Assembly (NCBI GenBank): GCA_965649765.1 | Contig: OZ287749.1 | Coordinates: 103,664,001 to 103,728,000 of the forward strand | Origin: Bispira polyomma | Lineage: Eukaryota | Reading direction: 5' to 3' | Length of the DNA stretch: 64,000 nucleotides | Shown here: piece after piece, positions 1 to 64,000 of the stretch | Position numbering within the stretch: the stretch's first letter is position 1 | Layout: every line of letters starts with the position of its first letter | Notes under the pieces: generated by a model | What the model was told of the DNA's origin: nothing | What the model saw: the letters and a program-made list of their open reading frames with translations, nothing else | The model's database searches: none | Position numbers and translations under genes: made by a program

Positions 1-58
1 GGTTACAAAGACAAAAAAAAATGTTTCTTTTAGAAAGTATCTATGACCACTATACATA

Positions 59-230
59 CAGTAAAACCTCTATTGTCCGATTATTTGATTTTTGCAGACA
101 TAATTTTATTCTCCCAAACTTATATTTTGCTATTGTTTTATACTAAAATGCCCCTTTTATTCTATGGACCTTCTATTATCCATATAAATTCTCACTCTCC
201 CAGTATGGTCAGATAATAGAGGTTCCACTG
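59..230. mobile_element. Tc1/mariner-pogo-type MITE
   Basis: Imperfect TIRs CAGTAAAACCTCTATTGTCCGA / TCAGATAATAGAGGTTCCACTG; TA on both flanks (57-58, 231-232); non-coding. Confidence 0.75.
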
Positions 231-669
231 TACTATCTTTGGTACACATATCTAAATCAGTTCTATATCAAACCACATATGCTTTACTTTTCAGTACTAA
301 TCCACAAAAATCACACTCTATTTATTACACATGGAACACTGATTCAAGTAATGGGTCTTTCACATTTTCACTCACTCAGCTTTAATGCAGTCAGGGAGAA
401 ATAGCGGGCATGTTTATGTGTGACCTGTTGTGTTGCTGGTGGAGGATGTAGTGGATTACTGTAAATGCACAAAAATATCAACTTTTTCAAATTTATGACA
501 GGGATAAAAATGGTAGTCGATTTAGCTCCAATGTTAAGAGAGACAATAGCAATATGCTGCATTATTACAGGCTTGATGATGGTTATTTATGAATGCTTCT
601 TTAGTCTGTCACTGGGGATAGGACATAAAGATGAAAATCTGCTGTTTTAACTTGTCATGCCACTCACTA

Positions 670-885
670 GGCAGCAATGGCAGATGCAGCTCCTTCAAAA
701 TCACTAACTTCTCACCAATGTCAGTTTGAAACCTGATTGTTACTACATGCGGTAAATGTTGTCAGGTACTTGGTATAAGTTAATGGTTTACAATACTTCA
801 GCACTGGTTTCAGCCACCATTGAATCTGACCTGTCTTGATATGACCGAGGCTATTGAAAGCCCCGTATAGACCAAAATAAATTTA
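670..885 (+). mobile_element. Old tRNA-derived SINE (Meta-SINE-like); paralogous copies near 9770, 34135, 43065, 46790, 61050
   Basis: Degenerate B-box, then the GTTTGTCAGGTACTTGC..GGT..GTGGTTT..CACTGGTTTC core and a GATATGACC..GTTGAAAG tail, resembling molluscan Meta-SINEs as recalled; ends approximate. Confidence 0.55.
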
Positions 886-2117
886 AACTAAATGTCTCTA
901 ACTGTTTTCTGACTACAACGGTGGACCAGTTTATTTTTACTTGTGTAGTGAGTCAAGCATTTTGTAGAAGTAGTAGAGTCACAATTTATTTTTCCATTAA
1001 TGTTCTTACAACTATCCTTTCCTTGTAATCGCATGTTGTTATTCTGTTGCCTCATGTTACATTGGAAGATATAATAATAGACTTATTGACAGAAGAAGTA
1101 GATATTAAGTGGAATATCTGTTTGGATGTCTTCCTTTTTCATTGTATACTACTCCACTTGATAAAGTAATATCTTAACTCCAGAATATCACATTTATGCA
1201 GAAGGTCCTAAGTCCTTCATTAGATTTCTTTATCTGATTTTTCTTTGAAAACCATGTTTCAAACATCTGTCGATTGTGCTAGTGCAACATTCATGACTTC
1301 TGTAGGGTTTATCGACACCTTTGGATCAACATGGCATACTATTCTGCATAGATAGTTTTGAATTTTGTCAGCTTGTTGAGCTGTACCGTGTCATACCTTT
1401 GCTTCAAAAACTGACAGATTGAGTTCTTTATCAATTTAAAAAAATGCCTTTGTTTTTAAGAATGTGCATGTGCAGCAACCAGCCTACATATTATTTCTGT
1501 TGTCTAAGTTATAATTGATATATACCAATGGCAAGTAATCTATCGTTATAGATTGTACTGTTTTGTGGGATGTCACAATTTTGACGTGCTATTGAACTGT
1601 GACCAACTTTTGAAATGACTAACACTATCAACAACTAGTTTAGGCAAACAAAGAACACTGCAATGTTTCTACTTTCTGGGAGTATAATAATCACAAGAAT
1701 GTGGATTTCTTAAAGTGATTTCATCATCCTCAAATGTATGACTAACAAAAGTCGAATATTGTCCTAAATGAAGCCTTGTTTTCTGTTCAGATCGGATGTC
1801 TAGTTTCCCTGGAGACACCTATGTGCTTAGTGATATATAACCTCTGTTTGAGAAGAATGTGCAATGAATGGTATAAAAGACAAAAATAATCACTTTTTAA
1901 GGATAGTTTTTCTGATCTTTTAGATGTAATGCAGAGTCTTATTTATTATATTTGGTTGTGAATAAAAATATTATCAAACAATTACATTGCCTTTTTGCAA
2001 CATATTTTCTCCTGTGTCCTTGTCTATTATGTACATTTAAATATGTACTGATAATGACACTTCACATTGTGGCCTAGTTGGTAAGTGACTCATTTTGTAA
2101 TGTTCAGTATTTACAAG

Positions 2118-2594
2118 ACAGTGCCCCCTTGATGTTAAGGAAGACCTTGAAATTGATAAGATGTGAGTGGGAATATTAATTTTATTTCTATGTTAGACAA
2201 CTAAGTTATTTACACACTTTACTGTTAAGTATTATTTACTAACTTTAGTTAAAGGTCACCCTAAGGCCAAGATTAATTAAATTTAAGTAGGCCCTAAGTG
2301 GGCCATAGTTTAAGATAGCCTTACCGTGACTTCAAGGGCAGGGCAAAATTTAAGGTTAGCCTAACCTAATTTAAGGCTAGGTAGAGTTTAAGATTGGCAT
2401 TACTAGTTTAAGGTAGCCTTAACCTGAGTTTAAGGTTAAGGGCAAAAGTTGAGTTAAGGTCACCTTAACCTGTGTTTAAGGTTAGGTGATTTATGATTTA
2501 AGGAGCTTAGGGTGACCTTAAACTAACTACAATATGAGTATGTTTATAGTTATGACTTTTTGCATATAGATGAGATAATATAAAATATAGCACC
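2118..2594 (-). repeat. Split direct repeat B2 of element 1 (copy of B1 3273-3748)
   Basis: Near-identical ~475 bp copies. Confidence 0.92.
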
Positions 2595-3056
2595 ATAAAA
2601 TATATAAAATGTAGCATGTAAAAAAGTGTGTAAATACATAAAAGTAAAATAATTAAAATGCAAAAATGCTATCCAGCGTCATTAACCTAGACCTATAGTA
2701 CATCCATTTAAAAGAAAAGTGCCGACTAGGATGCACGGGAATTCTCACTCAAACCTTAAGTGGCTGACACAAATATAGCCCCTACACATGTAGTGCTGGA
2801 TGGCGAAATCGAGAAATCGAGGTACAATAGGCATGTGTTGCATTGCATTGTTGCTTGAGACAGTCTTTGCTTTAGCTGGTCTGTCCCGTGATGCCATTGC
2901 ATGTCGATCTGAAACTACATAAGCTATTGTTAGCATTGGTACAAGTTGTTCTCATACATGATAGCATTTATGACATATAATGATACATACAATTTTTGAC
3001 ATACATTATTATTACTACACTTTCCAGGTAGCCAATGGGGAAGAGGGTGGGATTTG

Positions 3057-3275
3057 AAAATGTATAATATAAAATGGCGTTTTGCCCTTCTGAGTTTAGA
3101 ATTATAAGTGGGATATTCCACACATTTGGGGACGACATAATTAATTAATTACTTAAGTGGACCACCCACCCACGAATCACAACACAGGTCAGTACAACAA
3201 GAGTGTTTACTTTAATAAGAATGTAGGACAACAAGAGGGCACTGAATTTACTAGCCTCGTGGGCTACCTTCCACA
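3057..3275 (-). repeat. Split direct repeat A2 of element 1 (copy of A1 8696-8913)
   Basis: Near-identical ~220 bp copies. Confidence 0.92.
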
Positions 3276-3757
3276 GTGCCCCCCTTGATGTGAAGGAAGA
3301 CCTTGGAATTGATGAGGTGAGTGTGAATATTAATTTTATTTCTATGTTAGACAACTAAGTTATTTACACACTTTACCATTAAGTATTATTTACTAACTTT
3401 AATTAAAGGTGACCCTAAGGCCAAGATTAATTAAATTTAAGTAGGTGCTAAGTGGGCCATAGTTTAAGATAGCCTTACCGTGACTTCAAGGGCAGGGCAA
3501 AATTTAAGGTTAGCCTAACCTAGTTTAAGGCTAGGTAGAGTTTAAGGTTTGCATTACCAGTTTAAGGTAGCCTTAACCTGAGTTTAAGGTTAAGGGAAAA
3601 AGTTGAGTTAAGGTCACCTTAACCTGTGTTAAAGGTTAGGTGATTTATGATTTAAGGAGCGTAGGGTGACCTTAAACTAACTACAATATGAGTATGTTTA
3701 CAGTTATGACTTTTTACATATAGATGAGATAATATAAAATATAGCACCAAAGCCCAA

Positions 3758-4747
3758 TTAGGAGGTAGGAGTTGTAAGGAGGGTTTGGAAGGAGAGGGCC
3801 ACTTTGTCAGATGCCTTGTGGTCCGAGGTCACGTACTTCCAAACACAGTCGGATGTCCAAGTTCCATGACTTTGGATGTCCTGTAAGGGGACATTATTGT
3901 TGAAAGCCATAGTTGCGCCAGAGTGGCGAAAGTCATGGAACGTGATGGGTGAGTCATTGAAACCCAATCTGAGGAGTATTACATGGAGGTTTCTACACAA
4001 TCTTGAGTCTGTGAGGGGACCCCAAGAGGCATTTTGCTTATAAAGAAATAAGGGATGATTTTTTTGAGCCAGGGGTGATGGCTAGGATATTTCTAATAGC
4101 TGTTACTGGACACAGAGGTGAGTTAGGGAGGGCAGGAACTTTGAGGACCCTAACCGTGTCCCTGGCCTGAAGTGTTTTGGTCCATTTAATGATAATGTGA
4201 AGACCTGGAGGAGTAAAAAGCACATCCGCCCTGGCCAGCTGGTGAAGTGGAGAATAGGTGGAAGAGGAGTGAGATACTGAATTAGAAATTGTAAGCAAGG
4301 CAAAAAATGCCAGGAGGTAAGCTCCTTCAAATGTTTGCCCCATGTACATTGAATCACATACTTTACTAATCAGGCTTAAGAGGTCAATGTCAATGATTTT
4401 GTTGATTTTTGCCTTAAATGGTCTGTGTAATGTGAGGGCCTTATTGAAATACTTAATACGTGGGTCATTGAAAGTGGTTGTGTCTAAACCATAGATTGCA
4501 AATTTGGCCTTAATTGCTGCCATATGATTGACAACAGAGGAATGAGACATTTTTCCCACTACCAAAAACTCCAGAAATGACAAGAGCAGCATTGGAGTTG
4601 TGTCTTGAATTTTGATTTAAATAAAACAGCAATAAGCCAGAAAAAGGCTGAACATTGCCTTATATGCTTGTTGGGTTGTAGGCCTAAATGCCGTATGGAC
4701 TCTTGTGGCTGCCTGAGCTGCTAGGAAAGCTGCCAGGGAGGGGAGAC
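3758..4747 (-). pseudogene. Tyrosine recombinase of element 1 (frameshifted)
   Basis: AFRPTTQQAY N-terminus, KWTKTLQ, LCPV, FHDFRHSGA, HGTWTSDCVWKY; catalytic Arg motif degenerate (LTISN); ORFs 4038-4592 and 3758-4000. Confidence 0.9.
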
Positions 4748-4757
4748 CTGAAATGTA

Positions 4758-6969
4758 TTATATACTCCAATCAATGTCCAGTAATTGGTCTGGAATGTCC
4801 ACCCACTCAGGGTGAGGTATGATTTGTCTTAGTTTGTACTCATTATGAGCTGTCATGTGCCACCTTGATAAGAGATCCGCAGCTTGACTGTTCTTAAATT
4901 TATGTCAGTGCCCGCCACTTCCATTAGGATGTTGCGTGCAATGGCAGCCAATGTTAGATCTTTAGTCCTGCCTGAGGTAAGGATGGACACCACTGCTTGG
5001 TTATCACAGTGGACCATGAGTTTTTCACCTGCTCAGAGGTATTTCCAGAGCCTGACGGCCACCAGGATGTTTAACATCTCTAGGTGGACGATGGTGAACT
5101 TTAGGTAACCTTGAGGGATAGTCTTGGTGTAAACTAAGCTGGTGCATTTACCACCTAGGCCCGTAAGACATGCATGTAATTCTATGTGGTAAGTTACCGG
5201 GGCATGGTCAAAGACCCCATTAAATTCACTAAGAAATTTGTCGAACCATCTGAGGTCTTGAAAGAATTGCACTGTGTCACTGTGTCAGCCAGTTTCTGGG
5301 GAGGGACCTCAATTGTAAACTTTAATGTATCTACTAGAACAGCTAAATAGTTGACTCTAGTGGTAGGTGTTACAATCTTTTTCTTACTAATCTCAAAACC
5401 TAATTCTTGCAAAAGGTTATACAATATGTTGTATGAGGCATGGGCGTCGTCGTGCGTGCCGTATCCTATGACGTCATCGATGTAGTTGATGACGTCATAG
5501 CCACGCCTATCCATGACGTAACATACGGCGTCACTGAGGCATTGAAAGATAGCACTTCCGTGTCTGTAGCCGAACGACAGACACGTATCTATGTAGTATT
5601 TGTCCATTCTGAGACCGAGGAGGTCATAATTGGCCGGATCTATCTTCACGTGCTGGAATGCCCGACTTATGTCTAGCTTGTATAACAAAGTACCTATTTC
5701 AAGTTTTGCTATTTTATTTGTTATGTCATCGACGGTTGGGAGAGTCAGGAGGAATTCAGTACCTAGATAATTATTTTTTCCAATTGCTGCATTGACTGAT
5801 TTGCCTTTTGGAAAACTCAGATCTATTATCACTCGGCGGTGATGAGGCCCAGGTTTCTTCCTTGTCATAAATGGGGAGATATGTAAAGGGGAAATGGGAG
5901 GTGTGTCAAACGGGTCCATTATTGCCCCATGTTGTTTTTCTTCCGCTAGATACGCTTTAACATCATTTAGAAACTCTACAGCTGACTTATGATTCTCTTC
6001 AACATGACTAAGTTCACTTTGCCGGTCAAAGTCCAACAGGAACCCATATTTTATGAAATAAATGAGCTGGGTATCCCAGTAATTGTTTAGCTTGCATTGC
6101 CATACATCCGGATTTAGTTCAGACTTTAGGACAATTTGTTCTCCTATGTAATTAGTCTTACCACTGTTTCGTACCGTCCGATGGATCTGAAGTGGTGTAT
6201 CCTTACTGGTGTGTTCTTTGTTAACCTCCAGCAATGTCAAGTCACCAAGCGGTATGAAACCAAACTTACTGCGGGTCTGTTTATCCCATTGTTTGTATAC
6301 CGGATTGTCACTAGCTTGTGCTATTATATCCCTATAGCGGGCCTTAACTTGTAACTGCAAGTCATATTTGTCTTCAGTACTAGTGGATGTACTTTGTTTT
6401 GGTGTACTGTGTTCTCTTGTATAAGTGACAGTACTAAAGCTTTTGACAGTGTCCCCCAAATGTGGATCAGTGTTCACCCCATCCCCTGTATATCCTACCA
6501 AAGGTGCAAACCTATTGTGGGACCTCAGACCTTGTTCTATTGTCTGACCTGGGTTTATTTTGGTTGCATAATCTTTGTTGATATTTGGTTTGTTTACATG
6601 GGGGTTAATGGGTTTTTCAGTCTTACCGTATTGCTCGTTGTAGCTGCTCTGCAATAGGTGCCTTTTTACATTATGTTCACATACATTATATACATCATTT
6701 TTTATCAACTGGCTTTGCACCAGGTGACATTTTTCCATTTTGTTACTGTGCATTACATTGTTAACATGTTTTGATACATTATTTACAGATTTACAACTTT
6801 GACTGATGACTTCTTTGGAAATTGTGGTATTGTTTCTGACTACTTCAGCATATGTTTTACCCTTAGCTAGAGCCCAATCTGCCCTCCAGTTTTCACTTGC
6901 TGCAGCTGCAACCACCCCATTTGTTATTATCCTGGAGTAAAATATGGGCACTGCAGACTTGTAGTGCCC
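4758..6969 (-). pseudogene. pol: Pol (reverse transcriptase + RNase H) of element 1
   Basis: RRVIIDLS, KLDISRAF, FGYRHGSAIFQ, NYIDD; RNase H fragment ELHACLTGLGG..IVHLEMLN; frameshifts and a deletion after 5272. Confidence 0.93.
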
Positions 6970-7997
6970 TATTTGATTTTGAATTTTGTTTCTCCCCCCC
7001 CCTCCCCCCCCCCCCCAGAATTTGATTTTCTACAATCTTTGGATGGGTCGCTGTAGCTTTTACCCCCTGCAAAGCAAAAAGCACATACATGGGTGTATAG
7101 CTGACCACCTGACTCATGGTCAGATTTCTGAAGACAAGTACCTTTCTGAAAAAATTTACAGGGTCTGCCTTTTTCATTATTTTTTCTACTGCTAGAGCCG
7201 TGGCCGGAAAAGTTTTGTGATGTAGTAACCCTTTGGGCATGAGCCCTACGGATCCTATCAATTTTATGGGTTTCCTCCCAGGATACTTTGCCCTCCTCCA
7301 TTTTACAGAGGAGGACAGCATGAGCCCCTTTAGCTGTGTTCCAGGAAAAATCATGACTATCCTCCATTAGTTCTGAAAGGTACTCGGGCATGAGGTCTTT
7401 GGTCACATTATTTTGCTCTTCTTTAATTATGTTTGTAAACCCTGATACCCATTGGGCCATTAAAAGACTGTCATAGGCTAGTCTAGATTTTGAGTGCCCA
7501 CCTAAAATAAAGTTCTGCGGCCAAGGTACTTGACGTTTAACCCATACTGTCTCAGACCCGCCCCTTTGGGAACGAAAGTTACCTGATTCATTTATGCGGG
7601 TCAGCTCTCGAAGTCGGGAGTCCACAGCTTCCTGGATGTGTGTTGGCAGCCTTAGCGACTGCACGGATGGCACCAGTAAGTCCGCTGCCGTGGCTTCTTC
7701 TAGTGGGACCCTGCTGGCTGCAAGTGAAGCTCCTGTGGGTAGCCGCACTGTTGTCTGTTCACTGCTGGCTGCCTCTCTGCCATCAGCAATGTCAGCTCTC
7801 TTTTCCATGTTGGTCATCCGACTGCTTAGATCAGTCTGCTGCTGCAGGATCAATTTGTTAACCTGAGCTGGTGACATGTCAGGTTCATCATCCGACTCAT
7901 CAGGTACTATGTTTTTGATCACTTTACATTTCTCATTAATTGGTTTCTGGTGATTAGACCCGCAGGCCTCACAGTCGTATGTTTTTCTGGGAGCCAT
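6969..7997 (-). CDS. gag: Gag-like protein of element 1
   Basis: Within ORF 6969-8108, likely ATG at 7997; N-terminal CxxCGxxH, VPWPQ, WNTAKGAHAVLLC, C-terminal Cys/His finger CKFFQKGTC..H..HVCAFC. Confidence 0.82.
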   Translation of the reverse strand: MAPRKTYDCEACGSNHQKPINEKCKVIKNIVPDESDDEPDMSPAQVNKLILQQQTDLSSRMTNMEKRADIADGREAASSEQTTVRLPTGASLAASRVPLEEATAADLLVPSVQSLRLPTHIQEAVDSRLRELTRINESGNFRSQRGGSETVWVKRQVPWPQNFILGGHSKSRLAYDSLLMAQWVSGFTNIIKEEQNNVTKDLMPEYLSELMEDSHDFSWNTAKGAHAVLLCKMEEGKVSWEETHKIDRIRRAHAQRVTTSQNFSGHGSSSRKNNEKGRPCKFFQKGTCLQKSDHESGGQLYTHVCAFCFAGGKSYSDPSKDCRKSNSGGGGEGGGETKFKIK

Positions 7998-9919
7998 AAT
8001 GCCCTCCAACAGTGTGTAGTTATGTTTGATATTAAGATTGTTTATATACCATCGACTGGATAACTTGTATTCAGCCCTGCTTATCCTCACACCTTGGTGT
8101 GTAGTCACAGTTGGGATTGTTTGTGGTTTTGCGGTACACCGTATGCTAAACTGTTCTTATATGTAATCACAGACAATTTGACATCCTAATGCACCCGACT
8201 GCATTGGCTATTTTTGGATCAACCACTCATATAATTCAATGTTTAGTTTGTAGCACAACCGTACACCCAGGTCACTGATACGTGTATAGTCTGTTTGGTT
8301 TTGTTTTTCCACTACTTATGCAGTTCACTGTTTAGTTTATAACACACTCGTGCACTCGAGTTGCACTGATATATATAGTCTAGCAAAAGTATACTGAAAT
8401 AGAATAGATCACAATGTGCTTAGATTTCTGCGAATACATAGAATGAGGGTGTGTGTTTGTAAATTTGATGTAAATACTTTAAAATATGTTAAAAACTAGC
8501 AATTAAGACAGCATAAATCACAGTATACAGCCCTCATTCATAGTCCCAACAAGTAGAGCAATATGCGCATAAATCCAAGCATAAGAAGCTTAATCTTGTC
8601 AGGAACACATCAGCAGGAGCTCCGTATCTTGTAATCCAGAGAAGCACATGAATTCCAAAGTAAAGTTCCTTTTAAAACACACAAGTAAAAATTTTAAAAT
8701 GTATAATATAAAATGGCGTCTTGCCCTTCTGAGTTTAGAACTATAAGTGGGATATTCCACACATTTGGCGGGACAGAATTAATTAATTACTTAAGTGGAC
8801 CACCCACCAACGAATCACAACACAGGTCAGTACAACAAGAGTGTTTACTTTAATAAGAATGTAGGACAACAAGAGGGCACTGAATTTACTAGCCCCGTGG
8901 ACTACCTTCCACACTTCTGCCTCGTGCCTCTAGAATCATGGATTTGACTCCATTCCAGTAGAATTGGTGAAGGCCAGTAGTTTGTAGGACAGAAAACAAA
9001 ACATTGTAACCTTTATAAGACTGATCACCAGTCCGACTCGTTTACCACCAAAAACAATGTCTATTCTGATATAATATGTAGTTGTTGAAACTGATAAACA
9101 AATATCAATTAATAACTTCAAAAATGCAGCTTTTTGTCATACTGATGTTAAAAGTGTTGCAATTTTATTATATTAATTACTTAATATATGTTTCTTTTAG
9201 ATAGTATTTTTTGCTACCATACATACTCCCTTAGATACACATATAGTCAAAGCGTACCCCAAAATACATCTGCCATATTTTTTAGTACTAATCCACAAAA
9301 ACCACACTATATTTATTACACACCCATTTCAATTAATTTACCTCCTAGAACACTGATGTAAGTAATGGGACTTTTACATTTTTAATCACTTTTCGCTTTA
9401 ATGCAGTCAGAGACAAACAACAGACATGTTTATGTGTAACCTATTATCTTGGCTATTGGAGGATGTGGTGAATTACTGTAAATCCACAAAAATATCATTT
9501 TGTTTTAATTTTTCTTGTTTTACCTCTAATATTAGGAGAAAAAACAACCACAGAATAACAATATGTCACAGGATCGAAGGCTTGATGATGACCAACTTTC
9601 AATTATTCTATGGTTCTTTAACCTGTCATCGGGAAAAGGACATATAGACAAAAAATCGCTCTTTTAAATGGTCCTGCCCTACTTACTCTGTGTATTAATA
9701 AGTGTTTCTCAGTAGGCCACCATGGCAGAGACAGATACGTCTGTATATTTATGTATCTGAATTTAAGTGACTGTGGTTAGAAGCACTTTAAAATCACTGT
9801 CCTCTCACCAATGTCGGTTTGATTCCTGTTTATTTTTTCCTTGCCTGCAAGTTTGTGATGTACTTGTGATGTACTTGCTGGAGGTCAGTAGTCGTTGATC
9901 AGCTCTTAAGTTGTCTCAC

Positions 9920-10500
9920 ATCAAGTAAATCAGGAATCAATCATTCTAAATTGAAATTACACTCTGGGAAAACTAAATTTCTACTTATTGGTTCCAAACA
10001 TCAGACGGAATTTTTTTTTTAAGCAAATCACCTTAGAAATACTACTCTTTCTGCAGACAAAGACAAACCCCTAGGAGTTACTTTTGCCTCGGATTTTTCT
10101 TTCAGAAACATTTTGAAACATCTGTCGATCCTGCTAATGCAACATTTGTGACATTTTTAGGGTTTATTAACACCTACCTTTGGAAATGTAGTGCAAACTG
10201 CAACTGTTGTATGACGTAAGACAGGGGTAAATAATCAAGTTGCAGAATATTCAAAACAATTTATGCATAAATGTATGCCATGCTGGTCTCTGTGCAGTGA
10301 CCAGCCTACTTATGATCTGTGTTATCTCAACAATTGCACCGAAGGAAATTGTCTCACCACCTTTGACGTCGTACCTAAAAATCATTTAAAGTTGCCGCAC
10401 CTGGCTGAATAGAATAGTCTTCCTGCCAGCCTTTGTACTAAGCCAAAGATCAGATGCTTATGAAAAAAGTAAAATCATATCTTTATCAACTCACTTTTCT
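9920..10500 (+). mobile_element. Decayed CR1/L2-like LINE RT fragment (related piece near 1240-1500)
   Basis: Broken translation resembling LKLNSGKTKFLLIGSK..LGVTF..F..HICRSC; ends approximate. Confidence 0.5.
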
Positions 10501-10649
10501 GTCTTAACATTCATCTGCTGTTACAATAGACTGCTGGTCAATAATCCTCGCTCCTTTTGGACCATATTTTTTTTGAAAATTGAATGGGATGTACACCACA
10601 GCAGATTCCTGATCATCGATTGTTGCACTGTAAAAGTAACAACATAGAA

Positions 10650-10898
10650 TTTTGAATATTTAACGTCCAATCTAGTACCTTTTAATCGGTTAGTTTGGGA
10701 TGGGTAGTTGGAACGCTGAAGGAAACAATACATACAGTTGTTCAAGATGCTGCATTGAAACCGGCAGCCGACAGTAAGAAACTACCACCTTTTCCACATA
10801 GGTATCGACGGGAGGAAACCCATGCCAGCCGATCCCAGAGGTGAGAGACCAGTGATTTTAAAGCGCACGCTTATAACCACTAGACCACTGCAGCCCCC
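10650..10898 (-). mobile_element. Young tRNA-derived SINE
   Basis: Same family as 51994 and 60720; 15-bp TSD AGTAACAACATAGAA at 10635-10649 and 10899-10913. Confidence 0.85.
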
Positions 10899-11743
10899 AG
10901 TAACAACATAGAAGTAGAGATTTATAACTTAAACAATATGTTTTTGAAATTCGAAATTACTAATAATAATGAGCCAATCTAAACTTTAAGATTCTGTAGA
11001 AACTGTGTACCTAATATTGAACACATTTACTTTCATTAAATTTAGCTATTGACCAGTTCAGCCAGTGGTTCTACACATTGGTGTCTACATGTAGCATTAT
11101 GTAACTGCCAATTCTTTTTACATCACTTCCCACTAAATTGATGGTTTCTTTCTGGTAATGACCAACTGAAACCAAAACAGCTTTCCCTCCCCCGGTTTAG
11201 TCACAGCAATTTGTCTTACTCATCATTGCCCTGTGAGATAATAATAAGAGTAATCTCTCGAATGGTAACCAATCAGATCGAATCATTTGAACCGTTAATT
11301 CACTGGCGAAGGTCATGCTTATTTATCTGTGTTAGAGGCTTATGCAAGTTTGTGTAGGGGAAAAGCAATGATTGTGTCAAATTGCAAATATTTTTGTATA
11401 TTAAAAGAAAAGCTGGTCAAATCCTACAAGAGTGAAATCAATATCAGAGGTCTACAAATTCTATTTGTATTTTATGTGAAACACATATTCATGTCAAATC
11501 TGGACTAAATAAGACTATTTGGTATGCCATGTTATATATCCTAAAGTTTCATGGAAACACAAACACACACCAAACCACACACACAAAATCTCACTATCTG
11601 TCACACAAACATACAGACTCAAAGTCATAAATCCACACACACAGCCACACCCAGAGCCACACATAGTACAAACTTCTAAACAAACTCATGCCAACACACA
11701 CAAACCAGACACTACCACACACCATCACACACACAAGCACACA

Positions 11744-11908
11744 AGTAGTAGCGTATTGAAGGATTTGAGGAACCCCCCCGGAGGAGTCGTGCCACCCCCA
11801 TGATCATGATAAGCCCCCCGGAGGATCTTATAGACCACCCCAATGAGTAGAATCGTGATGAGCCCCACTGAAGATCTTATAAACCACCCCCATCAGTAGA
11901 ATTGTGTG
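11744..11908 (+). repeat. Polinton left TIR
   Basis: Reverse complement of 29034-29197; starts AGTAGTAG; internal ~49 bp subrepeats. Confidence 0.93.
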
Positions 11909-12930
11909 TAAAATCCTTGGGTGCTTGTTTGTACTCATTCAACTTCTAAAACAAGCTTACACCTTTTGCAGACAAGGTCACTTAGGTCTGGTCAGAAGCG
12001 TGCCAGCACACGATTCTACTCATGCCAAATAATCACCGGGTAAGTAGCCTTGTCTGCAACTTTAAAGGTAAATCACCATTAAGGTGTATTAGTTACAATC
12101 CTTTTGAATAACCCCTCCAGGGTGAATTGGTTATAATCCTTAGACCCCTCCCTTTTAGATCTTTTAAGGGTATAATAGAGGATTAAAACACCTTAGACCC
12201 AGTCTTGTGTATGTGAATCCTTTTAAAGTTAAAGCTAAATCTTTCAAAGTTAAAGCTAAAAGCAAATCCTTTAAGGTAAATACAACCTGCTCTACTGGAT
12301 AAAAAATACAATATACTGTTTTAAGTTGATTGATAAATGGTCTGTTTATTTAGTTGAAATACTCATGACCTGGAAAAGATCTCAAAACAGATTGAAAATC
12401 AAAGATCAGTTAAAATTCCTTTATATTACAGGATTATATGTTAAGATCTCTTAAAACACTAAAACAACTTTTACATAGTATGTTTATGCACACATTTATT
12501 TGATGTTCTTTAATAATGCAAAAAGAACTAACTACCCTTTAAATCTTTATTAAAAACTAACTTTTAAGTTTGGTTTTCTAAGTAAAACTACACTTAGAAA
12601 TCTTAGATGTTAGAAAACACACACTTTAATAGAGAGATTAGATTTTTGTATAAATACAAACACATTAAACACTTAACACATAATTATACAAATTGGTGTA
12701 GAAGCACACTACAGAATAAACATTTTATTTTATTGGTTGCTGGGGTTCTTAATTCTGAGTGAATTATTTCATTGGTTGGATTTCCAGTTGCTGTGTTTGT
12801 TAACAACTTGTAGTTTATAAAAGAACCGGTCAGCTTAAATTATATTCATCTGAAATAGGAATTTATTACAAATTGTGAGATAGTTTGGATAAATTTTGTG
12901 TTTGGATAACAACAACTTTTGTGAAAAGAA

Positions 12931-14642
12931 ATGGCTTCAATGTAAGTATGATGAAGTTATTTTGTTTAAATTTATTTAATAAAATTAATTATTGTAATAT
13001 TATAATTAGAAATTTAATACTTGAAACTTAATGAAAATGCGACATAACTATAATATATATATTTATATACTACACAATTATAATTTATTTACATCAATCA
13101 AATTGATAAATACTTCTTAGTTAAACTTCTTATAAAAAATCTTGAAAAAGTAAATTTGAATAAAAGGTTCTTATAGTCTCAAGATTTTATTTATTTTGTC
13201 GAGTCATGAAAAAAACTAATATGAATAAAAGACAATCAAGACTGATTATATTTAAAAACTAAACAAGATTTGTATATATTTATTTAGGAAGAGAAAAGCA
13301 GTAACAGAAGAGAAAGAGTTATTGACTAGGAAGCCGAAGAAAGCAAACAGGTAAATAACATTAGACCCATTTTGTTATTTAGTAGAAATATGTGTAAATA
13401 TAATTACTAATTTAGTAGAAATATGTATAAATATAACTACTAACAACACTATAAAATACAACATATAAATATTTTCACCATGAGTTTGATTGGAAACTCA
13501 CTAATTAAACTGTGAAAGAATTTCTGATTAAAAATAAGTAGTTAAATTTGAGTTTTAGAGCTTCTTGCTGTGGAAACTCTAGGAATATATATTATTTATT
13601 AATTTTTACATAAATTTAAAGAAAAATAACTTTGTCACTAAATTAAGTTGTTGATTCAGATGAAAAATGCACATTTGGTGTTATAACGTTAGAAAAGTAA
13701 AAAGCTGTCTTTGTTAAAATTGTAGTCTAATTTGAAAACAAATTGATGAAGTTCCGAGCGAGCAGGAAGACGCTAAAGAGGATTCGGACCTAGAGTGGGT
13801 GGAACCCTACACGCCTCTTAAAGCCCCCCAAAATCCTAAAAAGTCTAAACAACCCTCAAAACCCCGAAAACCTAAAATTATTCTCGAATCTGGTCCCTCC
13901 AATGTGGTAACTGGCTATCAAGCTTTAGCCACAATGGCTCAGTCCAGCATGCAGTGTTGTCAATAAACCTCTTCAGAAACAGATGTCTACAAGTACAACA
14001 ACATCAACAGCAACAAACAACAATGCAGCCACAAAGTGAGTATATTTAACATCTTAATTATGTGTAATTTTCTTTAATGATGAAATAAGTAATTCATAAT
14101 TTTTTTTTTTGTGTGAGTATATTCATAATCATGTAGGAAGATAAAATCTTGTAATTCGTGGAAATAAAACTATATTAATAGTGTTTAAGTTTATAATTGG
14201 GTTTTTAATTGAAAATAAACTTTGTATTTTGGTCTTATTCTAATTATAGTTACACCTAATACAGGAGAAAAGAAATAAGTATATAAAATTTTGTGTTTAT
14301 TAACAACTAATCAATTTTATTATATATTTTTTTTTTTTGTTACAGTTATGCGTTTGTGGAAATCATCAATGATCACTTCACCATGAAAAAAGACACAGGC
14401 GATGGTTAATACATGACTAAGGCTGTACCCTGAGCACTGCGAGGCTATACTCAGGAATAGATATAGCTTATGACGGTCTTAAAGCCTGTGTAGATACCAA
14501 CCATTCGTACATATCATTCAGGAGGTTTGAGAAGTTGTTCAAAGGAGAGATTTACCCACTCCCAGGAAAAGGATTTGTAGTGCAAAAAGATGAAATAGAT
14601 GTTTATGTACAAAACCTCAGAGACTTTTTAAACAAAATGTAG
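12931..14642 (+). pseudogene. Four-exon Polinton gene: NLS, low-complexity region and putative PC4-like C-terminus
   Basis: Exons 12931-12941, 13288-13350, 13726-14035, 14346-14642 with GT-AG introns of compatible phase; MASMKRKAVTEEKELLTRKPKK; YISFRRF..GEIYPLPGKGFVV; stops and frameshifts present; TATA-like TATAAAA near 12816. Confidence 0.62.
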
Positions 14643-14914
14643 ACAAAAAAAAAAAAAATGAACAATCCACAGGAGAAGTGTTTAGAGACTGTTAAATTCA
14701 CAAGATTGAGAAGAGACTGTTTTAAATATTATTATCAAAGTGTTTCTTTAGATGGACTTTCTTGAATATAAAATTTAGAATAAAAGAGACCGTTTAAATA
14801 TTACGCTAAAAGTGGTTTGTTTAAAAGCTTTTAAATATACAAGTTGAGTATCCTTGTTATACTCAGAAATATCATTTTATAATGTATTTAACAAATAAAT
14901 AAATATGAAGATAC

Positions 14915-15087
14915 CTATAAATCAGTTTCATGACTTCCGTAACTCATATTTTCCAAGAAAATTGGTGATGTCTCCCTCCTATTTCGATGTCTTTTGTGGT
15001 AGCATTTGAAGAGACACAAACTAACTCCAACACTAGTAAGGAATACCACGAAAGCCAATCCAGTTGTTAAAGCTATAACCCATTTAT
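14915..15087 (-). CDS. Terminal exon of a putative single-pass membrane protein
   Basis: Acceptor TTCTTTTGACAG, then WVIALTTGLAFVVFLTSVGVSLCLF followed by basic KCYHKRHRNRR; upstream exons not resolved. Confidence 0.45.
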
Positions 15088-15725
15088 CTGTCAAAAGAAA
15101 TATATTGACTGTTATATGTAAAATATCATTCCAAGCTCTTACCATAAAAGTTTGAATCTTAAAAAAATCTGAAACGTTTTGTTTATTCGAATATTTTAAA
15201 TATTTCTGTTTAACAGAACTCCAAAATGTTACATCAATCTTCAAATTACAAATATTACTATATATATACACACATATATATATAGCTGTGTGTTTGTGTG
15301 TGTGTGTGGTGTATGTATGTATTTGTTTTGGAGTAGAGACCAGGCAATACTTCTTCACTATTTTCACTTCTTGGTGAACTATAGAGGAATTTGACTTGTT
15401 TAAAACAAATTATAGTATAACATATATGTGAAAGTGTTTGATTTCTTTTTTTTACCAGTTTGTTGATAATGTGAACTGTGTGTTTGATGTTAGAACACAG
15501 CAAGATTATACATTTGACTGATTTTACTTCCTACATTTCAAAGGATTTGTGAATATTATCAGCTTGGGAATACATGAAATAAAGGATTACATTCAAAGAT
15601 AAACTGCAAAAGTAAGTGTATCTTTTGTTATTAAAACTATATAAAATAAACAACTTTTGTTTTGCAAAATAATTTAAAAGACCACTTGTATCTGAAAAGT
15701 CCATAATAACCAATTTACTTTCCAG

Positions 15726-15875
15726 ATGGCAGAGAATTATGCTAACCTTACTACTGTTGAAAGACAAGAACTTAGAGCTCAACCAAATGTGGATATGATA
15801 CAACAATGGGCTAAGACAAGATCCATCAACAATCACCCTGAGGTTCTTGAAAAGATCATTGAAAAATATGAAGAT
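15726..15875 (+). CDS. Isolated coding exon of unknown product (MAENYANLTT...KYED)
   Basis: Flanked by acceptor TTTCCAG and donor GTAAGT; an upstream donor GTAAGT near 15611. Confidence 0.4.
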
Positions 15876-16002
15876 GTAAGTAACTATCTTTGGTTTTATT
15901 TCAAATTTAACATTCATGTGTTTTAGTTGTATTGTTTGATTTTACTTAACTCTGTAAATTACTGATTTATTATTATCTTAAATTGTACAAAGTATTCATA
16001 TT

Positions 16003-16130
16003 AAATTTAGGAAAATGATAACTTCTTGAATCAAAACTTCTTCAAATTTTTGAAAAATCACAAATTCTTTAATCAAAACTTCTTGAAATTTAGGAAAATT
16101 ACAAGTACAGAATTAAAAATTCTTCAAATC
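16003..16130. repeat. ~41 bp tandem repeat, about 3 copies
   Basis: AAATTTAGGAAAAT..AATCAAAACTTCTT units. Confidence 0.6.
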
Positions 16131-16346
16131 ACCAACTTAAATAAATTTGAATATATACCTTAGTGTATGGAGATTCATACACAGTCTAATAAGACTTTAA
16201 AAGAAAATTTTGTTAATTACTAGGAAAATGTTAGAGAAACTATCCGTATCCAAGAAAAATGTAAAAGCTAGCATTGAAAACAAAAAAGTCTCAAAATTCT
16301 GTTAAATTAAAATTTACAGTTGGAAAAAAAAATTCCCTGGTGTAAT

Positions 16347-17732
16347 TCATTTTTGAAATAAACTTTCAAACGAATTACACCTTGGAATTTTATCTCTGAA
16401 AGAAACATGCTCATCCACTTGATCATTTTTCAGATTAGTGGGCTTTCTACTGTTCAATTTATTTGTCAGTCTGTTTGACGGTGTCTTTATGTTGTAATTA
16501 GCTTCAGTGTCTGTAGTAGTAGTAGTCTTCTTTAAACTGAAAATATAGAAAAAATAAATAATTGCTTTTTAAAATATCCAAATTTTAGATAAGTTATTTA
16601 CAATAACAAACTTCTTTTCGAGTCTATTATGTTGGAAAATGTTAACTGATAAATATGTAAACTCCTGGAGAAAGCTAAAGCTGATTATATTAAGTTAACA
16701 CTTATACCTTTTCCAAATTGACCAAATATAGGAAAGTGAAGTATCAGTTAAACTTTAAAGTTTGTTAAAATTTAACATTCCCTGTCAATAAGTTATATTT
16801 AGAATCAGTAATTTATTCATACTTTTAAACCACTGACCACTCTTCACGGTTAAAAGCATCTCTTGAAGTTGTAGTTTCAAAGGACTGTAGTACTTCAGGC
16901 TTCAATATTTTTGTCTGGTTCCTGGATGTTGGTTTAGTTGTAGGTCTTGACTTTTTGTACAGAGCTGGTGTTCTTAACTCGGGTACGATAGATACTTTGG
17001 AAGGTTCGTTGGAATCAAACAAAACAGATCTCCTTGCACGCATTCGAGCTTGGATTCTACCAATCCTGAAATATGAAATAATAAAACAAATATTTACTTA
17101 GAATTGTTTATGCAAATACTATCAATCGGAATATAAAATAACGAAAAAGTAACTACTTATGGTTATTGTGTGAAATATTACCTCTCTTCATCTCTTCCTG
17201 TAGTGTAATGCCCCTTCCAACACAGAAGATTATGCGTTTTTACATACTTCAGGGTTCTTCGAGCTCCTTCAATCATCAAACCTATGTATGTTAGAATAGC
17301 TATACCGATAATAATCCAATTTGGTATGTTTATTTTGTTAGAAATATCAATATCTGAATTATCCAAACTGTCGTCTTTGTTTTCCACAGAGTCGTTATCT
17401 GCATTTGTGTTGTGTTTACTGTCAGCCGAATTGTCTTGACAACCACCAATCATTTCTATACGAGTATAGTCAGGACAGTTTAATGTAACACTATCCACAA
17501 ATCTCACACTTTGTAAGTTCGGAAAAGCAAATGAAACTTTTTTTACATCCACAATAGAATCTGTAAACACGGCAGTTAAATATCTGACTGAGATAGAGAA
17601 AACTGTTCCCGAGTCTATTTTTTCACATTTTATACTCGCTAAATGACATCCACAACCCGTGGGACAATTCAATACCTATATTACAACACAGCATAAAATG
17701 AACAAAACATAAATATTCCTTTGGAAAACCAT
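16347..17732 (-). pseudogene. Three-exon type I membrane protein gene of the Polinton
   Basis: Exons 17732-17182, 17065-16823, 16536-16347 joined in frame by phase-2 GT-AG introns; signal peptide, CPTGCGC cap, TM WIIIGIAILTYIGLMI, Ser/Thr-rich tail; two in-frame stops. Confidence 0.7.
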
Positions 17733-17939
17733 CGTTAAATTAGATAAAATCAGTATATTGTTTTTATTTCTCCTCTAAACTTTTCTGCATAAACAGACCA
17801 AATTTCCCTCCAAAACATTTCGCTCTAAAAGTTTTCTGCGTTTACTTTAGCCGTTTAATAAGACAGTCTTGCGAAAAGTTACCTGATTATTGAAATTGTT
17901 TGTCTGATTTTTGTTGTATTTTTTTTTTCGTTGTTCCAG

Positions 17940-20900
17940 TTGTTAAGACAAGAGAACTGAGTCAATTCCTGGAAAAGAAAAGGCTATTGTTACTCGCAAC
18001 ACACTAGTTGAGGATCTGAAAGAAACTGTCAAAACAAGAGTGGACCTGCAAAAAGTGTGGTATAAAGTTTCAACAACTACAAAAATGGATAAAACATAAA
18101 AAGAGTTGTGAAGGATTATTGTGTACTCCTAAACTGAAAATTCAGTGTGTTAATTGTGAAAAATTCTTTTCTCAAAAGTCGAATCTAAAGAGACATCAGC
18201 TAAAATGTGACCTTACAGATGATAAAGAGCCTTCCTTTAAATGTGTGAAATATAAGAAGGTGTATACATTGAAATGTAATTATTTGAAGTATCTAAAGAG
18301 TTGCAAGTTATTAAATTCTGTCCCTACAAAAACCGTTTGTTGTGGTATTTGCAAGGAGAAATTTTTCAGTCGGGGGGATTTATACTCACATAGATTAAAT
18401 CAACACGGTGGTGGAGAGCAAAATATTGATGAAAGTGGTAATTCAGACAGATTTCAGCTAAATTCTCCACCGTGGTTGAATGAAGCTGGTGAAAATATAA
18501 ATCCAGAGTTAGAAAAAATTTATAAAACAAATGAATCACACATATTTGCTCCTCACCAAACAGATAGTGTTGTGAAAAAATATAATTTTCCCACTGAAAA
18601 TTTGAAAGGAGGGGTTGAAGAAATTATGAAACATATAGAAAAAATCAAAACTCAGCGTTCAAAATTAATATTAATTTAGGTTTTATTCTGAAGAACAAGA
18701 AATCAGGTAAATACAGATATTACATTCCTTATGCTAATTCTTATCTATTTCCGAAACCTTACATCATTTCCAGACATACAAATTTGAGAGTTTTGAAAAA
18801 CAAACTCAAGAAATTAAACCCCAGTGAATATATTTTGAATAACAGACCCAACAGTCGGTATATTCCAGAATATATAACCAATATAAATTTTGATGTGAGC
18901 CTAATGGATTACGTATTAGGTAATCCTTCAGACTTCCCAGAATTTGTGAAAAACTGTAGAAGCGTTTTTACATTTTTAAAGGTTCCAAAAACAGGAAAAA
19001 CATACACTGACAATATGTGTATTTTTCGTTGTCTTGCATTTCATGAGATAAAAAATAGAAAGAGTTTAGACACTTTAACTAGAAGGAAGGTTTTTGAATG
19101 GCTTGATTATAAATCTTACAAAGAACCAAAACGTTTTAAAGGGGTAACATTAGAAGATATTCCTGATTTAGAAAACTGTTTTCAAATCAATATTTCTGTT
19201 TTCCAGCTTTTAGAAAATTCATGTGTAATCACACATTATAATTCTAGAGGAACTTTTGACAAATCCATAGATTTAGATATGCAAAATCATCATCTATCAT
19301 ATCTAAATAATTTGAGCTTGTATGCCAAAAAGTATCAATGTAATAAATGTGAAATACATTTTAAGCACAGGACGTATCTATCCAAACATTTCAGAGTGTG
19401 TTCAAAGGTAACAAAATTCAAATTCCCTGGTGGTTTTCACACACCCAAGCATAATGTTTTTCAAGAACTTGAAAATTATAATATTTTTGTCGCAGCAGAA
19501 GACAGATTTTGTCCCTATTTTATCACTTTTGACTTTGAATCAATTCTTCAAAAAGAAAAGTTAAGTCAGAACTCAGAAGTAACAAAATTAATGTGGAGAG
19601 AAAAACACATTCCAATATCAGTCGGTGTATGGTCAAATGTTGAAAATTTTGAGGAAGGAAAATGTTTTGTAGATTTTAATATGGATAAATTATTAGCAAA
19701 AATGGTTGAATATATCGAACAGATTTCAAACAAAGTTAAGACTTGACAAATGTTCAAATATCATTCATGCTTTCAAGAACTAGATAGACTTTTAAATGAG
19801 TTACAATCACTTGAAACTCAAAAAGACATTGAACAAAATAGTGAAAATTTTGGAAGTGAAGAAGATGAAGTTCCTTCTGTTTCTTTTCAAAAAAGATTCA
19901 AGAAACAAAACTGTTTTGACAAAGCTATTGATAATTTAAGAAAAACTACTAATCTTCAAGTAGAATACAATAATTATAGTGACGTCAGCGAATTTGAAGA
20001 CGATATTTCTGAGAATGAGGAAGAAGAGAATTTTCTTGAAAATATCTTTCATGAAGAACCTCAAGCTTGTGAAGAAAACATAGCACAAATTGTGCCCTAG
20101 AACTCATTTCTTAAAAACTGTGAGAAAAAAAATCCAAACTTTGAAAGAGAGACTAGAGTCTTACTACGAATGCACACCAATCTTAGGCTTTAATTCTTTA
20201 AATTATGATCTTAATTTAGTCAAATCTAAACTGTGTAAACATTTGAAACTTGATGATACACAGAACAATTCTTTTACAGTGAAAAGAAATAATGCTTATT
20301 TAGCTATAACAACCAATACTTTGAAATTTTTAGATATCAGTCATTATATAGCCCCTGGATTTTGTTACTCTCAATTTTTAAAAAGTTATAATGTAACAGA
20401 GCAAAAAGGATACTTTGGTTATCAATATCTCTCAAAATCCGAAGTTCTTGAAGAAACAAATTTACCTCCTTATGAGGCCTTTTACAGTGATTTGAAATCT
20501 TGTAATGTTTTAGAACATGAGTTATTAGATTAGTATAAAACAAACAACATACAGTTAGTACAGCAAGATTTAGAATTAAACTCGTATGATAATCCCTCTA
20601 AATACTTGAATTCACCTATTTCTTATTTAAATTTGTCAACTGAAAAATGTTTAAAACTTTGTTGTTTGTGTGAAAAGATCCAATGTGTGTGTAATAGTAA
20701 GCCTCTTACTGGTTTTGATAATTATTTAGATTTATTAAAAACTTGGAAAGTGAATGATATGAAATCAGTTCAAGATTTGTTAGTCTGGTATAATTTGAAA
20801 GATATCAATCCGTTTACAGAAGCAGTTGAAAATTTACAAAAGCATTACAAAGAAAATAATATTGATCTTTTTAAAGATACAATTTTGGTGCCTGGAGTAG

Positions 20901-23040
20901 CTAGACAAATGCTATTTAAATCAAAAGATGCTAATTTTCAGTTATTTGATCGTCAAAATGCAGACCTTTACAGAAAAATAAAACAATCCATTTGTGGAGG
21001 TCCTTCTATAGTATTTACAAGAGCGATAAAAGAAGGACAGAAATTAAGATGGGTTTCAGAGTTGCTGGTGTATTTGGTAATGAAATATTTGAATTTTTAG
21101 GAGATTATTTTCATGCTTGTCCTAAATGCACTAACAAATTAAAGTTTAACAAACCAAAATCTTGGTTAATTAAACAAGAACAAAGATACCAGAGAACTAT
21201 TCTAAGAAAAGAATATTTAGAAAGTTTAGGATATACTGTAAATGAAATTTGGGAGTGTGAATATAAAGAAAAGTTTAAAAATTGTGTTTAACACATTCAA
21301 GAAAGATATTTACCCAAATATTACAGTTCTCATAAAAATGGTTTGTCATTAACAAAAGTATTAAAAGACATTAAAAACGGTGAATTATTTGGTTGTGCCG
21401 AAGTTGATATTGAGACTCCTTCTAAATGGACTGAAGATTTTGTTCAGTCGATCTCACCTCAGGAATATTACTCTGAATTTAGCCCTATATTTTGCACCAC
21501 TGACGTACCTATGAGTGTTATCGGTGAACATTTGACAAATCACATTCAAAATCATGATTTATCTATGGAGAGTAGGCAATTATTAGTAGGCGGGCTGAAA
21601 GCAAATAAGATTATGCTTGCTACACCTTTACTACAACGGTATTTAAAACACGGAATTTTAATAACTAGAATTTATGAAATCGTGGAATTTTCACCCATTC
21701 CTTGTTTCGCTCAATTTGTTTCTGACGTCACAGAAAGTCGCAGGGTCGGAGACAAATCTCCTCATTTAGCTTTAATAGGACAAACTGCAAAACTTTTGAA
21801 TAATTCCGCGTATGGATCATGTATTATGAATAAGGAAAACTTTATGAACATTAAATATGTGAAAGGTGACTCTCCAGCAAAAATTGAAATAAATAAACCA
21901 GAATTTCGAAAAGCTACTTTGTTAGATGAAAGATACTACGAGATAGAAACAGCCAAACGCAGAATTTGTTTAGATGTACCAATTCAAATAGGGTTCTTTA
22001 TTTTAAATTATGCAAAATTAAGTATGTTAGAATTTTACTATGATAATTTGTGTCAATACATTCCTAGAAATAGATTTGAGTGTATACAAATGGACACTGA
22101 TAGTTTGTATTTTGCAATAGCTGGAAAGTCTCTTGAAGACGTAGTTTACAAGCATAAAAAACATGAATTTCAAAGAAAAATCAAAAATAATTGTGGTGAT
22201 TTTGAATTAAAAGCTGATAAAGATCACTATTTCCCCCGAGATTGTTGTACTAAGCATAAACAATACGATTTAAGAACACCAGGTCTTTTCAAAAAAGAAA
22301 GTTCTGGAAAAGAAGTGCTTGCTTTATGTTCTAAAACATATGTACTAGCTGAAGAAATTGGATTCAAACTCTCCTGTAAAGGTGTTAATAAAAAATCAGT
22401 TAAAGATCCTGTCAAAATATTTCAAGACGTTTTGAAAACACAAAATGTCCAAACAGCTTTAAATAAAGGTTTTAGAGCAAAAGACAATTCGATGTTTACA
22501 TATTCTCAAGAAAGAATAGGTTTTAATTACTTTTACTATAAACACAGAGTTTGTGATGACGGAATACACACAGAACCTTTAGATTTGGTTTTGTCACTTT
22601 GGCCAAATTATGAAAGGCATGTGTTTTTCAGAGATTTTACTAATCCTTTATGTATTTCTCACAAATTTCCTTGTAGATATAATGAGAGAACGTTTGAATC
22701 AATAGAACATTTTATGTATTTTGCTTTTGCTCGTTTTTACAAAGAAAAATCTATTGCACTTTTAATTCAAAAATCATTCCAGAAAACCAAAATTCTACAA
22801 TTACTGAAGGATATAAAGATAAGTTTTATTTGGTTTGATAAACTGAGAGAGCTTTTACAATTGAGTCTAAAGGAAAAATATGAACATTGCAATTTGTTTA
22901 GACAAGCACTTGATAATATTTTGTTTCAAGAAATTATCTTTGCTGACAAGGATAAGTATTTAGGTTGTGGAATGGAATGTAGAATAGCTGAACTAACTGA
23001 TAGTGCAAAATACCCTGGTCAAAATCTACTGGACTGTTGA
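17940..23040 (+). pseudogene. polB: Protein-primed family B DNA polymerase with N-terminal zinc fingers, internal VSR-like nuclease and C-terminal NADAR-like domain
   Basis: TFDFES, GFNSLNYD, YNLKD exonuclease motifs; GGPSIVF; KLLNNSAYG; MDTDS; FEFLGDYFHAC..IWECE insert; split over several ORFs; motif A apparently deleted near 21050. Confidence 0.93.
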
Positions 23041-23456
23041 TAGAGTTAAAAAACACAAAAAAAAACATACACAATGTTTAGATATTTGTTTATTTATTTA
23101 CTTATATGTACATACAGTGTTTTCAATTATTTATTTATACAGTAGACTATTTATTTTGTACATATGTCTATAATGTTTATAACTATTTTGTATATAGCTT
23201 TACAGTATTATGTACATACTAGGAATATAATAAAATATATGAATCTAAACTCTGTGTTTATAAAAGAGATAACCCAATTGATCTTTGTAGAGTGGAGTTT
23301 ACCCTAAGGGGATTACACACCTATTAAAGATTTACCTTTAAAGATTTCACCTTTCACTACTAAACTGTCATGTTTAATCAGCTATTACTTCTATAAACCT
23401 CTATAAAGGGGTTAGGTTATTTAACTGATTGTAAAGAACACACTTTCATATGAACC

Positions 23457-23900
23457 TTAACCTGTGTGTTTATAAAAGAGATAAACCAACTGATCATTGT
23501 ACAACAAATCTTTTGAAAACATATTTAGAATGTTTGACATGGAAAAACCTCTAACTCTAAAATAACAAAAAAACAAGCAATATTGACCACACAAATTTGA
23601 AACATAGCTTTGACATCTCTTGACATTGAATTTGTACTTATGGCTTTGTAAGCTCATATACAACTTTAAATAGAGGTCTGGAAATTTACCAATAGGATCA
23701 AAATATTCAGTGACTTCATCATTGAGATTGTAAACCACAACCCAATGACTTCCTGCTTTCTCACTTGTGTCTAGATTGACTATGTAAAATCTAGGTTTTT
23801 TTGATTGTAAAGGTAATAAATCCTTTGGTAAGACTCCTCCATAACTTTCTGAAATGTAGGGGTCCTTTAACATATAGTGTTTTAATTGAAATGTGTTCAT
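23457..23900 (-). CDS. Adenain-like cysteine protease (capsid maturation)
   Basis: GSHWV, EYFD, Q..SNLCGQYC with His/Asp/Gln/Cys retained; intact 147 aa ORF. Confidence 0.92.
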   Translation of the reverse strand: MNTFQLKHYMLKDPYISESYGGVLPKDLLPLQSKKPRFYIVNLDTSEKAGSHWVVVYNLNDEVTEYFDPIGKFPDLYLKLYMSLQSHKYKFNVKRCQSYVSNLCGQYCLFFCYFRVRGFSMSNILNMFSKDLLYNDQLVYLFYKHTG

Positions 23901-24630
23901 TATTGAATTTTGATATTTCTAGCTTTATCAACCAATATCATTTCTGGAAAAATTGAATAAGCAATCACCATTAAAGATCTACTAGTAGCAGAACCGAACT
24001 TGAGCTGTAACCTTGTGTGTCCTTTTTTAAGTTTTCCCATTAACTCATTGTCTGTTTCTCCTTGAATGTCAAAAACGAAAAGACCATATCCGTTTGAATA
24101 ATCAGCTCTACTAATAAAATTTCCAGCATGGTGTGGGTATTTATTTGAGAATAAAGTAAGGTATGACGAGACATAAAATGTTAGATTTCCAAATAGGGTA
24201 AAGAGCTGGAGCATATGTTAAAGCTTCATTATGAGCTAAGATTATAGAATCAGTGACTTTCACATGACAAGCTTTAAAAACAGCTTCTGTTATTGTTACT
24301 TTGTAAGCTTCTGAATCTCTTGTCATCATTGAAAATTTATCAGAAGAAGGGAATAATTTAATTATTATTTTAACCCCATTTAAAATTGGTCTTTCTTGCT
24401 GAGATATATCCATATGAATAGGTCCTTCTAAAGTTACTTCTTTACCAGAAGCTGTAAAAGATGTTCTGGCTGTTAAACCAGGGTTATTTCCAGGTGGGGT
24501 TGCGTCCATAACGCCTGAATCCTTGTAATATAATTCACTTTGAAGTTGAGATTCTTTTACCTCCATTCCGTATTTTAAAAGCACATCAAAAATTGATTTA
24601 TAAGGGTAGTTTACACCTACATCCGGAGAA
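23900..24630 (-). pseudogene. Major capsid protein (double jelly-roll/hexon-like), internally deleted
   Basis: NYPYK..LLKYG..ESQLQSELYYKD, GPIHMD..Q..ILNGV, AHNEAL..PALYP, GYGLFVFD..GHTRLQLKF; N-terminus and part of the middle missing. Confidence 0.85.
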
Positions 24631-24767
24631 ACAACTTGTGGGCGTTATCATTTTAATTTCACCGCTTCCTGCTTGAGGTTTAAACACATATATTCTTCGT
24701 TGATATGGAATATTTCCATTAGCCATGTCTGTAAAATGTTTTGTCCAATAATTATTATCAGTCATTT

Positions 24768-25168
24768 CTATGGAATTTTTTTTCTTAAACCTAATGTACA
24801 AGTAGTTGTCTTAATTGGGTCTGTTGGAAATTTCCCTGTAACAGTGTCTTTTATATATATTCTAACACGGTCTACAGTTATTACAGTAATAGGTTTTAAA
24901 TAGAATTTATTAAATTCCAGGTTTTTTATGTAAAAACACGTCTCAATACTGGGGCCATAGAATCTGTAATATAGCTATATTCTACTATATCACAATATAT
25001 ATAAACTTCGTTTTGTAGAGTGTTATCCCAAGATATATCTAACAAACTACATTCCCAAGTTTTGTTGAATTCAAATGCTTTTGGTAAATCAACAATAAAA
25101 TCATACCAGAGATTTTTAGGGTATTCTTTGGGAGAATCCAATGAAGATAAAAATAGATATTGCATCAT
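24768..25168 (-). pseudogene. Minor capsid (penton-like) protein, short or disrupted
   Basis: FLSSLDS..YPKN..DFIVDLP..WECSLLDI, YIYCDIV..PVLRR, then KPIT..RIYIKD after a frameshift; ATGA overlap with the integrase stop. Confidence 0.7.
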
Positions 25169-26290
25169 GAAAATTTTTTTATTTCATTTTCATCTATCCA
25201 AGTATCAAATTTAGATCCCCAACCTTTCCAACGAACAAGTAGTCTTATTTTACCTTTAATTTTTTTTCTGAACTATCTTTTCTATATCATACTGAGTGTC
25301 TTGACTTACATTAACCTTTTGAAGTTCAGAGGTAGAAAACTTAGCAATTATAGGCTCATTATTGAAATCTTTTACTTCATATTTCTGAATACCTTGATTT
25401 AAGTCCCTTGTGGTTATAATGAATAATTCATCAGTCCATTTTTGATCTGATTCTTTGTTATAGACAATTTGTAGTTTTGTCAAGCGAACAATATCACCTA
25501 ATTTGAACTTGTATAAAGGGGTATTTCTTTGTGATTTAGGTAAAGCGGTTTTTTTCTTGAATTTGACTATTTTAGGTAGTTTTTTTTCATACTGGATTTT
25601 CCATAAAATAGGGTTTCCAACTTCAAGAGCTTCTTTAGGGGACATTTTAATTGTACTATGATATGATTTATTATAACTATCAGTTAAGTTTTGTAAAACA
25701 TCAATCCATTTCCTAGTTTGTTATATTCCATATATCTAGCTATTTTCATTTTTAAGGTGCGAATAACTCGTATAATTAGCTTTGGAGTGTTCCGAAGTTC
25801 CAATGTGTTTCACATTATTTTCTCTGATGAATTTATCAGCTAATGCTAAGTACTCTGTCCCACGGTCACTTCTCAGGACTAATGGTTTGTTTTCTTTAAA
25901 AACAAGTTTCAACGCGTTCACCGTTTCTTTTGAAGTCAATGTTTTAAGTGGTACCGTGTACAAATAATGAGATAAAATATCTATAAACACGGCTATGTAT
26001 TTGTAACCTTCGTTTTGTGAAGCAAACTTTTCATAATGGGCTGTATCTGTGTCTTGCATATATCCCTTAATGGGTACTATAACTTTAGGTCTCTTGAATT
26101 TTCTGATAACTTTCCTATATAGAGTGTAGCTATTTTGTTTATTTAACCAATTTTGAATAAATCCTTTAGAAATATCGGACCTTTCCTTTTTAACTAAATT
26201 ATAAAACTTTTGTAATCCTGCAAAAGAACTTGGGTTTTCTGGATTAAAATACATTTTTTGCAGATAATCTTCTTTCTCAGAATCAGCCAT
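25165..26290 (-). pseudogene. Retroviral-like (rve) integrase with C-terminal chromodomain
   Basis: YFNPENPSSFAG, QDTD, FIDILS, SDRGTEY; FKLGDIVR..KWTDELF; YDIEKIV..LLVRWKGWGSKFDTW; frameshift at the third catalytic (Glu) motif. Confidence 0.9.
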
Positions 26291-26654
26291 ATTGCTTTAG
26301 TAATTAGTCCAGCTATTCTTCCAATTGTTTTTGTTTAAGGGTTTTGTTTCAGTTAAAAGTCTGTTTGTGTTTGGTTCTGCAGGCGGAGGTGGTGTTAGTG
26401 GTTAAATTGATGATTTATTTAAATCTTTTGTTTCAGAATGTTGAGAAATTTCACTGTGTATGTTTTCATTCTGTTTGTCTTCAATTTCAGTTTTCAAGTC
26501 TTTGTTTGAACTACCCCCATTTTTTGTTAATAACGAGTATATTTATCATAAGGTATAAGAACCATTTTTCTCATTTTATTAACGTTAATAGCTGCTTTTT
26601 AAACTCAGCCAAAAGTTTCAAAATATGAATATGAATTTCTGTTTTTTAATGTTT

Positions 26655-26876
26655 TTAATATTTCTGCTGGCTATTTTTTTTCAATAACGCCTTCTTCTTG
26701 TTAACAATGTTTCTATATTTAGTTGACAATGGAATATTCAACAAATTATGACTTATTTCACTTATAAGAGTAACTTGTTCAGGAGAAATTGTATCTAACA
26801 AAGCTTTTGCTTGGTTAATAGGTGAAGTTAACACTAAAATAATATATTCTTTATGTTTTCTAACATAAGAAATCAT
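26655..26876 (-). CDS. Conserved small Polinton protein, unknown function
   Basis: QAKALL..QV..ISEI..NLLNIPL pattern and position downstream of the ATPase, as recalled for Polintons. Confidence 0.55.
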   Translation of the reverse strand: MISYVRKHKEYIILVLTSPINQAKALLDTISPEQVTLISEISHNLLNIPLSTKYRNIVNKKKALLKKNSQQKY

Positions 26877-26926
26877 TGTCGCTCATAATCCCCTAAGTCA
26901 ACACTGAATGAGACTTCAAAACACTG

Positions 26927-27568
26927 TCATTGATATACTATTGTAGGTAATTCGGTTGGAAAAATATTGTTTCTTAATCTGTAAGCTTCGTTACTTATAG
27001 GGGATAAATCAAGAATCAAATAACCATAGGGTTTTGCGAGAGCGTCAATATAAGCTTGTTTCAACAAGCTTTTCATACCGATTTGTTGTGATAAAATATT
27101 TACTTGTTGAAGATTTCTGGGGTTCTTTAACAAAACGGTATAAGCTGTATTCAAAGTAAGAGTTCTGGAACATTTACCTTGATAAAACAAATTTTGATTT
27201 ATGTAAATAACTGTAATATTGTTGTGGTGACTTATTTGGGTGAATAACTTTTCAGCTTCTTTGCTGTTGGCTACTTCATGTTGAAGGTCATCTAAGCATA
27301 TTATATTATGATTTGAGTCAAATACAGTTCTTATTTTTTCCAAATTTGGTAAACCTTCCACAAATTCTATGTTTAAATTTTTTTCCATGTCATCAAATAT
27401 AGGTTGCCAAACAGAATAACAATAAAGAATTTTTGTAGGTGGATTTTCAAACATAATATCTTTTGCTTTTAACAATTTATACAACCAAGTAGTTTTACCA
27501 CTACCAGTCATTCCTGATATCATCCATGTTGAAGGACACTCAAATTTAACAATCTTCCATGTTAACAC
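26927..27568 (-). CDS. A32/FtsK-like DNA packaging ATPase
   Basis: Walker A GMTGSGKT, Walker B IICLDD, LFTQISHH..QNLF, PYGYLILDL. Confidence 0.93.
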   Translation of the reverse strand: MLTWKIVKFECPSTWMISGMTGSGKTTWLYKLLKAKDIMFENPPTKILYCYSVWQPIFDDMEKNLNIEFVEGLPNLEKIRTVFDSNHNIICLDDLQHEVANSKEAEKLFTQISHHNNITVIYINQNLFYQGKCSRTLTLNTAYTVLLKNPRNLQQVNILSQQIGMKSLLKQAYIDALAKPYGYLILDLSPISNEAYRLRNNIFPTELPTIVYQ

Positions 27569-27737
27569 ATGTACACCAAATAATTAATGAAGAGAATTAC
27601 TTTTATTAGAAAATAATATATAACTATAACCACACAAAACCAAAACTACAATATTTCATTTAATCAAATATTTATACAAACTAAAATCACACAAATCATA
27701 CCAAGGAAAAGTCTGAGTGTATTTTAAAGTTTATAAA

Positions 27738-28271
27738 CTATTCACTGTTCTTTGGTGTTTCTTTATCCGAGTCTTCTGATTCTTTTTCCTTGACTTCTGA
27801 ATCTTGTTCTTCTTATCCATCAGGCTGAGAACATTGAGGACATGAGAAAAAATCTTCTTGGTTTTAATGTGTATAGAAAATCTGGGGGTGTTCTTTTTCG
27901 ATTTGATTAAAAATATCCAATAACCTAAACCACTGAACGTATTTCAAAGATATACCATCCAATGTTGCTAGTTGTTGACCTCCAAATTTGAAGAATCTAC
28001 GAATTTGTATGCATTAAAATGGAGACTGTAAATAAGCAAAAACATCGTTTCCAAGACAAACATAAAAATTTGTTGGTTCTTTTTTATGACATAACCTGAT
28101 GAGTTTGCTTGATAATTGTTCTTTACTTTTTATCAATTTAAAATATTTAGAGTTATTTATACACAATTCCTTGTTGTTTTTGTGTTTCAACACTATTTTA
28201 AAATCACAAATTGCTGATCCTCTAATTTCTACTGTCTTCTCTTCATCACTGTCGATTGTGTAGTCAGCCAT
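27738..28271 (-). pseudogene. PC4-like ssDNA-binding protein
   Basis: Past the stop at 28014 the frame continues CIQIRRFFKFGGQQLATLDGISLKYVQWFRL, matching the PC4 IR..GISL...QW..L pattern. Confidence 0.6.
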
Positions 28272-28279
28272 AGTTATTT

Positions 28280-28729
28280 TCAGTAAAAATCTAGGAGGAT
28301 CACTTGGAAATAAATACTGAATAAAAGCACAATTTCCTTTTGTGTTTCTTTTATGTTCGAAAAAGACGTCTTCAAAAGAATCCCATTGATGTAAAATCAC
28401 CTTACACCATGCACATTTACAGCTATCTCCTATTCCTGTGTAAAGAAATCCAGCTTTAGCTAATTGTTCAGGACGAACTGGATGACATTTAGGCCATGTC
28501 TTAAAAGTTTCAATTCTCTTGTTGTATTTATAAAAATATTCTTTCCCAAAGAAAAATTCTGGGCATGTATCCCTTTGACCTTCTAAAACTATAGAAGATC
28601 CTCTGCTTTCTTTCTCCCAACAAGATTTAGAAGAAGAAGAAGCTGGTGTACAGAGTGAAAATCCAACTGTAACAGCTTTATTACAAATAACCCATCACTG
28701 GCTTAGTCTGAAACGTCTGTTCTTTCCAT
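28280..28729 (-). pseudogene. BIR (inhibitor-of-apoptosis) domain protein
   Basis: RIETFKTWP..RPEQLAKAGFLYTGIGDSCKCAWCKVILHQWDSFEDVFFEHKRNTKGNCAF, canonical BIR CX2CX16HX7C; 5' end disrupted. Confidence 0.88.
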
Positions 28730-29033
28730 GATTCTGTAAATTTATCAATGAATTTTGTTTTTCTTTAGAAATAAACAAAAAAATAAATCGTAAGTTCTAC
28801 AATATTTTTGGTTAGTTTTTAACCAATCAAATTATAGCAATTGTAATTATATAATAAAATTTATTATTATTCAAAGATGTGAATTTTGATGCACGATTCA
28901 TTAAACCTAAATAAAGTAAAATACATATGAATAGACTAAAATCTTTGGGTGCTTGTTTGTACTCATTCAACTTCTAAAACAAGCTTACACCTTTGCAGAC
29001 AAGGTCACTTAGGTCTGGTCAGAAGCGTGCCGG

Positions 29034-29197
29034 CACACGATTCTACTCACGGGGGTGGTTTATAAGATCTTCAGGGGGGCTCATCACGATTCTACTCATT
29101 GGGGTGGTCTATAAGATCCTCCGGGGGACTTATCATGATCATGGGGGTGGCACGACTTCTCCGGGGGGTTCCTCAAATCCTTCAATACGCTACTACT
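29034..29197 (-). repeat. Polinton right TIR
   Basis: Reverse complement of 11744-11908; ends CTACTACT. Confidence 0.93.
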
Positions 29198-31329
29198 TCC
29201 CTCCAGATTCCTTTTTCTCTGAATAGATGTATATGAGCATTTAACATCAAATAATTTTACCAAGGGAAGAATGGCCTGGCGGCCATATCATGATGATACC
29301 AGTACAAAGCAAGCTACTGACAAGTCAGAAAATAGTAAACCAGACAAAGAGGGATTTTTTTGTACAGCTACCTATCAGCACAAATATTCGTCGTCAGTGG
29401 TTGAAAGATATGGGCTAAACGTCTGATACAAAAACGGCTCCAAAATAGTGAACCATCAATAAAATCGAACAATCGAAGGGGTGTCAAAATAGGTACAGTG
29501 TCTAGTATCTTCTATTTTTGCTCACGCCTTATAAAAATGCTACGTAAAAATTTTCGCAGCTAGTGAGAAAATGACTGCCAAATAGAATTCAAAGTACCTT
29601 TTCAAATGCGATTCTATTTAATCCTAACAACAATGAAAGTCATGTCTTCACATATTTTAATATATTATTATATGGCGAATATCGTAGAAAAAGCAATTGT
29701 TTGAAGTCCATTTTGTATGGTTTTTCACGGTATTGTCACTGCAAACTCAGACAAGCGATGTAGTTGTTTCCGGAATATCACACAAGGTTCTAGCAACGTC
29801 TTGTGTATTGATTAACAAAGAGTGAGATACCTTTCACCGACATCATTTGTCTGGAAATCCCCAGATTGTTGTCTTGTCAATATTACATTAAAATAAGTCA
29901 AGATATGTTAGAAACTGTGATTAAAATTCACTTCGATTTTGTGAAATATTTTACAATGGACTTTAAACAATTGCTTATATCTATGAAGTAGAAGGTTTAG
30001 AGCGATTTCCTGAAATAACGTATGTTATTTCTAATTTTATTCAATTTTTATATGTTTTTTGTGGTATTTTCACTGCAAACCCAGACAAGTGATGTTGCTG
30101 TTTCCGGAAATATTAAAGAAGAGATCTCGATTGTCGGAAAGTTCTAGCAACGTATTGTGCATTGATTAACTAAGAGTAAACCTAGTCTTTTGCGTCTTCG
30201 AGAGAATAAATTAGGAAGAGGTAGCGATCGTTTCACTGCGCATACTCGGAGGATCACATGACCTTACTACGTACTTTGTACTACATACTCCACCTTTATT
30301 CACAAAAATAACGAATACTATCTATAGGAAAGCATGATAGGAAAGCATGATTATGCCAATAAGCATTGGCATAATTATGCAAAAAGGGGAATGAATATAT
30401 ATCAAATATCCCATGTCAATAAGCATGTTGAATGGATTCATTTAAATATATATCCTTCAAATCTGTGTTGTAAGTGCAAATCTTACAATAATTAATTTTT
30501 CATGCAGTGTAACAATGTGAGTGCCTAATAGAATATGTTTCATAATAAACAATGAAAGTAATACAAAGGCAATTGATAAAATCTACTAATTTGCAGTCTA
30601 TTACTATTACATTTTAAATTTTGAAATCTATTACTATTACTTTCAAATTTCAGCAATCTTATTACATTTTTATTACTTCTATATGGCTGAGATACATAAT
30701 ACCCAGAGGACACACAGCTGAGATATTTAGAATACAATAGATGACATAAATATAGCAAATGATAATTAATTTCACAATACTATTTGTTACATTTTGTATA
30801 CAGACCACTAGAATACATACTATATTCTATAGTATGGTTCTAAAAGGGATCTCACAGAATGTAAATCTTGGTCTAAATCAATCCTTCAAAGTCTCTTTTG
30901 AATAAAAATGGCAATTTATTTATATTTACTTACAATTAAACCTAAAAACTTAAAACCAGTACTAATACACAAATTCCACTATTTTCTAATACAATGTGAT
31001 AAAAATGGGGTTTACAGAGTTTTACAATCAGTATATAGTTTGGTAGAAAGACTGCATACATAACATGTATGATTAAAATTAACTTTTTACACATAAATTT
31101 ATAGAGCATGGATCATTTAGATTTTCATAAGGAACTTGATTATATCTTTTATTACTATATTGACATGAGTAATTATTAATTATTATTGTTGTTCTTAGTA
31201 TTGTTTTTCTCCAAATATACAAATGTCAATGTCATATATTGTTGCAATTGAAAAAAGCCCCTTTTAAGAATATTGCATTTAAATAGCAACATAAAAATAA
31301 TATGAATTGTGTGTTGGTATTACCTATAT

Positions 31330-31640
31330 AAGAGAGGACATGGTGTGTGAGAATTAATGTGGCTAACTGAGGACATAGAATGTGTGTGGTATTTTACAGT
31401 ACGACTGAGGACATGGTGTGTATAGTGAATCTTGGCAGTTTCAAATTAATTCATAAAACTACACACAGCTGTGTGGGGAGTTTTACTAGAGAACTGAGGA
31501 CATATCTCAGATTGCAATAAAATTTGAAGACAAGGTTACCGAGTGCATGTTTATTGGATTTTTAACAAGATTCCAACTGAGGACGTCCTCAGTTGGAGGT
31601 ATGTCTTCAGTTAGAAGGTGTGCAACCATGTCCTTAGTTT
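31330..31640. repeat. Foldback cluster of ACTGAGGACAT motifs with a 26-bp perfect palindrome
   Basis: TCCAACTGAGGACGTCCTCAGTTGGA at 31572-31597; direct copies to the left, inverted copies to the right. Confidence 0.7.
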
Positions 31641-34543
31641 GAATGCGTAAACAAGCACACACACACGCAAACTTACACACACAGTCTTTCAAATACACAC
31701 TACCCTTTAACTGTATCCAATATAATTTTCTTTGTTCTCTAAGACTCTTCTCAGATCTGACTGGCAAACTGTTTGTAAGGAATTTTTGTGAAATTTTGTT
31801 TCACATCTATCAGCAGTATACCTTTACTTCCTTGATTATCCCTCCTGTAACCTATTTCACCACTACTAAAAAGAAGCCCATAGCCTTTGATCTTTATTTA
31901 ATCATGTTTTATTGCACACTAGACTTGTGTTGTAATTAATTGATGGCTATTCTATAGCTGTTTAGTTCAGATATCAAGTTCAGCTAGAACACCTTATCTG
32001 TGAAAGTGACATATGGCCTTATATTCCTTTTATTTCTTCAGGCAGAAGGTCCATAAAAAGTGGGATTTTTATCCAACTGACCTCCAGTTTTGCGCTGTTC
32101 ATGTAAAGTACTTCAGAAGTGATAATTTCAATTGGCAAAGATTTTCACTGATTTACAAGTTATCTGTCATTAATAATATTAACTATTGGCTATTTGCTTA
32201 CTTAAAATATAAATACAAATTTACAGTATTATTGGAGATAAACTTTTCCACTAGTCATCAGTTAAAATAGCTGAAATTGTTTTTCAGTGAACATATTCAG
32301 TAGTATGGAGTATGATGACTTATCAATAGGCACTTTATTTGTATGTGAATGAAAGTAACAAATAACAAACAACTGTAGATATTAAGGAAATGAAAATTAC
32401 AAAGGAAAACAAATATATATATACATATATTTTAAACAATAGATGGCCTACTATCTCAACTTAACAATCTTCCAAGAATATTATCAGAAGCTTGATCTTT
32501 GGAAGGGAAATTAGAACCAAGCAAATTTTCAAAGAGTTATACAACCATAGATGGAGGAAGGGAATGGCAAAAATTAAATAGTAGTAGTTGCTGCAAAACC
32601 CTGTGTCATGCAATGCACATTATACAAAGAGACAAAAAATCCTTGGCACCACCAGTTGACAATGGATTCAATTGTTAAAATTATTTATTTGTTAATTGTT
32701 TCTTTTCACCAAACTTCTAAACCATTTTTGTAGGACTGACTTTTTTAAAATTGACAAAATATTTATATGGACACATAATGTATACAGGTATGTATCAATG
32801 GCAAGTAATCCATCACAATAGATTGTACTGTTTTGTGGGATGTCGCCATTTTGACATTTATTCAACTGTGACCAACTTTTAAAATGACTAACCCCAATAA
32901 ACTTGTTAGGCGATATTGGATTTAATTATCTGCACAAAATATTTGCTATTGAGACCGATCAGCCAGTCATCCTCTACACAGACAGTTAAGGCATTTGGGG
33001 GCAGATTTGGTAAAAACATTGCAATTAACATTAGTAAAAAACAACACTGCAATTCGTTTTATTGTCTTGGGGTATAATGATCACAGGAAGAAGAATATCT
33101 GAACAAACTGCCACAAAAAGAGAGTTGGCGGGGTATATGGTGAGAAATTAGGCAATAAGGGCCATTTTCCCAAATATGAACTGCAAATTATGGCACACAC
33201 CAGATATATAAAATCATTATAACAGATAGGACACTTCCTCTTGAGTGACAAAGTTCAAGGGAATCCTATCATAACTGGGTATCAAATCCCATAGAGCAAC
33301 ATCTTTCTGATGCTTATTAAAGCATATTTTATCATCATCAAATATATATATGATATGACCGGCATCTACTACACAAAATGTTGAATGCTTTTTCCAAATA
33401 GAGCCTTGGCTTTATACTTAGCATCTAATGCTTACAATCTTGTTGGACTTTTTGTTTAGATAAAAAGCTTAGTTTCCTACATTGTTTTACTCAAGCCAAG
33501 CGAGGGGAGTTAACACATAGATATCTAAGTATTCTTCTCCTACCAATATATGCTCTAAACATCTGCGTATTATATCAGTTTGAGAAGCATGTGTTATGAA
33601 TGGTATTAAAGACAAAAGTAATAACAAAAATAGTTATTTTAACCTCTAAATGTACATGACATGTAATGCAGCTTTCTTACTATGATTTCAAAAACATCAT
33701 CAAACAAATATATCTGAAATTTTCTACTTATGGTACTTCACAGTTCTGCTTCTCTGGTCTGATGGGTAACTAACTCTTTTTGTAATGTTTAGTATTTACA
33801 AGACACTACTGACTCACGCTTATAAACTAATGGGTTTCACATCCTACCCCCATATTTATGTGGGAAACATGGCAGTAAACTTCTTGAAGGCCAGTGCTTT
33901 GTGGGAATGAAAACTTGGCAAACTGCCCTCTTCTGCTGTCCCCCAGCAATAAACGGACCATTCAGAAGTTATACCTTATATACTAAAAATACGTACAAGA
34001 CTCTTTTTGGAACATGAAATGCGACATTGTGTATTGTACTAAAAACTTTTTTCATTTTAAGTAATTTTATCCAGAAATGTTTTAGCTGTATTTACTAGAT
34101 ATGGTGGATAATATAGCATTGTATTCCTAACAGGGGACGGCTGTGGTGACTTAGAAGCTAATGTGGGTTTGAATCCCATTCGTTCCTCCATGAGAACATC
34201 TGTCAGGTACTTGCTGCAGGTTGGTAGTTTACAGTGGCTTCAGCACTGGTTTCTGTTGCCATGAAACAGTGATATGACCCAACCAGTAGAAAGCAATATC
34301 AAACCCCCAAAAATCAAATCACTAACATTTAGGCATGTCAGGTCCTACAACATAACCGTTTATGATAAGCGGTCAATAAACTTTAAATGACTGATATATA
34401 GATTTATATCTAGATAACAGTGAAGAAATGTAGTAAAAATTTTGTAAAAGTGAAATGTGAAACTAAGATTGTGTATAAATTAAACTACTAGAAATAAGAG
34501 TATAAAAGAAACATGCAAGGAAGAACTAAAGTGAAGGACAAAA

Positions 34544-34830
34544 CTAGATATAAAATATAATACTGATTGAAGTCTTTAAAAGTTTTTTAAAATCCGTTAC
34601 ACTTTCAGCTCTTTTAATATGCATTGGAAGCCTACTCCAAAGAAGAGGAATTGCCACAGTAAATGAACGGTCTCCATATATATTGTATAATCTGTACCCA
34701 GCCAGCTTGTGTTGTTCTTGAGATCTTAGATGGCATGTTGGGTTGTAATGTTTATTAAGTTCTGACATATACGAAGGTGCTGTATTGTGTAGACAGTTAT
34801 AAATATGAACAAGAATTTTTAAGTCAAGAA
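34544..34830 (-). mobile_element. CR1/L2-like LINE 3' fragment (paralog 47860-48090)
   Basis: YNPTCHLRS..YGDRSFTVAIPLLWSRLP..FKKLLKT, typical ORF2 C-terminus. Confidence 0.78.
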
Positions 34831-35339
34831 AAATTTTACTGGTTTATTATGTTCATTACTTAATATGTCTTTTTGTTACAAGTATCTTTCGCTACAATTC
34901 AAACTCTATTAGATACACATCTCTAAAACAATTCTACCTCAACCCACATCTGCTTTACTGTTTAGTACTAATTCACAAACACCCCCACTATATTTATTAA
35001 ACACCCATTTCAATTAATTTGCCCCTAGAACACTGATTCAAGTAATGGGACTTTCACATTTTACTCACTCAGCTTTAATGCAGTCAGGGACAAACTGCGG
35101 GCATGTTTATGTGTCACATATTGTCTTTGCTGGAGGAGGAAGTGGTGTGGTGGATAACTGTAAATGCACAAAAATATCTTCTTTTTCAAATTGCTGGCAG
35201 GGGACAAAGACCAGAGAATTTATCTCTAATATTACAGGGGTGTAGCTACCATTAATGCCAGTACGCCCAGGCATACCAATTTAATGACAATAAAGAAAAA
35301 AAAAAAGAAAAAAAAAAGAAAATTTGAAAAAAAAAGTGA

Positions 35340-35993
35340 GGCCTTTAAACTCACCACTGGACACATAACATGATTATTTAATTCAGGGAGTTTAACCATG
35401 TGGACTTGATCAGGAGATTGTAAATTCTTTGCCAATTTCACGAATATGGACTCCAGGAAACTGAAAACTCACATCAGAACGACATAAATGTTTCTGGGGA
35501 TCAAAGTGATTAGAAGAAATCGGAGCAATATTGGAGATTCGCAAAAATCCATAAAAGGCTACCAAAAAGGCAGATCTATAAGTCCACGTGCTTTCATACA
35601 TCCCGCAAGAGCGAGAAATGTCTCTAATCTGGTTCACTGAAAAAATTCCCTTAGGACGAGATTTCACCACTCCTTCATACAGTAGTGCCTTAACAAACCT
35701 CCTGACAACCAAATTGTCCCAAGACTGTGTTGGCCAATTAAAACAACCAAACTGAAACTTCACAGCAGAGATGTAATTATTAATCACACAATATGATAAA
35801 CTTTGTGAGGCTAAAAACTCAAGAAAAGGTAAAACAGAGGGGACTGACCCCCATGACTGTACATCATGATATAACATAAAGGCCACAAAGACCTTGAACT
35901 GTTTATCGTATTGTCTATGTGTAGATGATATAATAGCATTCTGGGAGCGGTCAAGAGCAGAAACAACCGCCCCTCTTAGACTAGGAACTATAC
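35340..35993 (-). pseudogene. Tyrosine recombinase of element 2 (C-terminus lost)
   Basis: STHRQY..FVAF, AFYGFLRISN, LCRSDV, MCPV. Confidence 0.85.
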
Positions 35994-36018
35994 CTAAAAC
36001 ACAAGAAAAACAACACAC

Positions 36019-38098
36019 TTATAACTCAAAAAGCTGCATTAACTCGTCATTAATTTCAAACTGCACATGATTGCTGAAGTCTCATGAGACTTCCCAACAA
36101 TGAGAACGGGACAGCTTATCAGCAATCACGTTGTCTACGCCTGCAATGTGTTTTACTACTAATTTAATATTATACACTGCAGCAATGTGCCATATGTTTC
36201 TCAGACAAAGACTTAAGAAAGGGTCTCGGGTTTTCCATGAATTTAACACGCTGACTGCAGCTAGATTATCACACCTCACACACATGTAACGGTCCTGCCA
36301 AAATTGACCCCAGGCCCTAAGGGCAACAAGAACATTAAACATTTCATATTGAGTAATGGCCTGGGTACCCAAAATTACTGGAGGAAGAGCCACAGAATTC
36401 ACAAAATCTCGCCAACAAGCTCCCAACCGCGATAGTGTAGCATTTACAAACACCTGCTCTCATTCATGTTCTCGTTGAAAGAAAACTGAGCCATTAAATT
36501 GTTTAAGGAATTTAATAAACCACAAAAGGTCAAGATGTGAATCCTTCATCTACCGGAAAAGAATGCTTGCCAGCATTAGATCTCAAGGTACCCAATAGCC
36601 TATTTAGGAAAACTTGTGCACCAGGGACGCATCGGGAAATATAGAGGAGTTTACCCAAAAGTGATTGCAACTGCCTCTTAGTGACCTGGACTCTCAGAAA
36701 ATTCTCATAACATTCCTGTAATATCTGGTGTAACTTCCCAGAAGGGATAGAAAATGTTGAAGAAGCCACGTCTACATTAATACCCATAATAGTAATATGC
36801 TCACTAGGAGGAGTGACCTTTTTAGGGTTAATGGGGAGACCCAGATCTCGTATTACCTGAAGCAAAGTGTCAAAAGCTAACTGGGCAGTATTTTTATGAC
36901 AGCAAGCATAAATGTCATCAATATAATTAAAAACTTTAAAGCCCTTGCGAGCCATGACATACCTAACAGAATCTGAAATTCTCTGAAAAATGGCTGTCCC
37001 ATGGACGGCCCCAAAGGCTAAACTTTGGTCCCAATAAAACTTGTCCTTCCAAAATATTCCCAGATGGACAGAATCTGCAGGGTCAATACGGACATTTCGA
37101 AAAGCCCTAGAAATATCAGCCTTAAAAAGGCGAGCATCATCACCCAATTTCTGCAAATCCGGAATAAGATCATCCAGAGAGGGAAGTGTAAGCTTGAAAG
37201 GTTGGCCATCATAAAGGTCAGTATTGGTGGCTTTATTAACAGAGGTATCCCCATAAGATAAGTCTAATATAACTCTAAGCTCCACCACGTCTTTTTCTGC
37301 CATCATAAGGGGAGAGAAAGTAAAGTCGGGATGAGGTTTAGTGTCAAAGGGGCCAATATTGGCCTTATGAAACAATTCAGTATCAAGATATTTATCGATG
37401 ACCTGAGGAAAGGCACAAGCAGAATGATGGTTATCAGCCTTAGTGGAAATAATATCACAATGTGGGTTCAAACCCAAAGGGAAGCCAAACTGGATCAAAT
37501 CCAGCAATTTGCCATCATGGTAGTCGGACATGTATTGCCTCCCATAGGGAATATTAAAATCGGAGGCGAAAGGGAAATGACAGTCCAAGTAGTTTGGAAC
37601 CCCAGAGTCCCTAATACACAAAGACATATAAGCATACTGTTCAACATCTGCTAAATCTAAACATGGGCCAACTTTATTAATCGGGACAGTGTTACCTGCC
37701 ACAAAGCCATAGGATCTATCAAAATGTGCTTGAACAACACCCTTAACTAATGGAAAGGAAGTGTCTTCATCTTTACACTTATCTACGACTTCACTAGAAT
37801 AATTACTACCAATACAGGCTGATGGAAAGACATAATTACTCATATTAAAGTCACTATTCATTATGTTAGACTCGCCCCTCAAAGATAACAAGGGCACACC
37901 AATAAAATTACAAACATTCATGTCTCTTAAATTATTATAAGGACCACGAGCGTGGCATCTCCAAATTACTGCAAGTGAACTGCCATAACGTGAAGAAGAA
38001 GTAAAGTCTCGTGCTGGACGAGAAGACAAAGATAAACTATCACCCGAGATTATGTCTGTGTGAGAATGCGGCAAGAACGAGCAGCAGCCAGCAGGTCC
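36019..38098 (-). pseudogene. pol: Pol (RT + RNase H) of element 2
   Basis: RVILDLS, KADISRAFR, FGAVHGTAIFQ, NYIDD; RNase H ITQYEMFN..CDNLAAV..N..ADKLSR; frameshifts. Confidence 0.92.
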
Positions 38099-39769
38099 CT
38101 ACGCCTTCTTCTTATTGTTGCATTCACTTTCAACATGGTAATTATTCCGTTTCAAATACCGGAAGCAGTACATGCAAAGGTGTTTGAATATCGTTGATCC
38201 CGTTGAATCTGTATGCTCCTGGGAGTGCTGGCAAGTACCCTCATTGTACCACTTGCAGGCCACCTTCTTCATCTTGGCCTCCGCCAGAGGAGTAACACCA
38301 GGGTTTGTCTTGGTCGACATAGTGGTAGAGCCACTAAATACAGCGGCCTGTGAATAAGTCAACCTATTTTCTGCCAACTTGGCAACGTCCGTCCACTTGG
38401 TGGATTCCTCCTCAATCTGGTGCATAGACACCGCATACGCCCCTCTGGCTATGGGCCAAGACAGATTTTCAGCCAGCTTCACCGTTTCATTCAGTTCACG
38501 CAACATAGCATACTTAATGGACAAGTCCTTAGTACCCAGAGCATTATTTAAACACCCAACCACAAAATTTCGCAAGGACAGGTCATCATAAGGCTGGCGC
38601 TTCCTAGCTGGCCCAGTGAGGCAAGACTCGTTTGGCCATCTGAAATGTAACACTGAGTTAGACGTCTCAATCACGTTATGGCGTCCACTCTTCTTCCTAC
38701 GTGTACCTTGGGCCATCTCTGACTTCACACGTGCTTCCAAGGCAGCAATTTTGTCATAAACAAGTTGTTGAACCATCGGGTTTGCACGTAAGGATTCCAT
38801 TGTGAGCTCTTCTGCAGACCTGTTTCTGTTGTGGGACGAGAGGTTGCTGAGGAGCCTCCATCTGAGCAGGAATGACACTAGAATGTACCTGGACCGAATT
38901 ACCATATTGATCCACGAGAGGATATAAATTGTTCGAGTTAATGTCCTTAGGTCTCGTATCATGTTTAACGTATAAGTATCAGGAAAAGTCTGATGGTAAG
39001 GTGTGAGATTTCCCTGAACGAGATTCTGCTGCGAGAAGTGCTGCGTCTGAGAGTGAAGTTGGTTCTGTATACCAGGATGACAAAAATCAGAGGACGGGAT
39101 GTGAGATCTCGGAGGAAGACGAGGGATCTTAAAATCAACGTGATCACGGGGCTGAGCCATAGGAGCACCTGCAGGGGCGCCGAGAGCAGCTGGGAGCTCG
39201 CGAGAAGTCTTCTGCTTCTTGCTTTTTCCGGGAGTGCGCTTGCTCTTCACATCCGAACCAGCCATCATATTGCCCTCATTGGAAAAATAATCGTGCCACC
39301 ATCAGACACACTAACATTCAAACTCCCCTGGTCTGAAAACAAGGGCTCACTATCCTCCACAATGGAACAGTCATCCTCACCCCCCCTCCTCACGGGGTAC
39401 AGTGTCACGTGAAGAGTCCCTGCAAGATCTCAAATTCTCGCCTAACTTGTGTTTCCTCTGACGAGATTTACCCACTGAAGTTTCCAAACGTTTCTCTATA
39501 GAATCCAACTTCTTGCTGAATGATTGCATGGTAGCCATCACAGTCGCGAGAACATTCTGAGCGAGAAGAGGAGGTTCACCAGCTGGCTGTACAGAGGCTA
39601 AAGTTCCCGCATTGCTGATAGTCTCCTGTCTACCAACTTCAGCTCTATCTGATTTTTTCCTGCCACGCACGCAACGAGAGTTCACTGGACACTCGTGGTC
39701 ACAATCGCATTTCTTACAAAACGCTACTTTGGGTGGTGTACCCATCGGATGTGAGGCTGTGGCCATCAT
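38099..39769 (-). pseudogene. gag: Gag-like protein of element 2 (frameshifted)
   Basis: CKKCDCDHECP N-terminus, RWPNE, WPIARGAYA, CKWYNEGTC..H..HLCMYC..H..C. Confidence 0.8.
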
Positions 39770-39923
39770 TAACTATAAATACCCAACAGAATACACCTAC
39801 ACTGTGCTTCCAGGCAAAGAAGTACAGAGTAATCCAGAGGAGTGTACACATAAAACAGTTTTTAAAAGTTCTTCACTCCTCGTCATTCAAATAAATTCTG
39901 AAGGAATTAATGGTGGTGAGATG

Positions 39924-39971
39924 TTTATATATGGGGGATGACGCAAGCAAGACGCGGCGGTTCTGATTGGT
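39924..39971 (-). promoter_or_regulatory. Putative Pol II promoter of element 2
   Basis: Minus strand reads CCAATCAG, then TGCGTCA, then TATATAAA, ~155 bp upstream of the gag ATG. Confidence 0.55.
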
Positions 39972-42189
39972 CAGCATAACTTAGAAGAGTCCATTAGTGG
40001 ACGAGTGTAATTTGGGGGAGATGGCTTCAGACTGAAGACAATATCGACCACACACGTGATATTGTATCCAGTTTGTGTAAGAGAGTAGCAATGGTTCTGT
40101 CAATTAAGTCCAGTTGATTTGAAAATAGTTGTGGAAATCAAGACAAGAGGTGTAAATAGTCGGTATTATATTATTGATACAGTTACATTTTAAGTTTGTA
40201 CAATAATCTGCCCAGTATTCTACTTTAACTTCCTTGATGACTCAACAAGTAACCTATTTGACCACAAACAAAAGAAGCATCTTTACTTATTTATGTTTTA
40301 TTGCACACTAGACTTGTTGTGTAATTAATTTATGGCTAATACGTCACTGTATAGTTCAGATAACAGGTTCCCCTAAAACATCTTTGCTGCAAGAGGGCAA
40401 TGATGGGGTGACATATGGCTTTACATCAATGTTATTCCTTCAAGCAGTAAGTCCATAAACAGTGGAGTTATTGTGTCATTCACCTTCGGTCTTGCTTCAT
40501 TGATGTAAATAACCATATCAGCAGCAATTTAAGTTCACTGGAAATTTTGATTTTAACTATTGGCTTATTGTTTAGTTAAAATATAACCACAAGTTTAAAG
40601 TATAACTAACTATTAGTTTTCTCTATGTCTACGCTTTAGCAAAAATTGCTAAAATTAATTTCTGGTGAATATATCCACCAATATAGTATATTGTGACTCA
40701 CTGACAAGCTCAAAGTGTGTTCTATTAACACAATTTTATAGTCTTACAGCATAACTGTGTGGGCAAATATAATACACAATGTAACTAGTAAATATCAAAT
40801 AAGTAAAAACAAAGTATTTTTTATCGTGTCAGCAATACATTTTCTCATATAGAATAAGAGATTTTTTTTTTATTTTAACTTAAGTGTTTTTCAAGAATAT
40901 GTTCAAAAGCTTGATCAGTGAAGATAAATTAGAACCAACTAAAGTTAATAGAGTTATAAAACCATAGATAGAGGAAGGGGGTCGCATATTATTACATCGT
41001 ATATAGCTTCTGTAAAACAACACAAAAGAGATAAGATGTCCTTGGTATCAGTTGGCAATGGATAATTGTGAACTGTAAAGGTTAAATAACAACATTTGTG
41101 TAGTTAAGTGTTTCTTTTCACAGACTTGAAACCTGAGAATGTAATTTAAAGGACTGACTCTTTTTAATAGATGAAATTTATTTGGACATATAATGTTTCT
41201 TTGTACAGCAAGTAATCTAAAAGAATAGTTTGTAATGTTTTCTGGAATGGCACCATTTAAAAAAGTATATTCTTGCTGTAAAGTGACCTCAAAAAGCTTG
41301 TTAAGTAATATTGTATTTGATTATTATGTGTAATAAATTTCATATCGAGGTGTTTTATCTATTTGTTACTTCATCCCACATAATACATATTGGAGTCTTT
41401 GTGATCTTGATGGTCCACACCAAATATTTAATCTTCATAATTATCTTCATAATCTTCATTGTTCACACTTTCCTCTTGATTAACAGTTCAAGGGAATCCA
41501 ATTATGACTGGGTGTCAAATCTCAAATCCAACAACATCTCTCTTCTCTTACACTTATTCAATTGGATTTCATCATCTTCAAATGTACGATACAATTAGCA
41601 TTATCTACCACAACATAAGTCAAGTGTTTTCCTAAATACAGCCCTGGCAGCATACTTAGCAACTAATCCTTTCAAATCTGATAAAGTTTATATTTAGGAA
41701 GCTTAGTTTCCCACATTGTTTTAAGCCAATGGTAGGAAGTCATCACACAGGTGTATTAAAGTTTTCCAACCCTCTAAAAGTCCTTTAACCATATAATGCA
41801 GCCTTAAATAGTATATTTGGTTATAAATACAAAAATCTCAAGAATGATATCAAAATGTTTCTACATATTTATTTTCTAATATTTCATGGGGCTATTGTTT
41901 ATTCGTTACATAAAACATCTGTGCTGCTAATGACACTTGCTACTGTTGCCTAGTCAGCTGTTATGCTGTATGAGTATTCACATGGCGTCTATAAAATAAT
42001 GGTTTGACACCCTGCCCCAGTATTTATGTGAAAAACATGGCAGTAGACTTTTTGAAGGCCAGTGGTTTGTGGGAAAAAACTTGGCAAACTACCATGTTAC
42101 CCCAACAATAAACTACCCACTGCAATGTTAAACCCCAAACTAAAACTACACACAAGACCCTTTTTAAAACATAAAATGTGACATTGTGT

Positions 42190-42610
42190 GAATCACAAAC
42201 ATATCTTTTTGTATAACATACAGCAGAATATAAATAATTACTGTCTTTTGGGCATAAGGTCCATTTATAGCATACAGTACATACTGTACTATTACTTGCT
42301 GCATGACTTCAAGTCTCTGTGCATTGAAAAGGACTTGACTTAAAGTCAATCCTCTAAATTCAACTTAAAAAAAACTTTGAGTTTCCAACTCAAATTCGAC
42401 TTCTTCCTGTAATTTGAGGTCACCTTAAGCTCAGATATAGCGTTCTTTAACTCATTTGCTATGGTGACCTCAAACCGAGTTAAGATGGTTTACACCTTAT
42501 GCAAAGTTGACCTTATGCCCTCACATAACTTAATTGTACAAAAACTTAAATAATAACTTTTTAATAAATATTTAAACCACATTTCTGGGTCTCTGCTAGT
42601 CTTCACTGGG
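42190..42610 (+). mobile_element. Non-coding hairpin-rich insertion resembling a YR-retrotransposon B repeat (paralog ~52965-53376)
   Basis: Absent from A-type units; TGTGT at both junctions; 12-bp IR TTTGAGGTCACC/GGTGACCTCAAA; shares AGGTCACCYTAAGCTC with the element 1 B repeat. Confidence 0.55.
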
Positions 42611-45286
42611 TGTGTATTGTACTAAAAAAATTCATTTGCAGTAATTTTATCTAGCAATGTCATAGTAAGCCACAAACACCTTAGTATATTTATTACACAC
42701 CCATTTTAATAAATTTACCGCTAGACCACTGATCCAAGTAATGGGACTTTCACATTTTTACTCCCTGGCTTTAATGCAGCCAGAAACAAACAGCGGGCAT
42801 GTTTATGTGTGGCCTATTGTCTTGGCTAGTGGAGGATTACTGTGAACGCACAAAATATCATTTTTTTATAATTGATGGCAGGGATGAAAAGGGTAGTTGA
42901 TTTACCTCTAGTGTAAAGAGAAAAAACCCCAATAACAATATGCCGTAACATCACAAGCTTGAGGATGACCATTTATCAATGCTTCTATGCTTGTTTAGCA
43001 TGTCTCTTGTGATAGAATATAAAGATAAATAACTGCAGTTTTAGCTGGTCATACCCTACTTACTCACCAATGTCAGTTCAAATCCTGTTCATTCCTTTAT
43101 GTGGTAAAGTTTGTCAGGTACTTGCTGTGGGTCGATGGTTTACAATGCTTCAGCACTGGTTTCAGCCACCATTGAATCTGGCCCTCTTAATATGACCGAG
43201 GATGTTGAAAGACACAACTAAATTTAGAACTAACTGTTTCTAACGGCTTTCTGATTACAACCTCTAGACTGGTTTATTTTTTGATGTAATGATTCTAGTA
43301 TTTTGTAGCCGGATTAGAGTCACAAATTTTTTAGTGCTTACAACTATTATTTCTTTGTAATCATATTCTGTCGCCTTATGTTAACATTAGAGGGGATAAT
43401 AAAAAACTCATTGGAAAAAGAAGTAGATATTTAGTGCAAATATCTATTTAGATGTCTTATTCGTGCACTGTATACTACTCCACTTGGTGAAGTAATATCC
43501 TCCCCCCATCCCCCAAAAAAATGAATGTTTCTATGTCTTTGAAAGCAACCCAAAAAACCTCAAAACATGTTGAACATGCATGCCAATTAATTTACCTCAT
43601 TAACTTAAAATGCTGAATCAGGTTATGGGCTTTATCTAGTAATGGAATACAAAAGTGTGAAACAAAAAAGTTATAAATTTGATGCCAAGATTGTCCTTAT
43701 TAATTATATTTACCTTCTCCTTTGCATACGATTACAAAGAAAAACTCAAGGGTAATGCTGGATTTTTGTGATCACCTTGCAACATTTCGTATTATCTGTT
43801 GAAAATACTAGCTAATCAGATTCTTCAACTGTTAGTCTGTATTAAGTTGTGCACTTACATAAGAGTTAACATTTAATGGTTATGTATATTTCTGAAAAAC
43901 CTTTGCTTCTGTCAGTCAATGGTCTTTGTTTGAAGTAATTTTGTTCTTTACACATCATTGATGTTGATATTCATCGATTTTTGCAAATTAAGATTGGCCT
44001 ACCACCCGAACAATTAGATAAGTATTATTCCGACTTTTTAAAATTTTAAAGCCAAAAAATAACTTTCAATGTTGAAACACATTTCAAATTCATTTATTTA
44101 TTTATTAAGGCATTGCAACATGACTAATTATTCACATTTCTGTAGATATCGTGATTGCCTGTACTAATGCTTGATATTATATAATGCAACTAAATTAATA
44201 GGATAAAGAGCTGAGAAAGTTACAATTTGGGGAGACATATTCTAAAGCTTTTTCAAAACTCAAATTTCCTATGTTTACATATTACTTCTTTGTTTTAAAT
44301 GTTTGGTTTGCATTTAATAAATGTATAAACTCAGTGTTGTCCTAAAACCAACTAATATTTTTTTTTAAATTACGAAATTACTTACTCCAAATTGCAAACA
44401 ATGAGCCAATCTAAACTTGAAAATTCTGCAGAAACTGTGTACCTAGTATCAAACATATTTACATTTATAAATTTAGCTATTGACTGGTTCAGCCAGTGGT
44501 TCTACACATTGGTGTCTACATGTAACATTATGTAACTGCCAATTCTTTTTAAATCACTTCCCAATGAATTGATGGTTTCTTCCTGGTAATGACCAATCTG
44601 GAACCAAACCCCCTTTCCCTCTTCCGGTTTAGTCACACCAATTTGTCTAGCCATCATTGCCCTGTAAAATAATAATAAGAGAAATCCCTTGAACGATAAC
44701 CAATAAAATCACACCATTTGACCCATTTATTCACTGGCCAACAACATGCTTATTTATCTCTTTTAAGGGCTTATGCTAGTTTGTGTAGGGAGACAAGCAA
44801 CGAATATGTTCACTAAGTTCAGTTTAATTGCAAATATTTTTCTAAATCAAAACTTAATACAAACCTCTACACAAACTCATGCCCACAAACACGAATTCAC
44901 ACAACACCACACACACACACACAAGCACATACAGTATGTTCATAAAAAGTGGGATTATTATCCAACTGACCTCTGGTCTTGCGCTATTCACGTAAAGTAC
45001 TGCAGAAGTGATAATTTCAATTGGCAAAGAATTTCACTGATTTACAAGTAATTTGTAATTATTAATTTTAACTATTGTCTATTTGCTGAGTCAAAATATA
45101 AATTTGTTTTAAAGTATCATTAGAGATAAACTTTCCCACTACTCATTAGTTAAAATAGCTGAAATTATTTTCACTAATATAGGGTATGATGACTTATTAA
45201 TAGACACTTTCTTTGTGTGTGGATGTAAGTAACGAATAATAAACAACTGTGGATATTAAGGAAATGAAATTTACAAATAACAAATG

Positions 45287-45327
<41 letters not shown>

Positions 45328-47299
45328 AAACAATAAATGGCCTCTATCTAATGGGTCTGATTTTTTATCTTAACAATCTTCCAAGAATCAGAAGCTTGAT
45401 CTTTGGAGGCAAATTAGAACCAAGCAAATTTCTAAATAGTTATACAACCACAGATGGAGGAAGGGGATGGCATAAAATAAATTGGTAATAGCTTCTGTCA
45501 TACCCTGTGTCATGCAATACACATTTCACAAAGAGACAAGAAATCCTTGGTACCACCCGTTAACAATGGATTAAATTGTTAAAATTGTTTTTTAGTTAAT
45601 TATTTTTTTCACCAGACCTCTGAAACCATTTTTTAGGACTGACGTTTTTCAAATAGACAAAATATTTATTAGGACACTTACTGTGTGATGGTGGGTATCA
45701 ATGGGAAGTAATCCATCATAATAGTTTGTACTGTTTTGTGGGATGTCACAATTTTGACATGCTATTCAACTGTGACCAACTGTGACTAACCCCAAAAGAC
45801 TTGTTAGGCGATATTGGATTTGATTATCTGCACAAAGTATTTTCTATTGAGACCGATCAGTTAGTTTTGAATTCATCTCCCACACAAAAAGTTAAGGCAT
45901 TTTGGGCAGATTTGTTTAAAACATTGCAATTAACATTAGTAAAACAAACAACACTGGAATGTATTTTACTGTCTGCGGGTATAATGATGACAGGAATGAA
46001 GAAAATCAGAATAAACTGCCTTCGAAAGAGAGTTGGGCGGGTATATGGTGAGAGAGAAATTAGGCAACATCTATAAACAAAAGCCTATTTGCCAAATATT
46101 AACGCCAAATTATGACACACAAGATATATAAAATCTACATAACAGATAGCACACTTCCTCTTGAGTAACAAAGACCAAGAAAGTACGATCATAATTACGA
46201 GTCTGATGCTTATTAAAGCATATTTTATCATCCTCAGATATATGATATGATTGGCATCATTCTTACTATATTTAGATATGACATTGAAACATTAGCAAAC
46301 AATTATATCTAAATGTTTTATACATATATGGGGATATTGTCTATTGTTTTAAGAAGCTGTTCTACTAATGACACTTTACAGTTCTGCTTCTGTGGCCTAG
46401 TGCGTATCTAACTCATTTGGTAATGCAGAGTGATAATAGACACTTCTGCCTGTCGCCTATAAAATAATGGGTTTAACACCCAGCCCCAGTATTTATGTGG
46501 GAAGCATTGCAGTAGACTTCTTGAAGGCCAGTGGTTTGTGGGAAAGTAAAGTTGGCAAACTACCCTGTTTTGCTTTCCTCTAGCAATAAACTACCCATTG
46601 GGATGTTAAAACCTATATACTAGCCCTCCATACTAAAACTACATACAAGACCCTATTTTAAACATAAAATGTGACATTGTGTATTCTTCTAAAAATCCAT
46701 TCTTATTTCATTTTCAGTTATTTTATGGAGGTATGTATTGGTTCTATTTACTTGATATGGTGATTAATATAGCATTGTATTCCTAACAGGGGACGGCTGT
46801 GGCTTAGAAGCTAATGTGGGTTTGAATCCCATTCGTTCCTTCATGAGAACAGTGAAAAGGTTTGTCAGGTACTTGCTGCAGGTTGGTAGTTTACATTCGC
46901 TTCAGCACTGGTTACTGCTACCACAAAATTGTGATATGACCCAACCTGTAGAAACAATATCAAACCCCCAAAAGTCAAATTTAGGGATGTTAGGTCTTAC
47001 ATCATAGGACTTTATAATCAGTGGTCAAAACACCTCTTATGATTGATCATAAATCCCTTAACACCAATAATCTGCAAGTCCTGATACAATAAGCAGTTGT
47101 TAAAAGGGATAAAACAGTATCAATTAACAAATAAACAAACCCAGTTGATGCATATTGATGTTAAATATATACCACCATGATGTGCACAAATGTGTTATTA
47201 TTTACTATTACAATTATTTCTATAGCACTCTCTCTAAACAAATAGCTCAGAGTGCTTAAAAATATAGACAAAAAAGTTACAAATTTATATGTAGATACC

Positions 47300-47780
47300 A
47301 GGTAATGTTTTTATTTCTATAGCACCACAATAGATGACTAGGCATCCTCTGTGGCACATATCTTAGTAAGTGTGCAAAAGCATAGTCCGGTAGACGGTAA
47401 AAGGTTTGCGATAAGAGATTCAGTAGTGACCATCAGATGCATGCTAGGGTGGAAAAGCGAGTTGATACAGATGTGTTTTGAGCCTTTTTCTGAGACTGGT
47501 AGGGATGCTATTCCACTCAGCATGTGCTGCAACTGAGAATGATTTTGAACCAACTTGTTTTGGTTTTTTTTGGAAGGAAACCAGAGGTGGAGAGACGATT
47601 GCCTCTGGTGAGATTGTTGAGAGACAGCATAGATGCTAAGTAGGCAGGTTGATGTACATGGACTGATAATGAGGACAATTACCTTAACTTTAATACGAAA
47701 CTCAATAGGTAACTAATGTAATTGTTTCAGCAGGGGAGTATTGTGAGTGCAAGGGCCATCATGGCTTACAATTCTGCACA
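47300..47780 (-). mobile_element. L2/CR1-like LINE 3' fragment
   Basis: Broken translation PLLKQLH*LPIEFRIK and WNSIPTSLRKRLKTHLY. Confidence 0.65.
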
Positions 47781-50700
47781 GGTTATTTTGTATTTTCTGT
47801 AGTTTGTAAAGAAAAAGTTTGTAAAGTACAGAAATGTAGTAAACATTTTGTAAAAGTGAAAAGTAAAACTACTTTAATGTGCACTGGAACTTTACTCCAA
47901 AGAAGAGGAACAGCCACAGTAAATGGACAGTCTCCATATCTATTGTATGATCTGTACTCAGCCTGTGTTGTTCTTGAGATCTTACATGGCATGTTGGGTT
48001 GTAAGGTTTAATAAGTTCTGACAAATACAGAGTTGCTGTATTGTGTAGACAGTTATATATATATGAACAAGAACTTTTAAGTCAATATAAATGTTACTGG
48101 TTTATTATGTTCATTACTTTATATGTATTTTTGTTATAAAGTATCTTTCGCTACCATACATACTCCATTACTCTAAAGCAACTCTACCTCAAACTCTGCT
48201 TTACTGTTTAGTACTAATCCACAAACACCCTGACTATATTTATTACACACCCATTTCAATTAATTTGCCCCTAGAACACTTATGCAAGTAATGGGACTTT
48301 CACATTTTACTCAGCTTCAATGCAGTCAGGGACAAACTGCGGGCATGTTTATGTGTAACATATTGTCTTTGCTGGAGGAAGAAGTGGTGTGGTGGATAAC
48401 TGTAAATGCACAAAAATATCTTCTTGTTCAAATTTCTGGCAGGGAACGAAGAGCAGAGAATTTACCTCTAATATTAAGCAAAAATACAAAAACAATATGC
48501 TACAACATCAGAGACTTAAGGATGATATTGTATTACTGGTTCTATGGTACTTCAGCTTGTCAGCCGGGAGAAGACCTAAAGATGAAGAACTGCCATTTTA
48601 AGTGGTCATGCCCTACTTTATCTGTGTTTTAGTATATGTGTTTTAGTGAATGGGTCACCATGACAGGTATAGACAGTCTATATGTACCTGTACCTAATGT
48701 CTTTCTGACAGCCTCTGGACTGCTGGCTTAATTCTTTGCTGAGTGAATCTCTTATTTTTAGACATAATAGAGTCAGAAATGTTTAACTTTTTTTCTCATG
48801 CTATTATTCTTTCACCTCACTTCAACGTTGGAGGATATATCTAAGAAACCCATTTTCACAGGAAATAGATATTTAGTACAAATATATGTTCAAATATACA
48901 ATGTAATGATCAGTTGTAAATTTCAACTTTAACTTGAAGAAAATGATATTAACATAAGATTAACATAAGATCTTTGTTAACTGTCACAGGAAGTTTATAA
49001 TTATAACAGATATTTAGATGTACTCCATTTTAATGTGATAAATTAACCCTAGAGACCTTGACCTTTAAATCAAAAACTATTTACCACTAGTTCATATTTG
49101 ATAGGGGTCGCCAGGAAACAGCAATGTAGTTTGTAATCACCCTCTCTTTATATGCTAATGGAAAATACCACTTAGGTGTAAGTTTACACAAGCACCGATA
49201 ATTTAATGCAACAAAAAAGCACTAAATCTAAATATGGAAAAAAAATATCATTCAGCTGTAATAAGAGTCGAAATGAAGTACCCTCTCATTATAAAAAAGA
49301 AAACAATATTTTTAGAATATGTTATAACCTCATATGATCCAATTTTTTCAGTACTAATCAAAGAATATCTAAAAATGTTGCATATCCATAGTGTACAAAG
49401 GCACGATACAATATAAGTTTGAGGTCAAAGATGTCTTTATGAACTATATATACCTTTTTCTTTGCACACCATTACAAAGAAAAACTCTAGTGTAATGCAA
49501 GGTTTTTGTGATAACAATGCATCATTTCATATTATCTGTTCAAAATATCAACTGTATGAACTTGTGCTTGAATAAGAGTTAACATTTAATGGTTGTGCTT
49601 TTTTCTAGACCTTTCGCTTCTTCTGCCAATGATCATTGTATGAAGTGATCTTGTAATCTACACATCATTGATGTTGATCGTCATTGCAAATTAAGGTTGA
49701 TCTACCACGTGCCCTTAATTTAAGGATTATTACCGATTTTTTTTTTTCATTTTAAAGCTAGCAAATTACTGTCAATGTTGAAAGACATTTCAAATTCCTC
49801 CTGTTGGTCACTTCCTTATTTGTTTATTTATTAATGTATTGCAAAATGACTAATTCTATCTTACTCTAAATGAATATAGAGTTTTTTTCATATTCTGTCG
49901 TTAAAGTATTGCATGTAATCATTCTTGAGATAATATGCTGCAACTAAATTAATAGGTTGAAGTGCTGAGAAAGTTACATTTTAGTGAGAAATATTGCATT
50001 GTCGCCTATTTGAACCCTTGGATATCTAAAAGGGCTTATGCAAAAATAAAACCTCCTAAGTTTACATATCAATTCTTAAATTTAAATGTTTGGATTACAT
50101 TTGATGAATTTAAAGTTTATGGTATACCTAAACCAAACAATATATGTTCCAAATTCCAAAATTAGTTACTCCGAATTACAAACAAGGAGCCAATCTAAAT
50201 GGTAAGATTCCGCAAAAACTGTGTACACATTGTTTTCTACATGCTGTAGTATTCTACAACTGCCAGATTACTTTACATAATTTTTCAATGAATTAATGGT
50301 TCCTTCATGGTAATGGTAAATCTGACACGAAACCCCCTTCCTCCCTCCTAGTGTAGTGACGCCAATTTGTCTGCCATCATTGCCCTGTGAGATAATAATC
50401 CTTCCAACAGAAACCAATAGGGGAACACAATTTGACCCATTAATTGACTGACCAAGGACATGTTTATCTTCCTTATAGGTTTATGCTAGTTTGTGTAAGA
50501 GAGTAGCAATGGTTCTGTCAATTAAGTCCAGTTGATTTGAAAATAGTTGTGGAAATCAAGACAAGAGGTGTAAATAGTCGGTATACAGTGTTATATAAAT
50601 CCTAAGCATGACTAAGGGACTAACACTTTTATAACAACCTGTTTCTAGAGAAAATCCCTGAATAATTATATTATTGATACAGTTACATTTTAAGTTTGTA

Positions 50701-51993
50701 CAATAATCTGCCCAGTATTCTACTTTAACTTCCTTGATGACTCAACAAGTAACCTATTTGACCACAAACAAAAGAAGCAATTGGCCTTTGATTTTTACTT
50801 AATTTTGTTTTATTGCACACTAGACTTGTTGTGTAATTAATTTATGGCTAATATGTCACTGTAGAGTTCAGATAACAGGTTTCCCTAAAACACCTTTGCT
50901 GCAGGAGGGCAATGATGGGGGTGACATATGGCTTTACATCAATGTTATTCCTTCAAGCAGTAAGTCCATAAACAGTGGAGTTATTGTGTCATTCATCTTC
51001 GGTATTGCACCATTGATGTAAATAACCATATCAGCAGCACTTTAAGTTCATTGGAAATTTTGATTTTAACTATTGGCTTATTGTTTAGTTAAAATATAAC
51101 CACAAGTTTAAAGTATAACTAGCTATTAGTTTTCTCTATGTCTACGCTTTAGCAAAAATTGCTAAAATTAATTTCTGGTGAATATATCCACTAATATAGT
51201 ATATTGTGACTCACTGACAAGCTCAAAGTGTGTTCTATTAACATAATTTTATCGTCTTACAACATAACTGTGTGGGCAACTATAATACACAATGTAACTA
51301 GTAAATATTAAATAAGTAAAAACGGAATATATATATATATCCTGTCAGCAATACATTATCTCGCATAGAATGCGAGATTATTTTTTTTATCTTAACTTAA
51401 GTGTTTTTCAAGATCATGTTCAAAAGCTTGATCAGTGAAGATAAAGTAGAACCAACTAAAGTTCATAGAGTTATAAAACCATAGATAGAGGAAGGGGGTG
51501 GCATATTATTACATCATAGTAGCTTCTGTAAAACTACATAAAAGAGACAAGCTGTCCTTGGTATCAGTTGGCAATGGATAATTGTGAACTGTAAAGGTTA
51601 AACAACAACATTTGTGTAGTTAAGTGTTTCTTTTCACAGACTTGAAACCTGAGAATGTAATTTAAAGGACTGACTCATTTTAATAGATAACATTTATTTG
51701 GACATATAATGTTTCTTTGTACAGCAAGTAATCAAAAAGAATAGTTTGTAATGTTTTCTGGGATGGCACTAAAAAGTATATTCTTGCTGTAAAGTGACAT
51801 CAAAAAGCTTGTCAGGTAGTATTGTATTTGATTATTATGTGTAATATCTTTCATATTGATGTGTTTTATCTATTTGTTACTTCATCCCACGTAATACATA
51901 TTGGAGACTTTGTGATCTTGATGGTTCACACCAAATATTTAATCTTCATAATCATTTTTATAATTTTCCTTATTCACACTTTCCTCTTGGGTA

Positions 51994-52246
51994 GGGGCCG
52001 CGGTGGCCTAGTGGTTAGCAAGCATTGCGCTTCACAATCACTGGTCTCTCACCTCTGGGCGGCTTTAGTTCGAATCCCGTCAATGCCTATGTGGGAAAGG
52101 TGGTAATCCTTGCTGTAGGCCGCTGGTTTCTCTATAGAACCTTGACCGACTGTATGCAGTGTTTACTCCAGCGTTTCCAACTACCCGTCCCAATATAACC
52201 TACTAAAAGGTACTAGAGTGGACGTTAAATATCCAAATTCAAATTC
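51994..52246 (+). mobile_element. Young tRNA-derived SINE
   Basis: A-box GTGGCCTAGTGG, B-box GTTCGAATCC, CAAATT tail; 14-bp TSD TTTCCTCTTG(G/A)GTA; absent from the paralogous site near 41470. Confidence 0.9.
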
Positions 52247-54413
52247 TTTCCTCTTGAGTAAGAGTTCAAGGTAATTCAATTATGACTGGGTGTCAAATCT
52301 AAAATACAACAACATCTCTCTTCTCTGACACTCAATTAAGTAGATTTAATCATATTCAAATGTATGATACAATTAGCATTATCTACCACAACAAATGTCA
52401 AATGTTTTCCTAAATACAGCCCTGGCAGCATACTTAGCAACTAATCTTTTCAAATCTTGTAAAGTTTATATTTTGGAAGCTTAGTTTCCTACATTGTTTT
52501 AAGTCAATGATGGGAAGTCATCACACAGACGTATTAAAGTTTTCCAACCCTCTAAATGTCCTTTTAACATATAATGCAGCCTTAAATGGTATATTTGGTT
52601 ATAAATACAAAAATCTCGTAAAAAATGATATAAAAATGTTTCTACATATTTTTTTCTAATACTTCATGGGGCTATTGTCTATTAGTTACATAAAACATCT
52701 GTGCTGCTAATGACACTTGCTACTGTTGCCTAGTCAGCTGTAATGCTGAGTATTTGCATGGTGCCTATAAAATAACGGTTTGAGACCCTGCCCCAGCATT
52801 TATCTGGAAAATATGGCAGTAGACTTTTTGAAGGCCAGTGGTTTGTGGGAAAAAAACTTCAAACTACCCTTTTACCCCAACAATAAACTACCCATTGCGA
52901 TGTTAAACCCCAAACTAAAACTACACACAAGACTCTTTTTAAAACATAAAATGTGACATTGTGTGAATCACAAACATATCTTTTTGTATAACATACAGCA
53001 AAAATATAAATAATTACCGTCTTTCGGACAAAAGGTCCATTTATAGCATACAGTACATAATGTACTCTTACTTGTTGCATGACTTCAAGTCTCTGTGCAT
53101 TCAAAGGGACTTGACTTAAAGTCAATCCTCTAAATTCAACTTAAAAAAACTTTGAGTTTCCAACTTAAATTCGACTTCTTCCTGGAATTTGAGGTCACCT
53201 TAAGCTCAGATAGAGCGTTCTTTAACTCACTTGCTTCCGAGTTGAGGTGGTTTACACCTTATGCAAAGGTGACCTTATGCCCTCACCTAACTTAACTGTA
53301 CATATACAAAAACTTAAATATTAACTTTTTAATAAATATTTAAAGCACATTTCTGGGTCTCTGATAGTCTTCACTTAGGGATGTTATCCTCCAAAAGTCT
53401 TAATATGACTGATCCTAAATCCAACTCCCTTACCACCAAGAAACTGCCAATCCTGATATAATAAGCAGCTGTTCAAAGTGATAAACATGTATCAATTGTC
53501 AATTAAAAAATGCAGTTTCTGTCATATTAATGTTAAATATATAGCACCATGAGGTGCACATATGTGTTTATTATGTTCATTACTGAATAGGTATTTTCGT
53601 ATGTTTTGCTACAATACATATATCTAAAGCAATTCTACCTCAAACCACACCTGCTTTACTGTTTAGCAGTAAGCCACAAAAGCCTCAGTATATTTATTAC
53701 TCACCCATTTTAATAAATTTACCGCTAGACCACTGATCCAAGTAATGGGACTTTCACATTTTTACTCCCTGGCTTTAATGCAACCAGAAACAAACTGCTG
53801 GCATGTTTTCGGGGGCAGTGTTAAGTCATTGCCTTTGTCAGTCCTCCACGACCTTAATCTATGAGGGTACCAGTCTGTTACTAACACAGGTATAAAAAAC
53901 TTAAGTCAGTAAACAACCCCCATGTTGTTAAGAGAGAATACAGGTAATTGGATCTGATTGGGCAAGGCCCACAGGACGGTTAACTTACTGGTAAATAAGT
54001 TCAGTTTGAATTTAGCCACAGACAGTGTGGCAGGAATTTTCTGATTTCTGTTTTTTTGCAATCTGTGATTTCTTTTACTTATTTTACACGATTTTACAAA
54101 CTGTGACTTATGATATATATGAACAACACGAGGATTATTTTAGTATTTTAGTGTTTTATGAATGATTGGAAACTATCTTATTGACTGTGTGCTGGCAGCT
54201 GTCTCCTCTCTGACAACCTCATGCTTGATTAGCCCTTGGGCTGGCTATAAAGGGATGAATATCACTTCTAAATTAACATAATTTACTATATTACTAGCCG
54301 AGATATAATCAAGTTGTGAAGTGGTCAGACAGGAGGACTGTGGGCTGTTTTATTCTCGTTTCAGAGACTATATGCATAAATTGCAAAGTAAAAACTGTCA
54401 AAAGACTTACAAA

Positions 54414-55536
54414 ATGCCACAATCGAAAGGGCTGTGTAGAAAGTATGGTAATAGACATGTGCCCCCCACAGGAAAGAAATGTACTAGGGATATTCATATA
54501 GAGACTGACACAGAAGCTGTACTAGAAGCTCGTGTAGTGAAGGACACTCCTGTTAAAACACACGGGCGGGAGAGTCGCGGCGGGAAGAAGTCGGCTGCGG
54601 ATGCGGGTGATACAGACCAGGACATCCAGAAGGAGATCCTTCAACAACTGCAGAGAGTGAACTCAAGGCTGGACGCAGTGGAAGATCAAGTAGCCGAATC
54701 CAGGACCAGGCACACAAAGGACAAGAGGACTGGTGGCAAGTTAAGTAGAACTGTTTTAAGTCAGAAATGTAAAAGGAGTACTAGTGAAGACACCTCAGAT
54801 TCTGAATCCTCAGATGAGGAGCAGGTATTGCCAAATCTAACCACTTTGAAAAGTTCCACTTCCTTTCAGCGTCGGGTTGATACTAGATTAAGGGAGTTGG
54901 AGAAGGAAAGTCAAAATTCAGGTAACGATAATTCAAGTAAGATCAAGTCAAAAAGGGGGGGGGGAGGTGGTTGATGTAGTAGTGAAAAATAAGGTAGCGT
55001 GGCCCCAGGAGGCAATTTTAGGAGGGGTTACCAGAAATAGAATGTCTTATGACCAATTGTCTTTGACCCAATGGGTTCAGGAGTTTTGCAAAAATATTTT
55101 GGAAGAGTCAGACAGTGACAAACGTGATAAAATGGTTATGTACATGTCAGACCTCATTGAGGACGCCACGGATTTTACATGGCAGGGCGCCAAGGCAGCA
55201 CATGCTATCCTGCTGTGTGAAATGGAAAGGGGCACCCTCACATGGGATGACAGCAATCAAATCGATAGGATTCGTAGGGCTCACGCTCAGAAACATACCA
55301 GTAATACCTTTGGCAGTAAAAATTGGGATAAAAAGTAAGATCAGAGTGGCAAAATATATTGGTTTTGTAAGTTTTATCAAACAGGTATGTGCACACATAC
55401 AAAAGACCATGAAATTGGTGGTAAGTTACATAAGCATATTTGTGCTCACTGTCTGGCTACAGGTAGGGTTCTGTCCCATCCAGAGAAAGATTGTCTTTTT
55501 GTAAAGAAAAATAGTCAGCAGCCAAAAAACGAGTAA
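54414..55536 (+). pseudogene. gag: Gag-like protein of element 3
   Basis: CRKYGNRHVPP, VAWPQ, WQGAKAAHAILLC, C-terminal CKFYQTGMC..HICAHC..HPEKDC; frameshift in a G run and a premature stop. Confidence 0.82.
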
Positions 55537-57915
55537 TCAGCTGTCTTCAGAATCCTAGTACAGAAGGCAGCTGGAAACTGGGTAAGAAAGGTCAGTCAGG
55601 AGTCAGTTGTAGTAACACAGTTAAGGTTTTTAGTGAATTGAAAAAAACAGCAAATGGTAGTAATGAGACTAAAGATTTGACTAGTCTCAAGAAAGGTAAT
55701 GTAAAAAATGCTAAATGGTCTCAGTATAAAACCAAATATAGTGACAAGTGCTTCTACAGTAGTAGAGCCAGGAAACAAGATGTAGACAGTCTGCTTATAC
55801 GGTCACTTAAAGATGTAATGTGTACATTTAGGGCTGTAAGTTGTGATTTCAGAGCTAGATCATATGCTAGCATAGTGAAAATAGACTTAAGACAAACACA
55901 CGACACACGACTGGCACTGAAATAGTACCACAAAAAGTAAGTCAGCTCAAGCCAAAGACATGTACTGACAGTTTAACAAAGGACCAACAAATACAGAAGC
56001 ACGACCACCCAAAGGGGGAAGTGAGGGAAACCCCTCCCCTTAAACCAATTAAACCCAACAGAGTCGAAGGCCCAGTGGCTAAACAAGAAACTAAACTGTT
56101 ATATGACATAAATGGCATGGAGGACAAGTTCAGTCACTCCATATTATTTAACAATGTCAAAACGAAATCAAAACAACCTGAGGTGCAATGTGACACTTAT
56201 GATAAGTATTTAAGACAGACTGAATTCCAATTTGTTTCATTCCATTGAGTGATCTCACACAACTTGACAGCACGGACAGTAACACTAGTGGTATTGAATG
56301 TCCAATTAAAAGACATAATGAGGTGAAATAGGGGGGCAGGCCTAATTTAATGGGGGCTCGTATACCTGTAGCTTCACATTTGAACATAGAACAATGGCGT
56401 CAAATGCTTAATGGCTATTGGGATAGCCAACTTATTCAATTGATAGAATTTGGCTTTCCTCTGGGCTTCAATAGAAACTGCCAACTCAGATGTGAAATGG
56501 ATAATCATAAGTCGGCTCAGTAACATGCTAAGGATGTCAGTGCATATATCAAGGAAGAAAAAAGTTAGGGAGCCTTAATAGGTCCTTTTTCAAAAAATCC
56601 AATTAAGAATGGACACCATTCTCTATTTATGACAAGACATAAACCTAATTCTGCCAATAGGCGAGTCATAATCGATCTGAGCTGGCCTAAAGGGTTTTCA
56701 GTCAGGAGTCGATAGAGACAGTTACTTAGGTGCTGATTTTAAGTTAAATTTTCCTACCATTGACGATTTGACTAGGGAGCTTACCAAGTTGGGCAGAGGG
56801 GTGCATATCTACAAGCTAGACGTTAGTCGCGTGTTTCGTCATTTAAAAATAGACCCAATGGATTATGACTTGCTAGGTTTACAGTGGGAAGGTACCTACA
56901 TTGATACTTGTCTCGCCATGGAAGTCACTTTTTCCAACGCATCAGTGACGCTGTGCGTTATATCATGCGTCAACGTGGTTTTAGCGTCATTAACTACATC
57001 GACGATTTTTTAGGGTACGGCACACCCACGGTAGCAAAACGCTCATTTGACTGCTTATATGACATAATGGAAAAATTAAAACTGACCATCAGTCAAAAGA
57101 AACTGGTAAAACCAAGTACACAAGCAGTGTGTTTAGGTATCTTAATAGACACAGTCAAAGGAACTGTAGTAATACCAGAAGAAAAATTAACTGAGATTAA
57201 GTCAACAGTTACGCAATGGCAGACAAAAGAGTGTTGTACAAAAAGACAACTACAGTCTTTTTTGGGCCAGTTACTCTACATACACAAATGTGTTAAGCCA
57301 GCGAGGTGTTTTCTTAATCGTATGCTGGAGGTACTGAGGCGCATTGTGAATCCAAACAAAGTTGACTTAACGGAAGACTTCAAACGTGACTTAAGATGGT
57401 TTCAGAAATTTCTGCCTGATTCCAATGGTATATCAATGTATGGCCATAAAAGGGTAGATCACACTTTAGAGTTAGACGCTTGTTTGCATGGGTTAGGGGG
57501 TAAATGGAAGAATCTCGTTTATCACTTACCTATTCCTCTAAATTTCCAAAATTTAGAAATTGTTCATCTGGAAATGATAAATATCTTGGTGGCCTTGAGA
57601 TTATTTGGAATCCATTGGCAAGGCACCAAAGTTCTCATAAAATGTGACAATCAGGTAGTAGTTCATGTTCTCAATTCAGGCAAGGCCAGAGACCCTTACT
57701 TATCAGCATGTGCTAGAAATGTGTGGTATTTGGCGGCAACAACAGACATTGACTTACAATATATACATGTGCTGGGTAAGAATAACAGCACAGCTGACTT
57801 ACTATCCAGATGGACAAATTCTGTGAGCAATATTGTAGAGTTAAACACACTGGTAGATAGCCCAGTATGGCTAGACACATCAATAGAGTTGACACAAATT
57901 GATAACACATTGTAA
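55530..57915 (+). pseudogene. pol: Pol (RT + RNase H) of element 3
   Basis: KLDVSRVFR, NYIDD, ELDACLHGLGG, IVHLEMIN, CDNQ, ADLLSR; several stops and frameshifts. Confidence 0.93.
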
Positions 57916-57984
57916 TTCTTATTATTGTTAAATTGTTCTGTCTTATATTATCAGTAACAATAGATACTATGCTTTGTGTTGTAG

Positions 57985-58958
57985 GATCTGAGGACCTACA
58001 GTCCTTATAGTCTGGAGCTAGTAAGAGGCTGCACATGGCATTCAGGCCCAAGACAAGAAAATGTTATTTAAGTCTTTTCAGAACATTTATTGCATTTTGT
58101 ATGTATACTGGTTTGGTGTTACAAGCTTTAGAAGTAAAAAATATCATGTCATTTCTAGAGTACTTGGTTATAAACAAAGTTTCTGTCCACATGGTGGCTA
58201 ACTATGTTTCAGCGTTAAAAGCCATGAGTATAGTATATGATCTGCCTTTTGAAGTGTTTGATCACCCAAAAATTAAATATTTTATCAAATCTCTTAAAAT
58301 TAACAGAACACATGTGATTGTGAAAAGAAACATAATGAATGTAACTACATTGGAACAGTTGATAAGGCATTGTGGCCACATCAAAACTTCACAGGTCTAC
58401 AAGGCTATCTTCCTCACAGGTTTCTTTGTGTTTTTCAGACTTTCGAACTTAGCTCCACATTCAGTGAAGGAGTTTGACACTTCACCTCATTTTACAGGTG
58501 GGGATGTCTTTTTTGAAAAAGGCGTTGTTAAAATTCTGTTAAAATAGTCCAAAACGTTACAGACGAGAGACAAAGTTCACATAATAACTTTGCCTAAATT
58601 AAAATCTTCACTGCTTTGCCCTTACATGGCATTGAAAAACCTGTTTAAGTTGTATAGCCCTGGTAAGAATGACCCTTTATTTCAGTGTGATACAGTCATA
58701 GGCAGGCAGGTGGTCATTGATTCGCGGGTAAGGAAAATTTTGGCGCGACTTAATGAAAAATTGGGCTGTCCTTCGAATTTTTACACATTCCATGCATTCC
58801 GACATTCAGGTGCCATTCTGGCTTATCAGGCCAAGGTTCCTATACAACAAATCAAAGAGCATGGCACCTGGACGTCGGACTGGGTGTGGACGTATATTCA
58901 AGCAAATGCTAATAATACTGAGGTGGCCACCACCTTCCAAAGACTGTTAAATATCTAG
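57985..58958 (+). pseudogene. Tyrosine recombinase of element 3
   Basis: AFRPKT..Y, FRLSN, K*SKTLQ, FHAFRHSGA, HGTWTSDWVWTY. Confidence 0.92.
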
Positions 58959-60719
58959 TGCTTCTACCCCTACATCTTGGGCTTGAGGCTTTCTGTATCT
59001 TTGATATATATAAAAAAGTAAGTCAGTGTAAAAGTTGAGGTCAATTGAGGATGGAAGGTTTAAATTCAGAATCCACACTTGTGGCTTAACTTAACCTTAA
59101 ATTGGTACACTTTAACTTAACTCTGGTGACCATTCAAGTTAGGGTCACCTCAAACTTCTGTACTCAGGTGTCTCATCATTAGTTTAAGAGCACCTTAAAC
59201 TGAAATTCAAAATGTATTGAATATACTTAAATTAAAATTAACTCTAAGAATAAACTTAAACTGGTTATCAGACATCTGACCTCAGCTTAATTTGCATGTT
59301 GTCATCTTATATTATTGTATACTTTAACATGAAATGTATATAGTCAGTAGTTTAGAACCTATATTTTACACAATTTTACATATATTTTATATAATAAAAA
59401 TATATACACCCTCATAGATTATTTATTCTTGACTTGGTAGTGGTAGGGACTGTCGGGGGCAGTGTTAAGGCATTGCCTTTGTCAGTCCTCCACGACCTTA
59501 ATCTATGAGGGTACCAATCTGTTACTAACACAGGTATAAACAACTTAAGTCAGTAAACAACCCCCATGTTGTTAAGAGAGAATACAGGTAATTGAATCTG
59601 ATTGGGCAAAGCCCACAGGACGGTTAACTTACTGGTAAATAAGTTCAGTTTGAATTTAGCCACAGACAGTGTGGCAGGAATTTTCTGATTTCCCACGCAC
59701 CCTATTCCCTTGGAGTAGGTTAGCATTAAGATAAGCTAGTCCAAGAAATGACTACTATAATTGAGGTGTACCATGTACTCCTTTGCTCAACAGAGACATT
59801 TAAACGGTATGAGCTCGATAGGAAGTTATATTGGTCTCGAAGTGCATCTACTTATGACTCAAGGTTGTTAGTAAGGAATTTGCTTAAAATGCTATAAGTG
59901 ATTTGACACAAGTTACCATTTTGCTGGATCATTGTTTTTACCATGTTATAGCCTGTTAGTCCTCGGTTTTAGTAAAGGTCTTAACTCATGTCACATTGGA
60001 AGAGGCTTTCTGTATCTAAGTTATATATAAAAAAGTAAGTCAGTGTAAAAGTTGAGGTCAATTGAGGATAGAAGGTTTAAATTCAGAATCTACACTTGTG
60101 GCTTAACTTAACCTTAAATTGGTACACTTTAACTTAAGTCTGGTGACCATTCAAGTTAGGGTCACCTCAAACTTCTGTACTCAGGTGTCTCATCATTAGT
60201 TTAAGAGCACCTTAAACTGAAATTCAAAATGTATTTAAGTCCAAACTTAAAGTGAAATTGAGTCTAAGAATAAACTTAAATTGAATATACTTAAATTGAA
60301 ATTGACTCTAAGAATAAACTTAAACTGGATATCAGACATCTGACCTCAGCTTAATTTGCATGTTGTCATCTTTTATTATTGTATACTTTAACATGAAATG
60401 TATATAGTCAGTAGTTTAGAACCTATATTTTACACAATTTTACATATATTTTATATAATAAAAATATATACACCCTCATAGATTACTTATTCTTGACTTG
60501 GTAGTGGTAGGGACTGATGTGTGGCCTGTTGTCTTGGCTAGTGGAGGATTACTGTGAACGCACAAAAATATCATTTCTTTTATAATTGATGGCAGGGATG
60601 AAAAGGGTAGTTGATTTACCTCTAGTGTAAAGACAAAAAAAAACCAATAACAATATGCCACAGCATCACAAGCTTGAGGATGACCATTTATCAATGCTTC
60701 AATGCTTCTTTAGCAAGTA

Positions 60720-60979
60720 GGGGCCGCAGTGGCCTAGTGGTTAGCAAGCATTGCTCTTCATAATCACTGGTCTCTCACCTCTGGGCGGCGTGAATTCAAA
60801 TCCTGTCGATGCCTATGTGGGAAAGGTGGTAGTTCCTTACTGTGGGCTGCTGGTTTCAGTGCAGAACCTTGACCGACTGTATGCAGTGTTTCCTCCAGCG
60901 TTTCCAACTACCCATCCCAATACAACCTACTAATAGGTACTAGAGTGGACGTTAAATATCCAAATTGAAATTCAAATTT
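60720..60979 (+). mobile_element. Young tRNA-derived SINE
   Basis: Same family as 51994; TSD TTTAGCA(A/T)GTA; absent from the paralogous site near 42995. Confidence 0.88.
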
Positions 60980-63900
60980 TTTAGCATGTATCTTGTGATA
61001 GAATATAAAGATGAAGAACTGCAGTTTTAACTGGTCATACCCTACTTACTCACCATTGTCAGTTCGAATCCTGTTCATTCCTTTATGTGGGAAAGTTTGT
61101 CAGGTACTTGCTGTAGGTTGATGGTTTACAATGCTTCAGCACTGGTTTCAGCCACCATTGAATCTGGCCCTCTTGGTATGACCGAGGCTGTTGAAAGCGA
61201 CATAAAGACCAAACTAAATTTAGAACTAACTGTCTCTAACGGCTTTATGATTGCAATCTCTAGACTGGTTTATTTTTTGATGTAGTAATTCTAGTATTTT
61301 GTAGCCGTAGTAGAGTCACAAATTTTTTTTCAATTCATGTCCTTACAACTATTATTTCTTTGTAATCATATTCTGTCGCCATGTGTTAACATTAGAGGGG
61401 ATAACAAAAAACTCATGGAAGAAGTAGATATTTAGTGCAAACATGTTTAGATATCTTATTCGTGCACTGTATACAACTCCACTTGGTCAAGTAATATCCT
61501 CCCCCCACCCCCAAAAAATAACGGTTTCCATGTCCTTGAAAGCGACATAAAGACCAAAAAACCACTATAAATGTTGAACATGCATGCCAATTAATTTACC
61601 TCATTTACTTAAAATGCTGAATCAGGTTATGGGCTTTATCTAGTAATGGAATACAAACGTGTGAGACAAAAAGTTATAAATTTGATACCAAGATTGTCCT
61701 TATCAATTATATTTACCTTCTCCTTTGCACACCATTACAAAGAAAAACTCTATGCTGGATTTTTGTGATACCAAGGCAACATTTCGTATTATCTGTTCAA
61801 AATACTAGCTAATCAGATTCTTCAACTGTTTGTCTGTATTAAGTTGTGCACTTACATAAGAGTTAACATTCAATGGTTATGTATATTTCTGAAAAACCTT
61901 TGCTTCTGTCCGTCAATGTTCCTAGTTTGAAGTAATTTTGTTCTTTACACATAACAATTTGTCTAACCCATCATTGCCCTGTAAGATAATAAAAAGGCTA
62001 ATCCCTCGAACGATAACCAATCAGATCACACCATATGACCCATTTATTCACTGGCCAACGACATGCTTCTTTATCTTTTTTAAGGGCTTATGCTAGTTTG
62101 TTTAGGAAGACAAGCAACGGTTATGTTAATTAGGTTCAATTGAATTGCAAATATTTTTGTGAATCAAAAGTTGATACAAACCTCTACACAAACTCATGCC
62201 CACAAACACAAATTCACACACCACCACACACACAGAAGCACATGCAGTATGTTCATAAAGAGTGGGATTATTATCTAACCGACCTCTGGTCTTGCACTAT
62301 TCACGTAAAGTACTTTAGAAGTGATATTTTCAATTGGCAAAGATTTCACTGATATACAAGTAATCTGTAATTATTAATTTTAACTATTGTCCATTTGCTG
62401 AGTCAAAATATAAATTTGTTTTAAAGTATTATTAGAGATAAACTTTCCCACTACTCATCAGTTAAATAGCTGAAAAGTTTTTCACTAATATAGAGTATGA
62501 TGATAGGCACTTTCTTTGTGTGTGGATGAAAGTAACAAATTACAAACAACTGTGGATATTAAGGAAATAAAATTTACAAAGAAAAAACAAATACATATAT
62601 ACATGGTCTCTTATATAATAGGTCTGATTTTCTTTACCGTAACAATCTTCCAAGAATATTATCAGAAGCTTGATCTTTGGAGGCAAATTTGAACCAAGCA
62701 AGTTTCTAAATAGTTATACAACCATAGATGGAGGAAGGGGATGGCATAAAATAAATTGGTAATAGCTTTGGTCATACCCTGTGCCCTGAAATCCTTGTTT
62801 CCACCAGTTGACAATGGATTAAATGGTTAAACTTGTTTTTCAGTTAATTGTTTCTTTTCACCAGACCTCTGAAATATTTTTTAGGACTAACTTTTTTTAA
62901 ATACGAGAAATAATTATTACGACACTTAATGTATACAGGTATGTATCAATGGAAGGTAATCCATCACAATAGATTGTACTCTTTCTTGGGATGTCGCCAT
63001 TTTTACACGCTATTCAACTGTGACCAACTGTGACTAACCCCAATAAACTTGTTAGGAGATATTGGATTTGATTATCTGCAAAAATTATTTCCTATTGAGA
63101 CTGATTAGTTAGTTTTCAATTCATCTCCCATACAAACTGTTAAGGCATTTAGGGCAGTTTTGGTAAAAATATTGCAATTGCAATTAGTAAAACAAACATC
63201 CCTGGAATAAGTTTTACTGTCTGTGGGTATAATGATCACAGGAATGAAGAAAATCAGAACAAACTGCCATAGAAAGAGAGTTGGCTGGGTATGTGGTGAG
63301 AGAGAAATTAGCCAACAACTGTCAACAAGAGCCGGTTTCAAAAATATTAACGCCAAATTATGACACACAAGATATATAAAATTCTCATAACAGAAAGCAC
63401 ACGTCCTCTTGAATAACAAAGTTCAAGGGAATCTAATCATAACTGGGAGTCAAATTACATAGAACATCTTTCTGATGCTTATCAAAGGATATTTCATCAT
63501 CCTCGGATATATAATATGACTGGCATCATTCTTAGATATGACATTAAAAACATCATCAACAATTATATCTAAATGTTTTAGACATATATGGGGATATTGT
63601 CTATTATTTTAAAAATCTGTTATACTAATGTCACTTCACAGTTCTGCTACTGTGGCCTAGTGGGTAACTAACTCATTTTGTAATGCAGAGTATTTACAGA
63701 CTCTTCTGTCTGGTGCCTATAAAATAATGGGTTTGACACCCTGCCCCATTACTTTGGTGGGAAGCTTGGCAGTAGACTTCTTGAAGGCCAGTGGTTTTTG
63801 GGAAAGAAAACTTGGCAAATTACCCTGTTTTGCTTTCCTCCAGGAATAAACTAAAAATAAAAAATTAACAAAAAAATTAACAAATTTATATGTAGATAAC

Positions 63901-64000
63901 AGTGAAGAAATGAAGTAAACGTTTTGTACAAGTAAAAAGTAAAACTTATGAGGTAAAAGTAATATTGTGTATAAATTAAACAACTGAAATGAGAATACAA

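What the first reader, a model, noticed from the sequence alone, without database searches (positions are those of the whole stretch)
22621..23060. Polinton DNA polymerase carries a C-terminal NADAR-like domain
Seen: after the polymerase C-terminus (DGIHTEPL) the ORF continues ~140 aa: VFF..NPL..F..YNERTFESIEHF..A..I..W..L..L.EKY..FRQAL..II.ADKDKYLGCG..YPGQNLL. A one-base shift at the end gives GLLIELK. This matches by eye the NADAR/YbiA pattern (S.EH, KF..L..LL, D..WG.G, G.N.LG..L). Established: NADAR enzymes cleave N-glycosidic bonds, and some remove ADP-ribose from guanine in DNA; clams are known to have guanine-specific DNA ADP-ribosyltransferases. Inference: a replication-coupled counter-defence module that clears ADP-ribosylated DNA, or an inactive binding derivative, since the W and VE positions have diverged.
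Basis: partly seen in the sequence, partly recalled or inferred. Interest (0 to 1): 0.82.

Follow-up and report, generated by a model that had tools for sequence, protein, structure and literature searches.

The report
Polinton polymerase with disabled NADAR tail
A virus-like element in an animal genome has its DNA-copying enzyme fused to a domain with the predicted fold of NADAR enzymes, which cut ADP-ribose off DNA; this family has replaced two of the three catalytic residues but keeps the domain under selection, so it likely serves as a non-catalytic add-on, while two distant relatives keep a predicted active version.

Summary
The fusion is real. The window holds a broken 17.5-kb Polinton whose polymerase gene ends in a NADAR-family domain (Pfam E=5e-6; sister copies pass the cut-off; the model of a sister copy matches only YbiA and Phytophthora NADAR, TM 0.71/0.74). 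At least 150 matches exist in this genome, some in unbroken 1,799-1,823-residue polymerases. 41 of 120 full-length relatives from other sources carry the domain or an eroded 130-residue remnant. It is probably not an enzyme here: the lysine and second acid that papers show are needed for hydrolysis are replaced in 77 of 77 copies. It is still under purifying selection (dN/dS 0.13-0.24 in the 11 closer between-subfamily pairs), has almost no linker, and appears confidently placed on the polymerase (pTM 0.88). Two distant fusions keep the full catalytic set. All fused domains form one branch beside the NADARs of zinc-knuckle LINE ORF1 proteins, which abound intact in this genome. Best reading: one capture of an active enzyme, later reused as a non-catalytic accessory. 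No host DNA ADP-ribosyltransferase was found, but those searches were uninformative. I found no paper on this fusion. The scan had noted only giant-virus RPB7-NADAR fusions.

The parts
11744..11908 (.). left terminal inverted repeat of the Polinton, starting AGTAGT
   Evidence: arms 96-100% complementary to 29034-29198
29034..29197 (.). right terminal inverted repeat; the 6-bp flanks of the two ends do not match (no target-site duplication seen)
18032..23040 (+). broken gene of the protein-primed family B DNA polymerase (C2H2 fingers, polymerase with VSR-like insert, NADAR-like tail); 4 stops and 3 frame changes before the final break
   Evidence: tblastn of an unbroken natural copy, 74-84% identity; Pfam; model of the sister copy matches phi29 polymerase
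21292..23040 (+). last open piece (582 aa): polymerase C-terminal half plus NADAR-like domain in one frame
22558..22599 (+). polymerase C-terminal motif and the very short junction (about 5 residues); tail-less relatives usually end a few to 50 residues after this motif
22600..23040 (+). NADAR-fold domain, catalytically degenerate; the frame ends inside its last motif
22705..22707 (+). Glu equivalent to 8BAU E43: kept
22726..22728 (+). site of catalytic K50: Phe here (F/L/Y/M in 77 of 77 copies)
22939..22941 (+). site of catalytic E125: Phe here (F 61, Y 15, gap 1 of 77)
22960..22962 (+). site of pyrophosphate-binding W133: Leu here (L 76, F 1 of 77)
23457..23918 (-). adenovirus-type protease ORF
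   Evidence: Peptidase_C5 E=0.007, under cut-off
23900..24644 (-). pieces of a probable major capsid gene (label recalled from Polinton gene order, no family hit)
   Evidence: 43-53% identical to a 431-aa ORF beside the polymerase of another Polinton family, L136; no Pfam hit
25256..26296 (-). retroviral-type integrase, broken in two
   Evidence: rve E=2.8e-8
26927..27583 (-). P-loop ATPase, probably the packaging ATPase
   Evidence: P-loop families, Pox_A32 weak at E=0.06
28014..28694 (-). BIR (inhibitor of apoptosis) domain ORF inside the element
   Evidence: BIR E=2.3e-17

Best explanation
A Polinton DNA polymerase is fused in frame to a NADAR-family domain that has lost two of three catalytic residues but is kept under purifying selection; it likely works as a non-catalytic accessory, predicted to pack against the polymerase's C-terminal end, rather than as an ADP-ribose eraser. 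Steps: (1, shown) the fusion, the family assignment and the residue losses. (2, shown) selection on the domain between subfamilies about as strong as on the polymerase. (3, inferred from trees) one ancient capture of an active YbiA-type NADAR, most likely from the ORF1 of a zinc-knuckle (Tx1-like) LINE; it would at first have removed ADP-ribose from bases of the template, and two sampled lineages still keep the full site. (4, inferred) in most lineages the chemistry was lost while the fold stayed, because it had become part of the polymerase body; it would stabilise the thumb region or extend the surface that holds DNA during strand-displacement synthesis. The window copy itself is a dead fossil.
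For: Residue map to 8BAU through the intact fusion P0010 (E=1.9e-12, all site residues aligned). K50 and E125 are replaced in 77 of 77 genomic copies. E125 is also replaced or absent in 10 of 10 copies of other Polinton families of this genome and in 20 of 20 full-length foreign tails. Papers (passages): loss of the K95 and D171 equivalents abolishes efficient hydrolysis while E88A, the one residue kept here, had a minor effect in vitro (PMC11543638); even E-to-D or E-to-Q at the second acid kills SCO5665 (PMC12945103). The ADP-ribose phosphate contacts R93 and W133 are also replaced, and the basic K75/R79 patch has no counterpart, which argues against simple binding. dN/dS is 0.13-0.24 for the domain against 0.14-0.20 for the polymerase in the 11 closer between-subfamily pairs (0.21-0.53 in 4 distant, near-saturated pairs), but 0.51-0.77 in 3 within-family pairs, the pattern of post-insertion decay. 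The model of polymerase plus tail (781 aa) has pTM 0.88 and pLDDT above 90 across the junction; an unplaced tail would cap pTM near 0.79-0.81 (my arithmetic). 20 relatives have eroded to about 130 residues, most losing the helices that carry the site but keeping the entry motif and the C-terminal core motif. Columns kept across 61 tails are mainly structural Pro/Trp/Gly/Asn/Leu.
Against: No activity, binding or expression was measured. 79 of 145 related polymerases have no such tail, so it is not needed by this polymerase type in general. The tails are only mildly basic (net 0 to +9 in 10 own copies; -6 to +15 in 31 foreign ones), so DNA binding is not indicated by charge. pTM is an indirect measure of domain placement, and no interface could be inspected. 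This subfamily keeps an almost invariant Glu three residues before the lost E125 (74 of 77) plus E43, W89 and mostly D130, so a remodelled site cannot be excluded. The trees are unrooted, the homologues were retrieved with a Polinton-built profile, and the bootstrap had not converged; on the polymerase tree the two intact fusions are partial rows with weak placement.
Confidence: 0.55

Rival explanations
1. The tail is a reader or decoy: it no longer cuts, but it still binds ADP-ribosylated DNA (or a host ADP-ribosyltransferase) and shields or helps bypass the lesion at the fork.
For: E43, W89 and mostly D130 are kept (76, 77 and 64 of 77); purifying selection; fixed place on the replicase; the same genome holds at least 150 (2,147 candidates) NADAR matches, intact and on LINE ORF1s where checked, which suggests a standing pressure from ADP-ribosylation.
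Against: K50, R93 and W133, which hold the pyrophosphate in 8BAU, are replaced, and a bulky F/Y sits where the distal ribose is bound; most 130-residue remnants have lost half of the pocket.
Confidence: 0.2
2. The tail is still an active N-glycosidase with a rebuilt site (the subfamily-invariant Glu three residues upstream replacing E125) and clears ADP-ribosylated bases during replication: the first reader's main idea.
For: NADAR subfamilies do move this acid: DarT1-associated NADARs use an Asp two residues away and phage enzymes a His. The upstream Glu is kept in 74 of 77 copies. Two foreign fusions keep the canonical site.
Against: The essential Lys has no basic substitute in 77 of 77 copies. 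The upstream Glu occurs in only 4 of 31 foreign fusions, and an odd offset on a strand points to the other face (inference). The pattern of loss differs from lineage to lineage, as expected for relaxed catalysis.
Confidence: 0.15
3. The tail is a neutral passenger that is decaying and has no role.
For: Progressive erosion from 160 to 130 residues, at least one clean loss (P0251) and many tail-less polymerases.
Against: dN/dS of 0.13-0.24 between closer subfamilies, close to the polymerase; length and core motifs are kept over lineages only 25-45% identical; tail presence needs just 3 changes on a tree of 145.
Confidence: 0.05

Closest known systems
YbiA-subfamily NADAR hydrolases (E. coli YbiA 2B3W; Phytophthora NADAR 8BAU; PMC11543638, passages)
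   Same: Predicted fold (TM 0.71/0.74), Pfam family, E43, W89, D130 and the terminal G-x-N-x-L-G motif.
   Different: K50, E125, R93 and W133 are replaced; the domain is fused to a DNA polymerase; it has a longer loop between the last two motifs, shared with LINE ORF1 NADARs.
Mollusc/marine-nematode pPolB2 with VSR insert (Jeong et al., 10.1101/2023.08.22.554363) and TP-vOTU-EXO-PALM polymerases (PMC11161782); Beta adintovirus PolB (PMC8502044); passages only
   Same: Polinton anatomy, a VSR-like insert inside the polymerase (weak REase_MTES_1575 hit), and named full-length relatives from molluscs.
   Different: A C-terminal NADAR domain is not mentioned in the main text of any of the three (0 occurrences); the named mollusc relatives are tail-less.
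NADAR domains in retrotransposons: Ectocarpus Gypsy Pol and oyster Tx1 LINE ORF1 (PMC12477816, passages)
   Same: A mobile element carrying a YbiA-type NADAR; zinc-knuckle ORF1 NADARs are the nearest branch to the Polinton domains.
   Different: There the domain sits on an RNA-stage protein and is intact in 10 of 10 LINE copies checked here; here it sits on a DNA polymerase and is mostly dead.
Phage AdfN/gp30.3 anti-DarTG1 NADARs (PMC11825919) and NADARs in RNA-virus polyproteins and giant viruses (PMC9503650); passages
   Same: Viral NADARs used, or proposed, as counter-defence against ADP-ribosylation; the model for the intact fusions P0010 and P0094.
   Different: AdfN is a free, active enzyme with a known opposing toxin; here the domain is fused, mostly inactive, and no opposing host enzyme is identified. 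Polintons are not mentioned in PMC9503650 (0 occurrences).

Membership tests
NADAR superfamily (fold) | Match to Pfam PF08719 over most of the profile, above the curated cut-off | tested here: met
   The window copy scores 27.2 bits, under 35.1, and lacks its last helix; sister copies pass: 37.9 bits, 55.1 bits; 13 of 13 members match
NADAR superfamily (fold) | YbiA fold: five core helices with two small sheets | tested here: met
   Model pLDDT 93.8; Foldseek probability 1.0 to 2B3W and 8BAU, next hit E=1.8. The alignment behind the model held only Polinton-derived rows, two of them intact NADARs
Active NADAR glycohydrolase | Glu at E43/E88 | tested here: met
   76 of 77 copies
Active NADAR glycohydrolase | Lys (or Arg) at K50/K95 | tested here: not met
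   0 of 77; F 39, L 29, Y 5, M 4
Active NADAR glycohydrolase | Glu, Asp or His at E125/D171 | tested here: not met
   0 of 77; F 61, Y 15, gap 1
Active NADAR glycohydrolase | Pyrophosphate contacts W89, R93, D130, W133 | tested here: not met
   W89 77 of 77 and D130 64 of 77 kept; R93 and W133 0 of 77
Active NADAR glycohydrolase | Hydrolysis of base-linked ADP-ribose | not testable with these tools
   needs an assay
Polinton/Maverick | Terminal inverted repeats starting AGTAGT around 15-25 kb (criterion recalled) | tested here: met
   11744-29197, 17.5 kb
Polinton/Maverick | Protein-primed family B polymerase | tested here: met
   Best structural hit phi29 polymerase, E=6.9e-6; many relatives carry PF03175
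Polinton/Maverick | Retroviral-type integrase, ATPase, adenovirus-type protease | tested here: met
   rve E=2.8e-8; P-loop hits; Peptidase_C5 E=0.007, weak
Polinton/Maverick | Double jelly-roll capsid gene | tested here: inconclusive
   A conserved ORF is at the expected place but has no family hit; the Atlas look-up did not complete
Polinton/Maverick | 6-bp target-site duplication (criterion recalled) | tested here: not met
   Flanks differ at the two ends of this old copy; the left flank is a CA-rich repeat. Other copies were not checked
pPolB2 / Beta polymerase with VSR insert | VSR-like nuclease insert within the polymerase | tested here: inconclusive
   REase_MTES_1575 E=0.0005-0.015, under cut-off; three relatives are named as VSR endonuclease by JGI
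pPolB2 / Beta polymerase with VSR insert | N-terminal terminal-protein and vOTU domains | not tested
   the N-terminal 1,040 residues were not folded

The most novel reading that the evidence does not exclude
A large branch of animal Polinton viruses took an ADP-ribose eraser from a LINE retrotransposon and welded it to their replicase. Together with the hundreds to thousands of intact NADARs on LINE ORF1 proteins in the same genome, this marks an undiscovered animal defence that ADP-ribosylates the bases of mobile-element DNA or RNA. The intact fusions erase the mark at the fork and the dead ones read or shield it.
Probability: 0.25. Interest if true: 0.85.

Novelty: new variant of a known kind. 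Interest (0 to 1): 0.58.

Why it matters
It adds a domain, not found in my paper searches, to a well-studied viral polymerase architecture, and it is common: a third of the 120 closest full-length relatives carry it. It gives a visible series from intact enzyme to pseudo-enzyme to eroded remnant on one replicase. It also points to domain exchange between two unrelated classes of mobile element, LINEs and Polintons, that share hosts. If the intact versions prove active, a DNA replicase would carry its own base-ADP-ribose eraser, and one would have a handle for finding the host enzyme that puts the mark on, which is an open question outside bacteria, butterflies and clams. For the family in this window the more exciting reading (active counter-defence) is unlikely.

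Tried and rejected
Direct PDB sequence searches with the window domain or the 13-copy profile found nothing significant; the 37-row profile reached 8BAU and 2B3W. A word-seeded search for full-length proteins with the tail alone found none among 466 candidates; this was a sensitivity limit, since searches found them. Host DNA ADP-ribosyltransferase: Scabin-like and DarT family searches of the genome were blank, but their controls were silent too, so this shows nothing. Genomic context of the intact fusions: no locus was found in IMG/VR or JGI metagenomes, so their Polinton setting rests on the upstream polymerase match alone. Sequencing runs: three holders from one study, no RNA holder listed; no reads were laid. 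The complex-prediction tool and the VIA structural aligner were not available, so there is no verdict on a polymerase-tail interface. A mixture-model tree on 162 rows did not finish. Rejected: programmed frameshifting at the 3' end (sister copies read through in one frame); chance match or chance read-through; recent capture from this genome's own LINEs (the Polinton domains group with foreign Polinton domains). P0025 was flagged as intact in one alignment but aligns differently in another, so it is counted as ambiguous. Of the two papers holding both 'NADAR' and 'Polinton', one is a false hit on an institute name; the other (PMC13469147, a yeast transposon paper) was seen in the listing only.

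Full report
Setting. The finding lies in a 17.5-kb element bounded by inverted repeats at 11744-11908 and 29034-29197 that start with AGTAGT. The element holds a family B polymerase gene on the plus strand. On the minus strand lie an adenovirus-type protease, a probable capsid gene, an rve integrase, a P-loop ATPase and a BIR-domain gene. It is a Polinton/Maverick in a 1.04-Gb genome of 75 contigs, taken to be an animal's from its relatives; the host was not identified. This copy is a fossil: against an unbroken natural copy its polymerase gene shows 4 stops and 3 frame changes, and the last frame ends at 23040 inside the final motif of the tail.

Observation. The last ORF (21292-23040) continues about 150 residues past the polymerase end motif. 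The tail matches only Pfam NADAR (E=5.3e-6, positions 10-151 of 163, under cut-off). The ESM Atlas feature search also returned NADAR clusters first (0.93, with a recognition score just under the tool's reliability line). The genome search scored 150 of 654 candidates as matches, at 36-100% identity. I examined 90 loci: the 30 best and 60 picked by hand down the list, favouring stop-free matches. Polymerase sequence lies upstream in 87, the junction is in one ORF in 74, the whole domain is in one ORF in 77, and both hold in 65. Five copies have unbroken ORFs of 1,799-1,823 residues. 13 of 13 aligned copies hit NADAR, best E=2e-16. The AlphaFold model of one tail (pLDDT 93.8) matches only 2B3W and 8BAU at E<=0.001 (TM 0.71 and 0.74).

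Spread. A profile search of 1.84 billion representatives gave 2,501 proteins at E<=0.001; the best 150 were listed. Of these and 3 earlier hits, 29 of 153 have polymerase sequence upstream by BLAST, and a few more by the end motif. A search with the polymerase part listed the best 120 of 383 full-length relatives. 27 of 120 have a NADAR tail by profile. 14 more have a tail of about 130 residues that matches non-Polinton NADARs by profile comparison (probability 96.7%, E=3.7e-10). One ends in DUF4326, and 78 end within 90 residues. On a polymerase tree of 145 rows, tail presence needs 3 changes against 48 for shuffled labels (FastTree), so one deep event with rare later loss.

Catalytic state. 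Passages of PMC11543638 name E43, K50 and E125 of the Phytophthora enzyme (E88, K95, D171 in E. coli C7) as the catalytic set and K50, R79, W89, R93, D130 and W133 as pyrophosphate contacts; K95 and D171 are needed, while E88A had a minor effect in vitro. PMC12945103 shows that E-to-D or E-to-Q at the second acid abolishes activity. I placed these sites through the printed alignments to 8BAU; the chain index is offset by two from the paper's numbers, which is my inference. In the 77 whole genomic domains E43 is kept in 76, W89 in 77 and D130 in 64, while K50, R93, E125 and W133 are kept in none. Ten copies of other Polinton families in this genome and 20 full-length foreign tails also all lack E125. 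Of 31 foreign fusions with a near-complete domain, two (P0010, P0094) clearly keep all three catalytic residues and one is ambiguous. P0010 matches 8BAU directly at E=1.9e-12. Against the dead reading, this subfamily keeps a Glu three residues before E125 in 74 of 77 copies, though only 4 of 31 foreign fusions do.

Selection and placement. For the 11 closer between-subfamily pairs dN/dS (Nei-Gojobori) is 0.13-0.24 in the tail and 0.14-0.20 in the polymerase. In 4 more distant pairs the tail gives 0.21-0.53 with synonymous sites near saturation. In 3 within-family pairs it is 0.51-0.77 (18 pairs in all, not independent). The domain therefore mattered to replicating elements after the catalytic residues were gone. 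The junction is about five residues. The model of 618 polymerase residues plus the tail has pTM 0.88 and pLDDT above 90 across the junction, and it matches phi29 polymerase, YbiA and 8BAU. With the polymerase part scored near perfect, an unplaced tail would give about 0.79-0.81, so the placement is moderately confident.

Origin. The genome is rich in NADARs: 150 scored of 2,147 candidates, all above cut-off. Those checked lie at the end of ORFs of about 410-450 residues followed by endonuclease and reverse transcriptase ORFs, that is LINE ORF1 proteins of two builds, one with zinc knuckles; 10 of 10 of the coiled-coil build keep the catalytic set. PMC12477816 (passages) already reports NADARs in oyster Tx1 ORF1 and brown-algal Gypsy elements. 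On domain trees all polymerase-fused domains lie on one side of a strong branch (41 rows, 98; 17 rows, 100/96, bootstrap not converged). The intact fusions sit on short branches near that split, zinc-knuckle ORF1 NADARs come next, and other NADARs lie beyond a further branch (97/90). This fits one capture of an active enzyme from a Tx1-like LINE or a shared source. The direction is inferred: the trees have no independent root, and the sample was drawn with a Polinton profile. The second tree used 56 rows chosen by hand.

Mechanism. Most likely the ancestral fusion removed ADP-ribose from bases at the replication fork, as phage AdfN does in trans (PMC11825919, passages). Most lineages, including this one, then kept the fold as a non-catalytic part of the polymerase (0.55). 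A reader or decoy role (0.2), a rebuilt active site (0.15) and a neutral remnant (0.05) are the rivals. No opposing host enzyme was found, but both searches had silent controls.

Literature. Eight library searches were run; those pairing NADAR, YbiA or DUF1768 with Polinton, Maverick, adintovirus or DNA polymerase showed no report of this fusion. 'NADAR' does not occur in the main text of four Polinton papers, and 'Polinton' does not occur in the survey of viral NAD-ADPr systems. I saw passages only, and the first 10,000 characters of PMC11125620. No supplements were read; alignments or domain tables there, and Repbase entries, could mention the domain. Earlier notes of this scan describe NADAR fused to the RPB7 subunit of giant-virus RNA polymerases, some with lost catalytic residues (unchecked by me); none covers this fusion.

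Verdict. Observation confirmed; interpretation partly supported; a new variant of a known kind; interest 0.58.

Noticed in passing
G000 genome-wide; L137, L138, L141, L142, L143: At least 150 (2,147 candidates) NADAR matches; those checked are catalytically intact and end LINE ORF1 proteins of two builds (coiled-coil type and zinc-knuckle type), followed by endonuclease/reverse transcriptase ORFs. Noted for oyster Tx1 in PMC12477816; the scale and the second build may deserve their own study.
   Followed up: partly
P0174, residues 1489-1569: A tail-less-branch Polinton polymerase ends in DUF4326 (E=1.9e-19), another domain that PMC9503650 places in ADP-ribose networks; a single sequence, possibly a read-through into a neighbouring gene.
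   Followed up: no
P0208, P0224-P0226, P0233, P0236, P0239, P0247-P0249, P0255, P0256, P0259, P0262: Eroded NADAR remnants of about 130 residues with their own conserved motifs, mostly missed by Pfam; some belong to clusters of 50-250 members.
   Followed up: partly
window 28014-28694 (-): BIR/IAP anti-apoptosis gene inside the Polinton; such genes are reported for adintoviruses.
   Followed up: no
window 14915-17675 (-): Short ORFs with predicted membrane-like hydrophobic stretches (for example 17178-17675, 14915-15409) and no Pfam hit, upstream of the polymerase.
   Followed up: no
L133:1525-5670 (+): A 1,382-residue ORF with two NADAR-matching stretches and a repetitive middle; context not resolved.
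   Followed up: no
L136, L177-L196: Several further Polinton families in the same genome, each with a differently degenerated NADAR tail.
   Followed up: partly
window 5194-8156 (-), 35410-39301 (-), 54309-58958 (+): Decayed reverse-transcriptase elements flank the Polinton (RVT_1 E=1.4e-10 twice; weak RVT_3).
   Followed up: no
P0004, P0015, P0016, P0017: Very large proteins (1,580-4,635 residues) with 2-7 NADAR repeats and no other clear Pfam domain.
   Followed up: no

Follow-up and report, generated by a model that had tools for sequence, protein, structure and literature searches.

A probable programmed -1 ribosomal frameshift cassette at the gag-pol junction of Ngaro-type retrotransposons in Bispira polyomma

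Analysis of a 64,000-nt stretch of Bispira polyomma DNA (hereafter the window), with searches for related loci in the same 1.035-Gb genome, found the slippery heptamer A_AAA_AAC conserved at the gag-pol junction of a family of Ngaro-type tyrosine-recombinase (YR) retrotransposons. Judged from comparison of the sequences, the heptamer, its codon phase, the -1 position of pol and a potential hairpin downstream very probably constitute a programmed -1 ribosomal frameshift cassette for Gag-Pol, likely functional at the level of the family. The mechanism itself is classical and found in textbooks, and the cassette has the sequence features by which it is recognised.

Class and layout of the elements in the window

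Elements 1 and 3 of the window are Ngaro-type YR retrotransposons with split direct repeats, a class set by layout and domain content. Self-comparison revealed repeats in the order A1 ... B1 A2 B2 in both elements (Table 1), and split repeats were also present in the related copies L171, L172, L176, L178, L181 and L182, as well as in L303. The Pfam domain order is gag, pol (RT or RNase H-like) and YR with little overlap between the ORFs; the YR hits lie below curated cut-offs, in the expected order. One copy with identical repeats has the complete layout, with a gag of 374 codons, a pol of 868 codons in the -1 frame and a YR of 341 codons. No Pfam hit to a methyltransferase, a protease or a DDE integrase was found in these elements, and a methyltransferase after RNase H gave no hit at E<=1 in four unbroken Pol frames; Pol of L176 ends 33 residues past its RNase H match. 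The lack of a methyltransferase after RNase H separates the elements from DIRS1-like and PAT-like elements, and PAT-like elements are described as having the same repeats with a methyltransferase in the available parts of PMC8547959, PMC9210276 and PMC3266345, which also define the Ngaro layout. Identity as LTR retrotransposons or retroviruses was rejected, as the repeats are split and are not LTRs, a YR stands in place of rve and no protease was hit.

Comparison with named Ngaro elements (order DIRS), as presented in the available text on the Cafeteria burkhardae Ngaro (PMC8547959) and Xenopus DIRS-53_XT (PMC9210276), showed the same arrangement A1-[gag, RT/RH, YR]-B1-A2-B2, short ORF overlaps and the same lack of methyltransferase, protease and DDE integrase. 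The elements described here differ in a unique stretch of ~275-460 nt that keeps A2 and B2 apart (window 59693-60001 and 2596-3051; L176 6512-6786), and no recoding signal is defined for the named elements in those parts of the two papers. Elsewhere the window holds a Polinton/Maverick-like element (~11743-29198) with terminal inverted repeats and rve integrase, ATPase, BIR, C2H2 and NADAR-like hits, and several nested non-coding repeat families (31800-35200, 40165-53800, 60517-64000) into which elements 2 and 3 were apparently inserted.

Table 1. Coordinates of the features of elements 1, 2 and 3 in the window
Feature	Position	Strand	Basis or remark
Element 1, whole	2118..8913	-	self-comparison, Pfam
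Element 1 repeat A1	8691-8913	-	
Element 1 gag	6969-8156	-	
Element 1 pol	5194-7029	-	
Element 1 YR pieces	3758-4616	-	
Element 1 repeat B1	3273-3749	-	
Element 1 repeat A2	3052-3275	-	
Element 1 repeat B2	2118-2595	-	
Element 1 decayed heptamer C_AAA_ATC	6975..6981	-	8/9 cluster members have A_AAA_AAC
Element 1 compact hairpin (second hairpin class)	6946..6969	-	fold, alignment
Element 1 predicted splice donor	7581-7582	-	
Element 1 predicted splice acceptor	4748-4749	-	
Element 2, whole	about 35410-39772	-	RT and RNase H-like hits (Pfam)
Element 2 gag stop UAG then G, predicted readthrough site	38099..38101	-	
Element 2 pol, same frame as gag, 522-codon ORF	36530-38098	-	
Element 2 predicted splice donor	38705-38706	-	
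Element 2 predicted splice acceptor	35994-35995	-	
Element 3 repeat A1	53809..54048	+	98% to 59453-59692 (self-comparison)
Element 3 gag-like ORF, three pieces, C-terminal Cys/His finger ahead of heptamer	54309..55536	+	
Element 3 predicted phase-1 splice donor GT, mid-gag	54922..54923	+	
Element 3 pol (linker, RT, RNase H), begins in -1 frame, broken in window copy	55515..57915	+	
Element 3 slippery heptamer A_AAA_AAC, gag frame	55524..55530	+	sequence; kept in 113/137 junctions
Element 3 spacer, 7 nt, contains gag stop TAA (55534-55536)	55531..55537	+	
Element 3 11-bp stem and 14-nt loop, predicted frameshift stimulator	55538..55573	+	fold, alignment
Element 3 predicted phase-1 splice acceptor AG, just past pol stop	57983..57984	+	
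Element 3 tyrosine recombinase ORF, internal stop	58011..58958	+	Pfam Phage_int_SAM_4 and Phage_integrase, below curated cut-offs
Element 3 repeats B1 (58985-59452), A2 (59453-59692), unique stretch, B2 (60002-60516)	58985..60516	+	self-comparison

Element 3 is a dead copy, yet its signal is intact. Its gag loses the frame near 54963 and meets a stop at 55336-55338; compared with a 97% identical copy, its pol has frame-changing differences near 55882, 56235, 56705 and 56915. Since the gag stop lies upstream of the heptamer and pol is broken, this copy cannot make Gag-Pol. The open stretch of the -1 frame covers 55515-55925, closing after 136 codons. An earlier note on this DNA had this frame open into an ORF at 55638; the frame is indeed open there, but that ORF is a TTG-started piece of the same stretch, ends at 55925 and contains no RT, because pol of element 3 is spread over several frames. 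The other features that the note gave for this junction were all recovered, namely a gag end reading CCA AAA AAC GAG TAA, the heptamer, the 7-nt spacer and the 11-bp stem with one G-U pair. For element 1 the note likewise gave the right frame relation (pol -1 to gag), the right place for a stem and a fair description of its C_AAA_ATC site as decayed, given the intact heptamer in the remaining eight members of its nine-member cluster (Table 1).

Heptamer, frame relation and hairpin at the junction

A total of 170 loci were fetched with the sequences of elements 3 and 1 as queries, 80 of the 120 remaining matches of one search being picked to span subfamilies. The gag finger served as anchor in 156 of these loci, which yielded 137 distinct junctions; the other 14 had no anchor. 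The median nucleotide identity of their upstream gag region is 64%. Analysis of the 137 junctions revealed 113 exact A_AAA_AAC heptamers, ten AAAAAAT, six with one other mismatch and eight with two mismatches, counts that overstate independent events because the copies are related by descent. AAAAAAT is the expected product of CpG decay, as the C of the heptamer belongs to a CpG dinucleotide. On the element 1 side, 34 further loci made up a second set, with the hairpin motif as anchor, and gave 28 exact heptamers, two AAAAAAT, one decayed site and three loci without a junction. Anchoring took the best heptamer match, searched for past the finger in the first set and ahead of the hairpin motif in the second, and is thus biased toward finding the heptamer; phase and background controls answer this bias for the first set only. 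Among the 113 exact heptamers, 99 stand in the gag (X_XXY_YYZ) phase. Upstream in gag, the in-phase heptamer was counted at 20 of 27,234 codons, its spelling is used at just 20 of 277 other Lys-Asn dipeptides of gag, and in any phase it occurs in 54 of 1,370 60-nt windows of the linker. The heptamer at the junction is therefore more than chance, and the conservation that the earlier note proposed to check in other genomic copies was found.

The comparison of proteins covered 120 Gag relatives (43-64% identity) encoded by other genomes; the finger could be recognised in 109 of them, and in 102 of the 109 it is directly followed by Lys-Asn. A metagenome scan with a 24-sequence Gag alignment gave 185 pattern matches, none of which was confirmed, and an Rfam gathering search of the whole window gave no match.

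The conserved pol core is reached in 121 of the 137 loci. The frame from junction to core is unbroken in 44 of them, with 39 in the -1 frame, none in frame 0 and five in +1; the remaining 77 are broken between junction and core and are uninformative on frame. Four of the five +1 copies come from one subfamily with a poly-C run of varying length in the stem, and the fifth lost its heptamer by deletion. When the loci were grouped at 85% identity into 41 clusters, most members met a stop within 40 codons in frame 0 and in +1 in every cluster, and in -1 in 11 of them. The linker from the junction to RT spans ~200-250 codons.

These data bear on the alternative that Pol is translated separately, whether by reinitiation, at an internal AUG or on a shorter transcript, and that the heptamer is no more than Lys-Asn codons in an A-rich gag tail. 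The gag tail is indeed lysine-rich, and in the majority of unbroken copies the linker contains at least one in-frame ATG. However, the position of the first in-frame ATG is not conserved, ranging from 215 codons before the core to 90 codons inside it, and L056 and L120 have none ahead of the core. Furthermore, the spelling of the Lys-Asn codons is fixed at the junction and not at other sites, and the -1 frame is open right past the heptamer while the other two frames close. We regard separate translation as very unlikely, and frameshifting as the reading that fits the junction.

Two kinds of length change were seen near the junctions. In three pairs of loci (L070/L187, L134/L185 and L135/L183) a single indel ahead of the heptamer places gag and pol in one open frame of ~900-1200 codons. 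Homopolymer lengths, of poly-C in the stem arm and poly-G in gag, differ among near-identical copies and shift frames (L111, L117, L118, L120, L122, L123 and L125; window 6993-7017 and ~54960-54974), which could reflect replication slippage or assembly error.

The hairpin of element 3 has arms at 55538-55548 and 55563-55573. RNAfold over 55531-55590 gave -18.9 kcal/mol (z -2.9; matched or bettered by 2 of 200 shuffles), in line with the stem described in the earlier note, and over 110 nt the fold was not significant (z -0.3). Pairing of the loop with sequence 3' of the stem in element 3, a pseudoknot seen by eye, gave p 0.22. An H-type pseudoknot was rejected as the general stimulator, as three of 26 representatives reached p<0.05 and element 3 was not among them.

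Across copies, hairpins of two sequence classes were found. The alignment of the first class comprised 32 of the 41 cluster representatives; six others, which have the different hairpin, were aligned with element 1 instead, and L050, L051 and L078, with rearranged junctions, were left out. In the first class 84% of cells are paired, compared with 36-57% for slid partners. Seven core pairs are almost always paired, and C-G to U-G changes are frequent. Two-sided changes are few: they occur at four of 12 pairs, a count that 84 of 500 shuffles reached, and in 15 cells, reached by 5 of 500; the covariation score was reached in 18 of 500 shuffles. The second class, in the element 1 clade, is a compact stem of 7-10 bp, 6 nt past the heptamer, with a sequence unlike that of the first class and no covariation among its seven sequences. 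Across copies the stem was thus recovered as hairpin potential at a fixed distance, but covariation is modest in the first class and absent from the second. The occurrence of two hairpin sequence classes at the same place is a better argument for a structure, at the level of sequence, than covariation. A recurring E-G-S in the pol frame is encoded by the 3' stem arm, and protein constraint on it could contribute to conservation of that arm. Within the element 1 clade, a motif that resembles the 3' stem arm of element 3 was seen 60-90 nt past the heptamer in another reading frame (window ~6860-6895, minus strand; L050, L060).

The same junctions were considered for two further explanations. One is that Pol is joined to Gag by splicing, with GTAA past the heptamer as donor. 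GA|GTAAGT is present in several subfamilies and splice-like signals occur elsewhere in the family, but the GT is absent from whole subfamilies (GAATAG, GATTAA, GAGCAA and GAGCAT) that keep both heptamer and hairpin. A donor at the heptamer was rejected for this lack of conservation, and splicing at the junction appears slightly less likely still than separate translation. The other is that a polymerase gains the extra base in the RNA by slipping on the A6 run, without involvement of the ribosome. A homopolymer run does exist, and the genomic copies L003, L138 and L169 have one A more or less; but the run is just six A, and the codon phase together with the fixed distance to the hairpin suits the geometry of a ribosome and is irrelevant to a polymerase. 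Polymerase slippage is the least likely of the three alternatives.

In the preferred reading, ribosomal frameshifting, Gag-Pol would be made from the unspliced RNA of the element. Translation would mostly end at the gag stop codon, directly past the zinc finger. Some of the ribosomes would instead be held up by the hairpin 6-9 nt downstream of the heptamer, slip one base back on A_AAA_AAC and continue via the linker into RT and RNase H. The element class, the conservation and phase of the heptamer, the -1 relation and the hairpin potential are observed; the slippage itself and its rate are inferred. The earlier proposal that Pol is made as a Gag-Pol fusion is thus favoured by the family-level comparison of heptamer, phase, -1 relation and hairpin distance, though not for the incapable element 3 copy.

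A_AAA_AAC is listed among the most shift-prone heptamers on mammalian ribosomes in the available part of PMC5009743. Relative to the classical -1 frameshifts of retroviruses and animal LTR retrotransposons treated there, the junctions share the in-phase A_AAA_AAC, a 6-9 nt spacer, a 3' stem-loop and pol in the -1 frame. They differ in that the host element has no LTRs, that a pseudoknot is not general and that no protease domain was found in Pol. The signal therefore matches the classic retroviral architecture named in the earlier note, but as its hosts are Ngaro-type YR elements, "retroviral" applies by analogy.

A UAG-G junction in a sister clade and splice-like signals for YR

Element 2 has lost its repeats; L303, of the same clade, has them in split form. 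Among 25 loci from a DNA search, two pairs of which overlap, 23 have TAG as the end of gag at this junction. The UAG of element 2 is therefore not a chance stop. Among 42 more distant loci, 28 have a recognisable finger and 14 have none; 24 of the 28 have TAG-G and no slippery heptamer. Where the frame is unbroken to the core, pol lies in frame 0 in 11 distinct elements, in +1 in one and in -1 in none, down to ~40% Gag identity. In a Gag tree of 64 sequences the UAG clade (18 sequences, support 1.0) is distinct from the compact-hairpin clade (15 sequences, support 0.95) and from the element 3 clade, with which the ENA proteins are intermixed (support 0.81); being midpoint-rooted, the tree gives no direction for a switch between frameshift and readthrough. 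These observations suggest that the element 2 clade likely reads through an in-frame UAG-G instead of frameshifting. In the available part of PMC3542737, type III readthrough at gammaretrovirus gag-pol and in Tombusviridae likewise has UAG then G, with pol in frame, and the sequence of the element 2 clade is often purine-rich as well. The clade differs in its host, a YR retrotransposon, and in the weak support for a 3' structure, a global duplex test giving p<0.05 in two of 20 and a G-rich partner ranking within the top 10 windows in seven of 18.

The pol-YR junction has features of another kind, as the pol stop is closely followed by a pyrimidine tract and YAG. Frameshifting from RT/RH into YR was proposed by Poulter and Butler (2015; quoted in the available text of PMC13003380); here, splice-acceptor features are found at pol-YR and the frameshift signal at gag-pol. 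A frameshift at pol-YR was rejected, as no heptamer was seen by eye in the junctions inspected, and the YR frame overlaps the end of pol in some copies and starts after it in others. A phase-1 donor, xAG|GTA, is present at the same mid-gag place in 20 of 20 scorable full-length loci (23 examined), and an open phase-1 acceptor in 17 of the 20. More widely, the donor was found in 98 of 137 loci of the frameshift clade and, in the UAG clade, in nine of the 17 whose sequence extends far enough upstream (the control gave 59 of 924 windows); the acceptor was found in 21 of 30 closely related YR loci (control, 10 of 450). Splicing at these phase-matched signals, which all three elements of the window have, would fuse the Gag N-terminus to YR. 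No spliced genomic copy was found among 30 YR loci of 40 matches. Contigs from three runs of unrecorded type, aligned to a related copy, contained no joint at the predicted intron, a comparison that has no bearing on splicing or expression. Translation of YR by reinitiation is a rival to such a splice, since many copies of the element 3 clade have an in-frame ATG a few codons ahead of the acceptor. In Cafeteria, loss of ORF1 changes the integration preference of Ngaro (available part of PMC8547959), an effect that a Gag-YR fusion could explain by analogy.

Implications for YR retrotransposons

Expression of RT and recombinase in YR retrotransposons is largely unstudied, the available literature noting ORF overlaps or suggesting frameshifting. 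No defined gag-pol frameshift or readthrough signal for these elements was found in the available parts of the DIRS/YR and recoding literature (PMC3783388, PMC8547959, PMC6681497, PMC3266345, PMC13003380, 10.1101/2022.06.16.496473, PMC9210276, PMC5009743, PMC3542737, PMC9341512, PMC7192593 and PMC2632668), and "DIRS" is absent from the first 300,000 of the 449,034 characters of the Atkins 2016 recoding review (PMC5009743); Goodwin and Poulter 2004 and Poulter and Butler 2015 may anticipate such a signal. The result is a short, defined cassette ready for a reporter, together with its naturally occurring versions in dozens of subfamilies; the same genome, and even the same window, also holds a sister clade that would use another recoding route. 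Annotators should note that pol and YR of these elements are likely to be ORFs without true start codons.

Tentatively, one transcript of these Ngaro elements may yield three products in a retrovirus-like programme. These would be Gag; Gag-Pol made by recoding, for which sister clades would have switched between the -1 frameshift and UAG readthrough; and YR joined to the Gag N-terminus by splicing. If this possible programme is true, the Gag-YR fusion would replace the YR frameshift proposed in the literature.

Follow-up and report, generated by a model that had tools for sequence, protein, structure and literature searches.

Ngaro retrotransposons (order DIRS) were reportedly described by Goodwin and Poulter in 2004, and a missing methyltransferase is the trait that separates them from DIRS1 and PAT. 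Expression and delivery of the recombinase in tyrosine-recombinase retrotransposons are essentially unstudied. Published descriptions of Ngaro elements give three ORFs that are separate, overlapping or frameshifted, and are silent on how the recombinase is translated (PMC9210276, PMC4157794). A first-pass annotation of the DNA analysed here proposed that the third ORF is joined to the 5' part of gag by splicing and suggested that this was novel; splicing of Ngaro-type elements indeed has no mention in the accessible literature, full texts included, the founding Ngaro papers lying outside this scope. Where the published accounts have three ORFs, we propose a conserved intron.

Ngaro-type elements in the window

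The 64,000-nucleotide stretch of Bispira polyomma DNA that was analysed (the window) contains three Ngaro-type tyrosine-recombinase retrotransposons, el.1 and el.2 on the minus strand and el.3 on the plus strand, all three of them decayed. They share with described Ngaro elements a gag-like ORF with a zinc finger, an RT/RNase H ORF without methyltransferase, protease or DDE integrase, a third ORF encoding a tyrosine recombinase, and the split direct repeat order A1 – body – B1 A2 B2 (PMC9210276, PMC4157794). Pfam comparison gave an RVT_1 match (1.4e-10) in the pol of el.1 and el.2, an RVT_3 (RNase H-like) match (6.9e-4) in the pol of el.3, and Phage_int_SAM_4 (1.1e-05) together with a weak Phage_integrase match in the el.3 recombinase. 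The pol ORFs stop directly at the RNase H region, and no pol piece had a Pfam methyltransferase match at E ≤ 0.01. In a 22-sequence alignment of recombinase homologues every sequence has the catalytic R, K, H and Y, and almost every one has the R of HxxR and one further H; the pattern expected downstream of pol, R..K..HxxR..H/W..Y, is thus present in the homologues, the recombinases of the window being themselves broken. Split direct repeats (92–98% identity) were detected for el.1, with A1 at 8691..8913 (minus strand) and its partners B1, A2 and B2 at 3654–3749, 3052–3275 and 2500–2595 (96–97% identity), and for el.3, with A1 at 53809..54048 (plus strand) and B1, A2 and B2 at 58985–59436, 59453–59692 and 60002–60500 (92–98% identity). 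El.2, cut short at the 3' end near 35340, yielded none.

We consider it fairly likely, from sequence comparison, that the recombinase of these elements is made as a spliced Gag(N)–recombinase fusion through a conserved intron, with a donor on a glycine codon in a Gag linker and a phase-1 YAG acceptor ahead of the recombinase. In el.1 the putative first exon, the N-terminal part of gag, occupies 7583..7997 (minus strand) and runs from the ATG at 7997 to 7583, that is, 415 nt or 138 codons plus one base, giving phase 1; the donor TCAG|GTAACT (exon end 7583, GT 7582–7581) is the sole phase-1 AG|GT in this part of the el.1 gag. The proposed intron (4748..7582, minus strand, 2835 nt) would remove the gag C-terminal domain and pol, whose TAA stop is at 4760–4758, and would end at catttcag|GT (4755–4748; AG 4749–4748), which has a weak pyrimidine tract. 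The second exon would be the recombinase at 3758..4747 (minus strand), which carries a stop at 4619–4617 and a frame change near 4040–4080. In el.2 the proposed first exon is a long gag N-terminal part (38707..39769, minus strand) that starts at the ATG at 39769, has homology to the relative L002, carries a knuckle, CKKCDCDHEC...C, and a helical region, and is interrupted by frame changes near positions 39400 and 39270. Its donor, CAAG|GTACAC (exon end 38707, GT 38706–38705), is in phase 1 in the local gag frame. The el.2 intron (35994..38706, minus strand, 2713 nt) would again take in pol and the C-terminal domain of gag; the gag stop (38101–38099) is in frame with pol, and the pol TAA lies at 36021–36019. 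The acceptor, ttcttgtgttttag|GT (AG 35995–35994), has a strong pyrimidine tract (36013–35994), and the proposed second exon, the remaining N-terminal two thirds of the recombinase (35340..35993, minus strand), includes a stop at 35412–35410.

The corresponding first exon of el.3 (54414..54921, plus strand) begins at an in-frame ATG at 54414 and ends after the first base of the glycine codon, so that its 508 nt make 169 codons plus one base, again phase 1. Encoded in it are a CX2CX3HX7C knuckle, now decayed, a helical region, a serine-rich acidic stretch and a conserved helix, and it ends at the donor TCAG|GTAACG (exon end 54921, GT 54922–54923). The proposed intron, GTAACG...TTGTAG (54922..57984, plus strand, 3063 nt), would contain the gag C-terminal domain and the whole of pol, both interrupted by stops and frame changes: gag has a frame change near a G run at 54950–54975 and a stop at 55336–55338, and pol is fragmented between 55500 and 56900 and ends at a TAA at 57913–57915. 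The acceptor is ctttgtgttgtag|GA (AG 57983–57984), and the recombinase exon would extend over 57985..58958 (plus strand), with in-frame stops at 58008–58010 (a TAG, eight codons past the acceptor) and 58545–58547. Behind each of the three acceptors, 2 nt precede the first complete codon of the recombinase, and the predicted junctions are 7583/4747, 38707/35993 and 54921/57985 for el.1, el.2 and el.3, respectively.

Direct reading confirmed all six splice-like sites where the first-pass annotation had placed them and bore out their common phase; its statement that the acceptors lie 10–70 nt past the pol stop agrees with the measured distances to the last base of the acceptor AG (10, 25 and 69 nt for el.1, el.2 and el.3). 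The further claim that the sites join in frame holds for the local frames and fails across the whole copies (frame changes in el.2, the TAG in el.3), because all three copies are decayed. Likewise, the recombinase was said to have no ATG, which is so in el.1 and el.2 (first Met at codons 31 and 39, respectively) and not in el.3, where there is an in-frame ATG at 58035, 17 codons past the acceptor.

Relatives for comparison were all drawn from five ENA assemblies (ERZ22147071, ERZ25069853, ERZ25072384, ERZ25073805 and ERZ21818088), a set that does not include zebrafish, fungal and protist Ngaro elements. Alignment scans with Gag or recombinase found no relatives in JGI metagenome contigs, IMG/VR or GTDB genomes, and a protein search with the N-terminal part of the el.1 Gag as query gave no matches. 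The ten gag-bearing elements that form the donor set are only about 25–70% identical to one another in amino acid sequence; L009 and L012, which constitute the RPGT clade, have no readable gag N-terminal part and are absent from the donor comparison. Two relatives, L005 and L010, are intact and multi-copy and keep both sites (predicted junctions 3737 to 7110 and 1470 to 5011, respectively), and in every element where both sites are readable both are in phase 1. In the intact L010 family the N-terminal knuckle is missing, so that the zinc knuckle envisaged in the fusion is not a general feature.

The linker glycine codon of gag

In all ten gag-carrying elements the linker glycine ahead of a conserved WP motif is coded M-A-G|G-T-A. 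The codon and its neighbours read TCA G|GT AAC in el.1 and el.3, TCA G|GT AAA in L003, CCA G|GT AGT in L005, ACA G|GT ATA in L006 and ACA G|GT ATG in L011, and CAA G|GT followed by ACA in el.2, AAT in L002, AAG in L010 and AAA in L007. Position −3 is thus C or A throughout and positions −2 to +3 are AG|GTA without exception (n=10), and the residues around the glycine vary (S, T, P or Q ahead of it and N, I, M, K, S or T behind). As a control, codon alignments were examined at 13 further columns in gag and pol where glycine is conserved: 6 of 97 cells (6%) have the A-GGT-A context, and no column shows it in all sequences. The predicted conservation of the AG|GT glycine codon across relatives is therefore upheld, at 10/10 versus 6%. 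Codon bias as the cause of GGT at this glycine is ruled out by the same control columns, GGT making up 29–58% of the glycine codons in these elements.

That the glycine is one and the same residue in the three elements of the window, as had been stated, is supported by one MAFFT alignment (A2), in which it forms one column, and not by another (A1); its homology rests on aligning a gappy linker, with 19, 22 or about 24 residues from the glycine to WP. Beyond the main set, L005-clade Gag proteins keep the glycine in 23 of 25 cases, with P, S, E or Q before it and S, N, T or K after it, all compatible with NNA and ANN codons. In an AlphaFold model of the L005 Gag this residue, Gly 163, stands at the start of a disordered linker (160–180) between a helix (142–159) and a confident helical domain (186–289); Foldseek found nothing in the PDB that resembles the model at E below 1.

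Scored with a crude donor matrix composed from general knowledge, the putative donors rank 1st of 228, 24th of 291 and 8th of 304 GT sites in el.1, el.2 and el.3, respectively, which is mediocre, as el.2 illustrates, and in eight of the ten elements the donor has no G at +5. These candidate donors are unremarkable within a single element; it is the cross-element comparison that lifts them above chance. Apart from the linker glycine, no phase-1 AG|GT in the N-terminal part of Gag keeps its position between elements. It is nevertheless conceivable, although in our view unlikely, that the acceptor is real and is served by another donor, in a 5' leader, elsewhere in gag or at a second glycine, in the C-terminal zinc motif of Gag (alignment column 401), in which case the recombinase would either be initiated at a Met of its own or a non-AUG codon or carry nearly all of Gag. 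The zinc-motif glycine is coded GGT in 4/4 elements and is likewise in phase 1, but it has the full A-GGT-A context in only two of the four and is missing in L007; single additional phase-1 AG|GT sites upstream in gag, one each in el.2, L007 and L010, might also serve but lack positional conservation.

The segment ahead of the recombinase core

A YAG acceptor (cag| or tag|) in phase 1 is found in 14/14 elements, 19–24 codons ahead of RP.T, the first conserved recombinase motif, so that the expectation of acceptor conservation across relatives was borne out. An in-frame stop lies 9–159 nt upstream of it in all 14, and the length and helix-like pattern of the segment between acceptor and RP.T are kept. 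In nine of the 14 elements the first Met is at or past RP.T; in five families (L006, L007, L008, L009 and L012) there is an in-frame Met 3–11 codons past the acceptor, which could allow independent initiation, on a subgenomic RNA or on one spliced in another way, as a different donor would have it. However, the nine elements without a nearby Met still conserve the 19–24 codon segment, which argues that a phase-1 upstream coding exon is needed.

The sequence upstream of the acceptor differs among clades. In one clade the alignment shows 20 nt, up to and including the AG, that hardly vary between divergent flanks; in el.3 the acceptor block is AGATACTATGCTTTGTGTTGTAG (57962..57984, plus strand), which is nearly invariant in el.3, L003, L005 and L008. 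The block AGATACTATGCTTTGT..TTGYAG is kept almost unchanged in four elements with proteins about 50% identical, and no more than two of these have its ATG in frame. Across clades with unrelated tracts only the YAG and the phase are constant. The pyrimidine fraction at −20 to −4 is 0.47–0.88 overall and at least 0.65 in 8/14 elements (0.82 in el.2); the tract is poor in el.1 (0.47) and weak in L006 (0.53). The branch site of U2-type introns lies 15–45 nt upstream of the AG; TACTAA- or CTRAY-like strings are visible by eye in most tracts, the branch motif being too loose to carry weight. The ends of the proposed intron fit the U2 type (donors AG|GTA in 10/10, acceptors YAG| in 14/14). Dozens of recombinase frames in the databases run upstream into LLFLG, LFVG, FLSG, FTE or LSD, and such LLFLG-like strings are the translation expected of a pyrimidine tract followed by NNA-Gnn, as a candidate acceptor would provide.

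Taken together, the putative donor and acceptor show nucleotide conservation that clearly exceeds the coding requirement and spans divergent families. One might object that the motifs are kept for reasons other than splicing, for instance that the pyrimidine-rich block acts as internal promoter or initiator of a subgenomic RNA, or as a signal in replication or recombination, and that the Gag glycine reflects a codon preference. The conserved block of the el.3 clade could be any cis element, and GGT is the commonest glycine codon in most of these elements; yet across clades with unrelated tract sequences it is only the YAG and its phase that persist, the donor context reaches from the wobble base of the codon ahead of the glycine to the first base of the codon behind it, an extent not maintained at the control glycines, and the match in phase between the two sites would have to be coincidence. 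We regard this explanation as quite improbable.

The relation of the recombinase frame to pol varies from family to family. In el.1 and el.2 the recombinase follows in frame behind a single TAA, which the first-pass annotation does not mention and which would allow readthrough in those two; in el.3 it is in a different frame, after a 69-nt spacer that carries stops. It is also in a different frame in L005, after a spacer of about 160 nt, is separated from pol by about 380–400 nt in L001 and L007 (the L001 spacer showing many stops), is shifted by one base relative to pol in L010, and in L002 and L009 lies in another frame that overlaps pol. It follows that readthrough or frameshifting cannot be the general mechanism, and readthrough from pol was rejected in that role because spacing and frame are inconsistent between families. 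An expression of the recombinase as a Pol extension, with no splicing at all, is implied by the literature wording of overlapping or frameshifted ORFs and would be in keeping with the recoding that gag-pol of these elements does use and with two database proteins, P0054 and P0004, in which the C-terminal region of pol continues into the recombinase with no intervening stop. We think it very unlikely, since the spacers and the differing frame offsets just described speak against it and it gives no account of the phase-1 AG in 14/14 elements or of the frame-independent conserved block. The absence of a usable ATG in most families and the variable relation to pol instead argue that an upstream coding exon supplies the start and, both sites being in phase 1, that a spliced messenger would encode Gag(N)–recombinase.

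Such a fusion did not turn up among the database matches. The el.2 recombinase piece, searched against a library of 1.84 billion representatives, gave no Gag(N)–recombinase protein in the best 150 of 740 matches, all of which have at most 380 residues, and there was none in 107 profile matches, all of at most 366 residues where lengths up to 597 were admitted. Nor were processed, intron-less copies seen among the same matches. The 25 matches to the L005 Gag N-terminal part are only Gag proteins, none listed with a recombinase domain. The absence of a fusion is a weak negative, because nearly all entries are reading frames called on genomic contigs. The spliced product proposed by the first-pass annotation is thus favoured by site conservation beyond coding need and lacks a counterpart of fusion length among the database matches.

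A proposed spliced Gag(N)–recombinase messenger and its parallels

We infer splicing itself, and the pairing of the linker glycine donor with the YAG acceptor, from the conservation of the two sites. Our working hypothesis is that the full-length RNA would serve as messenger for Gag and, via recoding at the gag-pol boundary, for Gag-Pol, and that the host spliceosome would splice a fraction of it. The donor would be the weak MAG|GTA on the glycine codon, in the disordered linker behind the conserved N-terminal Gag helices, and the acceptor the YAG 19–24 codons ahead of the recombinase core. Translation of the spliced messenger would start at the gag ATG and yield Gag(N)–Gly/Asp/Val–recombinase, of about 487 residues in L005 and about 526 in L010 by arithmetic. 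Splicing would in this way provide the start codon that is missing from the third reading frame and make the recombinase a separate product although the element has no protease. The Gag N-terminal helices shared with Gag may let the fusion associate with Gag or with the RNA, and the fusion could thus have a role in loading the recombinase into particles. More tentatively, and with somewhat less than even confidence, the whole of this branch of Ngaro elements, including the divergent RPGT clade (in which only the acceptor was read), may make its recombinase solely as a Gag(N) fusion by way of an ancient intron, the Gag helices tethering the enzyme to Gag assemblies or element RNA in place of the polyprotein-plus-protease strategy of LTR elements.

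If true, the conserved intron would be a concrete and easily tested expression mechanism that would account for the ATG-less recombinase ORFs in annotations, and a spliced model should then be annotated instead of three ORFs. It would also hint at how a retroelement without protease brings its integration enzyme to the replication complex.

A close parallel is the env mRNA of avian sarcoma/leukosis virus, whose donor is within gag coding sequence and from which Env is translated from the gag AUG, only six Gag codons being donated to form the start of the Env signal peptide. Here, too, the candidate donor is in gag coding sequence, its phase preserves the frame from the gag AUG into the downstream ORF, the downstream protein would carry Gag N-terminal residues, and a suboptimal site would leave most RNA unspliced. 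The arrangement differs in that the Gag contribution would be 138 to about 350 codons long and include folded helices, and that the partner is an integration enzyme and not an envelope protein. In foamy virus pol and gypsy-type env mRNAs, leader donors are used and the product is made from its own AUG; these resemble the proposed arrangement in that an enzyme or accessory gene has its own spliced messenger rather than being made as a recoded Gag fusion, but no Gag segment is fused there. In Rice tungro bacilliform virus ORF IV, Ogre and BARE, splicing either fuses a distal ORF in frame with a short upstream one or alters the ratio of Gag to Pol products; these are other element classes with other proteins, none with a tyrosine recombinase. 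Beside these systems, the conserved intron of the Ngaro-type elements, if true, would be an independent further instance of a deliberately weak splice donor within gag being put to use by a retroelement.

Elements and relatives

The window contains three divergent, decayed retroelements, each ordered gag, RT/RNase H and tyrosine recombinase (YR): el.1 (about 8913-2500 including repeats, minus strand), el.2 (about 39769-35340, minus strand, 3' end truncated) and el.3 (53809-60500 including repeats, plus strand). In Pfam the pol pieces match RVT_1 or RVT_3 and the third ORF is SAM-like with a weak Phage_integrase match; the split direct repeats that define Ngaro elements (A1 - body - B1 A2 B2) are present on el.1 and el.3. 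Amino-acid identity among the three is only 26-50%, so synonymous positions between them should be saturated. The N-terminal part of el.2 gag, interrupted by two frame changes, begins at 39769, and the el.2 YR ORF ends abruptly in a long T-rich run (35340-35300, minus strand) with its 3' part and repeats absent, which looks like a truncation or insertion boundary. Elsewhere in the window, a series of long ORFs unrelated to the Ngaro elements (18119-23040, plus strand) includes one C2H2 zinc-finger ORF (2.1e-07) and one with a weak NADAR match (7.9e-05, under the Pfam cut-off), and at 25739-27568 (minus strand) lies what is probably another mobile element, whose ORFs match an rve integrase core (2.7e-08) and, weakly, P-loop or viral helicase-like domains.

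The el.2 YR piece gave 740 matches among 1.84 billion representatives, and a profile search 107 more. Relatives' DNA was obtained by exact look-up at twelve places, representing eleven distinct elements, in five ENA long-read assemblies; scans of JGI metagenome contigs, IMG/VR and GTDB genomes with Gag or YR alignments added no further relatives. Intact multi-copy elements were among those fetched, including L005 (gag 3251-4345, pol 4480-6951, YR ORF to 8086) and L010 (gag 870-2063, pol 2797-5004, YR ORF to 5990). At L004/L005 (ENA ERZ22147071 ctg31070l) a partial pol of 618 aa and another YR ORF, identical to the first, come without a gap after the YR stop of the intact element. This head-to-tail partial tandem could stem from multimers formed by the recombinase or from the assembly.

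Splice-like sites in gag and before YR

The first-pass annotation had assigned each window element a donor in gag and an acceptor before YR, and re-reading the sequence found all six exactly where it had put them. The donors are TCAG|GTAACT in el.1 (exon end 7583, minus strand), CAAG|GTACAC in el.2 (38707, minus strand) and TCAG|GTAACG in el.3 (54921, plus strand); the acceptors, ...catttcag| (4748, minus strand), ...tgtgttttag| (35994, minus strand) and ...gtgttgtag| (57984, plus strand), do lie shortly after the pol stop, at 10, 25 and 69 nt respectively. Judged by the local reading frames, every site is phase 1 and each pair joins in frame as claimed; across the whole copies, which are broken, the frame is not kept. 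Scored with a crude matrix, the donors rank 1/228, 24/291 and 8/304 and are not outstanding within one element. Their supposed position on one homologous Gly holds in alignment A2 but not in alignment A1, the linker being gappy.

Conservation across relatives, a check suggested in that annotation, was borne out for both sites. In 10/10 elements with a readable gag, the Gly at the start of the linker preceding WP, an invariant Gag motif, has the coding context [C/A]A G|GT A.., while the adjacent residues vary (S/T/P/Q before, N/I/M/K/S/T after). In the control, for which 5 intact gag ORFs and 10 pol ORFs were aligned by codon, the A-GGT-A context fills 6/97 cells at thirteen other conserved Gly columns and is complete in no other column; GGT accounts for 29-58% of the elements' Gly codons. 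The chance of the donor context is about 1e-6 (five independent clades, 6% each), a figure that needs slack for position choice. No other positionally conserved phase-1 AG|GT was found in the N-terminal part of Gag, and the Gly and compatible neighbours are kept in 23 of another 25 L005-clade Gag proteins. As modelled by AlphaFold (mean pLDDT 62), L005 Gag has an N-terminal knuckle and helices at 55-88 and 142-159, then a disordered stretch at 160-180, followed by a helical domain modelled with confidence (186-289) and a C-terminal zinc motif; because donor Gly163 stands at the start of the disordered stretch, the model places the donor at a Gag domain boundary. A second conserved Gly, in the C-terminal zinc motif (F.xG[T/V]C; codon 286 in el.1, 344 in el.2, 313 in L005, 348 in L010), is GGT in 4/4, phase 1, with AG|GT context in 3/4; this may be coincidence, or the site may be an alternative donor that would fuse nearly all of Gag to YR.

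A phase-1 cag| or tag| lies 19-24 codons upstream of RP.T, the first conserved YR motif, in 14/14 elements, with an in-frame stop 9-159 nt upstream of the acceptor AG and an open frame downstream in all copies but decayed el.3. The YR N-terminus, described earlier as lacking an ATG, does so in most elements, the first Met being at or past RP.T in nine of the 14; el.3 has an in-frame ATG 17 codons past the acceptor, and five families have a Met 3-11 codons downstream of the AG. Many database YR reading frames extend upstream into LLFLG, LFVG, FLSG, FTE or LSD strings, the translation of a pyrimidine tract plus one codon with A in third place and one with G in first, so that the acceptor signal is visible in proteins. 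Four elements of the el.3 clade, about 50% identical at the protein level, share the block AGATACTATGCTTTGT..TTGYAG almost without change; since its flanks are divergent and only two of the four have its ATG in frame, the block behaves like a signal acting in cis, as RNA or DNA, rather than like coding sequence.

Relation of YR to pol

Were YR made from pol by readthrough or frameshifting, with no splicing, the frame of el.1 and el.2 would suit, YR there continuing the pol frame after one stop, a point overlooked in the first-pass annotation. The frame relationship differs among families, however: YR lies in another frame after spacers of 69 nt (el.3) and about 160 nt (L005), is shifted one base from pol in L010, overlaps pol in another frame in L002 and L009, and follows spacers of about 380-400 nt in L001 and L007, that of L001 with many stops. 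We therefore regard such recoding as improbable. The gag-pol junction, unlike YR, uses classical recoding. In L005 (4315-4321) and el.3 (55524-55530) the zero frame of gag contains, immediately ahead of its stop, the canonical -1 frameshift heptamer A_AAA_AAC, and pol is open in the -1 frame, whereas in el.2 (gag stop 38101-38099) and L010 gag and pol share a frame with one stop between; related families thus seem to employ different gag-pol recoding. Three database proteins (P0023, P0051, P0109) have an RT or RNase H segment fused straight to YR and may derive from internal deletions or represent further splice forms.

The predicted Gag(N)-YR product

Our preferred reading, which these sequence comparisons make fairly probable, is a conserved spliceosomal intron that takes in pol and the C-terminal domain of gag. 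With this intron spliced out, the messenger would encode Gag(N)-YR, translation beginning at the gag AUG, with a predicted product of, by arithmetic, about 487 aa in L005 and about 526 aa in L010. The comparative evidence for the fusion originally suggested is strong, but no protein of fusion length was found in the representative search (best 150 of 740), the 107 profile matches or 25 matches to the L005 Gag N-terminus; as database entries are almost all ORFs called on genomic contigs, this mainly means that open-frame intron-less retrocopies are absent from those assemblies. The Gag segment may tether YR. Its zinc knuckle, part of the original proposal, occurs in some families and is not universal because L010 lacks it; the conserved helix directly before the donor is universal. 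In el.2, gag carries a long additional N-terminal region (39769-39270, minus strand) with a zinc knuckle and helical region, common to L002, and the related intact L010 gag lacks it and starts at a basic KRK-rich stretch, so the segment donated to YR would vary by family.

In the YR-element papers searched, ORFs are called overlapping or frameshifted; splicing is unmentioned in the YR-element literature searched in full text, and the founding Ngaro paper may hold an earlier mention. Other spliced retroelement messengers resemble the one proposed here. The env messenger of avian leukosis virus has its donor inside gag and is given Gag codons, and the putative Gag(N)-YR messenger would be like it in both respects; unlike it, the Ngaro messenger would give a large folded Gag segment to an integration enzyme.
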